DNA of 62,159 bases, taken from the NCBI GenBank assembly GCA_038106575.1, contig JAYOED010000006.1:1-62159 (forward strand). Direction: 5' to 3'. The position numbers and the translations under genes were made by a program. A model generated the notes under the pieces. The model searched no databases. It was not told where the DNA came from and saw only the letters and a list, made by a program, of their open reading frames with translations. This DNA comes from Burkholderiales bacterium. Lineage in GTDB: Bacteria > Pseudomonadota > Gammaproteobacteria > Burkholderiales > SG8-41. Of the stretch, positions 1 through 62,159 are shown piece after piece (positions within the stretch are counted from its first letter, which is position 1; each line of letters opens with the position of its first letter).

Positions 1-1
1 A

Positions 2-508
2 CTTTGGATCGAGCGTGAGGATTTCACCGAAACGCCGCCTAAGGGATACTTCAGGCTGTTTCCCGGAAACAAGGTGCGGCTGCGCTACGGTTATGTCGTC
101 GAATGCACAGGTTACGACAAGGATGCCGCTGGCAACGTCACAGCAGTGTATTGCAATTACCTAGCCGAAACCAAGTCCGGTACCCCCGGCGCCGACTCGG
201 TCAAGGTCAAGGGCAACATCCACTGGCTCAGCGCACGCCATTCCTGCGCAGCCGAAGTCAGACTCTATGACCGGCTGTTCAAGGTGCCGCACCCCGGTTC
301 AGGTGGCCGTGATTTCCTGCTCGACATCAATACTGAAGCGCAACGCACGATTACCGCGCAACTGGAACCGAAGCTGCGCGATACGGCTCCCGAAACCCGA
401 TACCAATTCGAGCGCCACGGCTATTTCATCGCCGACCGCGTAGACACCAAACCGGGAAAACCCGTATTCAATCGCACTGTCACCCTGCGCGATTCCTGGG
501 TGAAGTGA
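2..508 (+). CDS. glnS: glutaminyl-tRNA synthetase, C-terminal part (5' end lies outside the window)
   Basis: Frame 2 is open from the window edge (LWIEREDFTETPPKGYFRLFPGNKVRLRYGYVVEC ... RYQFERHGYFIADRVD). This matches the GlnRS anticodon-binding C-terminus. The ORF-track entry 74..508 starts at an internal GTG. Confidence 0.85.
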   Translation, partial: LWIEREDFTETPPKGYFRLFPGNKVRLRYGYVVECTGYDKDAAGNVTAVYCNYLAETKSGTPGADSVKVKGNIHWLSARHSCAAEVRLYDRLFKVPHPGSGGRDFLLDINTEAQRTITAQLEPKLRDTAPETRYQFERHGYFIADRVDTKPGKPVFNRTVTLRDSWVK

Positions 509-535
509 TTTTTAAATCAACAGGGATAATCAATC

Positions 536-1291
536 ATGAGCACAGCCAAAACTGCAATCATAACCGGGGCCGGCAGCGGCATCGGCAAGGCCACCGCTCT
601 CGCTTTCCTCGAGGACGGCTGGAACGTTGTGCTAACCGGTCGGCGCCAGGCCAATCTCGACGAGGCGCTGGCTGAGGCCGACTCCAATCAATCCCGCTGT
701 GCGGCCATTACCTCGGACGTCAGTGATCCGCAATCCGTAGCCGCGTTGTTCGAGCAGACCGTCAAAAAATTCGGACGCCTAGATGTGCTGTTCAACAATG
801 CCGGACAGAACGCCCCCGGCGTACCGTTTGAGGATCTACCCTGGGAAAAATGGAAAGCCGTGGTTGATACCAATCTAAGCGGGTCCTTCCTCTGTGCACA
901 GGCGGCCTTCCGGGTGATGAAGGCACAGAACCCACAGGGGGGTCGCATCATCAACAACGGCTCGATTTCGGCACACGCACCGCGCCCGGATTCGGCTCCC
1001 TATACCGCTTCCAAGCACGGCGTCAGCGGCCTCACCCGTACGATGTCGCTCGACGGACGCAAGTACGACATTGCCGTCTGCCAGGTCGATGTCGGGAACG
1101 CGATGACCGAACTCGCCGCGCGCATGTCGAAGGGCGTCAAGCAGGCCGACGGCACGATCAAGGTAGAACCAATGATCGACGTCAAGGATGTGGCGCGATC
1201 AGTGCTGTTCATGGCCAACCAGCCGCCCGGCGTCAACATCTATCACCTGATGGTCATGGCCAACAACATGCCCTACGCCGGACGCGGTTGA
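536..1291 (+). CDS. SDR-family short-chain dehydrogenase/reductase
   Basis: 251-aa ORF with the Rossmann motif [10 protein letters not shown] and the catalytic Y-x3-K motif (YTASK). Confidence 0.85.
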
Positions 1292-1310
1292 TTTCATCTG
1301 CAGACGACGA

Positions 1311-1345
1311 AAAAAACAAAGGCGCCCGCGGGCGCCTTTGTTTTT
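1311..1345. terminator. bidirectional rho-independent terminator between convergent genes
   Basis: Perfect hairpin aaaaaacaaaGGCGCC-cgcg-GGCGCCtttgttttt. An A-run and a T-run flank the GC stem. It lies between the SDR gene stop and the ettA stop. Confidence 0.65.
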
Positions 1346-1361
1346 CAGGTCTTCTAGTCGT

Positions 1362-3026
1362 CTAGATTTTGAGCGGCTTGTAACGTAGCCGCTTCGGTTT
1401 TGCACCCTCTTCCCCGAGACGTTTGCGCTTGTCGGCCTCATATTCCTGGTAGTTGCCGGCAAAGAAAGTCCACTGTGAATCGCCCTCGGCCGCAAGGATA
1501 TGCGTCGCAATGCGATCGAGAAACCAGCGGTCATGCGAAATCACCAGTATGCAGCCGGCGAATTCAAGCAGCGCATCTTCAAGCGCACGCAGCGTCTCGA
1601 CGTCCAGATCGTTTGACGGCTCGTCGAGCAACAGCACGTTGGCGCCGGTCAGCAGCGTGTGCGCGAGATGCAGTCGGCCGCGCTCGCCACCCGACAATGT
1701 GCCGACCTTCTTCTGCTGGTCCTGGCCCTTGAAGTTGAAACGACCGAGGTAAGCGCGCGACGGCATCTCGAACTTGCCGACATTGATGATATCGAGCCCG
1801 CCGGAGATCGCTTCCCAGGCGGTCTTGTCGTTGGGCAGTGCCTCGCGCGACTGGTCTACCATAGCCAGTTTCACGGTGGAGCCGATCACGATATTTCCGG
1901 AATCCGGCTTCTCCTTACCGCTGATCATTCGGAACAGACTCGACTTGCCGGCGCCGTTGGGACCAATGATGCCTACGATCGCGCCCGGCGGAATCGCGAA
2001 AGACAGCTTGTCGATCAGCAGCCGGTCACCGTAGCCCTTCGATACGTTCTTAAATTCGATCACGCTGTCGCCGAGACGGTCAGCGACCGGAATGAAGATT
2101 TCCTGGGTCTCGGTGCGTTTCTGGTATTCATGCGAGGACAGTTCCTCGAAACGTGCAATCCGCGCCTTCGATTTTGCCTGCCGCCCCTTCGCGTTCTGGC
2201 GCACCCATTCGAGTTCCTTCTTCAGCGCCTTCTGCCGTGCCGACTCAGCAGCCTCTTCCTGCTTCAGCCGCTCTTCCTTCTGTTCCAGCCACGAACTGTA
2301 GTTACCTTTCCACGGTATACCGTGGCCGCGGTCAAGCTCCAGAATCCACTCGGCTACGTTGTCGAGAAAGTAGCGATCATGGGTCACCGCCACCACGGTA
2401 CCGGGAAAACGGTGCAGGAACTGCTCCAGCCAGTCGACGCTTTCTGCATCGAGATGGTTGGTCGGCTCGTCGAGCAGCAACATGTCGGGCTTGGACAGCA
2501 GCAGCCGGCACAAAGCGACGCGACGCTTCTCGCCCCCGGAAAGCTTGTCAATTTTTGCATCCCACGGTGGCAAACGCAGTGCGTCGGCGGCAATCTCCAA
2601 CTGATGCTCGGTGTCGGTACCGGCATTGGAAACCAGCGCCTCGTATTTGGCCTGCTCAGCAGCCAGCTTGTCAAAATCGGCGTCGGGTTCGGCATAGGCA
2701 GCGTAGATCTCCTCAAGCTTCGCCTTGGCCTGGAAAACCTCACCCAGACCTTCCTCGACGGCCTCTCGCACGGTCTGCTGGGGATCGAGCTGCGGCTCCT
2801 GCGGCAGGAAACCGATATTCAGGTTCGGCATCGGCGTCGCCTCGCCGTCGATCTCGGTATCGACGCCGGCCATAATTTTAAGCAGGCTCGACTTTCCGGA
2901 ACCATTGAGTCCGAGTACACCGATCTTGGCGCCGGGGAAAAACGACAGCGAAATGTCCTTGAGGATGGCGCGCTTGGGCGGCACGACCTTGCTCACCCGG
3001 TTCATCGTATAAACGTATTGAGCCAT
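1362..3026 (-). CDS. ettA: ABC-F ATPase, energy-dependent translational throttle protein EttA
   Basis: Two Walker A motifs (GLNGSGKSS, GPNGAGKSS) and two signature motifs (LSGGEKRR, LSGGERGR). The N-terminus MAQYVYTMNRVSKVVPPKR is typical of EttA. Start moved from 3077 to the ATG at 3026, giving 554 aa. Confidence 0.9.
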   Translation of the reverse strand: MAQYVYTMNRVSKVVPPKRAILKDISLSFFPGAKIGVLGLNGSGKSSLLKIMAGVDTEIDGEATPMPNLNIGFLPQEPQLDPQQTVREAVEEGLGEVFQAKAKLEEIYAAYAEPDADFDKLAAEQAKYEALVSNAGTDTEHQLEIAADALRLPPWDAKIDKLSGGEKRRVALCRLLLSKPDMLLLDEPTNHLDAESVDWLEQFLHRFPGTVVAVTHDRYFLDNVAEWILELDRGHGIPWKGNYSSWLEQKEERLKQEEAAESARQKALKKELEWVRQNAKGRQAKSKARIARFEELSSHEYQKRTETQEIFIPVADRLGDSVIEFKNVSKGYGDRLLIDKLSFAIPPGAIVGIIGPNGAGKSSLFRMISGKEKPDSGNIVIGSTVKLAMVDQSREALPNDKTAWEAISGGLDIINVGKFEMPSRAYLGRFNFKGQDQQKKVGTLSGGERGRLHLAHTLLTGANVLLLDEPSNDLDVETLRALEDALLEFAGCILVISHDRWFLDRIATHILAAEGDSQWTFFAGNYQEYEADKRKRLGEEGAKPKRLRYKPLKI

Positions 3027-3158
3027 GTTGCGAATTTCGGTTGCTGTTGATAAAAGGAAAAGCGAAGGATAGCCCAAAAGGTCGCTCCTGACGCCAGAAT
3101 CCGAGCTTTGCGGCGATAATCAGGAGCAATACATATTATTTTCGGCAGGAGTTTTTGC

Positions 3159-3908
3159 ATGTCCATCGTCGCCCCCTGGCTGCACCTGGGCTATGTCATT
3201 CCGCATCTCTATACCGACATGGACGCCTACCAGTTCTATCGCGTCGCGCCTGACGGCATGATGCTGGTGACCACTGGACTGAATCTCAGGGAATATTCGC
3301 TCGCCGCTGTCGAATCCGAGCTGCCTGCGTTGTGGAGCGCATTTGACCGGCTGAAACACAAGAAGGTGGACCGTATCGCGTTGAGCGGCGTGCCGGTGGC
3401 CTCGGTGCTGGGCCGGAAAAAGATGTGCGAGATTCTCGACGAGGGCGCGCAGCGCACCGGCATCGCCTGCGACACCGACCTCGAGGCCCATATTGCGACG
3501 CTGCAGCATTTCGGTATCACCAGGCTGGCACTCGCCACGCGCTGGCCCGAGCACGTCAACGCCGCATTGTCGAACTACCTGAAGGAAGCCGGTATCGAAG
3601 TGGTATCGCTACGCGCGCAGGGACGCAACCTTGAGCAGAACAAACTGTCGAGCCCGCTCGCCGACCATGAGCTCGCGCTGGAACTAGGTCGTGCCGCACT
3701 CGCCGCAGCGCCCGAAGCGCAGGCCCTGCTGTTGCCGGGCGGACTGTGGTTTGCCATCCATGCCGTACCGACACTTGAAGCCGAATTCGGCAAACCCGTC
3801 CTGCTCAACATCCTGTCAACGACCTGGGCAGCGCTCAATGCCGCACCGAAGCCGCTGCAGCACAAGCCCGATCCGTGTTGGGGCAAGGTGCTGGGATGTC
3901 TTGCATGA
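3159..3908 (+). CDS. Asp/Glu/hydantoin-racemase-superfamily protein (maleate isomerase / arylmalonate decarboxylase-like)
   Basis: 249 aa. The architecture resembles maleate isomerase and AMDase (RLALATRW...YLKEAGIEVV...LGKPVLLNILSTTWAAL). AGGAG RBS upstream. The stop TGA overlaps the next gene's ATG (ATGA at 3905-3908). Confidence 0.65.
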   Translation: MSIVAPWLHLGYVIPHLYTDMDAYQFYRVAPDGMMLVTTGLNLREYSLAAVESELPALWSAFDRLKHKKVDRIALSGVPVASVLGRKKMCEILDEGAQRTGIACDTDLEAHIATLQHFGITRLALATRWPEHVNAALSNYLKEAGIEVVSLRAQGRNLEQNKLSSPLADHELALELGRAALAAAPEAQALLLPGGLWFAIHAVPTLEAEFGKPVLLNILSTTWAALNAAPKPLQHKPDPCWGKVLGCLA

Positions 3909-4945
3909 GCCTGCCGGGTTTCGCCAGCAATGTCATTGAGGTCGATGATGCCACCGCGGCGAATGAACTCTATCAGCGAAACGGCTGGACCGACGGCCTG
4001 CCTATTGTGCCGCCGACCGAAGAAGCGGTCGCACGTTTTCTTGAGGCGTCGCACTGCGCCCCAGATGATGTCATCGGCATCGAGCCGGTTCGCCGGCGCA
4101 CATTGACCGCAGAAAAAATCGCCATTGCCGCAGTGATGGCCGGCTGCCTGCCTGAATACCTGCCGGTGGTGCTGGCCGCGGTACGGGCGATGTGCCAGCC
4201 CGAATACGCACTGCATGGCAGCACGGCAAGCACCGGCGGCAGCGCACCCTTCCTCGTCGTCAACGGCCCGATCCGCAACGTACTCGGCATGAACGCGACG
4301 CATAATGTTCTCGCTAACGCCTGCCGCGCCAATGCCACCATCGGCCGCAGTATCCGCCTGATCCTGCTCAACGTGCTCGGTGGCATACCGGGCCAGCTCG
4401 ACCGCTCGACGCTGGGGCATCCGGGCAAGTTCACCTTCTGCATCGCGGAAGACGAGGAAGATTCACCGTGGCTGCCGCTGTCGGTGGAACGCGGAATTCC
4501 CGCCGGCACCTCGGCGGTGACCGCATTGCAGGTCGAGTCGCCGCACCAGATCATGAATGAGTGGACGCACGACCCGCGGGAAATCCTCGATACCTACGTT
4601 GCGGCGATGCGCAGCAACCTGCTGACCTATTCGATCTGGGAAGGCAACTACGCCTTTGTCATCCCCAAGCAGCACCGCGAGATTTTCGCTGCCGCCGGCT
4701 GGAGCAAGCAGAACATCCGCGACTACACCTTTGAGAAAGCCTGCGTGAAGCGCGGCGAGTGGCGCAGCGTCGGCAAGGCCGCGGTCGCCGGCCGCAAGGA
4801 CGAAGACCGGCTTTACCGCGCGCTGCGCGCGCCGGACGACCTGCTGGTGATCGCCGCCGGCGGACCAGCCGGCGGTTTCGGCGCCATCCTGCCGCCGTGG
4901 TACGGTAAGAAATCGCTCGCCGTGACGACGCCCATACAACCCTGA
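3905..4945 (+). CDS. uncharacterised DGLPxxPPT-motif protein, stand-alone partner of the UGSC selenoprotein
   Basis: 346-aa ORF, with the start set at ATG 3905 (ATGA overlap with the upstream stop). It is homologous by eye to the C-terminal ~350 aa of the proteins at 8386..10116 and 18403..20103 (GWTDGLPIVPPT, MAGCLPEYLPVVLAAV, VVNGPI). Confidence 0.7.
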   Translation: MSLPGFASNVIEVDDATAANELYQRNGWTDGLPIVPPTEEAVARFLEASHCAPDDVIGIEPVRRRTLTAEKIAIAAVMAGCLPEYLPVVLAAVRAMCQPEYALHGSTASTGGSAPFLVVNGPIRNVLGMNATHNVLANACRANATIGRSIRLILLNVLGGIPGQLDRSTLGHPGKFTFCIAEDEEDSPWLPLSVERGIPAGTSAVTALQVESPHQIMNEWTHDPREILDTYVAAMRSNLLTYSIWEGNYAFVIPKQHREIFAAAGWSKQNIRDYTFEKACVKRGEWRSVGKAAVAGRKDEDRLYRALRAPDDLLVIAAGGPAGGFGAILPPWYGKKSLAVTTPIQP

Positions 4946-4967
4946 ACATTTCTGCAAGGAGAGTCCC

Positions 4968-5498
4968 ATGACCCTGCGCGTCCTCGACCCCCGGCAATCG
5001 GCCCACGGCGAAGCCCTGCGCCTCGCGCCGCCACTAGCCTCCCTCGACGGTGCCGTCATCGGCATGATCGACAACGCCAAGATCGGCACCGAGCGCCTGT
5101 TCGACTTCGTTGAAGAAATTCTCAAGAAGGAACACGGCGTGCGCGAATGCATCCGCCGCCGCAAGCCCGACGCATCACGACCGGTGCCGGAGGCCATGTT
5201 GCTGGAAATGCGCGGCGCCGATGCCGTGCTGGCGGCAATCGGCGACTGAGGCAGCTGCTCGTCGTGCAGTCTGCACGACGCAATCGCAGCAGAACGGCTC
5301 GGCATCCCGGCGGTGGCCATCATCACCGACCGCTTTGCGCGCACCGCTCAGTCGGTAAGCCAGGTCAACGGACTGAAGGACTATCCCTTTGCGGTGATTT
5401 CGCACCCGGTGGCCAACAACAACGATGAAGTGCTACGCGAGAAAGCGCGCATCGCGCTCGCCGACATCCTACCGATGCTGATGCAGCGATCCGCGTAA
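4968..5498 (+). CDS. UGSC-motif selenoprotein (in-frame UGA at 5247-5249 read as selenocysteine), 176 aa
   Basis: ORFs 4968..5249 and 5313..5498 share one frame and are separated only by a TGA. Reading through gives ...ADAVLAAIGD-U-GSCSSCSLHDAIAAERLGIPAVAIITD..., conserved in two paralogs that carry TGA at the same column. AGGAGAG RBS before ATG 4968. Hairpin at 5260-5280. Confidence 0.8.
5260..5280 (+). promoter_or_regulatory. putative bacterial SECIS hairpin
   Basis: The 8-bp perfect stem CGUCGUGC/GCACGACG with loop AGUCU starts 11 nt after UGA 5247-5249. Confidence 0.6.
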
Positions 5499-5508
5499 CA
5501 AAAACCCG

Positions 5509-6708
5509 TCAGTCCCGCGTCGCCACCACCTTGTCGGCGATCAGCCGGTCGATGGCCGGCCTGTCGAGTCCGATGGATTCGAGCACACCACGGGTATGTT
5601 CCCCCACCTGTGGGATATCGATGCGGGTTCCGAAGCGCTGCCCGTCCATCTCGATCGGCAATACCGGCACCTTGGTCTTGACGCCGTTGTTCAGCGTCAC
5701 CGGTGTCATGCCTTTCGAAGCATTCAGGTGCTTGTCCTCGAACAGGTCTTCAGGTTTGGCGATGGGTGCGAACGGGAGGCCAAGTTTTTCGCAACGGTCC
5801 ATCAGCTCCTGCTTGCCCATCTTCGCGAAGATTTCGCTGACGATGGGCAGGATGCGCGGCCGCTGCTCGACGCGCTGTGGATTGGTTTTCATGTCCTGAT
5901 CGTTGAACAGCTCCATCAGCCCGAACGATTCGCAGAATACCTTCCACTGCGTGTCTGTCACCACGCCGACGAACACCAGATCACCGTCCTTCGTCTTAAA
6001 GTTGTCGTAGAGTGCCCACGCGCGCACGCGGTCGGGCATGGGCTTTACCGGCTTGCCGGTGGCGAAGCCTTCGAGCATGTGCTGCGCGACCAGGAATGCA
6101 TTGTTCTCGAACAGCGCGCTCTGCACGTACTGACCCTTGCCGGTGGCATGACGTTGATTCAGTGCAGCGAGTATCGCCACCGCGCCGAACACGCCGCCCA
6201 TCACGTCGTTGACCGAGGCACCAGCGCGCAATGGCCCGAAACGCCCGCCGGTCATGTAGGCGAGCCCGCCCATCATCTGCACCACTTCATCGAGTCCGGT
6301 GCGATGATCGTACGGCCCGGGCAAAAATCCTTTCAGCGAGCAAAAGACCAGCTCGGGCTTCAGCTTGCTCAATGCTTCATAGCCGAAGCCGAGCTTGTCC
6401 ATGGCACCGGGACGGAAGTTTTCAGTGACCACGTCGGCGCTGGCAATCAGCTTCAGCACCAGTTCGCGGCCTTTCTCCGACTTGAGATCGACAGCTAAGC
6501 TTTTCTTGTTGCGGTTGTAGGTCGGGAAAAACCCCGCGCCCGAAGCCGTCAGCTTGCGGGTGTGGTCGCCGTCAAGCGGCTCGACCTTGATCACCTCGGC
6601 ACCGAGATCGGCAAGCACCAGGCCGCAGGTCGGGCCCATCACCACGTGGCAGAACTCGATGACGCGGATGCCCGCGAGCGGTAGTGGCTGAGTCATGTCT
6701 GAATCCAT
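5509..6708 (-). CDS. family III CoA-transferase (CaiB/BaiF type)
   Basis: 399-aa ORF with the N-terminal pattern PLAGIRVIEFCHVVMGPTCGLVLADLGAEVIKVEP. The start could instead be the ATG at 6696. It is co-directional with the rhodanese gene upstream, with an 88-nt gap. Confidence 0.85.
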   Translation of the reverse strand: MDSDMTQPLPLAGIRVIEFCHVVMGPTCGLVLADLGAEVIKVEPLDGDHTRKLTASGAGFFPTYNRNKKSLAVDLKSEKGRELVLKLIASADVVTENFRPGAMDKLGFGYEALSKLKPELVFCSLKGFLPGPYDHRTGLDEVVQMMGGLAYMTGGRFGPLRAGASVNDVMGGVFGAVAILAALNQRHATGKGQYVQSALFENNAFLVAQHMLEGFATGKPVKPMPDRVRAWALYDNFKTKDGDLVFVGVVTDTQWKVFCESFGLMELFNDQDMKTNPQRVEQRPRILPIVSEIFAKMGKQELMDRCEKLGLPFAPIAKPEDLFEDKHLNASKGMTPVTLNNGVKTKVPVLPIEMDGQRFGTRIDIPQVGEHTRGVLESIGLDRPAIDRLIADKVVATRD

Positions 6709-6796
6709 TCAATATGGCTGTGTTGCCGGATGAAATTACTTTGCAGGCAATTCCCCGCGGGAAGGCCGACTATATCGCGAACCGGAAAACATGCTA

Positions 6797-8386
6797 CTAG
6801 GGGTAGCGGCGAAAGCCAAAATCGGAATCGCTGGCCACTGCATCAAGCAGCTCCACTTCCCATCTCAGGTATTCACGCATTGCCTGTTCAACGTTGTCCT
6901 TGCGGTCGAGCGCGCGATAGCTCAGGTCATCGGCAGCGCCGGTCATACGCGCGTCCCCAGTTTCCAGTCCGTAACCCGCCAATTGCCACGCAGCAGTGCC
7001 GCCAGTAAGCGCCTTGACTGGGGTTGCAGTCAGGGTCGCCGCGTCGGCCGCAGCCAGACGCGCCAGCATTTCTTCGGCTGCCGTGAACACCAGCAGCGCC
7101 GCCTGGGGAATTTTTATCAGCTGGTCCCGTATCCGGGAACGCACCACGTGCCACGCACCCGGAATATGTCCCTCGCGATACTGCAGGCTGCTACCAAGGT
7201 CGGCCACCTGCGCCTTGCCGTCTGCCAGCAGGCTCTGCAATTCCGCCGCCGCCACTGTTGCGGAGCATGGCTGTGCGCCGTCGAGCAGTGTCACCGGCAC
7301 CGGCCCGCGCTCGGTCAACGATGCCTCATCACAGGCCAGCACGTGCACTTCATCGTGACCCATCTGCGCCAGCCATGCCGCGGTCATCGTTGCACGAACG
7401 CCATCATTGTCGGTTAGTACTACCACCGACGGACGCACCGCGATGAAGGTATCGGTTGCCTGCACCAGTTGTCCGCCAGGTGCGGATAAGGCTCCCGGCA
7501 GATGGCCGGCTTCGAATTCCTCAGGGGCGCGCACGTCCAGCAGGTACAGCGTGCGCTTGCCGTCGGCCCGCAGTGCCTGCAACCGGGCAGCATCAATACG
7601 GCGGATGCCGAAGCGCTGCGCCACACGCTCTGCCGCCTGCTGTGCCCAAGCCCTGCCTTTGGTCGAAGGCGGCGGAACCGCCTCGGTGCGGCCGTGGTTC
7701 AGCTGCAGGCCAGCCAGCTTCCAGCCCTGGGTGCCGTCCTTCAGTGCATAGACCGGGTTCGGAAAACCAGCATTGATCAGCACCTGAGCGCCGATGATGC
7801 TGCGCGTGCGTCCGCCGCAGTTGACCACAACCGTCGTCTGCGCGGAACGCACGAAATCGGTCATGCGGTACGGTAGCTCCGCGCTCGGACAATCCCAGGC
7901 ACCGGGTATGCTGTTGCGACGGAATTCCGCCATTGGCCGGCTGTCGACGACCACCATGTCCCTGCTAGATTTCATCCACGCGTCGAGTTCGGTTGCCGTA
8001 ACTTCGCGCGGCGCATCTTCGTGCTGGATGTATTCGCCGAAAGCCTTGCTCGGCACGTAAACACCGGTGTAGAGCCGGAATCCCGCGGCCTTCCACGCCG
8101 ACGTTCCGCCATCGATCAACTGCACGTCGGCATAGCCGCCCGCCAGCAGTTTCACCGCAGCTAATTCCGCCAGGCCTTCGCCGCCGTCACAAACGACGAT
8201 ACGCACGTTCTTGCGCGGCAGCAGCGCCTGCACACGCAACTCGAGCACGCTCAACGGTACATTCGACACCCGCAGCAGATGACCATCTCCCGAATAGACA
8301 CCCTCCTCGCGTACGTCGAGTACGGCAATTTCTTCGCCATCGTCGAGCAGTCCCCGTAGTTGTCGAGGCGTGATCCGTCGCACCAT
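6797..8386 (-). CDS. four-domain rhodanese-like sulfurtransferase
   Basis: 529 aa from ATG 8386 (MVRRITPRQLRGLL...). Four rhodanese repeats are present. The active-site loops carry Cys in repeats 1 (VVCDGGEG) and 2 (VNCGGRTRS) but not in repeats 3 (LTDNDGVR) or 4 (FTAAEEM). The ATG overlaps the upstream TGA stop (TGATG). The 612-aa track ORF is an upstream extension. Confidence 0.8.
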   Translation of the reverse strand: MVRRITPRQLRGLLDDGEEIAVLDVREEGVYSGDGHLLRVSNVPLSVLELRVQALLPRKNVRIVVCDGGEGLAELAAVKLLAGGYADVQLIDGGTSAWKAAGFRLYTGVYVPSKAFGEYIQHEDAPREVTATELDAWMKSSRDMVVVDSRPMAEFRRNSIPGAWDCPSAELPYRMTDFVRSAQTTVVVNCGGRTRSIIGAQVLINAGFPNPVYALKDGTQGWKLAGLQLNHGRTEAVPPPSTKGRAWAQQAAERVAQRFGIRRIDAARLQALRADGKRTLYLLDVRAPEEFEAGHLPGALSAPGGQLVQATDTFIAVRPSVVVLTDNDGVRATMTAAWLAQMGHDEVHVLACDEASLTERGPVPVTLLDGAQPCSATVAAAELQSLLADGKAQVADLGSSLQYREGHIPGAWHVVRSRIRDQLIKIPQAALLVFTAAEEMLARLAAADAATLTATPVKALTGGTAAWQLAGYGLETGDARMTGAADDLSYRALDRKDNVEQAMREYLRWEVELLDAVASDSDFGFRRYP

Positions 8387-10116
8387 CAAATCCGGCACTC
8401 GTCGGCGGTGCAACCCAGATCGCGATCCGATTCGGCCAGCAGCCGGTCGAATGACTCCGGCGTGCGGATCACCCGTCCCACGACTGCAGGCGAATGCGCC
8501 TGCAGCCACTGGCTGTGCGTCGGATGGTCGCCGCCGGCGACCACCAGGATCAGGTTGTCGGGTTTCTGCGCGATCGGCCACGGATCGAGCCTGATGCTGT
8601 CGCGCGCCACCGGATTGGCATCGATCTCGATCCACGCCGGCCCGCCGCCGCGCTTGAGTTGCGCCATCGGAATCTTCGAATTTTCCCAGAGAAAATCACG
8701 CAGCTTCTTCGGCGTCCAGCCGAGCTTCGCCATCATGCCCGCGACCACCGGCGAGATCAGCATCGCGCCGGGCGTGCCCTTCTCCCATCCTGCCAGCGCG
8801 GCAAGATTCGGCGTGCGCATGAAATCCGCCATGCGCCACAGGCCCTGGGTGATGTCCTCTTCCGGCGTTTCCTTTTTTGCGCCACGGCGGCGGATGTTGC
8901 TGACGCCGCTGGCGAAAAACACCGACACTGCGTTTGTACCGGGCTCGAAACCGTGGCGCTGGGTCGCATGCGGCGCCCAGCCCTCGGGCAGGCTCGCCTC
9001 ATCCTCGGCAAACACAGCGTTGGTGTAGCGCATCGCGCCGAAGATCGCCATGGTGCCGATGCCCGGCAGCGCGCCGCCGACGTTCTGCTGCAGCAGGCGC
9101 AGCGCGCGGCCGATGCTGGCACCGGCGGGCCGCTGCGGATCAGGGCCGAGACAGCCAAAACCGGAATTGAGGCGGATGTCCTCCGCAATCGGGCCGTTGA
9201 CGATGACGACCGGAAAAGGGCTGCCCGAAGTCGCCTGCACCTGATCGAACAGCGTTGCGGGATCGAGGCAGGCCTCAACCGCAGCAACCAGCACCGGCAG
9301 GTACTCGGGTCGACCCCCGGCCATCGCCAGCGCCACCGCGCAGGTCTCGACCGTGGTGACGCCGCCGCGCGGCGGGAACTTGCCCAGCACCTGTGTGCGC
9401 GGGTAAGCCGAGCCGCGCAGTATCCAGTCGACGCGCTCGCGTGTCGCCGGCCACACCGGCAGGCCGTCGCCCCACAGATTGGTGATCAGCAGGTTGTTGG
9501 CTTTCTGCAGCGCGTCCTCATAGGTTTTCCCCTCCACGCTCAACATTGGCAGTTCGCCGTCTGCGGATTGCGCGTAATCGGATTTCCATTTCATCAATCC
9601 GTTGTAGAACTCCTTCTTGCGGGTGGAAATCGCCGTCAGATCGCTTCCCGGCAGGAACATATCGATCGGAAACGTCACCATCGCCGCATCGGGCGCAAGA
9701 CCGAGGCCCGACACCGCATTCTTCATCACGCCGACAAAATCCGTCCGCGTCAGGGTGACGGTGGGTATTCCCAGTGTTTCTATCCTCGCGGCAGCACGGC
9801 CGCAAGCGGTGGCGCAGGAGCCTCAGGCCGCGTTGCCGACGATGACCGCTTCAACGCCGCTTTTCTGGACCAGCGCAGCGGTCTCCTCGGTGGGAATCAG
9901 CACATTACCCTGGGGATAGGCATCGATCGGCAGCAGTTCCGCAGTCGGATAATCGGCCTTGATCAGATCGCGCAGCAGCGGCAGCATGCGAAACGCCTGC
10001 CACTGCTCGTTACTGACGAAACCGATGCGCTTGCCGTCGAGGGTATCGATGCGTGGCGCAAACGGCAGGGTGACCTCCAGCGCGCCGGACGGATCATGAA
10101 ATTCAAGTGTGACCAT
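8386..10116 (-). CDS. fused UGSC-motif selenoprotein + DGLPxxPPT domain (UGA at 9823-9825 read as Sec), 576 aa
   Basis: ORFs 9823..10116 and 8386..9729 share one frame and are joined across a TGA: ...VEAVIVGNAA-U-GSCATACGRAAARIETLGIPTVTL... The C-terminal part has NLWGDGLPVWPAT, MAGGRPEYLPVLVAAV and IVNGPI. GGAGG RBS before ATG 10116. Confidence 0.8.
9785..9806 (-). promoter_or_regulatory. putative bacterial SECIS hairpin
   Basis: Stem CUUGCGGC/GCCGCGAG (8 bp, one G-U pair) with loop CGUGCU, starting 17 nt after the UGA. Confidence 0.55.
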
Positions 10117-10142
10117 TGGTTAAACCTCCTTCGCCGATAATA

Positions 10143-11324
10143 CTAGCTGAGCAACATCTGCTGTATTCCTGCGTCCGCATTGTCTACTCCCAGACGATGT
10201 AGTGCCCCCACCCGCACCCCCAGCAGGCGGATGCGACGGTCAAGCGGCACGCGTTTCAGGCATTCCCCCGCGGCGCGGCGAATAACTTTTGCATCCTGCG
10301 TCGGCGTCTCCAGCGTCAGGTCGCGGGTGACGGTGTGAAAATTGTCGAAACGGATTTTGAGCCCTATGGTGCGTCCGGCGTGACCCTTGCGCCGCAGATC
10401 GCCGGCCACGCGCTCGCACAATGCCGTAAAAATCTCCGACAGCCGCGCCTTGTCGCGTACCGCATGCAGATCATTGTCGAACGTCGTCTCGCGGCTGATC
10501 GACTTGGGTTCACTCCAGGTTTTCACCGGACGGTCATCACGGCCATGCGCTGCTTCGTGCATCCACGCACCGAAGCTGTTGCCGAAATGCCTGACCAGCA
10601 GCGCCGGATCGGCCTGCGCCAGCTCGCCAACCGTGCGTATGCCCAGCTCCTCCAGCTTGACGTTCGCCTTCGGCCCGATGCCGTTGACCTTGCGCACCGC
10701 CAGCGGCCACACCAACTTGCGCACGTCGTCGTCGCGGATCACGCTGATGCCGGCGGGCTTGTTGAGTTCGGAGGCGATCTTCGACAGTAGCTTGTTGCGG
10801 GTAATGCCGATCGAACACGACAACTGCGTCGCTTCGCGCACCGCGCGCTGGATATCGGTGGCAATCGAGCGTACCCGCGCCCACGGATCGGGCGCACCTT
10901 CGGTAGCACTGGCCGCCACCACTTCCGTGAGATCGATGTAGATTTCATCAATGCCGCGATCCTCGACCTGAGGCGCAATCGCACGCACGGCATCCTTGAA
11001 TAGTCGCGAATAGCGGCGGTAGGCGTCGAAATCCGCCGGCAGCAGGATCGCATCGGGCGCAAACTTCGCCGATTTCATCAGCCCCATGCCCGAAAACACG
11101 CCGAGCGCCCGCGCTTCGTACGTCGAAGTCGTCACCACGCCACGGCCGGTATAGCCGCGCAGCGTGGCGAAGGTTCCGGTTTCCGCCTCATCCTGCACGC
11201 GCCGCCGTCCACCGACCACCACCGCCTTGCCGCGCAATTGGGAATAACGCAGCAATTCGACCGACGCGTAGAAGGCGTCCATGTCGAGATGGGCAATAAA
11301 GCGGGCGGGCGCGGCGGGTTCCAT
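10143..11324 (-). CDS. dinB: DNA polymerase IV (Y-family)
   Basis: 393 aa from ATG 11324 (MEPAAPARFIAHLDMDAFYASVELL...). Y-family palm, finger and little-finger regions are recognisable. The 518-aa track ORF is an upstream extension. Confidence 0.85.
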   Translation of the reverse strand: MEPAAPARFIAHLDMDAFYASVELLRYSQLRGKAVVVGGRRRVQDEAETGTFATLRGYTGRGVVTTSTYEARALGVFSGMGLMKSAKFAPDAILLPADFDAYRRYSRLFKDAVRAIAPQVEDRGIDEIYIDLTEVVAASATEGAPDPWARVRSIATDIQRAVREATQLSCSIGITRNKLLSKIASELNKPAGISVIRDDDVRKLVWPLAVRKVNGIGPKANVKLEELGIRTVGELAQADPALLVRHFGNSFGAWMHEAAHGRDDRPVKTWSEPKSISRETTFDNDLHAVRDKARLSEIFTALCERVAGDLRRKGHAGRTIGLKIRFDNFHTVTRDLTLETPTQDAKVIRRAAGECLKRVPLDRRIRLLGVRVGALHRLGVDNADAGIQQMLLS

Positions 11325-11418
11325 ATTGCGACAACCATGATACCGACCACGGGTGACAGCAGCACAGGGTTGGGTGTTTAATCGTGCGCTCCGCAATCCA
11401 GACCGACAGAAACCGATC

Positions 11419-12147
11419 ATGACTGAAGTCACCGCCGCCCTCCGCTCCGAATTTGCCCCCACCGGCACCCTCCGCGTAGGTCTCAACATGAGCAATTTCC
11501 TGCTGACCCGCACCGAAGCCGGCAAGCCACGCGGCGTAGCCCACGACCTGGGCATGGAGCTTGCCCGCCGCCTCGGCGTGCCCGCTGAGATGGTGCCGCT
11601 GCCGAATCCCGGCGCGCTCGCCGATGCCGCGGCCAAGAACGTCTGGGACGTGGGTTTTCTCGGCGCCGAACCTGCGCGCGCCAATGAAATCGATTTCACT
11701 GCGGCTTACGTCGAAATCGATTCGACTTATCTGGTACAGCCCGGTTCCACACTGAAACACGCCGACGAAGTCGACCGCAAGAGTGTGCGCATCATCGTTC
11801 CGGAACGTGCAGCCTACGAGCTCTATCTGTCACGCACGATCAAGAATGCCGAACTCGTAAAGGACAAGGGGGGAGACCTTTGCTTCCAGCGCTTCGTCGA
11901 CGAGAAATTCGACGCACTGGCCGGACTCAAGCCACGGCTGCTGTCCGATCAGGCCAAGCTGCCGGGATCGCGCATCGTTGACGGCCGCTTCACTGCCGTG
12001 CAGCAGGCCGCCGGCGTACCGAAGGGTAGGCCCAACGCAGCGAAATACCTCGCTGCCTTCATAGAAGACGTCAAAGCTTCAGGGCTGGTTGCAAAAGCGA
12101 TCAAGAACAACAACGTGGTCGGTCTGACCATCGCCGCTGCAGCCTGA
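11419..12147 (+). CDS. family-3 solute-binding-domain protein (PBPb type)
   Basis: 242 aa from ATG 11419 (MTEVTAALRSEFAPTGTLRVGLNMSNF...). It resembles polar amino-acid binding proteins. No obvious signal peptide. Start uncertain (the track gives 11353). Confidence 0.65.
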   Translation: MTEVTAALRSEFAPTGTLRVGLNMSNFLLTRTEAGKPRGVAHDLGMELARRLGVPAEMVPLPNPGALADAAAKNVWDVGFLGAEPARANEIDFTAAYVEIDSTYLVQPGSTLKHADEVDRKSVRIIVPERAAYELYLSRTIKNAELVKDKGGDLCFQRFVDEKFDALAGLKPRLLSDQAKLPGSRIVDGRFTAVQQAAGVPKGRPNAAKYLAAFIEDVKASGLVAKAIKNNNVVGLTIAAAA

Positions 12148-12162
12148 CTCAGGCGCAGTTTC

Positions 12163-13011
12163 TTACTGAGGACGCTCGCCGCTAATCTGAACGCGGTGCA
12201 TCATGCGCCGCGCTCTGTTGTCGAACGAATCGCGGCGGTGGATCACGCAGCGGTTGTCCCAGATAAGGGTATCACCCTGCCGCCACTCCTGCCCCCAGAC
12301 AAACTGCGGCTGTGAGGCATGCGCCCAAAGCCAATCGAGCAGTTCCTCGCTCTCTTCCAGCGGCATGCCGATGATCCAGGCATTGCGGCGGCGGCCAAGA
12401 GCCAGTGCCGGGCGTTTGGTCAGCGGATGCATTCGGAAGATTTTGTGCTGTGCTCCCGGCGCCTCGCGCGGATCCTTCACTTCTGAAAATCCTTTCCGCA
12501 ACTGGCCGGCGCTGTTGTAGGTCTCGTCGTGGATCAGCATCTTGCCATCGAGCTTTTTCTTCAGCTCCTCGGGCAGCGTGTCATAGGCCAGATACTGATT
12601 GGCGAAATAGGTATTGCCTCCAGCCGGAGGCACCTCCAGTGCATGCAGTATCGCGTAAGTGCAGGGTTTCACGCGATAGGACATGTCGGTGTGCCATATC
12701 GCTTCACCGTTGCCGAGGTTGCCCAGCGGATGGCCGTTCTCGGTAAGATTGGAAATCACCAGAATATCGGGATAGTCATCGAGGTAGGGCTTACCGATGA
12801 TGCTCATCCCCGGGGGCTCCAGCGGACCCAGTGTCTTCCCCAGCGCAACCAGTTGCGCATCGGAAATCAGCTGGTTGCGCACGACGACCACTAGATGTTC
12901 GAGCAGCGCCTGCTGGATGGCATCGACCGATGCAGTATCGAGCGCGACCAGATCCACTCCGGCCACCTCGGCACCGCAGCCCTTGCCTGATGGGATGATA
13001 CGGGTGCCCAT
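12163..13011 (-). CDS. TauD/TfdA-family Fe(II)/2-oxoglutarate dioxygenase
   Basis: 282 aa, H-x-D motif in IWHTDMSY, C-terminal ...WDNRCVIHRR. Confidence 0.85.
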   Translation of the reverse strand: MGTRIIPSGKGCGAEVAGVDLVALDTASVDAIQQALLEHLVVVVRNQLISDAQLVALGKTLGPLEPPGMSIIGKPYLDDYPDILVISNLTENGHPLGNLGNGEAIWHTDMSYRVKPCTYAILHALEVPPAGGNTYFANQYLAYDTLPEELKKKLDGKMLIHDETYNSAGQLRKGFSEVKDPREAPGAQHKIFRMHPLTKRPALALGRRRNAWIIGMPLEESEELLDWLWAHASQPQFVWGQEWRQGDTLIWDNRCVIHRRDSFDNRARRMMHRVQISGERPQ

Positions 13012-13029
13012 CGCGATCTACCCTTGGTC

Positions 13030-14469
13030 TTACAAGCCCGCCTGGGTCACGAACTTGCCGACCAGGTACGGCTCCATCGCCTCGGTGCCGCCCTCCGAAC
13101 CGTAGCCCGAATCCTTGACGCCGCCGAATGGCACTTCAGGCAGTGCAAAGCCGAGATGGTTGATGGTCATCATGCCGGTTTCAACCTGCGCTGCAATCGC
13201 GTTCGCTGTTTTCGCCGACTTGGTCCACGCATAGGCCGCGAGTCCGTAAGGCAAGCGGTTGGCTTCGGCCACTGCATCATCAAACGTCTTAAACGGATTA
13301 ATGATTGCCAGCGGGCCAAAGGGCTCGGTGTTCATCGCCATTGCGTCGATTGACAGCTCGGTCACCACAGTCGGCTCGAAGAAATTGCCTTTTTCTCCGA
13401 TCGGATAGCCGCCGGTCTGTACCTTGCCACCCTTTTTCTTGGCATCTTCGACATTGGCTACCATCGCACTCTGCCGACGCGGGTTGGCCAGCGTCGCCAT
13501 TTTGGTGTCCTTGTCGAAGCCGTCGCCGACCTTGATCCCCTTGGCGCCTTCGACGAACTTGTCGACGAACTTCTCGTAGATGCCTTCTTGGACCAGGAAC
13601 CGCGTCGGAGAAACACAGACCTGCCCGGCATTGCGGTACTTGTGCGCCAACATTGTTTTGGCCGCCACTTCGACATCGGCGTCATCGAAAATGATTACCG
13701 GCGCGTGACCGCCGAGCTCCATCGTCGCACGCTTCATGTGCTGTCCCGCCAGCCCCGCAAGCTGCTTGCCCACCGGCGTTGAGCCGGTGAAGGTCATCTT
13801 GCGGATCACCGGATGAGGAATCAGGTAGCTCGAGATTTCCGCTGGGCTGCCGTAGACCAGGTTGATCACGCCTGCCGGCACTCCGGCGTCGACGAATGCA
13901 CGCACCAGTTCCGCAGGTGATGCAGGAGTTTCCTCGGGCGCTTTCAGGATGATCGAACAGCCAGAAGCCAGCGCCGCTGAAAGCTTGCGCACCGCCTGGT
14001 TGATCGGAAAATTCCAAGGCGTGAAAGCGGCGACCGGGCCCACCGGCTCCTTGACCACCAGCTGATAGACGCCCTCGGCGCGTGCCGGAATCACCCGGCC
14101 GTAAGCACGGCGGCCCTCCTCGGCAAACCAGTCGATCAGATCGGCGCCTGCCAGCGTTTCCATTTTCGCTTCGACCAGCGGCTTGCCCTGCTCAAAGGTC
14201 ATGTAAGTCGCCACGGTATCCGCGCGATCGCGAAACAGCTGAGCCGCCTTGCGCATGATCTTGCAGCGCTCGAATGCCGACACCTTGCGCCAGACCTTGA
14301 AACCGGCATCGGCAGCTTCCAGCGCGCGGTCAAGATCAGCCTTCTCGGCATAGGCCAATGTTCCGATCTGCTGATGGTTGGCGGGATTGACCACTGGAAT
14401 CGTGCGGCCGGAAGCGGCGGCACACCACTGGCCGTTGATATGGAGCAACGTGTTCGGATAGGCGGACAT
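13030..14469 (-). CDS. NAD(P)-dependent aldehyde dehydrogenase (succinate-semialdehyde dehydrogenase-like)
   Basis: 479 aa, with the ALDH motifs MELGGHAP and the catalytic Cys region [11 protein letters not shown]. Confidence 0.9.
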
Positions 14470-14542
14470 GACGAAAACCCTTACAGATAAATTGAACAGA
14501 GAGGCCGAAGGATAAACCAGTTTCGCGGTGGGGCGCAGCCGG

Positions 14543-15361
14543 TCAGTCGCTGATCTTCCGGAAATAGGCCTTGTTAGCGATATCGACCACGCTCATGCCC
14601 GCGGCGACGTCACAGTTGCGCTCTTCCTCCCCGGCCGAAAGCGCCTGCGCACGGGCCAGCACCTCCGCAATGCGGTTCCTTGGGATAAAACACACGCCAT
14701 TGTCGTCGGCAACGACCAGATCGCCCGCGCCGACAGGTACCCCGCAGATCTGCACCGGTCCGTTGATCGCCACGGTCTCGACGCGCCACTTACCGGTAAT
14801 CAGGCTGACGCCACGCGCCCAAACCGGATAACCGATGCTGCGTGCGGTGGCAATGTCGCGCGTCGCACCATCGACGATGGCGCCAGCTTCGCCCTGACGC
14901 TTGCCGACGTTGGCAGAATTGCCGCCGAGGCTGGAGATGTGCTCGACGCCTTCGATCACTAGCACGTCGCCGGGCTGCGCGAGATTGTGCGCCTCGATAT
15001 CGGCCTGTTTTGATTTGCGCTCCATCGCACCGAGCGTCGGCGGCACCGACTGCATGATGTTGCGCACGGTCAGCGCCGGCCCCACCATGCGCGCGCCGGG
15101 TAGCATCGGATTCAGTTTCCCAGCAGGCACTGCGCCGTGGATACCTAGTTCATCCATCGCATCGGACACCGTGCTGGCGAGGTCGGTCAGCGTGAGAAAG
15201 GCGTCGGTCACGGCCTTACCGGGACGCGGAATGTCGCGCATCACGATGCGTGCAGGATTGATCTTGCCGGTCAGCAGTTTGTTAGGCAATGCAGTGGTTT
15301 CCCCAATAGCGGCACACACAGCGTGCACCATGTGGATGCAGGCGATGATACCAAGAGTCAT
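14543..15361 (-). CDS. RraA-family protein (regulator of RNase E / HMG-aldolase-like)
   Basis: RraA core GDVLVIEG...[24 protein letters not shown]. The start is uncertain (candidates 15397, 15361, 15331) and none has a convincing RBS. Confidence 0.7.
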
Positions 15362-15417
15362 TGTGGGATACTTTGGTGAAAATAGTCTTGGCCGCAACCG
15401 GCTTGGAGGAACACATC

Positions 15418-16284
15418 ATGACCCTTAAAACACGCCGCCTGTCCAACGCGCTTGGCGTGGAACTGTGCGAGATCGACATCTCGAAGCCGATGAGCGAGAG
15501 CACGTTCGGCGAAATCCACCGCCAGTTTCTCGATCACGGCATCCTATTGCTGCGCGACCAGAACGTCAGCCGCGAACAGCACATCGAGTTCAGCCGCCGC
15601 TTCGGCGAGCTTGATGACCACGCATCGCTTCCGCGCGACCGCCACCCTGACTATCCCGAACTGCTGCTGGTCACCAACCGTCCCAACGCCGACGGTTCGC
15701 CGTCGGAATCGCGCTATACCGGCCGCCAGTGGCACACCGACCTGTCCTACACCACGGTGCCGGCGCTGGGTTCGCTGCTCAAGTGCTACAACCTGCCCGA
15801 AGTTGGCGGCGACACATTGTTCGCCAACATGACCATGGCCTACGAAGCGCTGTCCGACGGCATGAAGAAACTGATCGCCGATCTGCACGGCATCCATCTC
15901 TCGGGCACGCGCAAGATCAACGTCGCCGATGCCGGAGCCGCACGCCGCGACGAAGTGATGAAACTCAATCCGCCGATTGCGCAGCCGGTGGTGCGCGTGC
16001 ATCCCGAAACCGGACGCAAGGCGCTGTATCTCGGCGAGAAAGTGCGGCGCTTCGATGGTATGACCGAAGAGGAAAGCAAGCCGCTGATCGATTACCTGAA
16101 CAAACACTCCACCAAACCGGAATTCGTCTACCGCCATCAATGGCGCGAACACGACATCCTGGTCTGGGACAACCGCCGCACCCTGCACCAGGCGCTGGGC
16201 GACTTCGACGAAACCCAGCTGCGCCACATGGAGCGCACTACGGTAAAAGGGACTCCTTCGGGTTACGTCGTCAGTAACGGTTGA
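15418..16284 (+). CDS. TauD/TfdA-family Fe(II)/2-oxoglutarate dioxygenase
   Basis: 288 aa from ATG 15418, with a GGAGGA RBS 8 nt upstream. WHTDLSY motif, C-terminal VWDNRRTLH. Confidence 0.85.
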   Translation: MTLKTRRLSNALGVELCEIDISKPMSESTFGEIHRQFLDHGILLLRDQNVSREQHIEFSRRFGELDDHASLPRDRHPDYPELLLVTNRPNADGSPSESRYTGRQWHTDLSYTTVPALGSLLKCYNLPEVGGDTLFANMTMAYEALSDGMKKLIADLHGIHLSGTRKINVADAGAARRDEVMKLNPPIAQPVVRVHPETGRKALYLGEKVRRFDGMTEEESKPLIDYLNKHSTKPEFVYRHQWREHDILVWDNRRTLHQALGDFDETQLRHMERTTVKGTPSGYVVSNG

Positions 16285-16290
16285 CGCTGC

Positions 16291-16782
16291 TCAGCTCTGG
16301 GCGAAAACCGTTTCGATCAGCAGATCGATCGCCGCAGCCGCGAACGCATGCATGTTGGCGACGCGGTCTGTGCTGCCGGTCTCCATCGTGATCGCGCGTT
16401 CGACTGCCGGACCGACGACTGCAAGACAGGCGTGTCCCGCCGCGTAGCCGTAGCGGCTGCCGGTCGGCCCGGCAGCGCCGGTTTCTGTCAATGACCATTC
16501 GGTTGAAAGCTTTTCGCGCACGCGGCGCGCTTTCAGCAACGCATAGACTTCGGTGGAAGGCGTCATGTCCTTCATCTCGGCATCACTGATGCCGAGCAGT
16601 GCGCGGCGCAGTTCATAGGTATAGACCACCAGCCCGCCACGGCAGCAGGCTGAAGCACCGGGCACCGCTAGCAGCGCGGCATTGATCAACCCGCCCGCCG
16701 AGGATTCGGCGACGGCGATCATTTCACTGCGCGCGCTCAACAGTTTCACCGCACGTTCAGCGCGGAGCAGCAGTTCTTTCAT
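16291..16782 (-). CDS. CinA C-terminal-domain / PncC-like nicotinamide-nucleotide amidohydrolase family protein
   Basis: 163 aa from ATG 16782 (MKELLLRAERAVKLL...), with IAVAESSAGGLI as in CinA/PncC. Confidence 0.75.
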   Translation of the reverse strand: MKELLLRAERAVKLLSARSEMIAVAESSAGGLINAALLAVPGASACCRGGLVVYTYELRRALLGISDAEMKDMTPSTEVYALLKARRVREKLSTEWSLTETGAAGPTGSRYGYAAGHACLAVVGPAVERAITMETGSTDRVANMHAFAAAAIDLLIETVFAQS

Positions 16783-16810
16783 GTTGACCTTAATCTCTAG
16801 AGAATATATT

Positions 16811-18403
16811 TCAGTGCGGTGCACGCCTGATCATTTCGCCCGGCAGCGCATCGCTGCGGTTGCCGTGTTCTAGTACTGGCACGCCGTTGACCATAACCGC
16901 GACAACGCCAACCGCGAACTGGTGCGGGTCAGCATAGGTCGCACGTTCGGCGATGGTTACCGGGTCAAATACGGTCACATCGGCACGGCAGCCTGGACGC
17001 AACAGACCTCGGTCAGCCAGCCCAAGCGCCGCAGCCGAACGCCCTGTCATCTTGGATACCGCGGTTTCCAGCGGCAGCAGGTTCTCCTCGCGCACGTAGC
17101 GCCCGAGCACGCGGGCGAAGGTGCCGTAGAACCGCGGATGCGGTTTACCCTGGCCGGTAATCCCGGTCGGTGCAACTGCGTTGCCGTCCGAACCCACCAT
17201 CACTTCGGGAGCCCGCACGAATGCACGCACGTCATCCTCGGAAATTGATTCGACGACCACCCGAGTCTGGCCGCGGTCGGCAATAATGTAGTCGAGCGCT
17301 GCGTCGAACGGGTCCTTGTTCTGTTCCAGCGCAATCTGCGCGATGGTTTTGCCGGCGTGATGTCCAAGATCAGGCGATATCGAAATACGCACCGCATCCC
17401 AGGAGCGGATTCTTCCAAAATTGTTCAACCCGCCTGCGGCGATCTCGTCACGAACCCGTGCACGAACCGCCTCGTCGCCCAGCCTTACCAGCATGGCATC
17501 GATACCGTCCTGCTGCAGCCACGACGGCATCAGATTGCGCAGCGGATTGGATGCGGCGGTGTACGGATACTGGTCGCAGTCAATCTGCACGCCATCCGCA
17601 CGCGCTGCGGCTAGCCGCGCGAGGAAACGCTCCACAGTGCCCCAGTTGTCAGTACCCGACACCTTGGCATGCACAATCTGCACATGGACTCCCGTCTGCG
17701 CGCCGAATTCAATCGCCTCCTCGGCGGCATCGAACACCGCGTTGGCTTCGTCCCGCAGATGGGTGAAATAGCGCGCACCGTGGCGCCGCAGTACGCGACC
17801 GAGTTCGACCATCTCTTCGCCGCGCGCATACGACCCGGGCGCGGTAAACAGTCCTGACGACAGCCCCAGCGCTCCGGCTGCGAGCGCCTCCTCGAGCAAG
17901 GACACCATCAGCGCAAGCTCCACCGGTGTGGGTTTTCGAGCCTCCATACCCATGGCCATCAGGCGCAGCGTGTTGTGACCGACCAGCATTACGCGATTGA
18001 CAGCTGTGGCCGGATAGTGTGCCGCATAATCAGCGTAGCTCGTATCGCGGAATTCCAGCCACGGCGCGCTAGGCGAAAGGTATTGGCGTAGCGCGGCGGC
18101 GCGTCCCGGCAGGCAGGGTGCACAGGAATAACCGCAATGCCCGATCACTTCGGTAGTCACACCCTGGCGAATCTTGCTCTCAGCCTGCGGCATCAGCGGC
18201 AAAGTCCAGTCCGAATGTGTCTTGATGTCGATAAAACCGGGGGCAACCACCAGGCCCCGCGCATCGATCACCCGCGCACCGGTAACAGGCAGGTCACGAC
18301 CGACCGCTGCGATACATCCGTCTCGCAGCGCTACGTCAGCCGACTGTGGCGGGCCGCCGGTGCCGTCAATGACGGTACCGCCACGTACAACGATCGACTC
18401 CAT
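16811..18403 (-). CDS. N-acyl-D-amino-acid deacylase (D-aminoacylase) family amidohydrolase
   Basis: 530 aa from ATG 18403 (MESIVVRGGTVIDGTGG...APGFIDIKTHSD...EVIGHCGYSCAP). The ATG overlaps the upstream selenoprotein's TGA stop (TGATG). Confidence 0.85.
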   Translation of the reverse strand: MESIVVRGGTVIDGTGGPPQSADVALRDGCIAAVGRDLPVTGARVIDARGLVVAPGFIDIKTHSDWTLPLMPQAESKIRQGVTTEVIGHCGYSCAPCLPGRAAALRQYLSPSAPWLEFRDTSYADYAAHYPATAVNRVMLVGHNTLRLMAMGMEARKPTPVELALMVSLLEEALAAGALGLSSGLFTAPGSYARGEEMVELGRVLRRHGARYFTHLRDEANAVFDAAEEAIEFGAQTGVHVQIVHAKVSGTDNWGTVERFLARLAAARADGVQIDCDQYPYTAASNPLRNLMPSWLQQDGIDAMLVRLGDEAVRARVRDEIAAGGLNNFGRIRSWDAVRISISPDLGHHAGKTIAQIALEQNKDPFDAALDYIIADRGQTRVVVESISEDDVRAFVRAPEVMVGSDGNAVAPTGITGQGKPHPRFYGTFARVLGRYVREENLLPLETAVSKMTGRSAAALGLADRGLLRPGCRADVTVFDPVTIAERATYADPHQFAVGVVAVMVNGVPVLEHGNRSDALPGEMIRRAPH

Positions 18404-20103
18404 CAACGTCGCCCCGGCATCGCAATGGCCTTGCACACTGGAAACCCCAGTACCCCGTTGTGCGCGAACACGTAAATGCTGTTGCGGCCGAGATCGCCGG
18501 TGACAACGATCTGATAATCCCCGGGCCTCCATACCACGGGCACCAGCCGCTCCGGATCATCGGACTCGTGGAACAGCTTTGGAATGCGCCCGGCCTCGTG
18601 TTCCTCCTTCAGATTCCATGTCGGCTTCTGCGTCCAGTCGCGGAGAATGCGCTCGAAACGGTGAGCGGGCATGCGCGCCCGCGCAAACAGTTCCTCGCGG
18701 AATTTCTGCTTCGACCAGCCGCTGCCGGCGATGGTCTCGGCGACGATCGGCGACATCAGAATCAGCGGCCGCAGCGTGTCGTAGCCCTGCCCTACCGAAA
18801 ACATGATCTGCCATGAATACTGGCTGATCACCGCGTCGGCGATGTAAGGCATCAACTCTTCGGGTTTCGATCCCGACACCGACGAAATGTGGTTGCCGCC
18901 GGTGTAGCGCCCGACCGACAGCGCGTTGGTGCCTGCGGCGAAACCGTAATCGGCGCAGTTCGGCGTCCAGCCGATTTTCTTCACCACGTCCTCGTTCTCG
19001 GCCACCACCACGCGCCAAGTGTTGCCGAAAGTGGCCTTGTCGTTGCCGTGCGGCAGGAAGCCAGCGATGTTGCGCAGGCACAGCCGCCAGAAGCGGCCGA
19101 CCGTGGAATTAGCCTGGAAACCATCGCGCATCACGCCCTGCGTGTAATTGAAACCGAGTTCCTTGATCACCGGGCCGTTGAGGACGATCAGGTTCTCGCC
19201 GCCGGGGGTATTGCCGCTGTGCTCTACGCCATAGTTGTGATCCGCCATCGCTTCCACCGCCGCCACCAGCACCGGCATGTACTCCGGGCGGCAGCCCGCC
19301 ATTACGCCGTTGACTGCGGCGCTCCACACCGTCGCCGTGCGGTTGTCGGGCAACAGCACGCCAATGACTTCATCGGGTTTGCGGTCGGTATATTTTAAGA
19401 AAGCCTCGACCTTCTCCACCGTAGGCGGCACGACCGGCAGCCCGTCCGACAGCTGGTTGGCGATAAAATATTCGTTGATCTCTTCAAATGAGCCGGTGCA
19501 GACGACATCACGCGCCCCCGGTTCGCCGCTGACGGTTTTCGCCGCCGGCATGGTCAGCAGGTTGTCGATCACGCTGTTAAGCGTCAGCTCGCGCACGTTC
19601 TGCTGCAACGCTTCCTTGCTCTGCAAGCCAGGATGGCCACGCACCGGTGCCACCGCAATGTTCGGAAAACCTAAACCCTGCGAGGCCGCCTTTGCCAGCG
19701 TCATGAAGCTCTCACAGACCAGCGTCGAGGAGGGAATCCCTGCGCCTTCCGCCGCCACACTCGCCCGCAACACGGCGGGCGTGCAGCTTCCTCAACAACC
19801 CATCCCGGAAACGACGGCGTCGGCACCGAGCTCGCGAAGCTTCTGCGGCAGGTTGGCCACCACATTACGCTCGTCACTGCCATGGGTATTGCCGAACAGA
19901 TCCCAGTGCAGGAATTTCACGCCCGGATATTTCGCCGCCAGGCTTTTCTCAAGCTGCTCGAACACCTCGTTGCCGCGGAACACATAGTCCCACACCCAGG
20001 CGATGGTTTTGCCTTGCAGCGTATCGAGCCGTTTCGCCAGCGGTTTGACCTTGGCCTGGCGCGGACCGCGCGGCCACAGCGCCGCGTATTGCCGATCTGT
20101 CAT
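18403..20103 (-). CDS. fused UGSC-motif selenoprotein + DGLPxxPPT domain (UGA at 19792-19794 read as Sec), 566 aa
   Basis: ORFs 19792..20187 and 18403..19773 share one frame and are joined across a TGA: ...ADAVVSGMGC-U-GSCTPAVLRASVAAEGAGIPSSTL... The C-terminal part has NQLSDGLPVVPPT, MAGCRPEYMPVLVAAV and VLNGPV. Start set at ATG 20103, preceded by an AGGAG RBS. Confidence 0.8.
19762..19781 (-). promoter_or_regulatory. putative bacterial SECIS hairpin
   Basis: 7-bp perfect GC-rich stem CGCCCGC/GCGGGCG with loop CGUGUU, starting 11 nt after the UGA. Confidence 0.6.
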
Positions 20104-20225
20104 GCGAACTCCTGATTTTTCTTTTGATGGAACAGCATAACGCAACATTGCTCGGCGCCAGACACGGTTTCCACACTGCGGCGCCATGTCGCTAGAATCG
20201 ATGCTTCACCCCTATCCGGTATTGC

Positions 20226-21395
20226 ATGGACCAACGGCCCGCACGCATCCTCCCGGTCATCGTCGCCTCGCAGTTCGCCGGCACCTCGCTGTGGTTTGCA
20301 GGTAACGCCGTGCTCGCTGATCTGCAGCGCCTGTGGGGACTCGCGCCGGATGCACTCGGCTACGTGACCTCCGCGGTACAGCTGGGTTTCATCTGCGGCA
20401 CGCTGGTGTTCGCGTTTCTGACAATCGCCGACCGATATTCGCCGCGGCTAGTGTTCCTGCTATGTTCGCTCGCCGGGGCAGCTTCCAATCTCGGCGTGCT
20501 CGCCGCTGACGGCGGGCTGACCCCGCTGCTCGCCTGCCGTTTCGCCACCGGGTTTTTCCTTGCCGGCATTTATCCAGTGGGTATGAAGATAGCGGCGGGT
20601 TGGTACAAAACCGGACTCGGCAACGCGCTGGGCTTCCTGGTCGGCGCACTGGTGCTGGGCACCGCGTTTCCGCATCTGCTGAAGGCCCTGGGCCAATCAT
20701 GGCCATGGCAGCACGTGCTGATTGGCGTCTCGCTGATCGCCGCAGCGGGTGGCGGGCTGATGTACCTGCTGGTGCCCGACGGCCCCAATCTCGCCAAGAG
20801 CCCCAAATTCGATCCGCGCGCGCTCGCAGCGGTGTTCGCCGTCAGGAATTTCCGCGCCTCGGCGTTCGGCTACTTCGGCCACATGTGGGAGTTATATGCC
20901 TTCTGGGTGTTCGTTCCGGTCGCGCTCTCCGCGCGCGCGCCGCAGTTCGACGTGTCGCTATGGTCGTTCATCGTCATTGCTGTTGGAGCGCTTGGCTGCG
21001 TGGGCGGCGGCCTGATATCACTGCGTAGCGGCAGTGCCCGTGTTGCCTGGATTCAACTCTCCACCTCGGGCCTGTGCTGTCTGATTTCACCGCTGATGCT
21101 GTTAGCACCACCGGTGGCTGTCATCAGCTTTCTGGTGATCTGGGGCGTTGCCGTGGTCGGCGACTCGCCACAATTTTCGGCATTGAACGCCGCTAACGCG
21201 CCGCGCGCGTCAGTGGGCTCGGCGCTCACCATCGCCAACTGCATCGGCTTTGCCATCACTATCGGCAGCATCGAGCTGCTCAACGCGGCATCACACACCC
21301 TGCCGGTCGAATACCTGTTCCTGCTGCTAGCACCGGGGCCGGGGCTGGGATTGCTGGCGCTGCGCCCGCTTCTGCGGGCACAGCACCCCGCGTAA
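20226..21395 (+). CDS. MFS-type transporter
   Basis: 389 aa, highly hydrophobic with about 12 predicted membrane segments. It is divergent from the selenoprotein operon at 20103. Confidence 0.8.
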   Translation: MDQRPARILPVIVASQFAGTSLWFAGNAVLADLQRLWGLAPDALGYVTSAVQLGFICGTLVFAFLTIADRYSPRLVFLLCSLAGAASNLGVLAADGGLTPLLACRFATGFFLAGIYPVGMKIAAGWYKTGLGNALGFLVGALVLGTAFPHLLKALGQSWPWQHVLIGVSLIAAAGGGLMYLLVPDGPNLAKSPKFDPRALAAVFAVRNFRASAFGYFGHMWELYAFWVFVPVALSARAPQFDVSLWSFIVIAVGALGCVGGGLISLRSGSARVAWIQLSTSGLCCLISPLMLLAPPVAVISFLVIWGVAVVGDSPQFSALNAANAPRASVGSALTIANCIGFAITIGSIELLNAASHTLPVEYLFLLLAPGPGLGLLALRPLLRAQHPA

Positions 21396-21397
21396 CG

Positions 21398-22366
21398 TTA
21401 TTTCAGTTTCAGTCCGACCGACTTCACCACCTTCGCCCAGGTATCGATTTCCTCGTTGAAGCGTTTGGTGAATTCTTCCTGCGTGTTGGCGACCACATCG
21501 AGGCCCTGGGTCAGCAACAGCTTGTCGGTCTTCGGATCAGTGAGGATGCGCGAGACAGCCTGCTGGATTTTTACAGCGATGGCCTTGTCGGTCTTGCCGG
21601 GCAGAAACAGCGCATACCAGTTCTCCACACCGAAGCCGGGCACACCCGATTCGGCGATGGTCGGATACTCAGGCAGCGCAGGGGTGCGCTTCGGACCAAC
21701 GACCGCCAGCACGCGCAAGCGGCCCTTGGTGAAGAACGGCCGCGTCGAAATCACACTCGCCACCGTCAGCGTGATACGCCCGGCTACCGTATCGGTAATG
21801 CTCGGCGCCGTTCCCTTGTACGGCACGTGGGTCATCTTGATGCCGGTCATCTGCGAGAACATTTCCTGCGTCAGATGCTGCGCCGAGCCCAGCCCAGACG
21901 ATGAATAGAACAGTTCGTTGGGGCGCGCCTTGGCGAACGCGACAAGTTCCTTGATGCTTTTCACCGGCAGCGACGGATGAACCACCATGACGCCGGGCGA
22001 AACCACTGCCATCGTCACCGGCAGCAGATCGGTGCGGGCGTTGTAGCCGAGCTTCAACAGGCTCGGCGTGATGCTCACGCCCGCCGAGGTCATCAGCAGA
22101 GTGTAACCGTCGCCCGGCGATTTGGCGACGATGTCGGCGGCGATGGTACCGCCGGCGCCCGGACGGTTATCAGCCACCACGTTCTGTCCCCAGGCTTCGC
22201 CCAGCTTCGATGCGATGAAACGCCCGGTGGTATCGACGCCGCCGCCGGGGGCGAGCGCGATGATCATGCGGATCGGTTTGGTCGGAAAGTTCTGCGCGAA
22301 CGCCGCGCCCGTCATCAAACTCCCCAGCAGTATAGTGCCCAAGGCGACCGAAATCATTTTTTTCAT
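21398..22366 (-). CDS. Bug/TctC-family tripartite tricarboxylate transporter substrate-binding protein
   Basis: 322 aa from ATG 22366 with an AGGAGG RBS. Signal peptide MKKMISVALGTILLGSLMTGAAFA, then FPTKPIRMIIALAPGGGVDTTGR, typical of Bug receptors. Confidence 0.85.
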   Translation of the reverse strand: MKKMISVALGTILLGSLMTGAAFAQNFPTKPIRMIIALAPGGGVDTTGRFIASKLGEAWGQNVVADNRPGAGGTIAADIVAKSPGDGYTLLMTSAGVSITPSLLKLGYNARTDLLPVTMAVVSPGVMVVHPSLPVKSIKELVAFAKARPNELFYSSSGLGSAQHLTQEMFSQMTGIKMTHVPYKGTAPSITDTVAGRITLTVASVISTRPFFTKGRLRVLAVVGPKRTPALPEYPTIAESGVPGFGVENWYALFLPGKTDKAIAVKIQQAVSRILTDPKTDKLLLTQGLDVVANTQEEFTKRFNEEIDTWAKVVKSVGLKLK

Positions 22367-22430
22367 TGTTGCCTCCTGTTGATTGGTTCTGCGAACTGCT
22401 TTGTAAAACAAGTCTGAAATCGGTTGGTTG

Positions 22431-23213
22431 TCACTCCCACAGCCGCTCGGGTAGCGGCAGCCCGGCGAGATCGGCGGCGGTCAGCGGCCGGTCGGGGGTG
22501 ACGCCGATGCGCTCTAATACCTCAATCAGCTGCCGGCAGTGCTGCGCCGAATGCCAAGTCACCCGCTCAAGCACTAGGTGCGCGGGGGTTTCTCCAAAAT
22601 AAGTCTTGAGCACGCGTTCGAGTTCGCGATCTTCGATCCCGGTCCACCAGGATTCGAAGCGCTTCCACACGCCTTCGCCGTAGCACGCGATGTCGTCGCC
22701 GCTCTGTAATGCTTCCGGCGGCTCGTTATCGGCAATCTTCACCGAATACTCGGCGCCGTCCCAGGTTTCGAGGAACGACTCGCCGATGCGGAACACGTGG
22801 TAGCACAGCGTACGAATTACACGCTCGCGATGCGGAATCACGCGGTCACGAAAATGCTCCGCCGGAAACTGGCGCGCGTAACGCGCCGCAGCGGCAAACA
22901 CCATTCCGTATTTTCTGTACAGCTGTTCCGGAGAAAGGCGATCCTTACCCGGCAGCGGCAGTCTGGCAAACTTGGCAAAGGGATCGAGCATCTGGCCGAA
23001 TGCGTATTTATCGCCCTTCGCCAGCACCGGAACCTTGCGGATGCCGTATTTGTTGAACAGCAATTCACGGCCGCCCGGGTCGTTCAGCACATCGATCACG
23101 AGCATGTCCACACCATTTTTCGAAAGAAACTCTTTCGTGCGAAGGCAGCTACTTCACCCGGGCTGGGTGAAATAAAGAAATTTGTCGGCGGGGATGTCGG
23201 TCAATGTCGTCAC
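22431..23213 (-). CDS. glutaredoxin-like (U-x-x-C) + DinB/YfiT-like domain selenoprotein candidate (UGA at 23154-23156), ~260 aa
   Basis: The frame upstream of track ORF 22431..23111 stays open except for one TGA: (V)TTLTDIPADKFLYFTQPG-U-SSC-LRTKEFLSKNGVDMLVIDVLNDPGGRELL..GIRKVPVL. This is a Grx/Trx fold with Sec at the first redox position. The C-terminal domain has a DinB-like HSAQH motif. The start (GTG 23213 or TTG 23204) is uncertain. Confidence 0.65.
23121..23137 (-). promoter_or_regulatory. putative bacterial SECIS hairpin
   Basis: Stem CGAAAG/CUUUCG (6 bp) with loop AGUUU, starting 17 nt after the UGA. It is weaker and more AU-rich than the other three. Confidence 0.4.
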
Positions 23214-23299
23214 GAGATTTTACTGCGAAAGAAGCGGTATTGTAGTGCCATCGCAGCCGCTAGAGGTAGTTACAAAATAATCAATTAAAAAATATTTAA

Positions 23300-24253
23300 T
23301 CAATATCCGCGGGTCCGGTCCACCTCCGTGATGAACGGTTCGCTAGCAATATGGCGCCTCGCGTTTTCGGCAAAGATGTCGGCCACCATCGCGCCACGGG
23401 TGGCGTGGCCGCCGCCGATGTGCGGCAGCACGACGATGTTTTCAGTGGTCCAGAACGGATCCGAGGGCGGGAGTGGTTCTTCGCGAAATACATCGAGCAC
23501 CGCGCCGGCGATGGTCTTCCCCTTCACCGCGGCGATCAGATCTTCATCCTTGATCAGCGGGCCGCGGCCGAAGTTGAGCAGCCAGGCTGTAGGCTTCATC
23601 GTCTTCAGCCGCGTGGAATTCATGAAATTCTCGGTCTCCGGCGTTACCGGCATCAGCAACACGACGAAATCCGACTGACGCAGTACTTCTTCTGACTGAT
23701 AGCTGCTACAAACTCTTTCCACGCCATCCAACGCACCCGGCGTACGCTTGGTGCCGATCACCCGCATTTCCAACGCCGCCGCCTTGCGCGCGAGTTCCTG
23801 CCCGATAAAGCCAAGGCCGAGGATGCCTAGCGTCTGTCCGGCGAGCAACGCCGACTGTCGCCGCGTCCAGTGGCTCTGCTTCTGGTCCTGCACTACCGCC
23901 GCGTAGGGCTTGGTCAGGTGGAACAGTGCGCCGAGGATGTTCTCCGACATCGAGTGGCGGTGCGAGCCACGCGCGCAGCAAAGCGCAACCTCGTCGCGCA
24001 GGCCGGGCGCGCCGAGCCAGGCTTCGACGCCGGCGGTCATCGCCTGAATCCAGCGCAGCTTGGGCATGCGGGCGAGCAGCTTGCCGTGCCTCCAGCTGGC
24101 GAGCACCTCCACCCGCGGAATGATGTCATCTGGCGGCGTTCCATCGCGCGGCACGTGATGCAGTTCAAAATGATCGCCGAGGCCCGCGCGAGCGAGGGAT
24201 TGTTCGTAGGCTTTAAAATCATCCAGCCAAAGCAGACAGACGGGCTTGCTCAT
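23300..24253 (-). CDS. D-isomer-specific 2-hydroxyacid dehydrogenase family protein
   Basis: 317 aa, with the NAD motif GILGLGFIGQELARKA plus LLNFGRGPLI and the catalytic-His region VVLPHIGG. Confidence 0.85.
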   Translation of the reverse strand: MSKPVCLLWLDDFKAYEQSLARAGLGDHFELHHVPRDGTPPDDIIPRVEVLASWRHGKLLARMPKLRWIQAMTAGVEAWLGAPGLRDEVALCCARGSHRHSMSENILGALFHLTKPYAAVVQDQKQSHWTRRQSALLAGQTLGILGLGFIGQELARKAAALEMRVIGTKRTPGALDGVERVCSSYQSEEVLRQSDFVVLLMPVTPETENFMNSTRLKTMKPTAWLLNFGRGPLIKDEDLIAAVKGKTIAGAVLDVFREEPLPPSDPFWTTENIVVLPHIGGGHATRGAMVADIFAENARRHIASEPFITEVDRTRGY

Positions 24254-24314
24254 CGAATTATATCCTTCATGAAAAACGCCGGCTTACCGGGCCGGCGTGG
24301 ATAAAGATAACAAA

Positions 24315-25103
24315 CTAGGCTTTTGCGCGTTTGACCGGGCTGCGCAGCGTGCCGATGTCCTTCTGGATGATCTCGCAGACATCGCCGTCCTTGAGATCGG
24401 GTTCGGTGGCGTCATCGGTGCCGAGCCAGATCACGTCGCCGGGATGCAGCGTCATGTATTTGGTGATCTCGGCGATGTAGTGCTGCGCCGAGAACAGCAT
24501 CTTGGAAGTGTTGTAGCCGGCGACGCGCTTGCCGTTAATGTGGATCTCAACATCAAGGCTCATCGGATCAAGCCCGGTGGCAATGAACGGGCCCATCGGC
24601 TTCCAGGTATCACAGTTCTTGGCGCGCCACAGCGTGCGGTCGGATTTCTGCCAGCTGCGTTCGCTGACGTCGTTGCCCAGCGTATAGCCAAGGATGCACG
24701 ACAGCGCGTTGGCTTCGGTCAGATTCTTCGCGGTCTTGCCCACTACCGCTACCAGCTCGCCCTCGAACTGCACCGGGCCGTTCGAATCGGCGGGGATCAC
24801 GATCGCCTCGCCGGTTGCGACCAGCGCGTTGTTGGAGCGGTAACCGACGTCGGCCTTCTCTGGTATTTTCACCGGCAGCCCTTTGCGCTTGGCGGCCCAC
24901 TCAATGTGCGCGGCATAGTTGAGTCCCGCGCAATAGAAATTGCGCGGCTCGACCGGCAGCAGCGTCTTTACGGCAGACAGTGCATAGGTCTTGGCAGAAG
25001 TCTTCCAGGTATCGAAGGGCGACCCCTCAAGTTCAGTGACCTTGTCGCCTTCGACGAGACCGTAGAAAGTGCGGGATTGGTGCTGAAAGCGGCCGAATTT
25101 CAT
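24315..25103 (-). CDS. fumarylacetoacetate hydrolase (FAH) family protein
   Basis: 262 aa, with FAH-fold patterns (FYCAGLNYAAHI...EGELVAVVGK...GTP-like segment). Confidence 0.85.
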   Translation of the reverse strand: MKFGRFQHQSRTFYGLVEGDKVTELEGSPFDTWKTSAKTYALSAVKTLLPVEPRNFYCAGLNYAAHIEWAAKRKGLPVKIPEKADVGYRSNNALVATGEAIVIPADSNGPVQFEGELVAVVGKTAKNLTEANALSCILGYTLGNDVSERSWQKSDRTLWRAKNCDTWKPMGPFIATGLDPMSLDVEIHINGKRVAGYNTSKMLFSAQHYIAEITKYMTLHPGDVIWLGTDDATEPDLKDGDVCEIIQKDIGTLRSPVKRAKA

Positions 25104-25515
25104 TGATATCTTCCCTGTTCTTTTTGGGTGTCTTGACCATTAATTTTATTTCATATTTTCGGACTGCATCCGACCTAGCCGTGTACAAAGTTGCCAAAGC
25201 TATAATTCACCATCAGGAAACACTTCTAAAGACATGCCCAGCCCCGAACACGAATCTGCCGATCTCGGTGAGCTAATCAGCAGCGCTAGCGACCAGATCG
25301 CAGTCGGCGAGCACACCTTCATCGATGTCGGGAAAATACGGTTTAAGTGCGTACGCGATTTATCTTGTGCTTCCTCCGGATTAAGGCATCAGTCATAAAG
25401 CGTTCCGGCAACACTGGCAACCGCAGCAGATTTCTGTCCGGCGCGGTACAAAACTGTTCACCAATCGGCGGCGTGCCTGTATGGTGTCGCTTTTGATTTT
25501 GTAAGGTAGCGCGGC

Positions 25516-26244
25516 GTGGGACCAAAACTGGGGGTGCTGGGCGGCATGGGGCCGATGGCCACGGTCGATTTTCTGCATAAGCTCGTCGATCGTACACCGG
25601 CCAAAGCCGATCACGAGCATATTCCCACCATCACCTGCTCGGTGCCCCAGCTTCCTGATCGCATCCAGGCAATTTTCGAAGGCGGCGCGTCACCGCTGCC
25701 CCGGTTAATCGATGCGATTGAAACTCTGCAGAATGCCGGCGCGGTGTGCATCGCGATGCCCTGCAATACCGCACACTACTGGTACGAGGAATTTGCCCCC
25801 GCTGCGAAAGTACCGTTTCTGCACATCGCCGACACCGCAATGACCGCCGTCGGGAACGGTAAGTCATCAAAAATGAAGCTCGGCCTGATGGGCACGCGCG
25901 GCACGCTGAAGGCCGGGTTCTACCAGAAGCGTTTTGCGGCACAGGGCATTGACCATCTGGTCACGGCCGCCGCCGATCAGGAAAAACTTGTCGATCCGGC
26001 AATCAAGGCGATCAAGGCCAACGAACTCGAACAGGCGACACCGCTGATCGAGCGCGCCGCGGAATCGCTGCTGGCTCAGGGCGCGACCACCGTGGTGCTG
26101 GCGTGCACCGAGATTCCGGTGGTGATGCACCGCTTCAGGCCGGAACTCCGTGAACGCTGCATCGATGTCACCGTCGCGCTCGCGGACGCTAGTATCGCAT
26201 GGTGGCAGTCGTATCAGCAGCTCTCCGGAAAACCTGCGTACTGA
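25516..26244 (+). CDS. aspartate/glutamate racemase family protein (aspartate racemase-like)
   Basis: LGVLGGMGPMAT at the N-terminus and both catalytic-Cys motifs (MPCNTAHYW, LACTEIPVV). The GTG start at 25516 is uncertain. Confidence 0.8.
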   Translation: MGPKLGVLGGMGPMATVDFLHKLVDRTPAKADHEHIPTITCSVPQLPDRIQAIFEGGASPLPRLIDAIETLQNAGAVCIAMPCNTAHYWYEEFAPAAKVPFLHIADTAMTAVGNGKSSKMKLGLMGTRGTLKAGFYQKRFAAQGIDHLVTAAADQEKLVDPAIKAIKANELEQATPLIERAAESLLAQGATTVVLACTEIPVVMHRFRPELRERCIDVTVALADASIAWWQSYQQLSGKPAY

Positions 26245-26253
26245 GTGCGGTAA

Positions 26254-27162
26254 TCACTGCTCGTCTGCGATATTTTTTGCGGTATCCCTGAGGATGGCTA
26301 TGAACTGCCGCGCGGCCGGCGACAGGTAGGCATCCTTGCGATGGAAGACACCGACGCTGCGCTTCACGCTGAATCCCTTGATAGGCAATTCGACCACGCG
26401 GTAGCGCGTTTTGATTTGCTTTAGCAGCCGCTTGGATGAAGTACTGAGCAGATCGGTATTAGCTACCAGCTGGTCGCGAAAGGACATCGAGCTAGTCTGC
26501 ACCACATAGTGCAGCGCGTTACGGCCGCGATCCTGCAATGCCAAGCTCAGCAGCGGCAGCGCCGGGGCACTAAAGGCAGTGGCGGCCCAGCGTTCACATT
26601 CAAGATCGTTGAGCGTGACCTGCTTGCGCTTGGCCAACCGGTGTTGTGCGGAAGCGAAGACCACGATTGCGTCATCAATCAACGGTATCTGCACCATGTC
26701 GGGATGCGGCGGTGACGGCATCACGCTGACGCCGAGATCGAGCCGCCCTTCGCGGATCGCGCTCACCGCCGATTCGATGGACTCGACGGTGACCGACAGC
26801 GTCACGCTGGGCGCGGCATTTATCAGCGCGCAGCAGGCGGGTCCCATCAGATTGTCCATCACGCCGGCGTGCGCACCCACACGCAGGTTGCCAGCACGGC
26901 CCTGGCTCAGGTCTTCAACCTCGCGCATGACGTCTTCGCGTGTCTGGCGCAGCCGCCGCACCTGCGACAACAGCACGTGCCCTACATCTGTCAGCTCGAT
27001 GCCCCGGGGCGTGCGCTTACACAGCTTGGTGTTCATCGACTGTTCGAGCCGGCGCAGGCTCACGCTCAGCGCCGGCTGTGTCAAACCCAGCGCCTCAGCC
27101 GCACGCCCGACGTGGCCGTGTTCGGCGAGTACGGCGAAATACTCGATATCGCGGAAATTCAT
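26254..27162 (-). CDS. LysR-family transcriptional regulator
   Basis: 302 aa, with the N-terminal wHTH FAVLAEHGHVGRAAEALGLTQPALSVSLRRLE. It is divergent from the sulfatase operon. Confidence 0.9.
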   Translation of the reverse strand: MNFRDIEYFAVLAEHGHVGRAAEALGLTQPALSVSLRRLEQSMNTKLCKRTPRGIELTDVGHVLLSQVRRLRQTREDVMREVEDLSQGRAGNLRVGAHAGVMDNLMGPACCALINAAPSVTLSVTVESIESAVSAIREGRLDLGVSVMPSPPHPDMVQIPLIDDAIVVFASAQHRLAKRKQVTLNDLECERWAATAFSAPALPLLSLALQDRGRNALHYVVQTSSMSFRDQLVANTDLLSTSSKRLLKQIKTRYRVVELPIKGFSVKRSVGVFHRKDAYLSPAARQFIAILRDTAKNIADEQ

Positions 27163-27165
27163 TTG

Positions 27166-27180
27166 ATAAATGAAATTTAT
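27166..27180. promoter_or_regulatory. candidate LysR-type T-N11-A operator palindrome
   Basis: ATAAAT-GAA-ATTTAT is a perfect inverted repeat a few nt upstream of the LysR start codon, in the divergent intergenic region. A further ATTTATG copy lies at about 27190. Confidence 0.3.
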
Positions 27181-27302
27181 GAAAAAAGCATTTATGGATG
27201 ATTGCGTATATCAAATGAGGGTGTCAACATCGGCCTATTCACCCTGATGCCGCACGCTTGCCCGGGCAAAGCCGAGCGCGGCACCACCCCGATGGAGACT
27301 GC

Positions 27303-28772
27303 ATGGCCGCCAAGCGCCCCAACATCATTCTCATCACTTCGGACCAACAGCGCGCTGACTGCAACGGTTTCGAAAATCCGCACCTTAAAACCCCGCATCT
27401 GGACCGGCTGGCGCGCGATGGTACGCGGTTTAAGGCCTGCATGACTCCGAACCTCGTCTGCCAGCCTTCACGCGCCTCGATACTGACCGGGCTGCTGCCG
27501 CTGACGCACGGCGTGTGGGATAACGGCGTCGACCTCGATCCGAAAGTAGGCGAGCAGGGTTTTGCCGGGACGCTGGGGCGCAGCGGTTACCGCACTGCGT
27601 TCATCGGCAAGGCTCATTTCGCGACCAAGGCCACGTTCAAGGCGACCGGCACGCCGGAATGTAACAAGAGCCAGGCGAAATACGGACCCAATTGGAACGG
27701 CCCCTACATGGGCTTCGAATACGCTGAGCTGACCGTGCTGGGACATACTCACCGCACGCGCCCGCTGGACCGCCCGCCGATGGGACACTACGAGCGCTGG
27801 TTCATTGGGCGCGGCAATGACGAAGAGGCCTACAAGCTGTGGGCGCAGTCGACGCGACCCGAAACCGGTGCTGCGCAGACCTGGAGTTCGGCGCTGCCGG
27901 TCTCCTGGCACAACAGCACCTGGACCGCCGACCGCACCATCGAACTGCTGACGCATCAGGACAAGAGCAAGCCGCTGGCGATGTGGGTGTCGTTCGCTGA
28001 TCCCCACCATCCGTTCGACTGCCCCGAGCCGTGGAGCAGTATGTACGATCCGAAGAGCATCGTGCTGCCGCAGCATCGCAGCATGGATCTTGACCGCCGG
28101 CCATGGTGGCACAAGGCCCAGCTTGAAGGTGTACCGCAACTCAACGATCCGGAGCTGCGAAAATTCCGCGCCGAAGGTTCGCGTGTTCCGGTGCAGACCG
28201 ACGCCCAGCTCGCCGACATGACTTCGAACTACTACGGCATGATTTCGCTGATCGACCACAACGTCGGCCGCATCCTCAATACGCTCGATGACCTCGGCAT
28301 GGCCGAAGACACGCTGATTGTCTACAGCACCGACCACGGCGATATGCTCGGCAACCATGGGCTCTACCTGAAGGGTCCCACGCCCTACGAAGACCTGATG
28401 CGGGTGACGATGATCGCGCGCGGTCCCGGCGTCAAAACCGGTCAGGTGGTTGCAGAGCCGGTGTCGACGCTCGATCTCGCGGCCACGTTCTACGATGCGG
28501 CGGACACTTCGGCGCCGCACGCGCTACAGGGCCGCAGCCTGAAGGATCTGCTTGCAGGCAAGGACGCGCCGCGTGAGGCCGCGTGGAGTGAGTGGCATGT
28601 GCATCCGTCGCGCTGCGGCGTCGGCCTGCAGTTGCGCACCGTGCGCACCATGGACTGGAAGTGCACGTTCGAGCTCGGATCGGGCGCTGGCGAGATGTAC
28701 AAGCTCAAGGATGATCCGAACGAAATGGACAACCTGTTCGATGATCCCGGCTATGCCAAGGTTAATATTTAA
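27303..28772 (+). CDS. sulfatase (arylsulfatase family)
   Basis: 489 aa from ATG 27303 (MAAKRPNIILITSDQQRADC...). Formylglycine motif C-x-P-x-R in VCQPSRASILTG. Confidence 0.85.
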   Translation: MAAKRPNIILITSDQQRADCNGFENPHLKTPHLDRLARDGTRFKACMTPNLVCQPSRASILTGLLPLTHGVWDNGVDLDPKVGEQGFAGTLGRSGYRTAFIGKAHFATKATFKATGTPECNKSQAKYGPNWNGPYMGFEYAELTVLGHTHRTRPLDRPPMGHYERWFIGRGNDEEAYKLWAQSTRPETGAAQTWSSALPVSWHNSTWTADRTIELLTHQDKSKPLAMWVSFADPHHPFDCPEPWSSMYDPKSIVLPQHRSMDLDRRPWWHKAQLEGVPQLNDPELRKFRAEGSRVPVQTDAQLADMTSNYYGMISLIDHNVGRILNTLDDLGMAEDTLIVYSTDHGDMLGNHGLYLKGPTPYEDLMRVTMIARGPGVKTGQVVAEPVSTLDLAATFYDAADTSAPHALQGRSLKDLLAGKDAPREAAWSEWHVHPSRCGVGLQLRTVRTMDWKCTFELGSGAGEMYKLKDDPNEMDNLFDDPGYAKVNI

Positions 28773-28915
28773 TTGAACGAACTTTTGCTCGCCAGAACCG
28801 TTAGGGTTTCTTCCATTCTGGCGGAGCCCATCGGCATGGCTTGATGCATTAAATATACCAACAACAACGAAAACGACCGTTCCAGCAACCCGCTTTTTTT
28901 CGAGGAGGAATCCAG

Positions 28916-29878
28916 ATGAAAAAAATCATACTCAGCATTTTCTTTCTTTGTATCTGCGTCCCGGCCTTTGCGCAAAACTGGCCCAATCGGCCGATCCGCG
29001 TACTGGTGGGCTTTGCGCCCGGAGGCACTTCCGACCTATCGGCACGCCTGCCGGCAGATATGGTATCGCGGGAACTAGGACAGCAGGTCATCGTGGAGAA
29101 CCGCCCCGGCGGTTCCGGCAGCGTTTCCATCGAGGCACTGGTGCGCAGCGCGGCGGATGGCTATACCTTGGTTGTCGGTTCGGACTCGGCGTTCTACCAG
29201 CCGGTGCTCAATCCGAAACTGCCCTACCGCGCCGACAAGGACCTGGCGCCGATCACCATCCTCGTCAATCAGCCGATCATCATCGCCGTGCATCCGGCTC
29301 CCGGCTGGAAATCGATCGCCGACATGCTCAAGGCCACGCGCGCGCAACCCGGCGAAGTGCCGTATGCCATTTCATCGCCAACCGGTACCCAGGCACTCGC
29401 CGGACTGCTGTTTTTCCGGCTGGCCAAGTCCAAACTGACACCAGTACCATTCAAGGGCGGCGGTCAAGCGATTGTCTCCCTGGTCAGCGGCGAGGTGCCT
29501 ATCGCGGTTCTGGGTTCGGGTCCGATTGTTCCGCAGGCCAAAGCCGGACGCGTCAAGATGCTCGCCGTCACCTCCGGCAAGCGCTCGAAAGCGCTGCCCG
29601 ACGTACCAACGCTGGCTGAGGTCGGCTACCCAGAAATCGACATCGTGCAGTGGTTCGGCATCATGGGCAAAGCCGGTACTCCGAACGATGTAATCGGCAA
29701 ACTCTCCGCCGCCTACAACAAGGCGCTGGCTGATCCGAAAATTGAACAACGCCTGTTCAGTGTCGGTGCCGAAACTGCAGGTGGCTCGCCGAGAGAAATG
29801 CTGGTGCGCATGAAGGCTGAGATGGCGGTGTGGGCTAAGGCCGCGAAGGAAGCCGGAATGGGCAAGCGGCGCAGGTAA
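28916..29878 (+). CDS. Bug/TctC-family substrate-binding protein
   Basis: 320 aa, signal peptide plus NWPNRPIRVLVGFAPGGTSD. GAGGAGG RBS upstream. Confidence 0.85.
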   Translation: MKKIILSIFFLCICVPAFAQNWPNRPIRVLVGFAPGGTSDLSARLPADMVSRELGQQVIVENRPGGSGSVSIEALVRSAADGYTLVVGSDSAFYQPVLNPKLPYRADKDLAPITILVNQPIIIAVHPAPGWKSIADMLKATRAQPGEVPYAISSPTGTQALAGLLFFRLAKSKLTPVPFKGGGQAIVSLVSGEVPIAVLGSGPIVPQAKAGRVKMLAVTSGKRSKALPDVPTLAEVGYPEIDIVQWFGIMGKAGTPNDVIGKLSAAYNKALADPKIEQRLFSVGAETAGGSPREMLVRMKAEMAVWAKAAKEAGMGKRRR

Positions 29879-29881
29879 ATC

Positions 29882-31240
29882 ATGGAGAAAATATCGTCAC
29901 CGAACATCGTCCTGATCCTCGCCGACAACCTCGGCTGGGGCGAACTGGGCTGCTACAACGGCGGACTGATACGCGGCGCGCCGGCACCGACACCGCGCAT
30001 CGACCGGCTTGCCGAAGAAGGGCTGAAGTTCCTCAACTTCAACGTCGAGAGCGACTGTGTGCCAACGCGCTCGGCGCTGATGACCGGACGCATGCCGATC
30101 CGCACCGGTGCGATTCAATCTGTGCCGGCTGGGCTGCCGCAAGGGCTGATCCCGTGGGAAGTGACGCTGGCGCAACTGCTATCCGCACGTGGTTACGCCA
30201 CCGGAATCTACGGCAAGTGGCATCTCGGCGACCGCGAAGGCCGCTACCCCAAGGACCGCGGTTTCGATGAGTGGTACGGCATTCCGCGCACCACCAACGA
30301 AAGTATGTTCACCTCCACACCTGGCTACGACTCCTCGGTCGTCGGCCTGCCCTACGTGATGGAGGGGCGCAAGGGCGAGCTAGCGAAAAACGTCGCTGTT
30401 TTCGACCTCGAGATGCGCCGCCGCATCGACTCCGACCTGATCGGGCACGCCAACGACTTCATGCGCCGCCAAGTGAAGGCGAAGCGCCCGTTCTTCACCT
30501 ACATTCCGCTGACCCAGGTGCATTTCCCGACGCTGCCCCATCGCGATTTCGCCGGAAAGACCGGCGCCGGCGATTTTGCCGATTCGATGGTGGAAATGGA
30601 TCACAACGTCGGCCGGGTACTCGATGAACTGCAGTCGCTGGGTGTTGCCGAGGATACGCTGTTCTTTTTCGGCAGCGACAACGGTCCTGAATTCCGCCGT
30701 CCCTGGCGCGGCACCGCCGGTATGTGGCGCGGCACTTATCACACCTCGATGGAAGGTTCGTTGCGGGTACCGTTCATGGTGCGCTGGCCCGGCAAAATCG
30801 CAGCGGGCCGGGTCAGCAACGAGATTGTGCACATCACTGACCTCTACACTACGCTCGCACGTGTCGCCGGAGCCGAAGTGCCACAGGACCGGCCTATCGA
30901 CGGCATCGACCAGCTGGACTTTTTCATTGGCAAGCAGGAAAAATCGAACCGTGAAGGTTTCGTGTTCTATATCAAGCAGGAAATGCGCGCCGCCAAGTGG
31001 CGCGACTGGAAAATGCACATGGTATGGGAACCGGAACCGAACACCGGACCGATCCATCTCGAAACGCCGTGGATATTCAACGTCACCCGCGACCCCAAAG
31101 AAGAAACCGAGGTCGGGACCGAGGAAGTCTGGGTGCGCGGTCCCTTTCTGCGGATGATCAATGAATTTCGCTACAGTCTTAAACAAAATCCACCGATCCC
31201 GCCGGGCGCTCCGGACGACTACATACCTACAGTCGAATAA
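29882..31240 (+). CDS. sulfatase (arylsulfatase family)
   Basis: 452 aa, NIVLILADNLGWGELGCY..., C-x-P-x-R motif in CVPTRSALMTG. Confidence 0.85.
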   Translation: MEKISSPNIVLILADNLGWGELGCYNGGLIRGAPAPTPRIDRLAEEGLKFLNFNVESDCVPTRSALMTGRMPIRTGAIQSVPAGLPQGLIPWEVTLAQLLSARGYATGIYGKWHLGDREGRYPKDRGFDEWYGIPRTTNESMFTSTPGYDSSVVGLPYVMEGRKGELAKNVAVFDLEMRRRIDSDLIGHANDFMRRQVKAKRPFFTYIPLTQVHFPTLPHRDFAGKTGAGDFADSMVEMDHNVGRVLDELQSLGVAEDTLFFFGSDNGPEFRRPWRGTAGMWRGTYHTSMEGSLRVPFMVRWPGKIAAGRVSNEIVHITDLYTTLARVAGAEVPQDRPIDGIDQLDFFIGKQEKSNREGFVFYIKQEMRAAKWRDWKMHMVWEPEPNTGPIHLETPWIFNVTRDPKEETEVGTEEVWVRGPFLRMINEFRYSLKQNPPIPPGAPDDYIPTVE

Positions 31241-31346
31241 CGGGCGACGTTACGCACCTTCAGGATACAAATGCTGCCCGGCAGCGACCAACACATTCGC
31301 AAAATTATTTAAATAATTTATTTAATTTATTTTTTTAATCCTACGC

Positions 31347-32519
31347 CTAGCTGATTTTTTCGTGTAGCAGCGTAATAGTCTTTAACACCTTCTCGTCGAT
31401 AGTGACGCCAAGGCCCGGCCCAGTGGGGACGTTCACATAACCGTCGACAATTTTGAAATCGCTTTCGGGGCACAAAGGATCCTTCACTGTGGAATTCAGA
31501 CCGAGCACGAACTCGGCTGCCCCCATCATCCTCGATAGGGGTACGCTCGAATAAAAATGCGCGCCGGCCGCGGCTTCTAGCTGTGACTGCATGGCGAGGC
31601 CGCCGCAGTTCAACTGGATGTTGCTCGCTTCGGCAATCGCGGCGATTTTTCGGGCCGGGGTGATCCCGCCAATCTTGTAGAGCTTGATGCAGTAGGCATC
31701 GATCGCGCGTGCTTGCGCCAGCGCAAAAGCATCCTGGATCGTGAATACGCCTTCGTCGGCCATCACCGGCACGCCGCCAGCGGCGCGGCGGATTTCGGCC
31801 ATGCCCTTGATGTCGCGGCGTTCAATCGGCTGCTCGATGTACCCGAGGTCCATCGGCAGGATCTCAGCAATCGCACGCAGCGAATCGGCCAGCGTCCAGC
31901 CGGCGTTTGGATCGATGCCGATCATGATGTCCTTGCCTACCGCCTTTCGCACCGCAGCGAAGTTGGCGACGTCGCGCTTCCAGCCGCGGTGATCAGCCAT
32001 CTTCAGGCACAGCACTTTGATGCCAAACTCGTCGACCGCGCGCTTCGCTTCGGCAATCATGGTCTGCACGTCGTCGGCCATGCTCACCGACCATTCAAGC
32101 GGGATGCGCGGTTGGCAGCAACCGCCGATCAGGTTGTAGACCGGCGTGTTGAGAGCCTTGCCGGCAGCGTCGCGCACTGCGATATCGAGCACCGCGCGCG
32201 CCGCCGGGTTGCCATGCAGCCGGTTGTCGAACATTGCGTTGATGCCCTCGGTGTCGAAGATCGAACGGCCGATCATGGCCGGACCGTAGATTTCCTTGAT
32301 CGCGGCGACCATGCTCTGCGTGGTGTCGGCGACGAAGTGGCCGGGGCTGATCGGGCGGATCTGGCCCATGCCGGTGACGCCGCCAGCGTGGATCTTCACC
32401 AATACCGGCTTGCCGTTGATGCTGTCGAGCGGTCCGGTGTCATAAACGCCGCTGGAAAAGATACGCTTGAGCCGTTCGGTCAGCGCGGTGACGTAAATCT
32501 CGATGCGTTCGATTTTCAT
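31347..32519 (-). CDS. enolase-superfamily enzyme (mandelate racemase / muconate lactonizing enzyme family)
   Basis: 390 aa with an MR/MLE-like capping domain and barrel (IGIDPNAGW..., YIEQP..., ADEG...). Confidence 0.85.
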   Translation of the reverse strand: MKIERIEIYVTALTERLKRIFSSGVYDTGPLDSINGKPVLVKIHAGGVTGMGQIRPISPGHFVADTTQSMVAAIKEIYGPAMIGRSIFDTEGINAMFDNRLHGNPAARAVLDIAVRDAAGKALNTPVYNLIGGCCQPRIPLEWSVSMADDVQTMIAEAKRAVDEFGIKVLCLKMADHRGWKRDVANFAAVRKAVGKDIMIGIDPNAGWTLADSLRAIAEILPMDLGYIEQPIERRDIKGMAEIRRAAGGVPVMADEGVFTIQDAFALAQARAIDAYCIKLYKIGGITPARKIAAIAEASNIQLNCGGLAMQSQLEAAAGAHFYSSVPLSRMMGAAEFVLGLNSTVKDPLCPESDFKIVDGYVNVPTGPGLGVTIDEKVLKTITLLHEKIS

Positions 32520-32547
32520 GTTTCCTCCGTATGGGTGCCCAGCGCAA

Positions 32548-33372
32548 TTAGTCTTCGGCCTGTAATTTAAGGTACGACGAGCGACCGCCGTCGGCGGCGA
32601 TGGTAGTGCCGGTGATCATGTGTGAATCCTCAGAAGCAAGGAAAAGCGCGATGGAAGCAATGTGTTCCGGCTCGCCCAGCGAAAACGGATACAGCTGTTG
32701 CGCCAGCTTACGCACGCGTGCTGCGGGCGACAGCTCCTTCGCCGCCATCATTTCGCCGTAGCGCTTGATTTGGCGCTCGGTCAACACCGACCCCGGCGCG
32801 ACCGCATTGACGCGGATGTTGTGCGACGCATACTGCGCCGCCAGCGTCTTAGTGAATGAAATGATACCGCCCTTGGTCGCCGCATAGGCAGGCTTGATCG
32901 ACCCCATCAGCCCGAGATGCGAAGTGACGTTGACGATCACGCCTCCGCCGGCCTTGAGCATGTGCGGAATGCCGTGGCGGCAGGTCAGAAACGGGTGCAG
33001 TAGGTTGAGGTTGATGGTGTGATGCCAGACCTTTAGGTCCATTTCGTGTACTGGAAGGTCTTCCTGCAGCGAACCGCCGGCGCAGTTAAAGATGATGTCG
33101 AGGCCGCCGAATTTCTTGACTGTGGCCGCCACTGCGTCGCGCACGCTTTCGTCATTGGTTACATCGGTTTCGACAAACAGCGCTTCGCTACCGGCGTCTC
33201 GGATTTCGCGTTCGGCTGCAGCGCCGGTCTCGCGGTTGAAATCGATGATCGCGACCTCGGCACCCTCTCGCGCATAGAGCCTGGCCGTAGCACGGGCGAT
33301 ACCCGCACCCGCACCGGTGAGAAAGGCAACCTTGCCCGCCAGTTTGCCGGCTGTGTTCGAAGATTGGGACAT
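32548..33372 (-). CDS. SDR-family oxidoreductase
   Basis: 274 aa, TGAGAGIARA Rossmann motif and YAATK catalytic motif. Confidence 0.85.
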   Translation of the reverse strand: MSQSSNTAGKLAGKVAFLTGAGAGIARATARLYAREGAEVAIIDFNRETGAAAEREIRDAGSEALFVETDVTNDESVRDAVAATVKKFGGLDIIFNCAGGSLQEDLPVHEMDLKVWHHTINLNLLHPFLTCRHGIPHMLKAGGGVIVNVTSHLGLMGSIKPAYAATKGGIISFTKTLAAQYASHNIRVNAVAPGSVLTERQIKRYGEMMAAKELSPAARVRKLAQQLYPFSLGEPEHIASIALFLASEDSHMITGTTIAADGGRSSYLKLQAED

Positions 33373-33550
33373 GGGGGTGAAGATTCGAATCGGGTGAAAG
33401 ACGCTCGATTGTGGCGAAGCACCTCTGGCAGATCAAGCGCCGCAGCGGATGTCGATCATGTGGACGCATCACTCAGCCCGCATCGCGGAATTACCGGTCA
33501 GACCGCAGCGAAATAATGGTAGAAACCGTTTTTGGCTAGCATCCCCGATC

Positions 33551-36253
<2,703 letters not shown>

Positions 36254-36273
36254 ACCCGCTTCCTGATCCCGTA

Positions 36274-37137
36274 ATGACCCGGACCATCAATCCCCGCATT
36301 CGCGCCCGCGAGATTCTTGCCGGCAGCGAATGCCTTTCGCCGGCCAGCGTATACGATGCCCTGTCGGCACGCGTCGCCGAGCAGACCGGCTTCGGGCTCG
36401 GCCTGTTTTCCGGATCGGTAGCATCAATGACTACACTGGCCGCTCCAGACCTCGTCGTCATCACCCTCAGCGAATTCGCCGACCAGGTGCGGCGCATCAT
36501 GCGTGCCTCCAACCTGAGCCTGCTAGTCGACGCCGACCATGGCTACGGCAACGCGCTGAACGTGATGCGTACCGTGAATGAGCTCGAACACGCGGGCGTC
36601 TCCATCCTCGGCATCGAGGACACCGTACAGCCGGCGCCCTTTGGCGGCGACGGCGGTCTGGTTCCTATCGCCGAAATGACCGGGAAGCTGCGCGCTGCAC
36701 TGGCGGCACGGCAGGATCCGCAACTGGTGATCGCGGCGCGCATCGCCAGCGCACGCATTGAAGCTGTCGAGGGCACCGTGGCGCGCGCCAAAGCCTACGC
36801 GCAGACCGGGGTCGACGCGCTGTTCGTGGTCGAAGTCGACGATATCGAGATCATCAGGGGTGTCAGCGCTGCGACGAGGCTGCCGCTGATCGTTGGCTCA
36901 GGGGCGATGACCGCGCTGCGCAGGGAACTGACACCGCTGCGGGCGCGCATCCTGCTACAAGGACACCAGCCGGTGGCGGCAGCAGTCAAGGCGCTGCGCG
37001 GCATCTATGAACACCTGCACCGGGGCGGGGCGCCAGATGACCTGAAGTCCGTGATCGCCACGCCAGCGGAACTGGACAAACTGATTCATGCGGAAGCCTA
37101 TCAGCAGGCTCGCCGCAAATATCTGAAAAAACCGTAA
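36274..37137 (+). CDS. isocitrate lyase / PEP mutase family protein (oxaloacetate decarboxylase or methylisocitrate lyase-like)
   Basis: 287 aa, with LLVDADHGYGNALNV and GIEDT motifs of the ICL/PEPM superfamily. Confidence 0.8.
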   Translation: MTRTINPRIRAREILAGSECLSPASVYDALSARVAEQTGFGLGLFSGSVASMTTLAAPDLVVITLSEFADQVRRIMRASNLSLLVDADHGYGNALNVMRTVNELEHAGVSILGIEDTVQPAPFGGDGGLVPIAEMTGKLRAALAARQDPQLVIAARIASARIEAVEGTVARAKAYAQTGVDALFVVEVDDIEIIRGVSAATRLPLIVGSGAMTALRRELTPLRARILLQGHQPVAAAVKALRGIYEHLHRGGAPDDLKSVIATPAELDKLIHAEAYQQARRKYLKKP

Positions 37138-37175
37138 TCCGTCGTCCCTATATACTCACATCAGGAGGAGAACCC

Positions 37176-38141
37176 ATGAAACAGTTCATCGGAATTGCCG
37201 CAGTGCTCACCTTGCTTTCCACTGCAACCACCACGGTTCAGGCGCAGGATTTTCCGAACAAACCGATACGCATCGTGGTCGGTTTCGCAGCCGGCGGTGG
37301 CGTCGACAAGTCTGCGCGCTTCATCGGCAAACACCTGACCGATTCGATGGGTCAGCAAATCATCGTCGATAACCGTCCGGGTGCAGCCGGCAACATTGCC
37401 GCCAGTGCGGTCGCCAAATCGCCGGCGGACGGCTACACCCTGCTGATGGCCAACGCCACACTGTCGATGCCGGGGCTGTTCAAGAACATGCCGTTCGACG
37501 TGCGTACCGACCTGGATCCGGTAAGCCTGCTGGCCATCGGCCCCTCGGTGCTGGTCGCGCATCCGTCGATGCCGGTCAAATCCCTGAAAGACATGCTGGC
37601 ACTGGCGAAATTACGTCCAAACGAACTGCTCTACGGGTCCGGTGGTGTCGGCAACATCACTCACCTTGAAATGAGTCTGCTCAACGCGCTGACCAAGACC
37701 CGGATGGTGCACGTGCCGTACAAGGGCAGCGCGCCGTCAATCGTTGGGCTGCTCACTGGCGAAGTGCACGTACTGTTCTCATCAATACCAGCCGCACTGG
37801 GACAGATCAAGGCAAAGAAAATGCGTGCCGTTGCCGTGTCGACCGCGAAGCGCAGCAGCGCCCTGCCCGATGTGCCGACTGTTGCCGAATCAGGCGTAGC
37901 TGGTTATGACGCGGCCAGTTGGTATTTTGTACTTGCACCCGGAAAAACCCCAAAACCCATCGTCGACAAGCTGAGTGGCGCGATTGTCAAAATCGTGGGC
38001 TCCGCCGAAATCAAGTCCACCCTGATCAGGGACGGCTTCGAGCCCGCAGGCTATACGCCCGAAGTCTCGGCAAAGTTTCTGCAGAACGAACTGTCCAAAT
38101 GGGCCAACGCCATTCGCGTCGCTGGCATCAAGCCTGAATAA
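37176..38141 (+). CDS. Bug/TctC-family substrate-binding protein
   Basis: 321 aa, signal peptide plus DFPNKPIRIVVGFAAGGGVD. AGGAGGAG RBS upstream. Confidence 0.85.
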   Translation: MKQFIGIAAVLTLLSTATTTVQAQDFPNKPIRIVVGFAAGGGVDKSARFIGKHLTDSMGQQIIVDNRPGAAGNIAASAVAKSPADGYTLLMANATLSMPGLFKNMPFDVRTDLDPVSLLAIGPSVLVAHPSMPVKSLKDMLALAKLRPNELLYGSGGVGNITHLEMSLLNALTKTRMVHVPYKGSAPSIVGLLTGEVHVLFSSIPAALGQIKAKKMRAVAVSTAKRSSALPDVPTVAESGVAGYDAASWYFVLAPGKTPKPIVDKLSGAIVKIVGSAEIKSTLIRDGFEPAGYTPEVSAKFLQNELSKWANAIRVAGIKPE

Positions 38142-38176
38142 CTTCAGTACAAACCCGAACCCAACAAGGAGTTTCC

Positions 38177-38857
38177 GTGTCAAACATCGGTTTTCGCATC
38201 CTGCCGCCCGCCCCGCAACCGCCGCGTGAATGGATCAAGGCTCTGCGCAGCATTGTCACCGCCCACTTGAGCGACAACATGAGCCGGCTGAAAGCCGTTT
38301 CCTCCGACATCCGTCCTTATCACGACAAGACCAAGCTGGTCGGCACCGCCTTAACCGTCAAGGTTCCCCCAGGCGACAACCTGATGGTGCACAAGGCAAT
38401 CGACATCGCACGACCCGGAGACGTCATCGTCGTCGATGCCGGTGGTATCTGCACCAACGCCATCATCGGTGAAATCATGTCGTCAATGGCGCTCGCTCGC
38501 GGCGTCGCCGGCATGGTCATCGACGGCTCCATCCGCGATGCCGATGCCGTGGCCAAATCCAGTTTTCCGGTTTTTGCCAAAGGTATTACCCACCTCGGCC
38601 CCTACAAGAACGGCCCCGGCGAAATCAATGTGCCGGTATGCATCGGGGGGGCTATCGTGAACCCGGGCGACATCGTGGTCGGTGACGAAGACGGTTTGGT
38701 CATGGTCCCGCAAGGCGAAGATGTCGCGAAACTCATCGAAATCGCGATAGCCTATGCCGAGAAAGAAGACGTAATGCTCAAGAACATCCGTAGCGGCAAG
38801 GGCGTCGACCGCTCCTGGGTCGACAAGACGTTGATAGAGAAGGGCTGTACGTTCTAA
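38177..38857 (+). CDS. RraA-family protein
   Basis: 226 aa, GDVIVVDAGG...ARGVAGMVIDGSIRD core. Confidence 0.8.
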   Translation: MSNIGFRILPPAPQPPREWIKALRSIVTAHLSDNMSRLKAVSSDIRPYHDKTKLVGTALTVKVPPGDNLMVHKAIDIARPGDVIVVDAGGICTNAIIGEIMSSMALARGVAGMVIDGSIRDADAVAKSSFPVFAKGITHLGPYKNGPGEINVPVCIGGAIVNPGDIVVGDEDGLVMVPQGEDVAKLIEIAIAYAEKEDVMLKNIRSGKGVDRSWVDKTLIEKGCTF

Positions 38858-38875
38858 GTCGACGCGGTCACGCGT

Positions 38876-39823
38876 CTAATACGCGGTCGCACCTTTCGCT
38901 CTTGCGTAACGGGCATGCGGTGGAAGCTGCAGCGCATCCGGCGCCTCATAAGGACGGTGCCCCTCAACCTGGGCAGCATAGAGAACGCGGCGGCTGTCGG
39001 ATGCAAATGCATCGCGCTTGTGTAGGGTCGCGCGATTGTCCCACACCACTATATCGCCCTGCTGCCAGAGGTGCTCGTAGACGAATTCCGAATTTGTGGC
39101 ATGCGCCCATAGCTCGTTGAGCAGTATCTCGGAATCCTCCAGCGACAGCCCGTTCACATACGCACCGTGGCGGCGGCCGAGAAACAGCATGTTGCGGCCG
39201 GTTTCCGGATGCGTGGAAATGATCGGATGACTGGGGCCGGGGAAGGCACGAATATCGGCATCAAGCGATGCGCCGGGACGCAGCTTCATCGCAGTATCGA
39301 CAATGTCAGCCTGCTTGACGGTGAAACCGCTGATGCGCTTCTTCATCGCCTCGGGCAGTGCATCATATGCGGCATAGCAGTTGGCAAAATAAGTATGTCC
39401 GCCAGCTGGAGGAATTTCTACTGCCAGCAACATGCGCGCAGCAGTCGGTTTTTCCTTGAACGAAAAATCAGCATGCCATACAACCTCGCCATCGCCGAGA
39501 ATGCCGACGGGCTTGCCGTTATCGCGCACATTGGTCACTACGGTGATTTCAGGTGGCAGATTAAATACCTGATTCGCCGTACGCTCCGCTAGATCACGCT
39601 TGTGCAGGTTGGATGACGTCACGGGCGTGCCGAAACGGTGGACCAGCGTGACCAGATCCTGCACACCGAATTTCTGCTTACGGAAAACCAGCAGCATGTG
39701 CTCCAGAAAATGTTCGTGCAACCGGTCAAAAGTAGCATCATCGATCCGGGTCAGATCGAGTCCGCGAATTTCAGCACCGAGTGCGGCAACGGCTGGCACG
39801 ACTTCGAATGCGGCAGCATTCAT
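38876..39823 (-). CDS. TauD/TfdA-family Fe(II)/2-oxoglutarate dioxygenase
   Basis: 315 aa, VWHADFSF H-x-D motif, C-terminal VWDNRATLHKR. Confidence 0.85.
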   Translation of the reverse strand: MNAAAFEVVPAVAALGAEIRGLDLTRIDDATFDRLHEHFLEHMLLVFRKQKFGVQDLVTLVHRFGTPVTSSNLHKRDLAERTANQVFNLPPEITVVTNVRDNGKPVGILGDGEVVWHADFSFKEKPTAARMLLAVEIPPAGGHTYFANCYAAYDALPEAMKKRISGFTVKQADIVDTAMKLRPGASLDADIRAFPGPSHPIISTHPETGRNMLFLGRRHGAYVNGLSLEDSEILLNELWAHATNSEFVYEHLWQQGDIVVWDNRATLHKRDAFASDSRRVLYAAQVEGHRPYEAPDALQLPPHARYARAKGATAY

Positions 39824-40023
39824 GACTATGTCTCCCAGGCTATCCAGCTATTATAGTGAGTGGACTGAGGCCGGTCAGCATGGCACCCAGAATCCGGATT
39901 CCCAGTCCAGCAAGTCTGCGGGGGCCTGCTGGCCAGCAATCCGTAATGAAACTTCATGTCAATCGGGAAAGGTCTTCGTGGATCGCTACGGCAACCCGTA
40001 AGGCCTGGTGCGAAGAATTGCTC

Positions 40024-41421
40024 TCAGGTCCGCGCCGCCAGCAGCTGGATCAGGCGGTCCAGGCTGGCTGCGCCGGCAAAACCGCTCACCTCGTCGAGTA
40101 AGGCATCAACCTGCTCCGGGGTGTAGCGTCTGTTCATTTCTGCGCTGAAGCGTGCGATGTGGTCATCCATCGTGAACGGCCGCGATGCGCTGCCCTTCGG
40201 GGCCTCGATAAAGGTCTCGACGGTCTTGCCGGATGTGAGTCTGAAGGCGACTTTCGCACCCACCGACTGTTCGGTGCTGACCCGCTCGGCATCAGGGTCC
40301 AGCGCGCAGTCGATGGCTTTTGATATTGCCATGGTCTGCGGATCGGCTAGGGCAGCGTCGAAATCGTCGATGTTGATGGCAAAGCCCGCGGGCACGTCCC
40401 TGCCTTTGCGCACCACCATCGCCATGCAGAACGGCAAACTCATCTGCCCCGCTTGCACGTCCTTGGGTTCACCAACGGTCAGCCGCCCCTGAATGATTTT
40501 AGGAATGCCGACGCGGATGGATTCAATGTCGTTCGCGGTGAGGCCGTTGTCCCGGCACAAATGCGCAGTAGCCTCAATCGCAGACAGCACGCGGGCACTG
40601 GTGGCATGCGGCTTGATCGCTGTTTCAAGCAGCCGCCAATCACTACCGATGCCGGCTAGTCCCTTGTCAAAATCATGACCGTCGGCATAGGCGCGCGCAA
40701 AACCGTCCTTGCCCTCGAGTATGTCGGCGGGACCCGAGAAGCCGGCTTCGGCCAGCAAAGCGGCATGTACGCCTTCGCCGGCAGCGTGCGCAGCGTGGAT
40801 ACGCTTCACCGTCGATCCGGAATGATAGAACTGCGTCAACCCGCCGCTGAATGACGCCACGAGGCCGATGGATTCGGCTATGCGTTGCGCGCGGTCAGCA
40901 CCGTTGAACAGCAGACTTGCGGCGGCAGTGGCGGCGCCGAAACCGCCGCAGGTCGCAGTGCTCTGGAAGCCGCGACGGAAATGCGAGGGCTGGATCGCGA
41001 GCCCGATACGGATCATGTTTTCGTAACCGGCAGCAATTGCGGCGAGTATCCGCTCGCCGCTGCATTGACGCGCTTCGCCGATGGCCAGCGCCGCCGAAAT
41101 CACGATGCAGCCCGGATGCAGCATCGAGCCCACGTGCACGTCATCGGCGTCAATGCTGCCCGAATAAGTCGCGTTAACGAACGCCGCACGCTCGGGATCG
41201 GTGCGGTCGTGCGAAAAAAGCAGCGTCGATTGTTCACGCCCGCCAAGTTCACGTGCGAGATTGGTCGCCCACGCGCTCCAGCTCATACGCTGCCCCAGCG
41301 AGGCGACGCGCAGATAGTCGAGCAGGTACACGGTCAGCGCCGAGCGTACGGATGTCGGCAATGCCGCATAATCCAGTCCGGCGGCGAATTCGGAAAAACG
41401 CAGGGTTTCTTTCACGGTCAT
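40024..41421 (-). CDS. MmgE/PrpD-family protein (2-methylcitrate dehydratase-like)
   Basis: 465 aa. The length and sequence pattern fit the PrpD fold (N-terminal FAAGLDYAALP...). Confidence 0.85.
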   Translation of the reverse strand: MTVKETLRFSEFAAGLDYAALPTSVRSALTVYLLDYLRVASLGQRMSWSAWATNLARELGGREQSTLLFSHDRTDPERAAFVNATYSGSIDADDVHVGSMLHPGCIVISAALAIGEARQCSGERILAAIAAGYENMIRIGLAIQPSHFRRGFQSTATCGGFGAATAAASLLFNGADRAQRIAESIGLVASFSGGLTQFYHSGSTVKRIHAAHAAGEGVHAALLAEAGFSGPADILEGKDGFARAYADGHDFDKGLAGIGSDWRLLETAIKPHATSARVLSAIEATAHLCRDNGLTANDIESIRVGIPKIIQGRLTVGEPKDVQAGQMSLPFCMAMVVRKGRDVPAGFAINIDDFDAALADPQTMAISKAIDCALDPDAERVSTEQSVGAKVAFRLTSGKTVETFIEAPKGSASRPFTMDDHIARFSAEMNRRYTPEQVDALLDEVSGFAGAASLDRLIQLLAART

Positions 41422-41707
41422 CGACTCACTGTGTTTTATAACTAATTGTTTTAAAAAGTTTTATTAAAAATTCGCCTCCATGATTAACAGCGAATTTTTT
41501 GGTAATGGCGAGGCGCTATTGTAAGCGGGGGCGTTTCATCACCGGCGCTTTTGACCACATGCTGAATGCCAATGCATGCAGTGACGGCCTCGTACCGGCC
41601 GCCGGTAGGCGCAAGACCGTAGTCGTGCGTTAAGTCTATGGCCTGCCCGAGGCACATCTTTCCACCTGAGGCCGCGGGAACCGCATCCGAACTGATAAAA
41701 TGTCTAA

Positions 41708-42862
41708 ATGAAAATAATCAAACTGATACCGCAAAGTAAGTACGGCTGGCTGCGTGCAACCGCCTGCGCTCTCGTGTTCTGCTTCACGGCTGCCAACGCG
41801 GCCCAGCAAGCCCCGACACAACCTTCTAGTATCGACTCCGTCGCCCGCCTGATCGCCGGCCTGACGCCGTCCAATCCTGAGCATGTTGAACTGGCTGCCG
41901 GCAACTCGTGGCAAAAACACAGCACAGCCATGCTGAAATCATGGTCAAAGGTCCGCGACGGCCAGCTAGCCGCGATGAAAACCTGGCGCGCCGCGGAGCT
42001 ACCGGCAAAATGCCCCGTCGGCAACACACTGTTCTACCCGTTCAGCGGCCCCGACTTCCTCAATGCATGGACGCTGTTTCCAGATTGCGAAACCTACGTG
42101 ATGTTCGGCCTCGAACCAATCGGCAAGATGCCTGATCCGTCAAAAATGGGTCCGAAAGAATTCGCGAAACTGCTGGCTACCGTGCGCGATGCGATGGCCA
42201 ACCTGTTCGAGCGCAATTACTTCGTCACCAACACCATGCGCCGCAACCTGCGCACCGAGCAGCTGCGCGGCGTGGTGCCGATCTTCACGATGTCGATGGT
42301 GTTTTCGGGCGTCGAAGTGGTCGGTATCGGACCAGCGCCGTTTCCAAAATTAACCGGAAAGAAATCCCGGCTCGACGGCATGGCCATCGATTACCGGGTG
42401 CCGGGCAGCGGGCGCACGCAGCGGGTGATCTACTATTCGGTCGACATTTCGGACAAGGGCCTTGCTGACTATCCGGAATTCCTGACCTACCTTCGCGGGC
42501 TGACGCCGACCACGACTTTGGTCAAGGCGGCTTCGTACCTGATGCACATCAAGGAGTTCAGCAAGATCCGCGGTGTATTGCTTGATACCAGCGAATTCCT
42601 GCTGCAGGACGATACCGGCATTCCATACAACTTCCTGGTAAAGCGCGGATTTACCGTGCAGCCCTACGGTATCTACAAGAAACCGATCCCGCCGTTCGAG
42701 CCGCAGTATCAGCCCTCGCTGAACGCGCTCTACCAGTCGACCAAGGCACCGGCGCTGCCGTTCCGCTTTGGGTATCACACCTCCCTGGCTGAGAGCCGCT
42801 CGACCCTGCTGATCGGACGGCGCACGCAGCCGGCTCCGCAACAACGATCGGATGCCCGTTAG
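41708..42862 (+). CDS. secreted hypothetical protein
   Basis: 384 aa, with a clear signal peptide (…ALVFCFTAANA-AQ). I do not recognise any family motif. Confidence 0.6.
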   Translation: MKIIKLIPQSKYGWLRATACALVFCFTAANAAQQAPTQPSSIDSVARLIAGLTPSNPEHVELAAGNSWQKHSTAMLKSWSKVRDGQLAAMKTWRAAELPAKCPVGNTLFYPFSGPDFLNAWTLFPDCETYVMFGLEPIGKMPDPSKMGPKEFAKLLATVRDAMANLFERNYFVTNTMRRNLRTEQLRGVVPIFTMSMVFSGVEVVGIGPAPFPKLTGKKSRLDGMAIDYRVPGSGRTQRVIYYSVDISDKGLADYPEFLTYLRGLTPTTTLVKAASYLMHIKEFSKIRGVLLDTSEFLLQDDTGIPYNFLVKRGFTVQPYGIYKKPIPPFEPQYQPSLNALYQSTKAPALPFRFGYHTSLAESRSTLLIGRRTQPAPQQRSDAR

Positions 42863-43757
42863 CGATGGCCAGCTGACACCGTCCAGCCTTCTGGCGTGTG
42901 CCTGGCTGCTGTTTGTCGCACACGCCGGCTGCGCATACTCCATGGATCCCCGGCTCTACAGCACCAGCTTTCTAACCAGCGATGGCGTAAAGCTCCATGT
43001 GGTCGAGTCATGTCCGGGCGGCGCTGATGCGCAGCAGGCCCGCGCTCCTGTCATCGCATTCGTCCCCGGCTGGTCCATGCCCTCATCGAGCTGGCGCGAA
43101 CAGTTGGTGGCACTGGGCGCCACTCACTGCGTTGCCGCGCTCGACCCGCGCGGCCAGGGAGAATCCGATCTGCCCGCTCAGGGTTATGCCATCGAGCGAC
43201 GCGCCGCGGACGTTGCCGAATTCATCGCGCGCTATCCGCAGGTGATTCTGGTCGGCTGGTCGCTGGGCGCGCTGGAAGCGCTGGAGTGCATCAACCGTCA
43301 CGGCCACGACAATATCCGTGCACTAATCCTGGTCGACAGCTCCGTGGGTGAAGAACCGGCCCCAGCGTCCGAATCCGGCCCGGGTTTCAAGGAAAAACTG
43401 CGGGCAGACCGTGAGGGAACGCTCGATGAATTCGTCCGAGCCATATTCTCTGCAACGCGGGAAGAATCCGAAATTGAATCCCTGATCCGGTCTGCGCTGC
43501 GCCTGCCGCTGGATGCCAGCCTGTCCCTGTTCCCTTCTGCCGTGCCGCGCACGCACTGGCGCGACATCGCCTGGGCATTTCCCAAACCACTGCTCTATGC
43601 GGTCAGCCCGCAGTTTGCGGAACAGGCACGCTCTTTGCAGCACAACCGTCCCGGGACGCAAATCGAAATCTTCGAGGAAGCCGGACATGCATTGTTCGCC
43701 GACGAGCCTGAACGCTTCACCGAACTGCTGGTGAAATTCGCCGCGGGCGCGCGCTAG
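42852..43757 (+). CDS. alpha/beta-fold hydrolase
   Basis: Nucleophile elbow GWSLGA, PGWSMPSSSW and a C-terminal GHALF His motif. The start is either 42852 (hydrophobic N-terminus LLACAWLLFVAHAGC) or ATG 42942. Confidence 0.75.
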   Translation: MPVSDGQLTPSSLLACAWLLFVAHAGCAYSMDPRLYSTSFLTSDGVKLHVVESCPGGADAQQARAPVIAFVPGWSMPSSSWREQLVALGATHCVAALDPRGQGESDLPAQGYAIERRAADVAEFIARYPQVILVGWSLGALEALECINRHGHDNIRALILVDSSVGEEPAPASESGPGFKEKLRADREGTLDEFVRAIFSATREESEIESLIRSALRLPLDASLSLFPSAVPRTHWRDIAWAFPKPLLYAVSPQFAEQARSLQHNRPGTQIEIFEEAGHALFADEPERFTELLVKFAAGAR

Positions 43758-43822
43758 CACATTGCTTTTTCAACTACCCGTCAGGCCACGGACAGATACG
43801 ACTTGATATCCACCTCGTCAAT

Positions 43823-44149
43823 TTACTCCAGCGCCATGAATTTCTGCGCGTATTCGCGATATATGCCCGAGCGCAGAAACAGGTCAAACAGTTGCGGATC
43901 AATGTGCCGGTCCTTTTTCATGAAGGACATGATCTTGATCGTCCCAGACAGTGTCTTGCCTTTCTCGTAGGGTCTGTCCGTCGAGGTCAAGGCCTCGAAA
44001 ATGTCGGCAATCGCCATCATCTGCGCCACCGGACTCATTTTCTCTTTCTTCAACCGCTTCGGATAACCGGTGACGTCCATTTTCTCTTGATGGCCTCCGG
44101 CAATTTCCGTAACACTGCGCAAATGCTTCGGGAACGGCAGTTGAGTCAC
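43823..44149 (-). pseudogene. C-terminal remnant of an HD-GYP-domain phosphodiesterase
   Basis: Only about 108 codons remain: ...IAGGHQEKMDVTGYPKRL...IADIFEALTSTDRPY. The GYP part is present but there is no HD part or N-terminal domain. The upstream space is occupied by an intact ADH gene. Confidence 0.55.
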
Positions 44150-45180
44150 CCCATCAACAATGCCGCACGCCCTGTAACTGCTGCACTTTCCAGCCGCTGG
44201 TGTATCGCTTCGGCTTCGGTAAACGGCACTTTCTCAGTCACCATCGGCCACAGGTCGCCGCGAGCGACCAGCTCCAGCGATTCGATCACTTCCTGTTTGG
44301 TGGCATAGCGGCTGCCCATCACCTCGATTTCCTTGCGCATGATCGAAGGTGCATCGGCATCAAAGCGCTGCCCGTTGCCGGCAAGCAGTACTAGCCGGCC
44401 GCCCTTGTTAAGTCCGGCAACGGAATCCTCGATCGATTGTTTGCTGCAGACAAAATCGAATATCACATCCACCAGTTTCCCGCCGTTGACCTCGCGCAAT
44501 TGCTCGGCAACCTTACCGTCGGAGGCGTCAATCGTCGCATCCGCACCAGCCTTCAGGCAGGTCTCGAACTTGGATGCCATGGTGTCAACGGCAATCACCT
44601 TGCGTGCATGCGCCCAGCGAGACACCATCAGCATGTGCACGCCGAGTCCGCCGCCGGCACCGATCACCGCTACCGTGTCGGTCACAGCGACGCGCGCCTT
44701 GCGCGTCACCTTGACCGGCGTAGCGATCGCATCACAAATCACACCGCATTCGGCAGGATGCCTTTTCCAGTCCATGGCCTCTGGCAGGGGTATGAAGTTT
44801 TCCGCCGGCAACTTCATGTATTCGGCATAACCGCCGTCGCATTCGCGACCGACATAGCCGGAGAAGTTGTCGCACAGCGTTTCGCGGTTGATGCGGCACC
44901 AGTAGCAATGACCGCAATTGAGATAGAAATATGCGGTGACTGCATCACCCTTCTTGAGCCGGGTCACGCCTGCGCCAGTGGCGACAATTTCGCCTGTAAT
45001 TTCATGGCCAACAATGCGCGGATATTGCAGGTTCAGTCGACCTGCACGGGCATGGTGCACGGTCAGACCTGCTCCGCAAGCCAGTACCTTTGCCACTGCC
45101 TCGCCGGGGCCCGGCACCGGATCCGGTACGTTTTCAATGACAAACGGCTGGTTTTTCCCCTTCAACAACATCGCCTTCAT
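44146..45180 (-). CDS. zinc-dependent alcohol dehydrogenase family protein
   Basis: 344 aa, with GHEITGEIV, the structural-Zn CGHCYWC cluster and the NAD motif VIGAGGGLGVH. Confidence 0.85.
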   Translation of the reverse strand: MKAMLLKGKNQPFVIENVPDPVPGPGEAVAKVLACGAGLTVHHARAGRLNLQYPRIVGHEITGEIVATGAGVTRLKKGDAVTAYFYLNCGHCYWCRINRETLCDNFSGYVGRECDGGYAEYMKLPAENFIPLPEAMDWKRHPAECGVICDAIATPVKVTRKARVAVTDTVAVIGAGGGLGVHMLMVSRWAHARKVIAVDTMASKFETCLKAGADATIDASDGKVAEQLREVNGGKLVDVIFDFVCSKQSIEDSVAGLNKGGRLVLLAGNGQRFDADAPSIMRKEIEVMGSRYATKQEVIESLELVARGDLWPMVTEKVPFTEAEAIHQRLESAAVTGRAALLMG

Positions 45181-45368
45181 GTAGCCCCTCCTTTGCGCAC
45201 ATCTTAACGCAGCCGCGCTGCCGACACCCCTATTGGTCCAGTCAGATTTATGGCAGGTATTTTGACGTAAAGCAAAGCGCTGTCCTTTCTGCCCATTACC
45301 AAGGACAAAACCTCAAAGCCTAAGTGGTCTTCCCCACGGATACCTGTGAAAACTGCTGGAGTATCTGC

Positions 45369-45770
45369 ATGAAAGTCGTTGTTGTTCTGGGCGGCATCAC
45401 CTCGATCAGGAGTAGCGAGCATCCTGACGCAGAAGTGCATCGCTGGAACGTCGCCCGTGCGGCTGCGGCCATGGCAGCAGTTTCCCGCACCCATGAAGTT
45501 ATAGTTACTCATGGCAGCGCCACAGATCGGCATACTGGCAATGCAGGGCGACGCCTATTCAGCAGTCAATCCTTATCCGCTCGACGTACTGGGCGCCGAA
45601 ACCGAAGGCATGATCAAATACATGACCGAGCACGAACTGCGCAGCCTGCTACTCAACCGTCATATGTCACCCTGTTGATGCAGATTGAAGTCAGTCACCG
45701 CGACGCTGCCTTTCGCCGCCCGGAAACCGCACTCGACTTTACCGTGGATGCTGGCCTGATTGCTCCCTGA
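45369..45770 (+). pseudogene. arcC: frameshifted, 3'-truncated carbamate kinase remnant
   Basis: MKVVVVLGG...HEVIVTHGS, then a frame change to [35 protein letters not shown], then another to [19 protein letters not shown]. Only about 135 of roughly 310 codons are recognisable. Confidence 0.6.
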
Positions 45771-45912
45771 GCGATCTGATGCGCAGCGATAGGCCACCTA
45801 AAAGCCGTTACAATTCCGGACCGGGTTGCGGGCGATAGTCAGGGGCATTGCCCGCCGCTGCCCCGCCCTGCACTTCCACCCTGAACACGTCCCGGATGCC
45901 CTCAGCCTGCGC

Positions 45913-48900
45913 ATGGATATGCCTGAACACGACAACGATCGCATCGTCATCCGCGGCGCGCGCCAGAACAATCTGAAAAACCTGAATCTCGATCTGCCGC
46001 TAAACGAGCTGGTAGTGGTCACCGGTATCTCCGGCAGCGGCAAATCTTCGCTGGTATTCGACACACTCTATGCAGAGGGCCAGCGCCGCTACGTCGAAAC
46101 CTTCTCGCCTTACGCGCGCCAGTTCCTCGATCGCCAGGACCGTCCGCAGGTAGACAGCATCGAGGGCATTCCACCGGCCATTGCCATCGATCAGGTCAAC
46201 CCGGTCCGCACTTCACGCTCAACGGTCGGCACGATGACCGAGCTCAACGATCATCTGAAACTGCTGTTCGCCCGCGCGGCGCATCTGCACTGCCGCGGCT
46301 GCGGTGCGAAGGTGGTGCGCGACAGCCCGCAAACGATAATTGCGTCATTGCAGTCGCGGGCACGAGAAGCCAAAGATCCGCGGCTGGCCATCACCTTTCC
46401 GGTCTCAGTACCGGCAAATTTCAAGGCCGAAGAAGTTAGGGCCCTGCTTACGGCACAGGGTTACACGCGTTTCCTGCGTGAGGACAAAAGCGGTTTCGAA
46501 GTGGTGCAGGACCGGCTGCGCTTGGGCAACGCTGAACGGGTGCGGGTGGTCGAGGCCATCGAGGCGGCGCTAAAAGTCGGCCAGGGTCGCGTCAACGTGC
46601 ACCAGTTGGCAGATGCCGATTCCAACACGGGCAGCGGCACGGTCTGGAAATACTCGGCCGACCTGCACTGCGCCGAATGCGACATCCATTACACCGAACC
46701 CAATCCAAGCCTATTCTCGTTCAATTCGCCGATGGGTGCCTGCGACACCTGCCGCGGCTTCGGTCGCGTGATCGGCCTCGACTACGGACTGGTAATTCCG
46801 GATGAATCGAAATCGCTGCGCGACGGTGCGATCAAGCCCTGGCAAACGCCCTCCTACAAGGAATGCCAGGACGACCTAATGAACTACGCGCGCAAGCGTG
46901 GCATTGCAGTCGACCGGCCCTGGCGCGAGCTGTCTGCAAAGGAAAAACGCTGGGTGCTCGACGGAGAGCCGGACTGGATCAACTGGCGCAAGTCATGGCC
47001 GGGCACCTGGTACGGCGTCTCTCGCTTCTTCAAGTGGCTGGAAACCAAGGCCTACAAAATGCATGTTCGCGTGCTGCTGTCCAAATACCGGGCCTACACC
47101 GAATGCACGACCTGCACCGGCGCCAGACTAAAGGCCGAGGCGCTGCTGTGGCGCATCGGCTCGGCGGATAACGCCCGCGGCGCGCTGGCCAGCCGGCCGC
47201 GCCACCGGCCGCAGGGCATGAATCTCAACGAGAAACAGCTCGAAGCATTGCCCGGCCTCACTTTGCACGACGTGATGCTGCTGCCGCTGGAGCGCACCAA
47301 GGTTCTGTTCGAAAAACTGGAACTGCCGGCGCCTCTGGATGAAGCCACCGACATGCTGGTCGGTGAAATCCGCACCCGGCTCGATTATCTGAACCAGGTC
47401 GGGCTCGGCTATCTGACGCTGGACCGCCAGTCGCGCACGCTGTCCGGCGGTGAAGTACAACGTATAAATCTCACCACCGCCCTCGGCACCTCGCTGGTCA
47501 ATACGCTGTTCGTGCTCGACGAGCCTTCAATCGGACTGCATCCGCGCGACATGGGTCGCGTCATCGGCGTCATGCACCGTCTGCGCGACGCCGGCAATTC
47601 GCTGGTCGTGGTCGAACACGATCCGCAGGTGATGCTCGCCGCCGACCGTCTGCTAGACATCGGCCCCGGGCCGGGATCTAAAGGCGGTGAAATCGTCGCC
47701 TTCGATACGCCGGCACGGGTCACGCGCAAACTCAATTCCATCACCGGTCGCTATCTCGCCGGCGAATTGCGCGCCGACAATGCAGTAGAAGTGAAACCGC
47801 CCGCAAAAAACGGGCCCTGCATCCGCCTTCGCGGCGCAGCCGAACACAACCTTAAACGCATCGACGTCGATTTCCCGCTACAGCGGCTCGTTTGCATTAC
47901 CGGGGTTTCCGGTTCCGGCAAGTCGACACTGGTGCAGGACGTGCTGCATGCCGCGCTGCGCAAGGCGCTGGGCAAGCCGACAGAGATCCCGGGGAAGCAC
48001 GATCATCTCTACGGGGCAGATCAAATCGGCGACGTGATCATGGTCGATCAGTCGTCGATTGGCCGCACTACGCGTTCCAACCCTGCGAGCTACGTAGGCG
48101 CATTTGACGCCGTTCGTTCGCGTTTCTCTTCGACGCCGCTGGCGCAGTCCCGCGGCTACACCGCGGGCACATTCAGCTTCAATTCCGGCACCGGCCGCTG
48201 TCCGACCTGCAGCGGAAACGGTTTCGAGCATGTCGAGATGCAGTTTCTCTCCGACGTCTTTCTGCGCTGTCCGGACTGCGACGGACGGCGCTATCGCGCC
48301 GAAGTGCTCGAAATCACCGTCTCCGGAAAGTCGATTGCCGATGTGCTCGAAATGACGGTAGCCGACGCACTAGAATTCTTCGGTCATGCGCCAGACGTCT
48401 CGCGCGCGTTGCAGCCACTGGTCGATGTCGGTCTCGATTACCTGAAGCTGGGACAGCCAGTACCGACGCTATCAGGCGGCGAAGCGCAACGCCTCAAGCT
48501 CGCCGGTTTCCTCGCAGCAGCCGCGACCGGTCCGAACGCGAAAGGCACAAAAAAAACGCTGTTCCTGTTCGATGAGCCGACCACCGGGTTGCACTTTGAC
48601 GACGTACGAAAGCTCCTTGGCGCATTCCGCAAACTGCTTTCGGCAGGACACTCGCTGATCGTCATCGAGCACAATCTTGACGTAATCCGCGCCTCCGACT
48701 GGATCATCGATCTCGGCCCCGAAGGCGGCGATGCCGGGGGAACGATGTTGTGTAACGGCACGCCGGAGGCCATTGCCGCACAGGAAAACTCACATACCGG
48801 TAAGGCGCTGCGTGATTACGCCGCCGCACTCGGCACGCCCGCAGCTCCACCGCAAGCGCTGCCAGCAACCGTCGCACGCCACGGCGATGCCATAAGCGTC

Positions 48901-51555
48901 AGCCATGCCCGCGAGCACAACCTGAAAAACGTCAGCGTCGACATTCCGCGAGGACGGTTCACGGTAATTACCGGCGTTTCTGGCAGCGGCAAATCGACGC
49001 TGGCCTTCGACATCGTGTTTGCCGAGGGTCAGCGACGTTACCTGGAATCTTTGAACGCCTACGCGCGGCAATTCGTGCAGGCGGCGGCGCGGCCCGATGT
49101 CGATGCAATTTACGGAATTCCACCCACGGTCGCCATCGAGCAACGTAACAGCCGCGGTGGCCGCCGCAGTACGGTGGCGACACTGACCGAGATCTACCAT
49201 TTCCTGCGCCTGCTCTACGTCAAGCTGGGCACCCAGTATTGCCCCTGCTGCGACGTTGCCATTGAACCACAGAGCATCGACCAGATTGCCGCGCGCATTC
49301 TGAGGGATTACCGCGGCGACCGCATCGGCCTGCTCGCACCTCTGGTGGTCAGCCGCAAGGGTTATTACACCGATCTCGCAAAATGGGCTGCCGGCAAGGG
49401 CTACACCCACCTGCGCGTTGACGGTGATTTCCTGCCGGTCGCATCTTGGCCGCGACTCGCGCGCTTCCGCGAACACAGCATCGACCTCCCGGTCGCCGAT
49501 CTCCGCGTAAAGCCGGAAAACGAAGCTGCCTTGCGTGCCGGACTTGCAACGGCGCTGGAGCACGGCAAAGGCGTAGTGCGCGTGTTGGGCGGACTCGATA
49601 CGCTAGCTGCCGCGATGGCAAAGAAAAATGCCCGGCTGGTACGTTTTACCGAGGCGGAATTTTCAGTGAACCGCGCCTGCCCCTCATGCAACAAAAGCTT
49701 TCCTGAACTTGACCCGCGGCTGTTTTCCTACAACTCCAAGCACGGCTGGTGCCCAACCTGTTTTGGTACCGGGCTGTCGCTGGAAAAAGTCGAATGGGAT
49801 GAAGAACGCGAAAAGACCGGCACCGAGGAGCACGTCCTCGACTCGTGGCTCAACTGGTTGGAAATCGACGAACCCTGTCCTTCATGTCGCGGTAAGCGGC
49901 TTAATACGGTGGCGCTGGCAGTGCGTTACCGCAAACGCTCGATCGCCGAACTGACGGCTTTACCGGTGGCGAAGCTGGCCGCTGAATTTTCCGGGGTCTC
50001 GTTGTACGGCCGCGAGGCAGCCATCGCGCGCGACATCCTTGCCGAACTGCGCAGCCGCCTGCGTTTTCTCGACGAAGTCGGACTCGGTTATCTGGCGCTC
50101 GATCGCGCTGCCCCCACCCTTTCCGGCGGTGAGGCCCAGCGCATCCGGCTGGCGGCGCAACTTGGCTCCAACCTGCGCGGCGTCGCCTACATCCTCGACG
50201 AACCGACGATCGGCCTGCATCCCCGCGATAACCGTATCCTGCTCGACACGCTGGCGAAACTGCAAACACGCGGCAATACCCTGATCGTCGTCGAGCATGA
50301 TGAAGACACGATCCGCCGTGCCGATCACGTGATCGATCTCGGACCCGGGGCCGGACGCCGCGGCGGCGAAGTCGTCGCCGCCGGGAATGCCGCGCCACTG
50401 AAAAGGAATCCGCAATCAGTCACCGGTCGCCTGCTGTCAAAACCACTGCAGCATCCGCTGCAGCCGCCGCGGCACATCGGCGCAGGAACCCCCGCGCTGG
50501 AAATTCGCAGCGCCAGCCTGCACAACCTGCGGCGCGTAAACGCACGCGTGCCACTGGGCCGGCTGACGGTGATCACCGGCGTATCGGGCTCGGGCAAATC
50601 GACGCTTGCGCGCGACGTGCTCCACGCCAACCTTGTACGACTAGTAACCGGAAAAACAAAAAAATCAATTAAAACATCGTTTTGTGATGAAATTTCTGGA
50701 TGGCAAGCCATCGGTCGTGTGCTCGAGGTCGACCAAACGCCGATCGGCAAAACACCGCGGTCCTGCCCCGCCACTTACGTCGGATTCTGGGACAACATCC
50801 GCCGCCTCTATGCCGAAGCCCCGGATGCGCGCATGCGCGGTTACACCGCTAGCCGCTTCTCCTTTAACACCAAGGGCGGCCGCTGCGAAGCCTGCGAAGG
50901 CCAGGGTGTGCAGAAAATCGAGATGAGCTTCCTGCCGGATGTCAAAGTAAATTGCGACGTCTGCAACGGCGCACGTTTCGACGCGGAAACGTTATCCGTG
51001 AAGTTCAAGGACAAATCGATCGGCGAAGTGCTGATGCTGTCGGTCGACGAGGCCGTCGATTTCTTTGCTGCGCACCCGCAAATTCATCACGCGCTGCGCC
51101 TGCTGCAGGACGTCGGCCTCGGCTACCTGACGCTCGGCCAACAGAGTCCAACGCTGTCAGGCGGCGAGGCCCAGCGCATCAAGCTGGTGACCGAACTAGC
51201 CAAGGTGCGGATCAGCAACGGTGACGCCGCAGCGCGACCAGGTCGCGGCAGCTCACATAAACATACGCTCTATATACTTGACGAGCCGACCGTCGGCTTG
51301 CACATGGCCGACGTTGAAAAACTGATCCGCGTGCTGCACAGGCTGGTCGACGCCGGCAATTCGGTGGTAGTCATCGAGCACAACCTTGATGTCATGGCTG
51401 ACGCCGACTGGATCATCGACCTCGGACCCGAAGGCGGCGACGGCGGCGGCCGCGTGGTTGCGGCGGGAACTCCAGTGCAGATCACCTCCAGGTCCGCACA
51501 CTCGCATACCGCTCGCATCCTCGGCGAATTCCTGCGCGAACGTGGCAGCGGTTAG
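45913..51555 (+). CDS. tandem-duplicated UvrA-like ABC ATPase (two UvrA units, four nucleotide-binding domains)
   Basis: About 1880 aa from ATG 45913. Four Walker A motifs (GISGSGKSS and GVSGSGKST three times), four LSGGE(A/V)QR signatures, and Zn-finger Cys pairs in each half. Confidence 0.85.
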   Translation: MDMPEHDNDRIVIRGARQNNLKNLNLDLPLNELVVVTGISGSGKSSLVFDTLYAEGQRRYVETFSPYARQFLDRQDRPQVDSIEGIPPAIAIDQVNPVRTSRSTVGTMTELNDHLKLLFARAAHLHCRGCGAKVVRDSPQTIIASLQSRAREAKDPRLAITFPVSVPANFKAEEVRALLTAQGYTRFLREDKSGFEVVQDRLRLGNAERVRVVEAIEAALKVGQGRVNVHQLADADSNTGSGTVWKYSADLHCAECDIHYTEPNPSLFSFNSPMGACDTCRGFGRVIGLDYGLVIPDESKSLRDGAIKPWQTPSYKECQDDLMNYARKRGIAVDRPWRELSAKEKRWVLDGEPDWINWRKSWPGTWYGVSRFFKWLETKAYKMHVRVLLSKYRAYTECTTCTGARLKAEALLWRIGSADNARGALASRPRHRPQGMNLNEKQLEALPGLTLHDVMLLPLERTKVLFEKLELPAPLDEATDMLVGEIRTRLDYLNQVGLGYLTLDRQSRTLSGGEVQRINLTTALGTSLVNTLFVLDEPSIGLHPRDMGRVIGVMHRLRDAGNSLVVVEHDPQVMLAADRLLDIGPGPGSKGGEIVAFDTPARVTRKLNSITGRYLAGELRADNAVEVKPPAKNGPCIRLRGAAEHNLKRIDVDFPLQRLVCITGVSGSGKSTLVQDVLHAALRKALGKPTEIPGKHDHLYGADQIGDVIMVDQSSIGRTTRSNPASYVGAFDAVRSRFSSTPLAQSRGYTAGTFSFNSGTGRCPTCSGNGFEHVEMQFLSDVFLRCPDCDGRRYRAEVLEITVSGKSIADVLEMTVADALEFFGHAPDVSRALQPLVDVGLDYLKLGQPVPTLSGGEAQRLKLAGFLAAAATGPNAKGTKKTLFLFDEPTTGLHFDDVRKLLGAFRKLLSAGHSLIVIEHNLDVIRASDWIIDLGPEGGDAGGTMLCNGTPEAIAAQENSHTGKALRDYAAALGTPAAPPQALPATVARHGDAISVSHAREHNLKNVSVDIPRGRFTVITGVSGSGKSTLAFDIVFAEGQRRYLESLNAYARQFVQAAARPDVDAIYGIPPTVAIEQRNSRGGRRSTVATLTEIYHFLRLLYVKLGTQYCPCCDVAIEPQSIDQIAARILRDYRGDRIGLLAPLVVSRKGYYTDLAKWAAGKGYTHLRVDGDFLPVASWPRLARFREHSIDLPVADLRVKPENEAALRAGLATALEHGKGVVRVLGGLDTLAAAMAKKNARLVRFTEAEFSVNRACPSCNKSFPELDPRLFSYNSKHGWCPTCFGTGLSLEKVEWDEEREKTGTEEHVLDSWLNWLEIDEPCPSCRGKRLNTVALAVRYRKRSIAELTALPVAKLAAEFSGVSLYGREAAIARDILAELRSRLRFLDEVGLGYLALDRAAPTLSGGEAQRIRLAAQLGSNLRGVAYILDEPTIGLHPRDNRILLDTLAKLQTRGNTLIVVEHDEDTIRRADHVIDLGPGAGRRGGEVVAAGNAAPLKRNPQSVTGRLLSKPLQHPLQPPRHIGAGTPALEIRSASLHNLRRVNARVPLGRLTVITGVSGSGKSTLARDVLHANLVRLVTGKTKKSIKTSFCDEISGWQAIGRVLEVDQTPIGKTPRSCPATYVGFWDNIRRLYAEAPDARMRGYTASRFSFNTKGGRCEACEGQGVQKIEMSFLPDVKVNCDVCNGARFDAETLSVKFKDKSIGEVLMLSVDEAVDFFAAHPQIHHALRLLQDVGLGYLTLGQQSPTLSGGEAQRIKLVTELAKVRISNGDAAARPGRGSSHKHTLYILDEPTVGLHMADVEKLIRVLHRLVDAGNSVVVIEHNLDVMADADWIIDLGPEGGDGGGRVVAAGTPVQITSRSAHSHTARILGEFLRERGSG

Positions 51556-52634
51556 AGCCCGGCAATCACCTCGCGGGTGATGTCGGCGGTGCCGCTGCTG
51601 CCGCCGAATTCGAACGGCATAATCCGCTTTTCCGCATAAGCAAGGTCGATGGCCCGTTCCAGCGCTCGTGCTGCATCACCCAGCCGTTGGTCCGAACGGT
51701 GCGATGCAAGCCAGTCAAGCATCAAGACTACCGACAGCAGCATCGCCGTGGGATTGGCAATGCCCCGCCCCGCGATGTCCGGCGCCGAACCGTGCGCCGG
51801 CTGGAACAACGCGTGTGACTCGCCGATGTCCGCGGACGGCGCCATACCCATGCCGCCGACCAGAGCCGCGCCGAGATCTGAAAGTATGTCGCCAAGCAGG
51901 TTCTCGGTAACCATGACATCGTAGTCCCAGGGCTTCATTACCAGATTGAGGGCCATCGCATCCACGTAGGCGGCATCGACAATGACGTCGGGGAATGCCG
52001 CGGCACGCTCCTCGAAAACCCGGCGAAAATAAGCCATTGAACCCAGCACGTTGGCCTTGTCGACACAGGTGACCCGCCCTGGCCGGCCCCTAGCTTTGCG
52101 CTGTCGGCCCAGTTCCAGCGCGAAATCGGACACGCGCTGCACACCGGCACGGGTAATCACCATGGCATCACGCGCCTCTTCATCGCTCTTCATCGCGGTG
52201 GCGCCGCGCTCTTTGAACAAACCTTCGGTCTGCTCGCGCACCATCACGAAGTCGATACTGGCGGCTCGCGGATCAGCCAGTTTCGAAGGCACCCCCGTCA
52301 GCGGACGGATCGGACGCACACCGGCAAAAAGCCCGAAATGCTCGCGCAGATCCAGCTGCGGCGAGATTTCAGTACCATCGTCGTAGCGGATGTGCGGCAG
52401 GCCCATCGCGCCCAGCAGCATCGCATCGGCCTCTCCCGCAGCCCGGATGGTTTTATCGGACAACGCCGTTCCGGTTTCCTGATAGGCAATCGCCCCGACA
52501 CGGTGATGCTGAGGCACAAATCGCATATCGATCTTGCTACCCAGCGCTTCGAGCACCTTTAATGCGGAATGCGTGACATCGATGCCAATGCCGTCGCCGG
52601 GCAAGGCAGCGATCGTGATGGAATCCATCTTCAT
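51552..52634 (-). CDS. isocitrate/isopropylmalate dehydrogenase family protein (tartrate dehydrogenase-like)
   Basis: 360 aa from ATG 52634 (MKMDSITIAALPGDGIGIDV...). NLLGDILSDLGAALVGGMGMAPSA motif. It is convergent with the UvrA-like gene and overlaps it by 4 nt. Confidence 0.85.
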   Translation of the reverse strand: MKMDSITIAALPGDGIGIDVTHSALKVLEALGSKIDMRFVPQHHRVGAIAYQETGTALSDKTIRAAGEADAMLLGAMGLPHIRYDDGTEISPQLDLREHFGLFAGVRPIRPLTGVPSKLADPRAASIDFVMVREQTEGLFKERGATAMKSDEEARDAMVITRAGVQRVSDFALELGRQRKARGRPGRVTCVDKANVLGSMAYFRRVFEERAAAFPDVIVDAAYVDAMALNLVMKPWDYDVMVTENLLGDILSDLGAALVGGMGMAPSADIGESHALFQPAHGSAPDIAGRGIANPTAMLLSVVLMLDWLASHRSDQRLGDAARALERAIDLAYAEKRIMPFEFGGSSGTADITREVIAGL

Positions 52635-52711
52635 CCTCCCTGCCAGAGGGTCGCCGCGCACAGCAGGTTTGTCAATCCAGGGGGATATATTTCAATACCG
52701 GAATCAAGTTC

Positions 52712-53203
52712 TTGCCGACCGGCTATAATTTTCCCCTCAAACAACAGTGCAGTCATGCTTTATTTATCCAACATCCTCAGCGTATTCGGCCTTTCGCCCT
52801 GGTCGGGCTTTCAGTCTCATGCACAACGCTTGGAAACCCTCCGATTCCGTTGCCACAGGGTCGCTGGGAACTGCTGTCGGCAAATTTCACGCCCGACATC
52901 GGCTGTATACCTGGCGTTCCGCTTGTACCGCTGGAAATCCGCGGTAAACGACTTGCCGCTTTCAGCGGCTGCAACCGCGGCACTTCCGGAATCAACTCCG
53001 TAGATGGGCGAATGGTGATCACTGAACTGGCGGCAACACGCTGCGCCTGCATGGAACCGCTCGGCGGTTTTGAAGAACGCCTGTTAAAGATGCTGCGGGA
53101 TAAGCCATATTTTCGCACTGAAGCTGATGTACTGACACTCGCTGCCGGCGATATCAGCTCCCGCTTACGCCGCCTGCCCGAGCCCCCGGCAAAATCGGTG
53201 TAA
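52712..53203 (+). CDS. META-domain (HslJ-like) protein
   Basis: [11 protein letters not shown]...[12 protein letters not shown]...[24 protein letters not shown] matches the META/DUF306 pattern. N-terminus and start are uncertain. Confidence 0.6.
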
Positions 53204-53205
53204 CT

Positions 53206-53844
53206 ATGAGCGAACAAACTCTGGCCGCGCTGCGCCGCGAATATCATGGACGCCCGTTGAGCAAAACCGATGCCGCAGCCGATCCTTTTGCGCAATTCCA
53301 GCGCTGGTTCGACGAGGCCATACGCGCGGAAGTGCCAATGGCCAACGCGATGACGCTGGCAACCGTCGACGACGGCGGCCGGCCATCGGCACGCGTGGTG
53401 CTGCTAAAAGGCGTCGATCACGGCGGTTTCGTATTTTACACCAGCTATGACAGCCGTAAGGGACGTGAGATTGCCGCCAATCCCCGCGCCGCCCTGGTCT
53501 TTTACTGGCAGGAACTCGAGCGCGAAGTGCGCATTGAGGGTTCTGCCTCAAGAGTGACGGCAATCGAATCAGACACTTATTTCGAGCAGCGCCCATTGGG
53601 CAGCCGCCACGCGGCGATTGCTTCGCCGCAGAGCGAAACCGTTCCCGACCGCACCGCGCTGGAGCAGCGCTACGCCGCAGCCGCACAACTGGGCGACCGT
53701 CCTTCGCGTCCGGCGCACTGGGGCGGCTACCGGATCAGCCCGGATTCACTGGAATTCTGGCAAGGCCGGCCAAACCGGCTGCATGACCGCCTGCTTTACA
53801 CCCGCGACGGAGACCGCTGGACTGTCAGCCGGCTAGCGCCCTGA
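53206..53844 (+). CDS. pdxH: pyridoxamine 5'-phosphate oxidase
   Basis: 212 aa with characteristic PdxH motifs (RVVLLKG...[13 protein letters not shown]...[15 protein letters not shown]). Confidence 0.9.
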
Positions 53845-54404
53845 CCGGCTGCGTTCTTCCGTAGCGCAGCTGCCACTCGGCCTCGAGTTCGGCATCGGTC
53901 TTGTAGTGGGGCACGCGGAAAATATAGCGATACCAGTTCTGCAGCCGAAATGGTCGGTCGAGGGTCTCATTTCCCAGCGCCAATCCCCCATCCTGATGTT
54001 TTTCTCCTGATCTATTTCCCAATGCCTGCGTGAACGCGGACCGCCGAACAGGTACAACCTGCTATCCACGATCTTGAAGGTATTGGCGCCGATGTTGGCT
54101 TTCATCGCGTACGGCGCACCACTTGCACAGAACCCGCCATAAGTTGGTACAAACGCTGGGGTGCCGTCTCGAACTGCCGTCGATGTTTTTTGCTGATGAG
54201 GCGTTAGGTCACGCCCGCATGCTGCTACTTGATCCGGAGATCGCCTTGCACCGCCTTGACCATGGTGTCGTAGGCCACGGGATCATTGCCACGCAGCATC
54301 AGGCGGGCATCATCGCCGTCAGCGACTATGTTGATGGTGGAGCATGCGGGCAGCAGAATCAGCGCCGCCAGCGCGATCCAGCAGGACACGGGATTTTCAA
54401 TCAT
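53833..54404 (-). pseudogene. decayed YHS-domain lipoprotein gene
   Basis: Starts at ATG 54404 with a lipoprotein signal (MIENPVSCWIALAALILLPAC). In-frame TAG at 54225-54227 and TAA at 54204-54206, then a 1-nt frameshift near 54150 before PTYGGFCASGAPYAMKANIGANTFKIVDSRLY. Confidence 0.6.
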
Positions 54405-54486
54405 CGCGCAAACCCTTCACCTGCGCATATTACTTCAGGGCAGGCCGGGTATACTGCGTGCCTTTCAGACCCCGACGACCGACCTT

Positions 54487-55392
54487 TTGGGTTACACCCC
54501 ATCCAATAACACCCGGGACACCCTGCTGGCCTGGTATTTCGTATCGGTATGGGGCTCAGGATTTCTGGCCACCAAGATCGGGCTGCAGCACGCCCCACCA
54601 TTCACGTTCCTGACGCTACGTTTCGCTTTCGGCATTCTCTGTCTGGTGCCCATCGTGCTGATCCTGAAGCCGAGATGGCCCGCAAGCCGCAGCGAATTTG
54701 GCCATATCATCGTCGCCGGACTGCTGATGCACGCCATCCACCTCGGCGGCAGCCATTACACCCAGTATCTGGGCATGTCGGCCGGAATTACCGCAGTGCT
54801 GCTGTCGATTCAACCGCTGCTGACCGCGATCATCGCTGAGCGCTGGATGAACGAACGGCTGGGCGCCCGCCAGTGGCTGGGCATTGCACTTGGCCTTGCC
54901 GGTGTCGCCCTGATCGTCTGGCATAAGATCGACATCCACGAGGCCACGCCGGGCTCCCTAATCGCAGTCGGCATTTCGCTGGCCGGCGTTACCGCGGGCA
55001 CCCTCTATCAGCGCACCTGGTGCCCCGCGGTGGATTTGCGCTCGGCTGCGCTGCTGCAGTTTGTCGCAACCATCCTAGTGCTGGCACCGCTGGCGTGGAC
55101 CATCGAAGACACATCCGTTCGCTTTTCGTACTCGCTGGCCGCCGCCATCGTATTCTTAGTCATCGGCGCTTCGATACTTGCCGTCAACTCCCTGCACGTG
55201 CTGATGCGGCGGGGACAGGCAACCCGGGTCACCAGCCTGATCTATCTGACGCCGGTATTCGCGGTAGCACTTGAACTGGTGATGTTCGGCATCGCCCCTA
55301 CGGCCATTTCAATGGCCGGAATAGTCGTCACCTGCACGGGTGTGGCCATGGTGTCTTGGCAGAGCTATCACCAAAAAAAACGGGGCGCCTGA
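54487..55392 (+). CDS. EamA/DMT-family transporter
   Basis: About 300 hydrophobic residues with two EamA repeats. There is no ATG near the expected N-terminus, so TTG 54487 is proposed. The track ORF start at 54286 overlaps the YHS remnant. Confidence 0.7.
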   Translation: MGYTPSNNTRDTLLAWYFVSVWGSGFLATKIGLQHAPPFTFLTLRFAFGILCLVPIVLILKPRWPASRSEFGHIIVAGLLMHAIHLGGSHYTQYLGMSAGITAVLLSIQPLLTAIIAERWMNERLGARQWLGIALGLAGVALIVWHKIDIHEATPGSLIAVGISLAGVTAGTLYQRTWCPAVDLRSAALLQFVATILVLAPLAWTIEDTSVRFSYSLAAAIVFLVIGASILAVNSLHVLMRRGQATRVTSLIYLTPVFAVALELVMFGIAPTAISMAGIVVTCTGVAMVSWQSYHQKKRGA

Positions 55393-55409
55393 CGCCCCGT
55401 TTCCCGTTT
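55373..55409. terminator. bidirectional rho-independent terminator
   Basis: aaaaaaaa-CGGGGCG-cctga-CGCCCCG-tttcccgtttt, between the convergent EamA and SWIB genes. The EamA stop codon lies in the loop. Confidence 0.6.
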
Positions 55410-55423
55410 TCTCATGAAAACGC

Positions 55424-55738
55424 TTACTTGAGGTGTTTGTTGACCAGCTTGGTCATTTCGAACATGGATACCTGCTTCTTGCCGCCAAACACATCGCGGA
55501 GTTTGTCGTCGGCATTGATGTTGCGGCGGTTCTTGCTGTCCTGCAGGCCATGTCGCTTGATGTAGGCCCAGATTTTCTTGGTAACTTCTGTACGCGGCAT
55601 GGGGTTGTTGCCGATCACTGCGCCGAGCGCTGCGCTCGGTTGCATCGCCTTCATGAAAGCGGCATTGGGTTTACGCTTTGCGCCGCTTTTCTTTTTCTTA
55701 GCGGCGGGTTTCTTGCTTGCCTTCTTCTTTGCAGCCAT
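55424..55738 (-). CDS. SWIB/MDM2-domain protein with a lysine-rich N-terminal tail
   Basis: 104 aa: MAAKKKASKKPAAKKKKSGAKRK..., then the SWIB core (PMPRTEVTKKIWAYIKRHGLQD...DDKLRDVFG). Confidence 0.85.
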   Translation of the reverse strand: MAAKKKASKKPAAKKKKSGAKRKPNAAFMKAMQPSAALGAVIGNNPMPRTEVTKKIWAYIKRHGLQDSKNRRNINADDKLRDVFGGKKQVSMFEMTKLVNKHLK

Positions 55739-56133
55739 CGATAGATCTCCCGTTCAGGTCTGACTGGTTTAGGTTCTATTAGTCTGATTTGCCGTGTAAT
55801 GCACGGTGTCTAGAGCATGCCGAGGGAAAATGGCTTTGTCAATGTTTTCCAGAGGGGAAAACCGGTTTTTCCCGATAGTATTCATCCGTCTTAATCATCA
55901 ACGCAACATACCATCTTGAAATCCCGTTTGTATCTGCCCCCGACTCGCCGCACAATAGCAAGACCTGTGCCGAGGGAATCGGCGTCAAGTATGCAAGCAA
56001 GAGCAGAAACAAATCAATGACCTAGTCGGGAAACTTGAATTGTATGTCTGCAATAAATGTCTCTTATGATGCAAATAGTTCATCGTCGCTGCACGGTGAC
56101 ATATTGATGCCGCTGCCGGGGTAAGCCTGCGTC

Positions 56134-57147
56134 ATGGCCAAGCAACTGTCCCTGTTCAAGGTCGAGGCGCGTTCCGGTACGCCTCGCCACGAGGTTGCAA
56201 TCACGGCGGCGGCGGCCGGACAGGAGCTGTACGACCTAGCTCGACAGCTGCCTGCGGGTCTGCGCTTGGGGACTTCGTCCTGGCATTTCCCGGGCTGGAA
56301 GGACATTGTCTGGAGAGAAACAGCCGCTCCCGGAGACCTGTCGCGTTACGGGCTTGCAGCGTACGCACAGCATCCTCTGTTCAGCACGGTGTGTATCGAC
56401 CGGTCGTTTTAAGGACCACTGTCCGCCCGTCAATACGCCACTTATGCGCGTCAGGTGCCTGAAGGTTTTTCCTTCGTTGTCAAGGCACCCAGCCTGCTCA
56501 CCAGCACCTGGCTGCGCGGTGAAGACGGTGGGCGCAGCAGACCCAACACGCAATTCCTCGACGCCGCTTACGCCATCGAGCAGTTCATCAATCCGCTGCG
56601 CGAAGGACTGGACACGACTGCGGATCCGTTGCTGTTCCAGTTCCCCCCATTGGGACGAACGCTGACCCGGTCACCTGAACGTTTCATCGCCCTGTTGCAG
56701 GAATTTCTCGACCGGCTGCCCAAAAATTACCGTTACGCAGTCGAAATGCGTGATGACCGCATCATCACCCGCCGTTTCTTTGCCGTGCTGAAGGAAACCG
56801 GGGTTCGCTACTGCCTCAGCGTGCATCCGCGCATGCCGCCTGTCGCTGCCCAGGCCGCGGCGATGTCCGGCTTTGGACCCGGGCCGCTGCTGGTGCGCTG
56901 GAATCTGCACTCGGGGTACAGCCATGAAGAGGCACAGCAGCGCTTCACCCCTTTTGACAAGCTGGTCGATGAAGACGTTGCAACGCGGGAATCCATCGCC
57001 TGGCTGTGCCTGTCTACATTAGCGACGGGCCAGGAATGCATTGTTATCACCAACAACAAGGCCGAGGGCTCGGCGCCTCTAACCCTGATCAAGCTGGCGA
57101 AAGCAGTAGTGTCCGCGGCGCGCCAGCGCGCGCGATCTGCCGGATAG
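56134..57147 (+). pseudogene. DUF72-family gene interrupted by an in-frame TAA (56410-56412)
   Basis: ORFs 56134..56412 and 56455..57147 share one frame. Reading through gives ...LGTSSWHFPGWKDIVW...TVCIDRSF-*-GPLSARQY...VPEGFSFVVKAP. The stop falls where DUF72 proteins have the Tyr of an F-Y-x-x-P motif. Confidence 0.6.
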
Positions 57148-57180
57148 GAGGCAGGGCGCCATCGCTTTCGGATGTAAAAG

Positions 57181-57744
57181 TTATTTCTTCAACCAGTCGG
57201 CGAACTTCTTGCGGAATTTCTCGACCTTGGGCGATACGACGTACTGGCAGTAAGGCTGGCGCGGATTATTCTCGAAATACTCCTGGTGATATGCCTCGGC
57301 CTCGTAAAACTGTACTGCAGGGGAAATTTCAGTAACGATCGGGTGCGCGTAGGCCTTTTCCGCAGTCAGCCGCTGCAAGGCCTTTTCGGCAGACACCTGC
57401 TGCGCCGAAGAATGGTAATAAATCACCGAACGATACTGGGTTCCGACATCGTTGCCCTGCATGTTTAGCGTGGTCGGGTCATGTATCGAAAAGAACACTT
57501 CGAGCAGGTCATCGTAGCGGATGACTGAAGGATCAAACGCTACTTGCACCACTTCGGCATGACCTGTATCACCGCCGCAGATGTCCTGATACGTAGGATT
57601 CAGTGTCTCCCCCCCGGTGTAACCGGATTCGACGGATATCACCCCGTGAAGGCGGTCGAACACGGCTTCCAGGCACCAAAAGCAGCCGCCCCCGAGAGTG
57701 GCGACTTCACGGGTACCGGTATTTTCCACCGCAACGGTCATCAC
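57181..57744 (-). CDS. msrA: peptide-methionine (S)-S-oxide reductase
   Basis: 187 aa, with the GGGCFWC active site and GYTGG...GHAEVVQV motifs. Confidence 0.9.
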   Translation of the reverse strand: MMTVAVENTGTREVATLGGGCFWCLEAVFDRLHGVISVESGYTGGETLNPTYQDICGGDTGHAEVVQVAFDPSVIRYDDLLEVFFSIHDPTTLNMQGNDVGTQYRSVIYYHSSAQQVSAEKALQRLTAEKAYAHPIVTEISPAVQFYEAEAYHQEYFENNPRQPYCQYVVSPKVEKFRKKFADWLKK

Positions 57745-57803
57745 ATGCTCCTGTCAGAAGTTGCTCAGCGCAGGTTGGCGCGGCACGTACCAATTCCTGA
57801 CAT

Positions 57804-58802
57804 TCAGCTACCGTTGCCGTAGTAGCCCGTCACGCGCTGCACCTCGTTGCGGGAGCCGAGAATGACGCCGACGCGCTGGTGTAGTTTGGTGGGCTGCACC
57901 TCCAGTATGCGCTGTCGTCCATTGGTCGCCGCACCTCCTGCCTGCTCGACGATGAAAGACATCGGATTGGCCTCGTAGAGCAAGCGCAGGCGGCCTTCCT
58001 TATATTTAGCATCCTGCGGATACATGAAAATGCCGCCGCGGGACAGTATCCGGTAGACATCGGCAACCATAGACGCCACCCAACGCATATTGTAATCCTT
58101 GCCCAGCGGACCATTTTTTCCGGCCAGGCATTCATCAATGTAACGCGTGACCGGCGCGTCCCAGTTGCGCCGGTTCGACATATTGATCGCAAATTCAGCA
58201 GTGTCGGCCGGTATTTCTATTTTCGGCTGCGTCAGTACCCAGCTGCCAAGTTCGCGATCGAGCGTGAATCCGGCAACGCCATTGCCCACGGTCAGCACCA
58301 GAACCGAGGAAGGTCCATAAACCGCGAATCCTGCCGCCACCTGCCGTGCACCCGGCTGCAAAAAGGCCTGCTCGTCGGGTTTGCATCCCTCCGGACAGCG
58401 TAGAACGGAAAAAATGGTGCCAATCGACACATTGACGTCGATATTGGACGAACCGTCGAGGGGATCTATCAGCAGCAGAAACTCGCCTTTCGGGTAGCGA
58501 TTGGGAATCTGGTGCGGGTGCTCCATTTCTTCCGAGGCCAATGCCGCCAGATGTCCGCCCCACTCGTTGGCTTCCAGCAGCACCTCATTAGAAATGACAT
58601 CGAGCTTCTTTTGCGCCTCGCCCTGCACGTTGTCGGTGCCAGCACCACCGAGTATGCCGCTCAGTGCGCCCTTGCTGACAGCATTGCCGATCGACTTGCA
58701 GGCTCGCGCCACGACTTCAACCAGCAAGCGAAGATCGGCCGATACGACGCCTTTTTCCCGTTGTTGTTCGACCAGATACTGCGTGAGTGTAATGCGCCGC
58801 AT
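57804..58802 (-). CDS. fbp: class 1 fructose-1,6-bisphosphatase
   Basis: 332 aa, with [23 protein letters not shown] and GGIFMYP motifs. Confidence 0.9.
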
Positions 58803-58891
58803 GCTTTCTCCACTAATGAACGAAGCCCGGTAAGCCGGGTCTATGAGTCGGAATTATCCGATATACTGGTTTCAACCGGGAGAGCCGATCA

Positions 58892-59530
58892 ATGTTCATG
58901 ATTTTGAAAGCTATTTTCTTGCGCTTCACGCTGCTGTTCGCCACCCTCCTGCCGGTTGCCGGTCATGGCCAGTACGCTCCGGCGCCTCTGCCCAAACCGA
59001 TTCCCGGTACCGCGATCGCCACTTTTGGCGGCGGCTGCTTCTGGTGCGTAGAGGAAGCTTTCGATATAGTGCCTGGGGTGCTGTCCACCACCTCCGGTTA
59101 CATGGGCGGACACATCAGGAATCCATCCTATCCCATGGTTTCCACCGGCGACACCGGACACAACGAGGTGGTGCAGGTAGTCTACGATCCGGCGAAAGTG
59201 AACTACACGCAATTGCTCAACGCCTTCTGGCGCAACATCGACCCCACCCAATTCAACGGACAATTCTGTGACCACGGTTCACAATACCGTAGCGAAATCT
59301 TTTATCACAACGAAGAACAGCGCAAGGCTGCCGAAGCTTCGAAAGTGGCGCTGATGAAAAACAAACCATTCAAGGGTGAAATCCGCACCCTGATCACCCG
59401 TGCCTCCGATTTTTATCCCGCCGAGACCTATCATCAGGACTACTACAAGAAAAACCCGCTGCGCTACAAGTACTACAAGACAAGCTGCGGAAGAGCGGAT
59501 CAGTTGAAGGACATCTGGAAAACCCGTTGA
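58892..59530 (+). CDS. msrA: peptide-methionine (S)-S-oxide reductase, exported paralog
   Basis: 212 aa, with an N-terminal signal-like segment (ILKAIFLRFTLLFATLLPVAGHG) followed by the GGGCFWC core. Confidence 0.85.
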   Translation: MFMILKAIFLRFTLLFATLLPVAGHGQYAPAPLPKPIPGTAIATFGGGCFWCVEEAFDIVPGVLSTTSGYMGGHIRNPSYPMVSTGDTGHNEVVQVVYDPAKVNYTQLLNAFWRNIDPTQFNGQFCDHGSQYRSEIFYHNEEQRKAAEASKVALMKNKPFKGEIRTLITRASDFYPAETYHQDYYKKNPLRYKYYKTSCGRADQLKDIWKTR

Positions 59531-59558
59531 TGTCGCGGATTAGGGTGACGCGAAACGC

Positions 59559-60695
59559 ATGAAACGCCGCCTGCTGCTGATTGGCGGCGGCCACAGCCAC
59601 GTCGAAGTTATCCGCCGCTGGAGGCTGGCACCAGAGCCTGACGTCATAGTCACCCTAGTCAGCCCCGACAGGCATACGCCTTATTCAGGCATGCTGCCGG
59701 GCTTCATTGCCGGGCATTACGTTCATGCCGACTGCCATATCGATCTTGATGCACTGTGTGCGGCGGCGGGGGTCACGCGAATTGCTACCACCGTAAACTT
59801 TCTCGATCTGCAAGCCCGCGCTGCTTGCTGCGAACAAGGGCAGGACCAGCCTTTCGATCTGCTGTCCATCGACACCGGCTCCACACCGGTTACTGCCCCT
59901 ATCCCCGGCGCGACGGAACACGGCATCGCCATCAAGCCGGTTGCGGCATTTGTCGAACGCTGGGACCGGTTGCGGGAAAAGGCGCAGCAACCGTTGCACA
60001 TCGCGGTTGTCGGTGCCGGCGCCGCCGGCGTCGAAGTGATCCTTGCCATGCACCACCGCATTGCTGCAGACGGCGGCCACGCTCGCTTCACGCTGATCGG
60101 AAATGAGCCGGTCATACTGGGCATACATCCTCGTGGGGTTCAGCGCCGCTTCGAGCGCGCCCTGCATGAGCGTGGCATTAGCCTGCTGGCGGGTACCGCA
60201 GTGTCACGGGCCGAAGCAGGTGTGTTGGTGCTCAACGGCAGCGAGCGCCTATCTTGCGATGAAACCGTATGGATTACCGGTGCGGCGGCACCTGCATGGC
60301 TGCGCGCAAGCGGTCTGCGCACCGACGGCGCCGGATTCATCCTGGTCGACCGCCACCTGCAGTCGCTTTCACATCCGAAAATATTCGCCGCAGGCGACGT
60401 TGCCACCATGGCCGAAACCCCGCATCCGAAATCCGGCGTCTACGCCGTACGTCACGGTCCGGTGCTGACCGAAAACCTGCGTCGTGCACTGCGCGGTGAA
60501 CCCATGACCGTTTACAGCCCACAGACAATTTCCCTGGCGCTGATCAGCGCCGGCAAACGTCACGCCGTGGCCTCCTACGGACCATTCGCGTTCGGCGGAG
60601 ACTGGGTGTGGCGGTGGAAGGACCGCATCGACAGGCAATTCATGGGTCGCTATGTCGGAATTTCCGGTCCTCCCGGAGAAAAAAATAACCTGTAG
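59559..60695 (+). CDS. FAD-dependent pyridine nucleotide-disulfide oxidoreductase family protein
   Basis: 378 aa, with LLLIGGGHSH and VVGAGAAGVE dinucleotide-binding motifs plus TPYSGMLPG and IFAAGD. Confidence 0.8.
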   Translation: MKRRLLLIGGGHSHVEVIRRWRLAPEPDVIVTLVSPDRHTPYSGMLPGFIAGHYVHADCHIDLDALCAAAGVTRIATTVNFLDLQARAACCEQGQDQPFDLLSIDTGSTPVTAPIPGATEHGIAIKPVAAFVERWDRLREKAQQPLHIAVVGAGAAGVEVILAMHHRIAADGGHARFTLIGNEPVILGIHPRGVQRRFERALHERGISLLAGTAVSRAEAGVLVLNGSERLSCDETVWITGAAAPAWLRASGLRTDGAGFILVDRHLQSLSHPKIFAAGDVATMAETPHPKSGVYAVRHGPVLTENLRRALRGEPMTVYSPQTISLALISAGKRHAVASYGPFAFGGDWVWRWKDRIDRQFMGRYVGISGPPGEKNNL

Positions 60696-60906
60696 TTTTA
60701 ATTATGGGCTTTGGAAGCAAACGCGACTCTAGACGCCTTGCTCTGAGTAACTTTAACAACGCCAGATAGATCAACTCCGGTATCGTCAACTCAATCGACA
60801 GTGAACGCCATCGCCCCCCATTACACCCAGTCGCACCCAACACCAGAAACCACACCAGCCCCATGCACAATGCCCACAGCACGATTCACCTAGAATGTGC
60901 ACCACT

Positions 60907-60944
60907 GCGGGTGTCGTTCAATGGTAGGACTCTTACTTCCTAAG
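60907..60944 (+). other. tRNA-Gly-like 5' fragment (no T-arm or 3' half)
   Basis: GCGGGTGTCGTTCAATGGTAGGAC resembles the acceptor 5' strand and D-arm of bacterial tRNA-Gly. It is followed by a CTTCCTA loop-like segment (anticodon TCC). No GGTTCGA T-arm follows. Confidence 0.3.
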
Positions 60945-60955
60945 CACCTTAATAC

Positions 60956-62155
60956 TTATTGAATGGTCACGCGCGCGAACTTACGCTTGCCGACCTGAAG
61001 TACCACGTTCGTACCACGCTCGAGTTTCAGTGACTTGTCGCTGATTTTCTCGCCATCCATCCTGACACCGCCCTGCGCGAGCATGCGCAGCGCATCGGAT
61101 GTGCTTGGTGTCAGCCCCGCCTGCTTTAGCACCGCCGCGATTGGTAATCCGCCACTATCGGCAACCAATTTCACCTCCGGCAGATCAGCGGGAATCTCAT
61201 CGCGGCTGAATCGCGCCTCGAAATCGGCGAGAGCCCTGCGCGCAGCATCTGTACCATGAAAACGACCAACGATCTCCAGCGCAAATGCCACCTTGATGTC
61301 CCGCGGATTGCGTCCCGCTTTCACTTCATCTCGCCAGCCACGAGTAGTTTGCAATGGCTCAAACGACAGCAGCTCAATGTATTTCCACATCAGTTCGTCG
61401 GAAACCGACATCAGCTTGCCGAAGATCTCGTTCGGTGGCTCCTGGATGCCGACGTAATTGTTCATGGATTTGGACATCTTATTGACACCGTCCAGTCCTT
61501 CGAGCAACGGCATGGTCAGTATGCATTGCGGCGGCCGCCCATTCTGCTTCTGCAGTTCGCGCCCCATCAGCAGGTTAAATTTCTGGTCAGTGCCGCCAAG
61601 TTCGACGTCAGCTTTCAGCGCCACCGAGTCGTAGCCCTGTACCAGCGGATAGAGGAATTCGTGAATCGCGATCGGCTGGTTGCCACGGTAGCGCTTGGAA
61701 AAATCATCGCGCTCGAGCATGCGCGCGACGGTATGCGTAGCCGCGAGCCGGATCATATCGACGGCACTCATCTTGTCCATCCATGCCGAGTTGAACACGA
61801 CCTCGGTGCGCGACCGGTCGAGAATCCTGAATACCTGCTCGGTATAGGTCTTGGCGTTGCGTGCAACTTCGTCACGCGTCAACGGCGGACGCGTTGCATT
61901 CTTGCCGGTCGGATCTCCGATCATCCCGGTGAAGTCTCCGATCAGGAACAGGATGTGATGCCCGAGTTCCTGAAACTGGCGCAGCTTGTTGATTAGCACG
62001 GTATGACCGAGATGTAGGTCAGGTGCTGTCGGATCGAAGCCCGCTTTGATACGCAACGGCCGCCCCGCCTCAAGCTTAGTGCGTAATTCCGTTTCCAGCA
62101 GCAATTCGTCACACCCGCGGCGGATGATCTCGATTTGCTCGGCGATTGTGGTCAT
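60956..62155 (-). CDS. tyrS: tyrosyl-tRNA synthetase
   Basis: 399 aa, with the class I motifs HLGH and KMSKS and a C-terminal S4-like domain. Confidence 0.9.
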
Positions 62156-62159
62156 GCAC

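What the first reader, a model, noticed from the sequence alone, without database searches (positions are those of the whole stretch)
18403..20103. Third UGSC selenoprotein fusion (UGA at 19792-19794, minus strand) with a C-U-G-S-C motif
ORFs 19792..20187 and 18403..19773 are in one frame (offset 414 nt). Read-through gives ...ELGADAVVSGMGC-U-GSCTPAVLRASVAAEGAGIPSSTLVCESF... A perfect 7-bp stem CGCCCGC/GCGGGCG with loop CGUGUU starts 11 nt after the UGA (19762-19781). ATG 20103 has an AGGAG RBS. Here a Cys directly precedes the Sec (C-U-x-x-C), so a selenenylsulfide could form with either neighbour.
Basis: partly seen in the sequence, partly recalled or inferred. Interest (0 to 1): 0.85.

Follow-up and report, generated by a model that had tools for sequence, protein, structure and literature searches.

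The report
Known UGSC selenoprotein fused to uncharacterised domain
The in-frame UGA is almost certainly a real selenocysteine codon in a 566-residue protein of the already described UGSC selenoprotein family, joined to a large uncharacterised domain; gene callers routinely cut this gene in two, and its function is still unknown.

Summary
On the minus strand, 20103..18403 is one 566-codon frame interrupted only by TGA 19794-19792 (G-C-U-G-S-C). It has an AGGAG ribosome-binding site and a 7-bp hairpin starting 11 nt after the UGA.

Evidence for selenocysteine:
- The Pfam UGSC domain spans the UGA.
- The TGA is invariant in 55 of 55 orthologues, whereas their terminal stops vary.
- More distant homologues keep the TGA or carry Cys at that site.
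- The six hairpin codons have no synonymous variation, which is the lowest value in the gene.
- Two orthologues carry a compensatory change in the stem.
- The hairpin meets the published bacterial SECIS model.

The family is known, and a UGSC fusion to a domain called "Unknown_1" was reported in 2008.

New here:
- The C-terminal domain has no Pfam family and no convincing match among solved structures.
- It also occurs as a separate gene (3875..4945) next to a standalone UGSC gene.
- The UGSC module is a remote homologue of the PrdB/GrdB selenoproteins.
- Distant relatives sit beside a thioredoxin-reductase-like gene.

The substrate is unknown. The selenocysteine machinery was not seen in the window.

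The parts
20109..20113 (-). Shine-Dalgarno AGGAG, 5 nt upstream of the start codon
18403..20103 (-). Full read-through coding sequence: 566 codons (ATG 20103-20101, one internal UGA) plus the terminal TGA at 18405-18403
   Evidence: Both halves show a coding signature: diversity by codon position is 0.20/0.15/0.44 upstream of the UGA and 0.18/0.12/0.43 downstream. Mean amino-acid identity to the 54 orthologues is 77% on each side.
19582..20079 (-). UGSC domain (residues 9-174), an alpha/beta module that contains the redox motif
   Evidence: Pfam PF24696 scores 93.8 bits against a cut-off of 25. NCBIfam NF041046 scores 46 bits, below its cut-off of 125. Profile comparison with PrdB-like GRDB proteins gives 96.9% probability.
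19795..19797 (-). Cys103 codon, directly before the Sec (G-C-U-G)
   Evidence: TGT or TGC in 53 of 55 orthologues and Ala in 2. The position varies in the wider family.
19792..19794 (-). UGA read as selenocysteine (residue 104)
   Evidence: TGA in 55 of 55 orthologues, whereas the terminal stops are 21 TGA, 20 TAA and 14 TAG. TGA is also kept at this site in homologues of 38-48% identity. Full-length homologues carry Cys here.
19783..19785 (-). Cys107 codon, the likely resolving Cys of the U-x-x-C motif
   Evidence: It aligns with the second Cys of the PrdB-like U-P-x-C motif.
19762..19781 (-). Core of the bacterial SECIS hairpin: 7-bp stem CGCCCGC/GCGGGCG and loop CGUGUU, with 17 nt between the UGA and the loop
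   Evidence: -13.6 kcal/mol, z = -3.3. Codons 108-113 have no synonymous variation in 55 orthologues. L021 and L059 carry a compensatory G-C to A-U change. It meets the model in PMC13188914.
19754..19787 (-). Extended SECIS helix (lower stem GCUGCA / UGUGGC around the core)
   Evidence: -20.4 kcal/mol, z = -2.5
18424..19521 (-). C-terminal uncharacterised domain (residues about 195-560) with motifs DGLPVVPPT (19446-19420), MAGCRPEY (19302-19279; Cys271 at 19293-19291), NGP, ANSTVGR and AENE
   Evidence: No Pfam or NCBIfam hit and no sequence hit in the PDB. It is homologous to the separate gene 3875..4945 (E = 6e-44) and to the C-terminal part of paralogue B. Conserved columns are listed.
3875..4945 (+). 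Gene X: the same uncharacterised domain as a separate protein, directly upstream of standalone UGSC gene A
   Evidence: BLASTP against C gives 34% identity, E = 6e-44; against B, 32%, E = 7e-35. At least 7959 database relatives, all unnamed or 'hypothetical'.
4968..5498 (+). Paralogue A: standalone UGSC selenoprotein with UGA 5247-5249 and a 9-bp hairpin with loop GUC
   Evidence: NF041046 scores 131.9 bits, above its cut-off of 125
8386..10116 (-). Paralogue B: second fusion of a UGSC domain and an X-like domain, with UGA 9825-9823 and an 8-bp hairpin with loop CGUGCU

Best explanation
Window 20103..18403 (minus strand) is a single gene for a 566-residue selenoprotein.

Shown:
- UGA 19794-19792 is decoded as selenocysteine with the help of a bacterial SECIS hairpin at 19781-19762.
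- The N-terminal 175 residues or so are a UGSC-family domain. The Sec sits in a strand-loop-helix U-x-x-C motif, here G-C-U-G-S-C.
- This module is a remote homologue of the Sec-containing core of the PrdB/GrdB reductase selenoproteins.
- The C-terminal 370 residues or so are a conserved, abundant domain with no family assignment and no convincing structural relative. It also occurs as a separate protein encoded next to standalone UGSC genes.

Inferred, at about 40% likelihood:
- The two modules form one redox enzyme.
- The Sec/Cys pair cycles between selenol/thiol and selenenylsulfide.
- It is re-reduced by a thioredoxin-reductase-like flavoprotein. That gene is adjacent in many distant relatives but not in this genome's neighbourhood.
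- The Sec/Cys pair delivers or resolves a reduction carried out on an unknown small substrate in the C-terminal domain. That domain has a nearly invariant Cys (MAGC-x-PEY) and invariant Asp, Arg and Glu.

Cys103 next to the Sec is a lineage-specific addition. It could form a vicinal Cys-Sec bond, as in the Gly-Cys-Sec-Gly motif of mammalian thioredoxin reductase (a resemblance recalled from memory, not tested).
For: Gene anatomy.

Domain: PF24696 covers residues 9-174 at 93.8 bits, so it spans the UGA.

Selenocysteine:
- TGA is kept in 55 of 55 orthologues of 64-93% identity. Their terminal stops are 21 TGA, 20 TAA and 14 TAG.
- TGA is kept at the same site in three Oscillospiraceae homologues of 43% identity and in two metagenome homologues of 48% and 38% identity.
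- Full-length homologues have Cys at the site, for example P0242 GIGCCGSCTPAV.

SECIS:
- Synonymous entropy is 0 for codons 108-113 against a gene mean of 1.01. This is the gene-wide minimum for a 6-codon window.
- A Cys-form homologue with the identical peptide TPAVLRA uses different codons at 4 of the 6 positions.
- There are compensatory changes in L021 and L059, and between the A and A-like paralogues.
- The loop CGUG is shared by B and C in different codon phases.
- The hairpins meet the published consensus.

Link between the two modules:
- They occur split in X-then-UGSC order in the window.
- They occur split in UGSC-then-X order in several relatives, and fused in others.

PrdB/GrdB link:
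- hhalign gives 96.9% probability, E = 1.7e-10, with both redox residues aligned.
- 30 column-shuffled controls score at most 16.5 against 73.3.
- Two of three PrdB-like reads tested match PF07355.

Flavoprotein link: a roughly 300-residue Pyr_redox_2 protein with a CA[AS]C motif lies next to the fusion gene in P0242, P0255, P0251, 14 betaproteobacterial loci and Oscillospiraceae locus L060; in L057 it lies about 2.4 kb upstream.

Structure: the model of the full-length Cys homologue is confident, with pLDDT 93 and pTM 0.92.
Against: - No tRNA-Sec or selA/B/D was found in the window (Pfam scans 19, 31, 61, 62, 95). The rest of the genome could not be examined.
- No Rfam SECIS model matches.
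- Over a longer stretch the hairpin's folding energy is not unusual for this GC-rich DNA.
- The thioredoxin-reductase-like neighbour is absent from this window and from relatives of 72% identity or more.
- Paralogue B lacks the conserved Cys of the C-terminal domain (MAGGRPEY), so a Sec-to-Cys relay cannot be universal.
- No PrdA/GrdE-type pyruvoyl partner lies nearby, and PF07355 itself does not hit the protein.
- The downstream amidohydrolase, whose start overlaps the stop codon, is not conserved in relatives, so it gives no reliable functional clue.
Confidence: 0.8

Rival explanations
1. UGA 19794-19792 is a true stop. The locus then holds two genes: a 104-residue peptide (or 132 residues from ATG 20187), and a 456-residue protein restarted at GTG 19773. 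This is how gene callers annotate it.
For: All of the 120 best database relatives are deposited as fragments of about 430-470 residues that start just after the UGA. In L077 and L078 the gene caller reports two adjacent ORFs. No selenocysteine machinery was seen in the window.
Against: - The UGSC domain model runs straight across the UGA, so each half alone would be a broken domain.
- Homologues with Cys at the site are single proteins of 563-588 residues.
- The internal TGA never changes to TAA or TAG in 55 orthologues, whereas the real stops do.
- A hairpin constrained at synonymous sites follows the UGA.
- There is no ribosome-binding site before GTG 19773; that stretch is the hairpin itself.
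Confidence: 0.04
2. It is a genuine selenoprotein, but the UGSC domain is only a thioredoxin-like carrier or sensor of redox state. The C-terminal domain would then be a non-redox enzyme or binding module, for example a hydrolase, regulated or protected by the Sec/Cys switch.
For: The best, though weak, structural neighbours of the C-terminal domain are cyclic amide hydrolases with the Toblerone fold (E = 5e-3, TM 0.21-0.24). An amidohydrolase and racemase-type genes lie nearby in this window. Paralogue B lacks the domain's conserved Cys.
Against: The structural match is at noise level (TM about 0.2). The amidohydrolase neighbour is not conserved. The conserved neighbour in distant lineages is a disulfide-reductase-type flavoprotein. 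The Sec module is homologous to the catalytic Sec module of PrdB/GrdB-type reductases.
Confidence: 0.12
3. It is a pseudogene or an assembly or sequencing error that created an in-frame stop.
For: The window is probably from a metagenome-assembled genome: its closest relatives are MAGs, and P0001 comes from a single 67.9-kb NCBI contig.
Against: The same TGA occurs at the same codon in 55 independent assemblies and in other phyla. Both sides of the UGA are under purifying selection.
Confidence: 0.01

Closest known systems
UGSC family (seleno)protein (Pfam PF24696, NCBIfam NF041046; the 'UGSC-containing protein' of Zhang and Gladyshev, PMC2398784, PMC1976440, PMC13188914)
   Same: It has the same domain (93.8 bits), the same U-G-S-C motif, the same excess of Sec over Cys forms, and the same non-marine, freshwater bias. 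Paralogue A in this window is a canonical member (131.9 bits against a cut-off of 125).
   Different: The finding's protein is 566 residues, not about 150-180. It scores only 46 bits on the equivalog model and carries a further domain of about 370 residues. It also has an extra Cys directly before the Sec.
'UGSC/Unknown_1 fusion' reported from the Global Ocean Sampling data (PMC2398784, section on novel domain fusions, Fig. S1A)
   Same: A UGSC selenoprotein fused to a conserved domain of unknown function that contains a conserved Cys and also occurs as a separate protein in aquatic bacteria. All of these features hold here.
   Different: Fig. S1A is an image, and the stored sequence file is truncated. 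Identity between Unknown_1 and this C-terminal domain is therefore probable but could not be checked.
PrdB/GrdB selenoproteins of D-proline and glycine/sarcosine/betaine reductases (Pfam PF07355 GRDB), including the marine PrdB-like family
   Same: They share the strand-U-x-x-C-helix-'E..GIPTV'-strand module with the Sec and the resolving Cys in register (hhalign 96.9%, E = 1.7e-10). Both classes depend on a thiol/disulfide-type reductant (the latter from established knowledge).
   Different: PF07355 does not hit the protein. The N-terminal part of GRDB is absent. There is no PrdA/GrdE pyruvoyl subunit gene nearby. The X-like domain is unrelated to PrdB (hhalign probability 0.3%).
C-terminal Gly-Cys-Sec-Gly redox centre of mammalian thioredoxin reductase (from memory)
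   Same: The tetrapeptide G-C-U-G, with Cys and Sec as neighbours, could form a vicinal selenenylsulfide.
   Different: Here the motif is internal and lies in an unrelated fold. It is followed by a second Cys at +3. The vicinal Cys is absent from most of the family.

Membership tests
UGSC family (Pfam PF24696) | Match to the Pfam model above the gathering score | tested here: met
   93.8 bits against 25, residues 9-174. 56 of 76 aligned relatives also match.
UGSC family (NCBIfam NF041046 equivalog) | Score at or above the curated cut-off of 125 bits | tested here: not met
   46.4 bits for the finding's protein. Standalone paralogue A passes with 131.9 bits. The fusion is therefore a divergent subfamily, not an equivalog.
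UGSC family | U/C-G-S/T/A/G-C motif at the start of a helix after a hydrophobic strand | tested here: met
   GMGC-U-GSC. In the model of homologue P0242, strand 104-110 is followed by helix 115-128.
Bacterial selenoprotein gene | In-frame UGA conserved among orthologues, with coding constraint on both sides | tested here: met
   55 of 55 TGA. Third-position diversity is 0.44 and 0.43 on the two sides, against 0.12-0.20 at positions 1 and 2.
Bacterial selenoprotein gene | Homologues with Cys at the Sec position | tested here: met
   P0242, P0248, P0251, P0254, P0255, P0270, P0274, P0277, P0287 and others
Bacterial selenoprotein gene | Bacterial SECIS: 3-9 nt loop, 4-16 bp upper stem, G in the first two loop positions, 16-37 nt from the UGA to the loop, MFE at or below -7.5 kcal/mol (PMC13188914 Fig. 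2A) | tested here: met
   Loop CGUGUU (6 nt, G at position 2 followed by U), 7-bp stem, 17-nt spacing, -13.6 kcal/mol. Synonymous-site constraint and compensatory changes support it.
Bacterial selenoprotein gene | selA, selB, selC (tRNA-Sec) and selD present in the genome | not testable with these tools
   There is no tRNA in the window and no Sel gene among the ORFs scanned. The rest of the genome is not available.
Bacterial selenoprotein gene | Selenium is actually incorporated | not testable with these tools
   Needs 75Se labelling or mass spectrometry.
GrdB/PrdB reductase selenoprotein B (Pfam PF07355) | Match to PF07355 | tested here: not met
   No hit at E <= 0.01
GrdB/PrdB reductase selenoprotein B (Pfam PF07355) | Homology of the Sec-containing core | tested here: met
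   hhalign 96.9%, E = 1.7e-10, 86 columns, U-x-x-C in register. Shuffled controls reach at most 16.5 against 73.3.
GrdB/PrdB reductase selenoprotein B (Pfam PF07355) | Adjacent pyruvoyl proprotein subunit (PrdA/GrdE) and other grd/prd genes | tested here: not met
   None among the neighbours in the window or in the annotated contexts of homologues
Thioredoxin-fold oxidoreductase (as predicted for UGSC in PMC2398784) | Thioredoxin-like fold of the Sec-containing domain | tested here: inconclusive
   Foldseek with the full-length model gives no thioredoxin-fold hit among the 50 best matches. The local hits to the N-terminal part are flavodoxin-like FMN reductases and azoreductases (probability 0.92-0.99, TM 0.37-0.47 relative to the target). 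The UGSC domain was not modelled on its own.
UGSC/Unknown_1 fusion (PMC2398784) | UGSC domain followed by the conserved 'Unknown_1' domain, which has a conserved Cys and also occurs as a standalone protein | tested here: inconclusive
   The architecture, the conserved Cys (90% or more of sequences) and the standalone form all match. The published alignment is an image, so sequence identity could not be checked.

The most novel reading that the evidence does not exclude
The UGSC module plus the uncharacterised C-terminal domain (fused here, split elsewhere), together with a dedicated thioredoxin-reductase-like flavoprotein, form a widespread and unstudied selenium-dependent reductase system. 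It would be found in freshwater and soil Burkholderiales and in some Firmicutes. It would work like the Stickland-type proline and glycine reductases, but with a catalytic domain of a new fold in place of the pyruvoyl subunit, acting on an imported organic acid or amino-acid derivative.
Probability: 0.3. Interest if true: 0.65.

Novelty: new member of a known kind. Interest (0 to 1): 0.35.

Why it matters
This is a clear case of a selenoprotein gene that annotation pipelines routinely cut in two. All of the 120 closest database entries are C-terminal fragments. Of the few that carry a name, most are called 'hypothetical' and one is called 'UGSC family (seleno)protein'.

UGSC proteins are among the most abundant selenoproteins in aquatic metagenomes, yet they have no known function. 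Three leads from this work make that function testable:
- The UGSC module and the uncharacterised domain occur both fused and as adjacent genes, so they are functionally linked.
- The UGSC module is homologous to the PrdB/GrdB Sec core.
- A thioredoxin-reductase-like gene recurs next to the fusion gene in distant lineages.

The C-terminal domain is very abundant, with at least about 8000 sequence clusters. It has no Pfam entry and no convincing relative among solved structures, so it is a reasonable target for structural and biochemical work.

Tried and rejected
- Rfam, whole window at gathering scores and 19650-19850 at E <= 10: no SECIS or other relevant match.
- tRNA scan of the window: none found.
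- Exact look-up of the window's own protein fragment P0001: not on record.
- PDB sequence search with the C-terminal fragment and with X: no hits at E <= 1.
- Foldseek against the PDB, full-length model: only FtsZ and flavodoxin-like hits with query TM below 0.2.
- Foldseek against the PDB, X alone: best hits are Toblerone-fold cyclic amide hydrolases at E = 5e-3 and TM 0.21-0.24, and chorismatase and SelD/HypE at lower probability. I treat these as not significant.
- Pfam on all 76 members of the X alignment: only the UGSC domain.
- hhalign of the X domain against the PrdB-like and UGSC profiles: probability below 1%. An earlier run was invalid because the slice still contained UGSC columns.
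- Downstream amidohydrolase as a functional clue: rejected, because it is absent from all 68 related loci.
- TctC/Bug solute-binding genes are frequent neighbours, but they are so numerous in these genomes that I give them little weight.
- Checking whether 'Unknown_1' of the 2008 paper is this domain: the figure is an image, and the stored sequence supplement is truncated before the UGSC entries.
Full report
**1. Observation**

On the minus strand, ORFs 19792..20187 and 18403..19773 share a frame. Translating 20103..18403 gives 566 codons with one internal stop. The peptide around it reads ...AVVSGMGC*GSCTPAVLRAS....

AGGAG lies at 20113-20109, 5 nt upstream of ATG 20103. Ten nt after UGA 19794-19792 comes CGCCCGC-CGUGUU-GCGGGCG at 19781-19762. 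On its own this hairpin folds at -13.6 kcal/mol with z = -3.3. Within a 66-nt context the z-score is only -0.5, because the DNA is GC-rich. Folding energy alone therefore proves little.

A six-frame scan finds exactly three TGA-GSC sites in the window:
- A: + strand, 4968..5498, a standalone 176-residue protein.
- B: - strand, 10116..8386, 576 residues.
- C: the finding.

B against C gives 29% identity over 554 residues (E = 7e-50). A against C gives 25% over 177 residues (E = 7e-13).

**2. Is the UGA a selenocysteine codon?**

(a) Domain. Pfam PF24696 (UGSC) matches residues 9-174 at 93.8 bits against a cut-off of 25, so the domain spans the UGA.

(b) Database fragments. The 120 best database relatives are all entries of about 430-470 residues that begin just after the UGA. 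Gene callers split this gene everywhere. One of these fragments is named 'UGSC family (seleno)protein' in GenBank (MGE0559542.1).

(c) Conservation of the TGA. A scan of species-representative genomes returned 68 loci. Almost all are labelled as Burkholderiales or Betaproteobacteria MAGs, and a few carry other labels. Among the 55 orthologous sequences compared (the window plus 54 loci, 64-93% identity), the codon is TGA in every one. Their terminal stops are 21 TGA, 20 TAA and 14 TAG.

(d) Coding signature. Both sides of the UGA evolve as coding sequence. Diversity by codon position is 0.20/0.15/0.44 upstream and 0.18/0.12/0.43 downstream. Mean identity is 77% on each side.

(e) Distant homologues.
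- Three Oscillospiraceae homologues (43% identity) keep TGA with the same GVGC*GSC context.
- Two further metagenome homologues (48% and 38% identity) read GVGC*GGC and APGC*GTC.
- Full-length homologues of 563-588 residues carry Cys at the site, for example P0242 GIGCCGSCTPAV and P0255 GVGACGSCTPAV.

(f) RNA-level constraint.
- Codons 108-113 (TPAVLR) form the hairpin and have no synonymous variation in 55 orthologues.
- The gene mean is 1.01 bits, and only 1.8% of degenerate conserved codons have zero entropy.
- This 6-codon window is the lowest in the whole gene.
- The Cys-form homologue P0242 encodes the same TPAVLRA with different codons at four positions.
- L021 and L059 carry a G-C to A-U double change in the stem.
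- The A and A-like paralogue hairpins differ by a C-G to G-C swap.
- B and C share the loop CGUG in different codon phases and at different distances from the UGA.

(g) Consensus. All three hairpins meet the published bacterial SECIS constraints: loop of 3-9 nt, stem of 4-16 bp, G in the first two loop positions, 16-37 nt spacing, and MFE at or below -7.5 kcal/mol (PMC13188914).

Not shown: Rfam has no matching model. The window holds no tRNA-Sec or sel genes (and the Pfam scans). The rest of the genome was out of reach.

**3. What the protein is**

The N-terminal domain belongs to the UGSC family. This family has been known from metagenomes since the mid-2000s and is still listed as uncharacterised (PMC1976440, PMC2398784, PMC9312934, PMC13188914). 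The Global Ocean Sampling paper counted 255 Sec forms against 21 Cys forms and found a non-marine bias. It also noted a fusion to a conserved domain, 'Unknown_1', that carries a conserved Cys. That is very probably this architecture. The figure is an image, so I could not confirm it.

Protein C scores only 46 bits on the NCBIfam equivalog NF041046 (cut-off 125), whereas standalone A passes at 131.9.

The C-terminal 370 residues or so have:
- no Pfam or NCBIfam match, in the window proteins or in any of 76 relatives;
- no sequence relative in the PDB;
- no convincing fold match, although the models are confident. The full-length Cys homologue has pLDDT 93 and pTM 0.92. X alone has pLDDT 89 and pTM 0.90. 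The best Foldseek hits have TM of about 0.2.

The domain is abundant, with at least 7959 clusters found for X and 4108 representatives for C. Its conserved columns include DGLPxxPPT, a Cys in MAGC-x-PEY (90% or more of sequences), NGP, an invariant Arg in IGR, and Glu in AE-x-E.

ORF 3875..4945, directly upstream of standalone UGSC gene A, is this same domain as a separate protein (34% identity to C, E = 6e-44). Related genomes carry the two modules as X-then-UGSC pairs, as UGSC-then-X pairs and as fusions, often several per locus. This mix of split and fused forms is good evidence that the two modules work together.

**4. Leads on mechanism**

- PrdB/GrdB homology. A profile of UGSC domains aligns with a profile of marine PrdB-like selenoproteins at 96.9% probability (E = 1.7e-10). 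The Sec, the +3 Cys and the following 'E..GIPTV' strand are in register. Two of three of these reads tested match Pfam GRDB PF07355 above its threshold. Thirty column-shuffled controls reach a score of at most 16.5 against 73.3, and a reversed-sequence control scores 12.3. The Sec module is therefore a remote homologue of the catalytic Sec core of the Stickland-type reductase B proteins.
- Flavoprotein neighbour. A flavoprotein of about 300 residues, of the thioredoxin-reductase type (Pyr_redox_2, motif C-A-[AS]-C-D), lies next to the fusion gene in several widely separated lineages. It is divergent from P0242 and directly downstream of P0255 and P0251. It is directly downstream in 14 betaproteobacterial loci of 64-70% identity. 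It is upstream in Oscillospiraceae: 335 nt in L060 and about 2.4 kb in L057.
- It is absent next to the window's gene and its relatives of 72% identity or more, and nothing like it is in the window.

From this I infer a redox enzyme in which electrons flow from NAD(P)H to the flavoprotein, then to the Sec/Cys pair, then to a substrate bound in the C-terminal domain. The substrate is unknown, and I rate this mechanism at about 40%.

Points against a simple Sec-to-Cys relay: paralogue B has Gly in place of the domain's Cys, and no PrdA/GrdE partner is present.

**5. The C-U feature**

Cys103 is TGT or TGC in 53 of 55 orthologues and Ala in two. It is also present in the Oscillospiraceae homologues, in L077 and L078, and in P0242. 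In most other family members the position is A, G, S, D, N or L. It is a lineage-specific addition. The tetrapeptide G-C-U-G resembles the redox centre of mammalian thioredoxin reductase. That comparison is from memory and was not tested.

**6. Verdict**

It is a member of a known selenoprotein family, in an architecture noted in 2008. I therefore file it as a new member of a known kind, with moderate interest (0.35). Its value lies in correcting the annotation and in three testable functional leads for an abundant family of unknown function.

Noticed in passing
window 16811..18403 (-): An Amidohydro_3 gene of the D-aminoacylase type starts with an ATG that shares one base with the selenoprotein's TGA stop (TGATG). 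No related locus has this gene. In the closest relative, L001, CinA follows directly. It looks like a recent insertion into the operon.
   Followed up: partly
window 6797..~8398 (-): Paralogue B is followed directly by a protein with four rhodanese domains. These are sulfur or selenium transferase-type domains, with weak hits to rhodanese-related selenoprotein and MnmH models.
   Followed up: partly
window 8386..10116 (-), motif MAGGRPEY: Paralogue B has Gly where 90% or more of the family has the conserved Cys of the C-terminal domain, yet it keeps the Sec codon and a SECIS hairpin.
   Followed up: no
window 3159..3908 (+): An arylmalonate-decarboxylase / Asp-Glu-racemase-type gene overlaps the start of gene X. 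Together with X and the standalone UGSC gene A it may form a small operon.
   Followed up: no
L017:8325-8810: In one MAG the N-terminus of X (QRNGWTDGLPIVPPTE...) runs straight into the UGSC_A sequence in one frame. This is either an apparent deletion that creates a different X-UGSC junction or an assembly artefact.
   Followed up: no
P0284 (1254 aa) and P0362 (753 aa): Two unusual relatives turned up. P0284 has two tandem copies of the X-like domain, Cys/Asp-rich repeats, a Pro/Glu-rich tail and a C-terminal hydrophobic segment. P0362 has a long low-complexity N-terminal extension that looks eukaryotic. Both have Cys in place of Sec.
   Followed up: no
window 45826..51555 (+): A 1909-residue ORF carries duplicated UvrA-type ABC ATPase, UvrA interaction and DNA-binding domains. 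It is about twice the length of a normal UvrA.
   Followed up: no
window 57181..57744 (-), 58892..59530 (+), 59559..60695 (+): Two methionine sulfoxide reductase A paralogues flank FBPase (57804..58802), and one is followed by a pyridine nucleotide-disulfide oxidoreductase. This is a second thiol-redox cluster, unrelated in sequence to the thioredoxin-reductase-like partner of the UGSC fusions.
   Followed up: no
window 21398..22411 (-), 28916..29878 (+), 37176..38141 (+); many loci: TctC/Bug-family solute-binding genes are very frequent around UGSC and X genes, both here and in relatives. Whether this exceeds their high background frequency in Burkholderiales was not measured.
   Followed up: partly
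window 41708..42862 (+) and 22431..23111 (-): ORFs of 384 and 226 residues have no Pfam match. The 226-residue ORF is conserved upstream of the fusion gene in L011 and L014.
   Followed up: no

What the first reader, a model, noticed from the sequence alone, without database searches (positions are those of the whole stretch)
22431..23213. Fourth candidate selenoprotein: a glutaredoxin-like U-x-x-C domain fused to a DinB/YfiT-like domain
The annotated-looking ORF (22431..23111) begins in the middle of a thioredoxin fold. Extending it upstream in frame gives KFLYFTQPG-U-SSC-LRTKEFLSKNGV..., the canonical beta1, redox motif and alpha1 of a glutaredoxin. TGA (23154-23156) sits at the position of the nucleophilic Cys. 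A 6-bp hairpin with loop AGUUU follows 17 nt later.

The C-terminal ~170 aa contain an H-x3-H (HSAQH) segment, as in DinB/YfiT-type metal-dependent thiol transferases. Members of that superfamily use low-molecular-weight thiols such as bacillithiol or mycothiol. A covalently attached Sec-glutaredoxin could replace such a cofactor.
Basis: partly seen in the sequence, partly recalled or inferred. Interest (0 to 1): 0.72.

Follow-up and report, generated by a model that had tools for sequence, protein, structure and literature searches.

The report
Selenocysteine glutaredoxin fused to DinB domain
The "226-aa DinB protein" gene is really a 260-codon selenoprotein gene whose in-frame TGA encodes selenocysteine in a U-S-S-C glutaredoxin motif joined to a DinB/YfiT-type metal-binding domain; the family is widespread, routinely annotated as truncated, and absent from current selenoprotein inventories.

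Summary
On the minus strand, an ORF from GTG 23213 (or TTG 23204) to the stop at 22431 reads through TGA 23156-23154.

- **Domains.** Pfam Glutaredoxin matches residues 13-69 across the TGA (E=1.6e-11). The C-terminal part is a DinB/YfiT four-helix bundle with a conserved His triad (H139, H221, H225).
- **TGA and upstream frame.** All 41 related betaproteobacterial MAG loci with this region keep both. Of 79 more distant metagenome relatives, 67 have TGA and 12 have TGC/TGT at that column.
- **Cys homologs.** Full-length homologs read QPG-C-(S/T)-S-C-LRTKEFL.
- **SECIS hairpin.** CGAAAG-AGUUU-CUUUCG (23137-23121) starts 16 nt after UGA. Its six codons are the only ones, out of 141 conserved degenerate codons, with no synonymous variation. 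Cys forms encoding the same peptide lack the hairpin. A second Sec subclade has a different hairpin 30 nt downstream, with compensatory base changes.
- **Sec decoding.** Three UGSC-type Sec candidates lie in the same window.

Function is inferred: a tethered selenol/thiol redox centre serving a His3-metal DinB-type thiol-transferase domain. The Grx-DinB architecture is not among the 119 selenoprotein families of a 2026 review, and no NCBIfam model reaches its cut-off.

The parts
22431..23213 (-). Full selenoprotein CDS: 260 codons from GTG 23213-23211 plus the stop codon TGA at 22433-22431. The start is GTG 23213 or TTG 23204.
   Evidence: Translation. tblastn of the read-through protein covers 23213..22434. 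The frame is conserved in 41 genome loci and 79 metagenome loci.
23211..23213 (-). Most upstream possible start codon, GTG, 19 codons before Sec. The alternative is TTG at 23202-23204, 16 codons before Sec. Which one is used is unresolved.
   Evidence: Homologs have ATG 15 or 18 codons before Sec, many with an upstream AGGAG-like motif. In the window the orthologous codon is ACG and no clear Shine-Dalgarno sequence is seen. An independent assembly (L043) has the identical sequence.
23154..23156 (-). In-frame UGA encoding selenocysteine (U20), the N-terminal nucleophilic position of the U-S-S-C redox motif.
   Evidence: TGA is invariant in 41/41 close loci and 67/79 distant loci; the other 12/79 have TGC or TGT. 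Cys homologs align C15 (P0125 numbering) to U20.
23145..23147 (-). Cys23, the resolving cysteine of the UxxC motif.
   Evidence: Nearly invariant in alignment A1 (C18 of P0125) and conserved in all Sec forms.
23121..23137 (-). bSECIS hairpin (type A): stem CGAAAG/CUUUCG, loop AGUUU (or a 7-bp stem with loop GUU). It begins 16 nt after UGA.
   Evidence: In 81 unique Sec-form sequences the third-codon-position entropy inside the hairpin is 0-0.19 bits, against 0.5-1.9 bits in the flanks. The hairpin is absent from all 12 Cys-form loci.
23118..23138 (-). 21-nt block ACGAAAGAGTTTCTTTCGAAA, nearly invariant at the nucleotide level among the betaproteobacterial orthologs. The ACGAAAGAGTTTCTTTCG part is identical in all 42 sequences. 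The last codon is AAG in L032, and L031 reads AAC at that spot.
   Evidence: The six codons ACG AAA GAG TTT CTT TCG are the only single-codon columns among 141 conserved degenerate codons.
22959..23183 (-). Glutaredoxin/NrdH-like thioredoxin-fold domain (about residues 11-85), including the cis-Pro position P62 in the VPV motif.
   Evidence: Pfam PF00462 scores 44.7 bits against a cut-off of 22.9, over residues 13-69. A family profile hits Grx/NrdH/BC3987 structures. The model has beta-alpha-beta-alpha-beta-beta-alpha topology.
22434..22937 (-). DinB/YfiT-like four-helix-bundle domain (about residues 93-260), ending in the conserved GLPxPE(R/x)LW motif.
   Evidence: DinB_2 matches at E=3e-4 in the window protein and in 27/35 family members. 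Foldseek hits are 6iz2 (TM 0.84), 1rxq, 8f5v and 2p1a.
22797..22799 (-). His139, the first member of the putative metal-binding His triad, on bundle helix 2.
   Evidence: Nearly invariant H133 of A1. It lies on helix 127-145 of the model.
22539..22553 (-). H221-S-A-Q-H225 (H-x3-H) within the invariant ERxxWHxxQHxRQ motif on bundle helix 4.
   Evidence: H213 and H217 of A1 are invariant. The motif ERx[TVA]WHx[AGT]QH was the most conserved stretch and was used.
22431..22433 (-). The gene's true stop codon. It is also TGA, so TGA is not globally reassigned in this organism.

Best explanation
**What is shown.** This is a genuine bacterial selenoprotein gene of 260 codons on the minus strand (23213..22431).

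- The UGA at 23156-23154 is most likely recoded as selenocysteine by SelB and tRNA-Sec. The signal is a short bSECIS hairpin inside the coding sequence (23137-23121).
- The product has two domains. The first is an N-terminal glutaredoxin/NrdH-like thioredoxin fold with active site U20-S-S-C23. A linker of about 10 residues joins it to a C-terminal DinB/YfiT-type four-helix bundle. That bundle keeps the His triad (H139, H221, H225) that binds a divalent metal in characterised members.

**What is inferred.** The DinB-like domain binds a metal and a substrate, as bacillithiol and mycothiol S-transferases do. The tethered selenolate of U20 acts as the nucleophile or reductant. It would form a selenenyl-sulfide with C23, or a mixed Se-S bond with a substrate or low-molecular-weight thiol. 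That bond would then be re-reduced by thioredoxin reductase or glutathione. Sec in place of Cys would raise nucleophilicity and resistance to over-oxidation.

The gene identity, recoding signal and domain architecture are shown. Metal binding, substrate and catalytic cycle are inferred. The confidence given (0.85) is for the selenoprotein identity, recoding signal and architecture; for the specific catalytic model I would say about 0.4.
For: 1. The glutaredoxin HMM spans the UGA.
2. TGA and the upstream reading frame are conserved in 41/41 genome loci. Synonymous changes occur upstream: P with 4 codons, G with 3, Y with 2.
3. Among distant relatives, 67 have TGA and 12 have TGC/TGT at the same column. 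Full-length Cys homologs read QPGC(S/T)SCLRTKEFL.
4. The hairpin codons are the only 6 of 141 conserved degenerate codons without synonymous variation, and they are contiguous. The same holds over 81 unique sequences, down to about 37% protein identity.
5. Cys forms encode the same K-E-F-L peptide with other codons and no hairpin. 0/12 Cys forms reach 5 of 6 pairs, whereas 67/67 Sec forms have at least 5/6 in hairpin A or B.
6. A second Sec subclade uses another hairpin. All 168 cells are paired, 3 pairs show compensatory changes, and shifted-register controls pair in only 9-61% of cells.
7. TGA is also the gene's terminator. Three UGSC-type Sec candidates lie in the same window, one above the NCBIfam cut-off.
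8. The AlphaFold model of a Cys homolog has pLDDT 92.8 and pTM 0.86. Its C-terminal domain matches DinB/YfiT structures, including mycothiol S-transferase, and its N-terminal domain matches small redoxins.
9. The His triad and ERxxWHxxQHxRQ motif are invariant and lie on bundle helices 2 and 4. Helices 2 and 4 of the bundle form the active-site pocket in BstA, and conserved His residues hold the metal in BstA and YfiT (PMC10950700).
Against: - There is no direct evidence of Sec insertion, and no selA/selB/selC/selD or tRNA-Sec in the window (one search found no tRNAs).
- The hairpin is short and A-U rich. It is -6.3 kcal/mol alone, and the surrounding 71 nt fold no better than shuffles (z = 0.35).
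- No Rfam family matches.
- The type A hairpin is nearly invariant, so it offers no covariation of its own.
- The window protein's DinB_2 score is below the Pfam cut-off.
- The window copy lacks the ATG start of its orthologs and has no obvious Shine-Dalgarno sequence.
- Gene neighbourhood is not conserved, so it does not point to a substrate.
Confidence: 0.85

Rival explanations
1. Functional rival: a GST-like, glutathione-dependent enzyme. The Grx domain acts as the glutathione-binding site, as the thioredoxin-fold N-domain does in canonical GSTs. U20 forms a mixed selenenyl-sulfide with GSH, like the catalytic Cys of omega-, beta- or xi-class GSTs. The DinB bundle acts as the hydrophobic substrate site. 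The enzyme would be a deglutathionylase, thiol-transferase or reductase rather than a cofactor-free seleno-transferase.
For: - The architecture is a thioredoxin fold followed by a helical domain. Foldseek lists many GSTs at probability 0.97-1.0.
- A few family members give weak GST_N_2 or GST_N_3 hits.
- Betaproteobacteria use glutathione (general knowledge).
- The DinB superfamily is reported to include glutathione S-transferases (Newton et al. 2011, cited in PMC10950700).
Against: - The GST matches have TM-scores of 0.26-0.31 and rmsd of 12-16 A, so there is no real global similarity.
- The closest redoxin relatives are NrdH, BC3987 and YruB types. To my knowledge, characterised members of these are reduced by thioredoxin reductase, not GSH.
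- The classical Grx glutathione-binding motifs were not examined.
Confidence: 0.3
2. The TGA is a real stop. The gene starts at GTG 23111 or ATG 23105, as annotated in databases (224-226 aa 'DinB family protein'). The conserved upstream frame would be a separate 19-codon leader peptide or untranslated sequence.
For: Gene callers and NCBI annotate 224-aa products, and all of the best 120 database hits are 218-226 aa. The window copy has a weak start context.
Against: - The annotated start falls inside a thioredoxin fold, so the truncated product would lack beta1, the redox motif and alpha1.
- Full-length Cys homologs are continuous through this column.
- Hairpin presence correlates perfectly with TGA versus TGC/TGT.
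- Protein-level conservation continues on both sides of the TGA.
Confidence: 0.03
3. The invariant palindrome is not a SECIS. It is a DNA operator, an attenuator or another RNA element. The UGA would be read through by another mechanism, or the gene is an inactivated Cys-to-stop pseudogene.
For: The hairpin is thermodynamically weak and matches no Rfam model. It is a perfect DNA inverted repeat.
Against: - More than 100 independent sequences keep the TGA under purifying selection on both sides. A pseudogene would not.
- The element sits at the distance from UGA expected for a bSECIS and has G/U in the loop (criteria recalled from memory).
- A second subclade replaces it with a different hairpin that shows compensatory changes. 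This indicates RNA pairing rather than a DNA sequence motif.
- Cys forms have neither hairpin.
Confidence: 0.03
4. Functional rival: the protein is a redox sensor or regulator (Spx/ArsC-like use of the CxxC fold), or a metal or metalloid (As, Hg, Se) handling protein. Sec and the His triad would together ligate a metal ion rather than catalyse thiol transfer.
For: A family profile weakly hits Spx and ArsC-like chains. The gene sometimes neighbours UGSC selenoproteins of unknown function. Sec-metal ligation is known in formate dehydrogenases and [NiFeSe] hydrogenases (PMC13188914).
Against: The Spx and ArsC matches cover only about 40 residues around the CxxC motif. No DNA-binding or RNA-polymerase-binding features were found. 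The resolving Cys is conserved, which favours redox cycling.
Confidence: 0.1

Closest known systems
Selenoprotein glutaredoxin (Grx, PF00462, UxxC). It appears in the 2026 inventory of prokaryotic selenoproteins (PMC13188914); the Clostridium Sec-Grx was experimentally verified (Kim et al. 2011, cited there).
   Same: Thioredoxin fold, with Sec at the N-terminal position of a UxxC motif at the start of alpha1. Sec/Cys interchange occurs among homologs, and the SECIS lies inside the coding region just downstream of UGA.
   Different: Known Sec-Grx proteins are single-domain. This one carries a C-terminal DinB/YfiT domain of about 170 aa. Its motif is U-S/T-S-C, and its closest redoxin relatives are NrdH, YruB and BC3987 types.
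DinB/YfiT (S-transferase-like) superfamily: bacillithiol S-transferase BstA/YfiT (1rxq, 5kw0), M. tuberculosis mycothiol S-transferase (8f5v), and D. radiodurans DR0053 (6iz2).
   Same: Four-helix bundle with His residues on helices 2 and 4, including the H-x3-H motif. Structural superposition gives target-normalised TM-scores of about 0.62-0.84 for these DinB-type chains. DinB_2 HMM hits occur across the family.
   Different: Characterised members are stand-alone homodimers that use a diffusible low-molecular-weight thiol. None is reported with a fused redoxin domain or with selenocysteine: 'DinB' occurs 0 times in the selenoprotein reviews and databases checked. Sequence identity is only 14-19%.
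UXX-star Grx-like selenoprotein families and the HUGP/GUXX-star fusion selenoprotein (NCBIfam NF041212, NF041114, NF041211, NF047338, NF045501).
   Same: Small Grx-like thioredoxin folds containing Sec, some as fusions. They give weak HMM similarity to residues 13-73.
   Different: Scores are far below the cut-offs, for example 27.6 vs 66 bits. In those families the Sec lies near the C-terminus ('star'). Here it is at the N-terminal CxxC position and is followed by 240 residues.
Canonical glutathione S-transferases with a catalytic Cys.
   Same: An analogous architecture: an N-terminal thioredoxin-like domain carrying the catalytic residue at the alpha1 N-terminus, followed by an all-helical domain.
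   Different: The helical domain has a different fold. Foldseek TM-scores are 0.26-0.31 with rmsd above 12 A. This is an analogy, not homology.

Membership tests
Bacterial selenoprotein gene (SelB/bSECIS-dependent UGA recoding) | An in-frame UGA with protein-level conservation on both sides across homologs. | tested here: met
   41/41 genome loci and 67/79 metagenome loci, with synonymous variation upstream and downstream.
Bacterial selenoprotein gene (SelB/bSECIS-dependent UGA recoding) | Homologs with Cys aligned to the UGA. | tested here: met
   12 loci have TGC/TGT, and all but one (P0269) of the 35 fetched full-length proteins carry C-x-x-C at this column.
Bacterial selenoprotein gene (SelB/bSECIS-dependent UGA recoding) | A stem-loop shortly downstream of UGA with G/U in the apical loop (bSECIS). 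| tested here: met
   - The hairpin is at 23137-23121 with loop AGUUU, and the apical loop starts 22-23 nt after UGA.
- Synonymous variation is suppressed only there.
- Presence of a hairpin correlates fully with TGA.
- An alternative hairpin in another clade shows covariation.
- Stability is weak (-6.3 kcal/mol) and there is no Rfam hit.
Bacterial selenoprotein gene (SelB/bSECIS-dependent UGA recoding) | The host encodes selA, selB, selC (tRNA-Sec) and selD. | not testable with these tools
   There are no tRNAs in the window and the rest of the genome is not available. Indirect support comes from three UGSC-type Sec candidates in the window, one above the NF041046 cut-off.
Bacterial selenoprotein gene (SelB/bSECIS-dependent UGA recoding) | Selenium incorporation demonstrated by 75Se labelling or mass spectrometry. 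| not testable with these tools
   Requires an experiment.
Glutaredoxin (Pfam PF00462) | An HMM score above the gathering cut-off, with the redox motif at the N-terminus of alpha1 and a cis-Pro loop. | tested here: met
   The score is 44.7 bits against 22.9, over residues 13-69. U20-S-S-C23 precedes helix 1 in the model. P62 is conserved in the VPV motif.
Glutaredoxin (Pfam PF00462) | Glutathione-dependent disulfide reduction. | not tested
   The best NCBIfam and PDB relatives are YruB, NrdH and BC3987 types. The reductant is therefore uncertain.
DinB/YfiT superfamily (Pfam DinB_2 PF12867) | An HMM score above the gathering cut-off. | tested here: inconclusive
   The window protein scores 21.7 bits against a 24.8 cut-off. 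Homolog P0125 scores 29.4 bits, and 27/35 family members match at E<=0.01.
DinB/YfiT superfamily (Pfam DinB_2 PF12867) | A four-helix-bundle fold superposable on solved DinB/YfiT structures. | tested here: met
   The model has pLDDT 92.8. Matches are 6iz2 (TM 0.84, rmsd 2.8-2.9 A), 1rxq (TM 0.65-0.71), 8f5v (0.67) and 2p1a (0.75-0.77). The model is of homolog P0125, which is 43% identical to the 224-aa product P0001, not of the window protein itself.
DinB/YfiT superfamily (Pfam DinB_2 PF12867) | A conserved metal-binding His triad, one His on helix 2 and H-x3-H on helix 4. | tested here: met
   H139, H221 and H225 are invariant or nearly invariant and lie on the corresponding helices. Residue-by-residue superposition on the YfiT ligands was not done.
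DinB/YfiT superfamily (Pfam DinB_2 PF12867) | Metal-dependent thiol S-transferase activity. | not testable with these tools
   Requires biochemistry.
UXX-star Grx-like selenoproteins (NCBIfam NF041212 and relatives) | An HMM score above the curated cut-off. | tested here: not met
   27.6 bits against 66, with others lower.
Glutathione S-transferase | Global fold similarity to GST structures. | tested here: not met
   TM-scores are 0.26-0.31 with rmsd 12-16 A.

The most novel reading that the evidence does not exclude
The Sec of the tethered redoxin domain reaches into the His3-metal pocket of the DinB domain. There it acts as a built-in selenolate that replaces the diffusible thiol (bacillithiol, mycothiol or glutathione) used by other DinB-type S-transferases. 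Alternatively, it acts as a fourth, selenium ligand of the metal. Either way, this would be a cofactor-independent 'seleno-transferase/reductase' and the first selenoenzyme of the DinB/YfiT superfamily. In environmental bacteria the Sec form would be the predominant one.
Probability: 0.25. Interest if true: 0.8.

Novelty: new variant of a known kind. Interest (0 to 1): 0.6.

Why it matters
1. **Annotation.** Gene callers and NCBI cut this gene at the UGA and call the remainder a 224-aa "DinB family protein". The search found 3659 related database entries, and all 120 best-scoring ones listed are of that truncated length. Of 79 metagenome relatives, 67 are Sec forms. A sizeable, widespread selenoprotein family is therefore effectively missing from databases and from the 119-family inventory.

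2. **Biochemistry.** This links selenocysteine to the DinB/YfiT thiol-transferase superfamily for the first time. Physiological substrates in that superfamily are largely unknown. A fused redox partner gives a concrete, testable hypothesis about how such enzymes are supplied with a nucleophile in glutathione-using Proteobacteria.

3. **Recoding.** The family carries two different in-frame SECIS solutions at different distances from the same UGA. Each constrains the encoded peptide (K-E-F-L-S versus S-V-R-G-I). This makes it a useful natural system for studying SECIS turnover and the co-evolution of coding and RNA structure.

Tried and rejected
- **Rfam.** A scan of the whole window at gathering thresholds, and of 22900-23350 at E<=10, found no SECIS or other relevant family.
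- **Thermodynamics.** The 71-nt fold has a z-score of 0.35, so it gives no support by itself.
- The search of protein representatives would not accept the U-to-C full-length sequence. The truncated P0001 was used instead.
- **Gene neighbourhood.** TctC (Bug) genes are near in 17 of the 41 related genome loci and in the window, but in variable positions and orientations. A CaiB-like 868-aa gene lies upstream in 9 loci, and a UGSC gene is adjacent in 4. There is no conserved operon, so no substrate inference was made.
- **Gentisate-pathway idea.** A DinB-type maleylpyruvate isomerase next to an FAA-hydrolase gene was considered. It was dropped because the FAH neighbour occurs only in the window's own contig.
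- **Paralogs.** The other 226-aa ORF at 38177-38857 is unrelated, and tblastn finds no second copy of the gene in the window.
- **GST homology.** Rejected on TM-score.
- **Model geometry.** Model coordinates are not exposed. The Sec-to-metal distance could not be measured.
- **Literature.** Searches combining DinB with selenoprotein, selenocysteine or glutaredoxin found nothing describing this fusion.
Full report
**1. The observation**

On the minus strand, the ORF listed mechanically as 22431..23111 (226 aa, GTG start) is preceded in the same frame by (V)TTLTDIPADKFLYFTQPG-TGA-SSCLRTKEFLSKNGVDM. The TGA is at 23156-23154. The frame is open back to a TAA two codons upstream of GTG 23213-23211. 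The gene's own terminator at 22433-22431 is also TGA, so TGA is not reassigned genome-wide.

With the TGA read as Cys, the 260-residue product matches Pfam Glutaredoxin over residues 13-69, across the TGA at residue 20 (E=1.6e-11, 44.7 bits against a cut-off of 22.9). It matches DinB_2 weakly (E=3e-4, 21.7 bits against 24.8). NCBIfam gives only sub-threshold hits to YruB, NrdH and UXX-star Grx-like models.

CGAAAG/CUUUCG with loop AGUUU (or 7 bp with loop GUU) lies at 23137-23121 and begins 16 nt after the UGA.

**2. Is the TGA a Sec codon?**

*Close relatives.* A protein search returned 3659 relatives. The best 120 are all 218-226 aa and cover 86% of the query, meaning they were cut at the same place by gene callers. 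One carries the NCBI name "DinB family protein" (MBI4207658.1).

Forty-two loci were fetched from GTDB genomes. Most are labelled Burkholderiales or Betaproteobacteria MAGs; one is labelled Rhodospirillaceae and five carry Streptomyces or Bordetella labels. In all 41 that include the region, the TGA is in frame. The upstream peptide M-x4-(D/E)(K/Q)(Y/F)(L/M)YFTQPG is conserved up to an ATG 15 or 18 codons upstream. The upstream codons vary synonymously: Pro with 4 codons, Gly with 3, Tyr with 2. This indicates purifying selection on translated sequence.

*Cys homologs.* An exhaustive HMMER search of 50%-identity representatives found full-length homologs of 247-276 aa. Their N-termini read QPG-C-(S/T)-S-C-LRTKEFL, with Cys aligned to the TGA.

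*Distant relatives.* A metagenome scan using the family's most conserved motif returned 80 diverse loci at 37-49% identity to a Cys form, plus that form's own locus at 100%. Of the 79 with a locatable motif, 67 have TGA and 12 have TGC/TGT at the column. One of the 67 is a GOS contig, AACY023306817. Representatives that begin "MRTKEFL..." or "MKEFL..." turned out to be further Sec forms cut by the gene caller.

A rough neighbour-joining ordering shows one large Sec clade of the window's type, a second Sec clade, and Cys forms and a few Sec forms interspersed. This suggests several Sec/Cys exchanges. I did not test the tree's robustness.

**3. The recoding signal**

*Invariance among orthologs.* In the 42 betaproteobacterial sequences, the 18 nucleotides ACGAAAGAGTTTCTTTCG are identical, while flanking codons vary. 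The following AAA codon changes in only two of them.

Across a codon alignment of 39 complete genes, 141 codons are conserved and degenerate, with a mean codon entropy of 1.02 bits. Exactly six of them use a single codon. They are consecutive (ACG AAA GAG TTT CTT TCG) and coincide with the hairpin. My estimate of the chance that six such columns are contiguous among 141 is about 1e-8.

*Wider sampling.* Over 81 unique Sec-form sequences of this type, third-position entropy is 0-0.19 bits within the hairpin and 0.5-1.9 bits outside. The six core pairs are 98-100% paired. The closing A-U pair is broken in 2 sequences, so a 6-bp stem with a 5-nt loop is the conserved core.

*Control with Cys forms.* Cys forms encode the same K-E-F-L peptide with other codons (for example ACC AAG GAG TTT TTG ACC) and cannot form the hairpin.

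*A second hairpin type.* A second Sec subclade (U-T-S-C, 28 sequences) lacks the constraint on these codons. Instead it has UCGGUC-CGUGG-GAUCGA, starting 30 nt after the UGA. All 168 cells are standard pairs. Three of six pairs show compensatory double changes. No shuffle out of 500 reaches the observed values, and shifted registers pair in only 9-61% of cells.

*Association with TGA.* In the metagenome set, 65/67 Sec forms have a perfect hairpin of one type or the other and 2/67 have 5 of 6 pairs. None of the 12 Cys forms reaches 5 of 6 for either type.

*Limitations.* The hairpin alone is only -6.3 kcal/mol. The 71-nt region folds no better than shuffles. Rfam has no matching model. The position (apical loop 22-23 nt after UGA) and the G/U-containing loop fit the published bSECIS description as I recall it; that criterion comes from memory and was not tested.

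*Sec decoding in this organism.* The window contains three further UGA-containing frames with the UGSC motif. One passes the NCBIfam NF041046 cut-off with 131.9 bits against 125. No tRNA or sel gene was identified in the window.

**4. The protein**

All family-invariant residues are present in the window protein: P18, U20 (aligned to Cys), C23, K27, E28, P62 (cis-Pro position), H139, W189, G207, E216, R217, W220, H221, Q224, H225, R227, Q228, and G251-L-P-x-P255.

An AlphaFold2 model of the Cys homolog P0125, built with 35 family sequences, is confident (pLDDT 92.8, pTM 0.86). It shows a beta-alpha-beta-alpha-beta-beta-alpha redoxin domain, a short linker, and a helical bundle.

Foldseek against the PDB matches the C-terminal domain to:
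- DR0053, a DinB/YfiT protein (6iz2; TM 0.84, rmsd 2.8-2.9 A);
- B. subtilis YfiT, a bacillithiol transferase (1rxq);
- M. tuberculosis mycothiol S-transferase (8f5v);
- BCE_2162 (2p1a).

It matches the N-terminal domain to BC3987 and an archaeal Grx. GSTs appear in the list, but with TM-scores of 0.26-0.31, so they are only an architectural analogy.

A family profile hits Grx, NrdH and BC3987 chains, and 6iz2. No solved chain contains both domains. Of 35 members, 34 match Pfam Glutaredoxin and 27 match DinB_2. H139 lies on bundle helix 2 and H221/H225 on helix 4. In BstA the active-site pocket is built from bundle helices 2 and 4, and conserved His residues hold the metal in BstA and YfiT (PMC10950700).

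**5. How it most likely works**

*Shown.* The gene is a UGA-containing ORF with an in-frame hairpin that behaves as a SECIS in comparative analysis. It encodes a redoxin(UxxC)-DinB fusion.

*Inferred.* SelB and tRNA-Sec insert Sec at codon 20. The DinB-like domain binds a divalent metal through the His triad and positions a substrate. The selenolate of U20 attacks, as a built-in nucleophile or reductant, or after forming a mixed Se-S bond with glutathione. C23 resolves the intermediate to a selenenyl-sulfide. Thioredoxin reductase or glutathione then regenerates the enzyme.

The main functional rival is a GST-like, glutathione-dependent enzyme in which the Grx domain is the glutathione-binding site. 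Gene context does not discriminate between them. TctC genes are frequent but variably placed, a CaiB-like gene lies upstream in 9 loci, and UGSC selenoprotein genes are adjacent in four loci.

**6. Start codon**

The window copy has ACG where its nearest subgroup (MNLxDIPADKF...) has ATG. GTG 23213 or TTG 23204 must serve as the start, and no clear Shine-Dalgarno sequence is seen. An independent assembly has the same sequence (L043). Either start leaves the beta1 strand intact.

**7. Comparison with what is known, and novelty**

Sec-containing glutaredoxins (UxxC) are an established selenoprotein family. The 2026 inventory of 119 prokaryotic selenoprotein families lists single-domain Grx and several Grx-like families, but nothing with a DinB domain (PMC13188914). 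"DinB" does not occur in that review, the 2022 review, the deep-Sep paper or the BSepDB paper.

No open-access paper was found that combines DinB with selenoprotein or selenocysteine in this sense. NCBIfam release 20 has no model that reaches its cut-off. The family may have been counted under "Grx" in earlier metagenome surveys, since a GOS contig carries it. I could not check this.

I therefore rate it a new variant of a known kind: a UxxC thioredoxin-fold selenoprotein with a new domain architecture that is not separately described.

**8. Verdict**

The selenoprotein call is very likely correct. The catalytic model is plausible but untested.

Noticed in passing
window 4968-5495 (+), TGA at 5247-5249: A UGSC-family selenoprotein candidate (…AAIGD-U-GSCSSC…). 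With U read as C it scores 131.9 bits against NCBIfam NF041046, above the cut-off of 125.
   Followed up: partly
window 8389-10116 (-), TGA at 9823-9825; and window 18406-20109 (-), TGA at 19792-19794: Two long frames (576 and 566 aa if read through) have an N-terminal UGSC-like domain containing U-G-S-C, joined to a C-terminal region of about 400-430 aa. The UGSC match is below the NCBIfam cut-off (44-46 bits). Gene callers split the same architecture into 105 aa and 463 aa, both hitting PF24696, in locus L050. This may be a UGSC fusion subfamily.
   Followed up: partly
L004 3370-3861, L008 4226-4717, L041 3704-4195, L050 3775-5502; window 18406-20109: In several genomes a UGSC selenoprotein gene lies next to, or within about 3 kb of, the Grx-DinB selenoprotein gene, often with an MFS transporter between or beside them. 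This may be a selenoprotein gene cluster, but it is present in only 4 of about 45 loci.
   Followed up: partly
metagenome loci L055-L130 (type B), for example L060 and L079; also L049: A second subclade of the same protein family (motif U-T-S-C…KEFLSVRGI) uses a different SECIS hairpin: UCGGUC-CGUGG-GAUCGA, 30 nt after UGA, with compensatory changes in L079 and L049. One selenoprotein family therefore has two alternative in-frame SECIS elements.
   Followed up: yes
window 23202-23213 (-): The window's copy has ACG where the closest subgroup of orthologs has the ATG start. Only GTG (23213) or TTG (23204) remain as possible starts, and no obvious Shine-Dalgarno sequence is present.
   Followed up: partly
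L017, L022, L024, L025, L028, L029, L035, L038, L042 (upstream of the gene): In nine loci, a gene of about 868 aa resembling a family III CoA-transferase sits immediately upstream in the same orientation. The resemblance is judged from its N-terminal motif only. It is not present in the window.
   Followed up: no
record titles of L003, L016, L027, L013, L040: Some MAGs carrying near-identical betaproteobacterial-type genes are labelled 'uncultured Streptomyces' or 'Bordetella parapertussis'. These are probably binning or labelling artefacts.
   Followed up: no
window 38177-38857 (+): Another 226-aa GTG ORF of identical length is unrelated to the finding. By eye it looks like an RraA/aldolase-like protein, and tblastn shows no similarity to the finding's gene.
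   Followed up: partly
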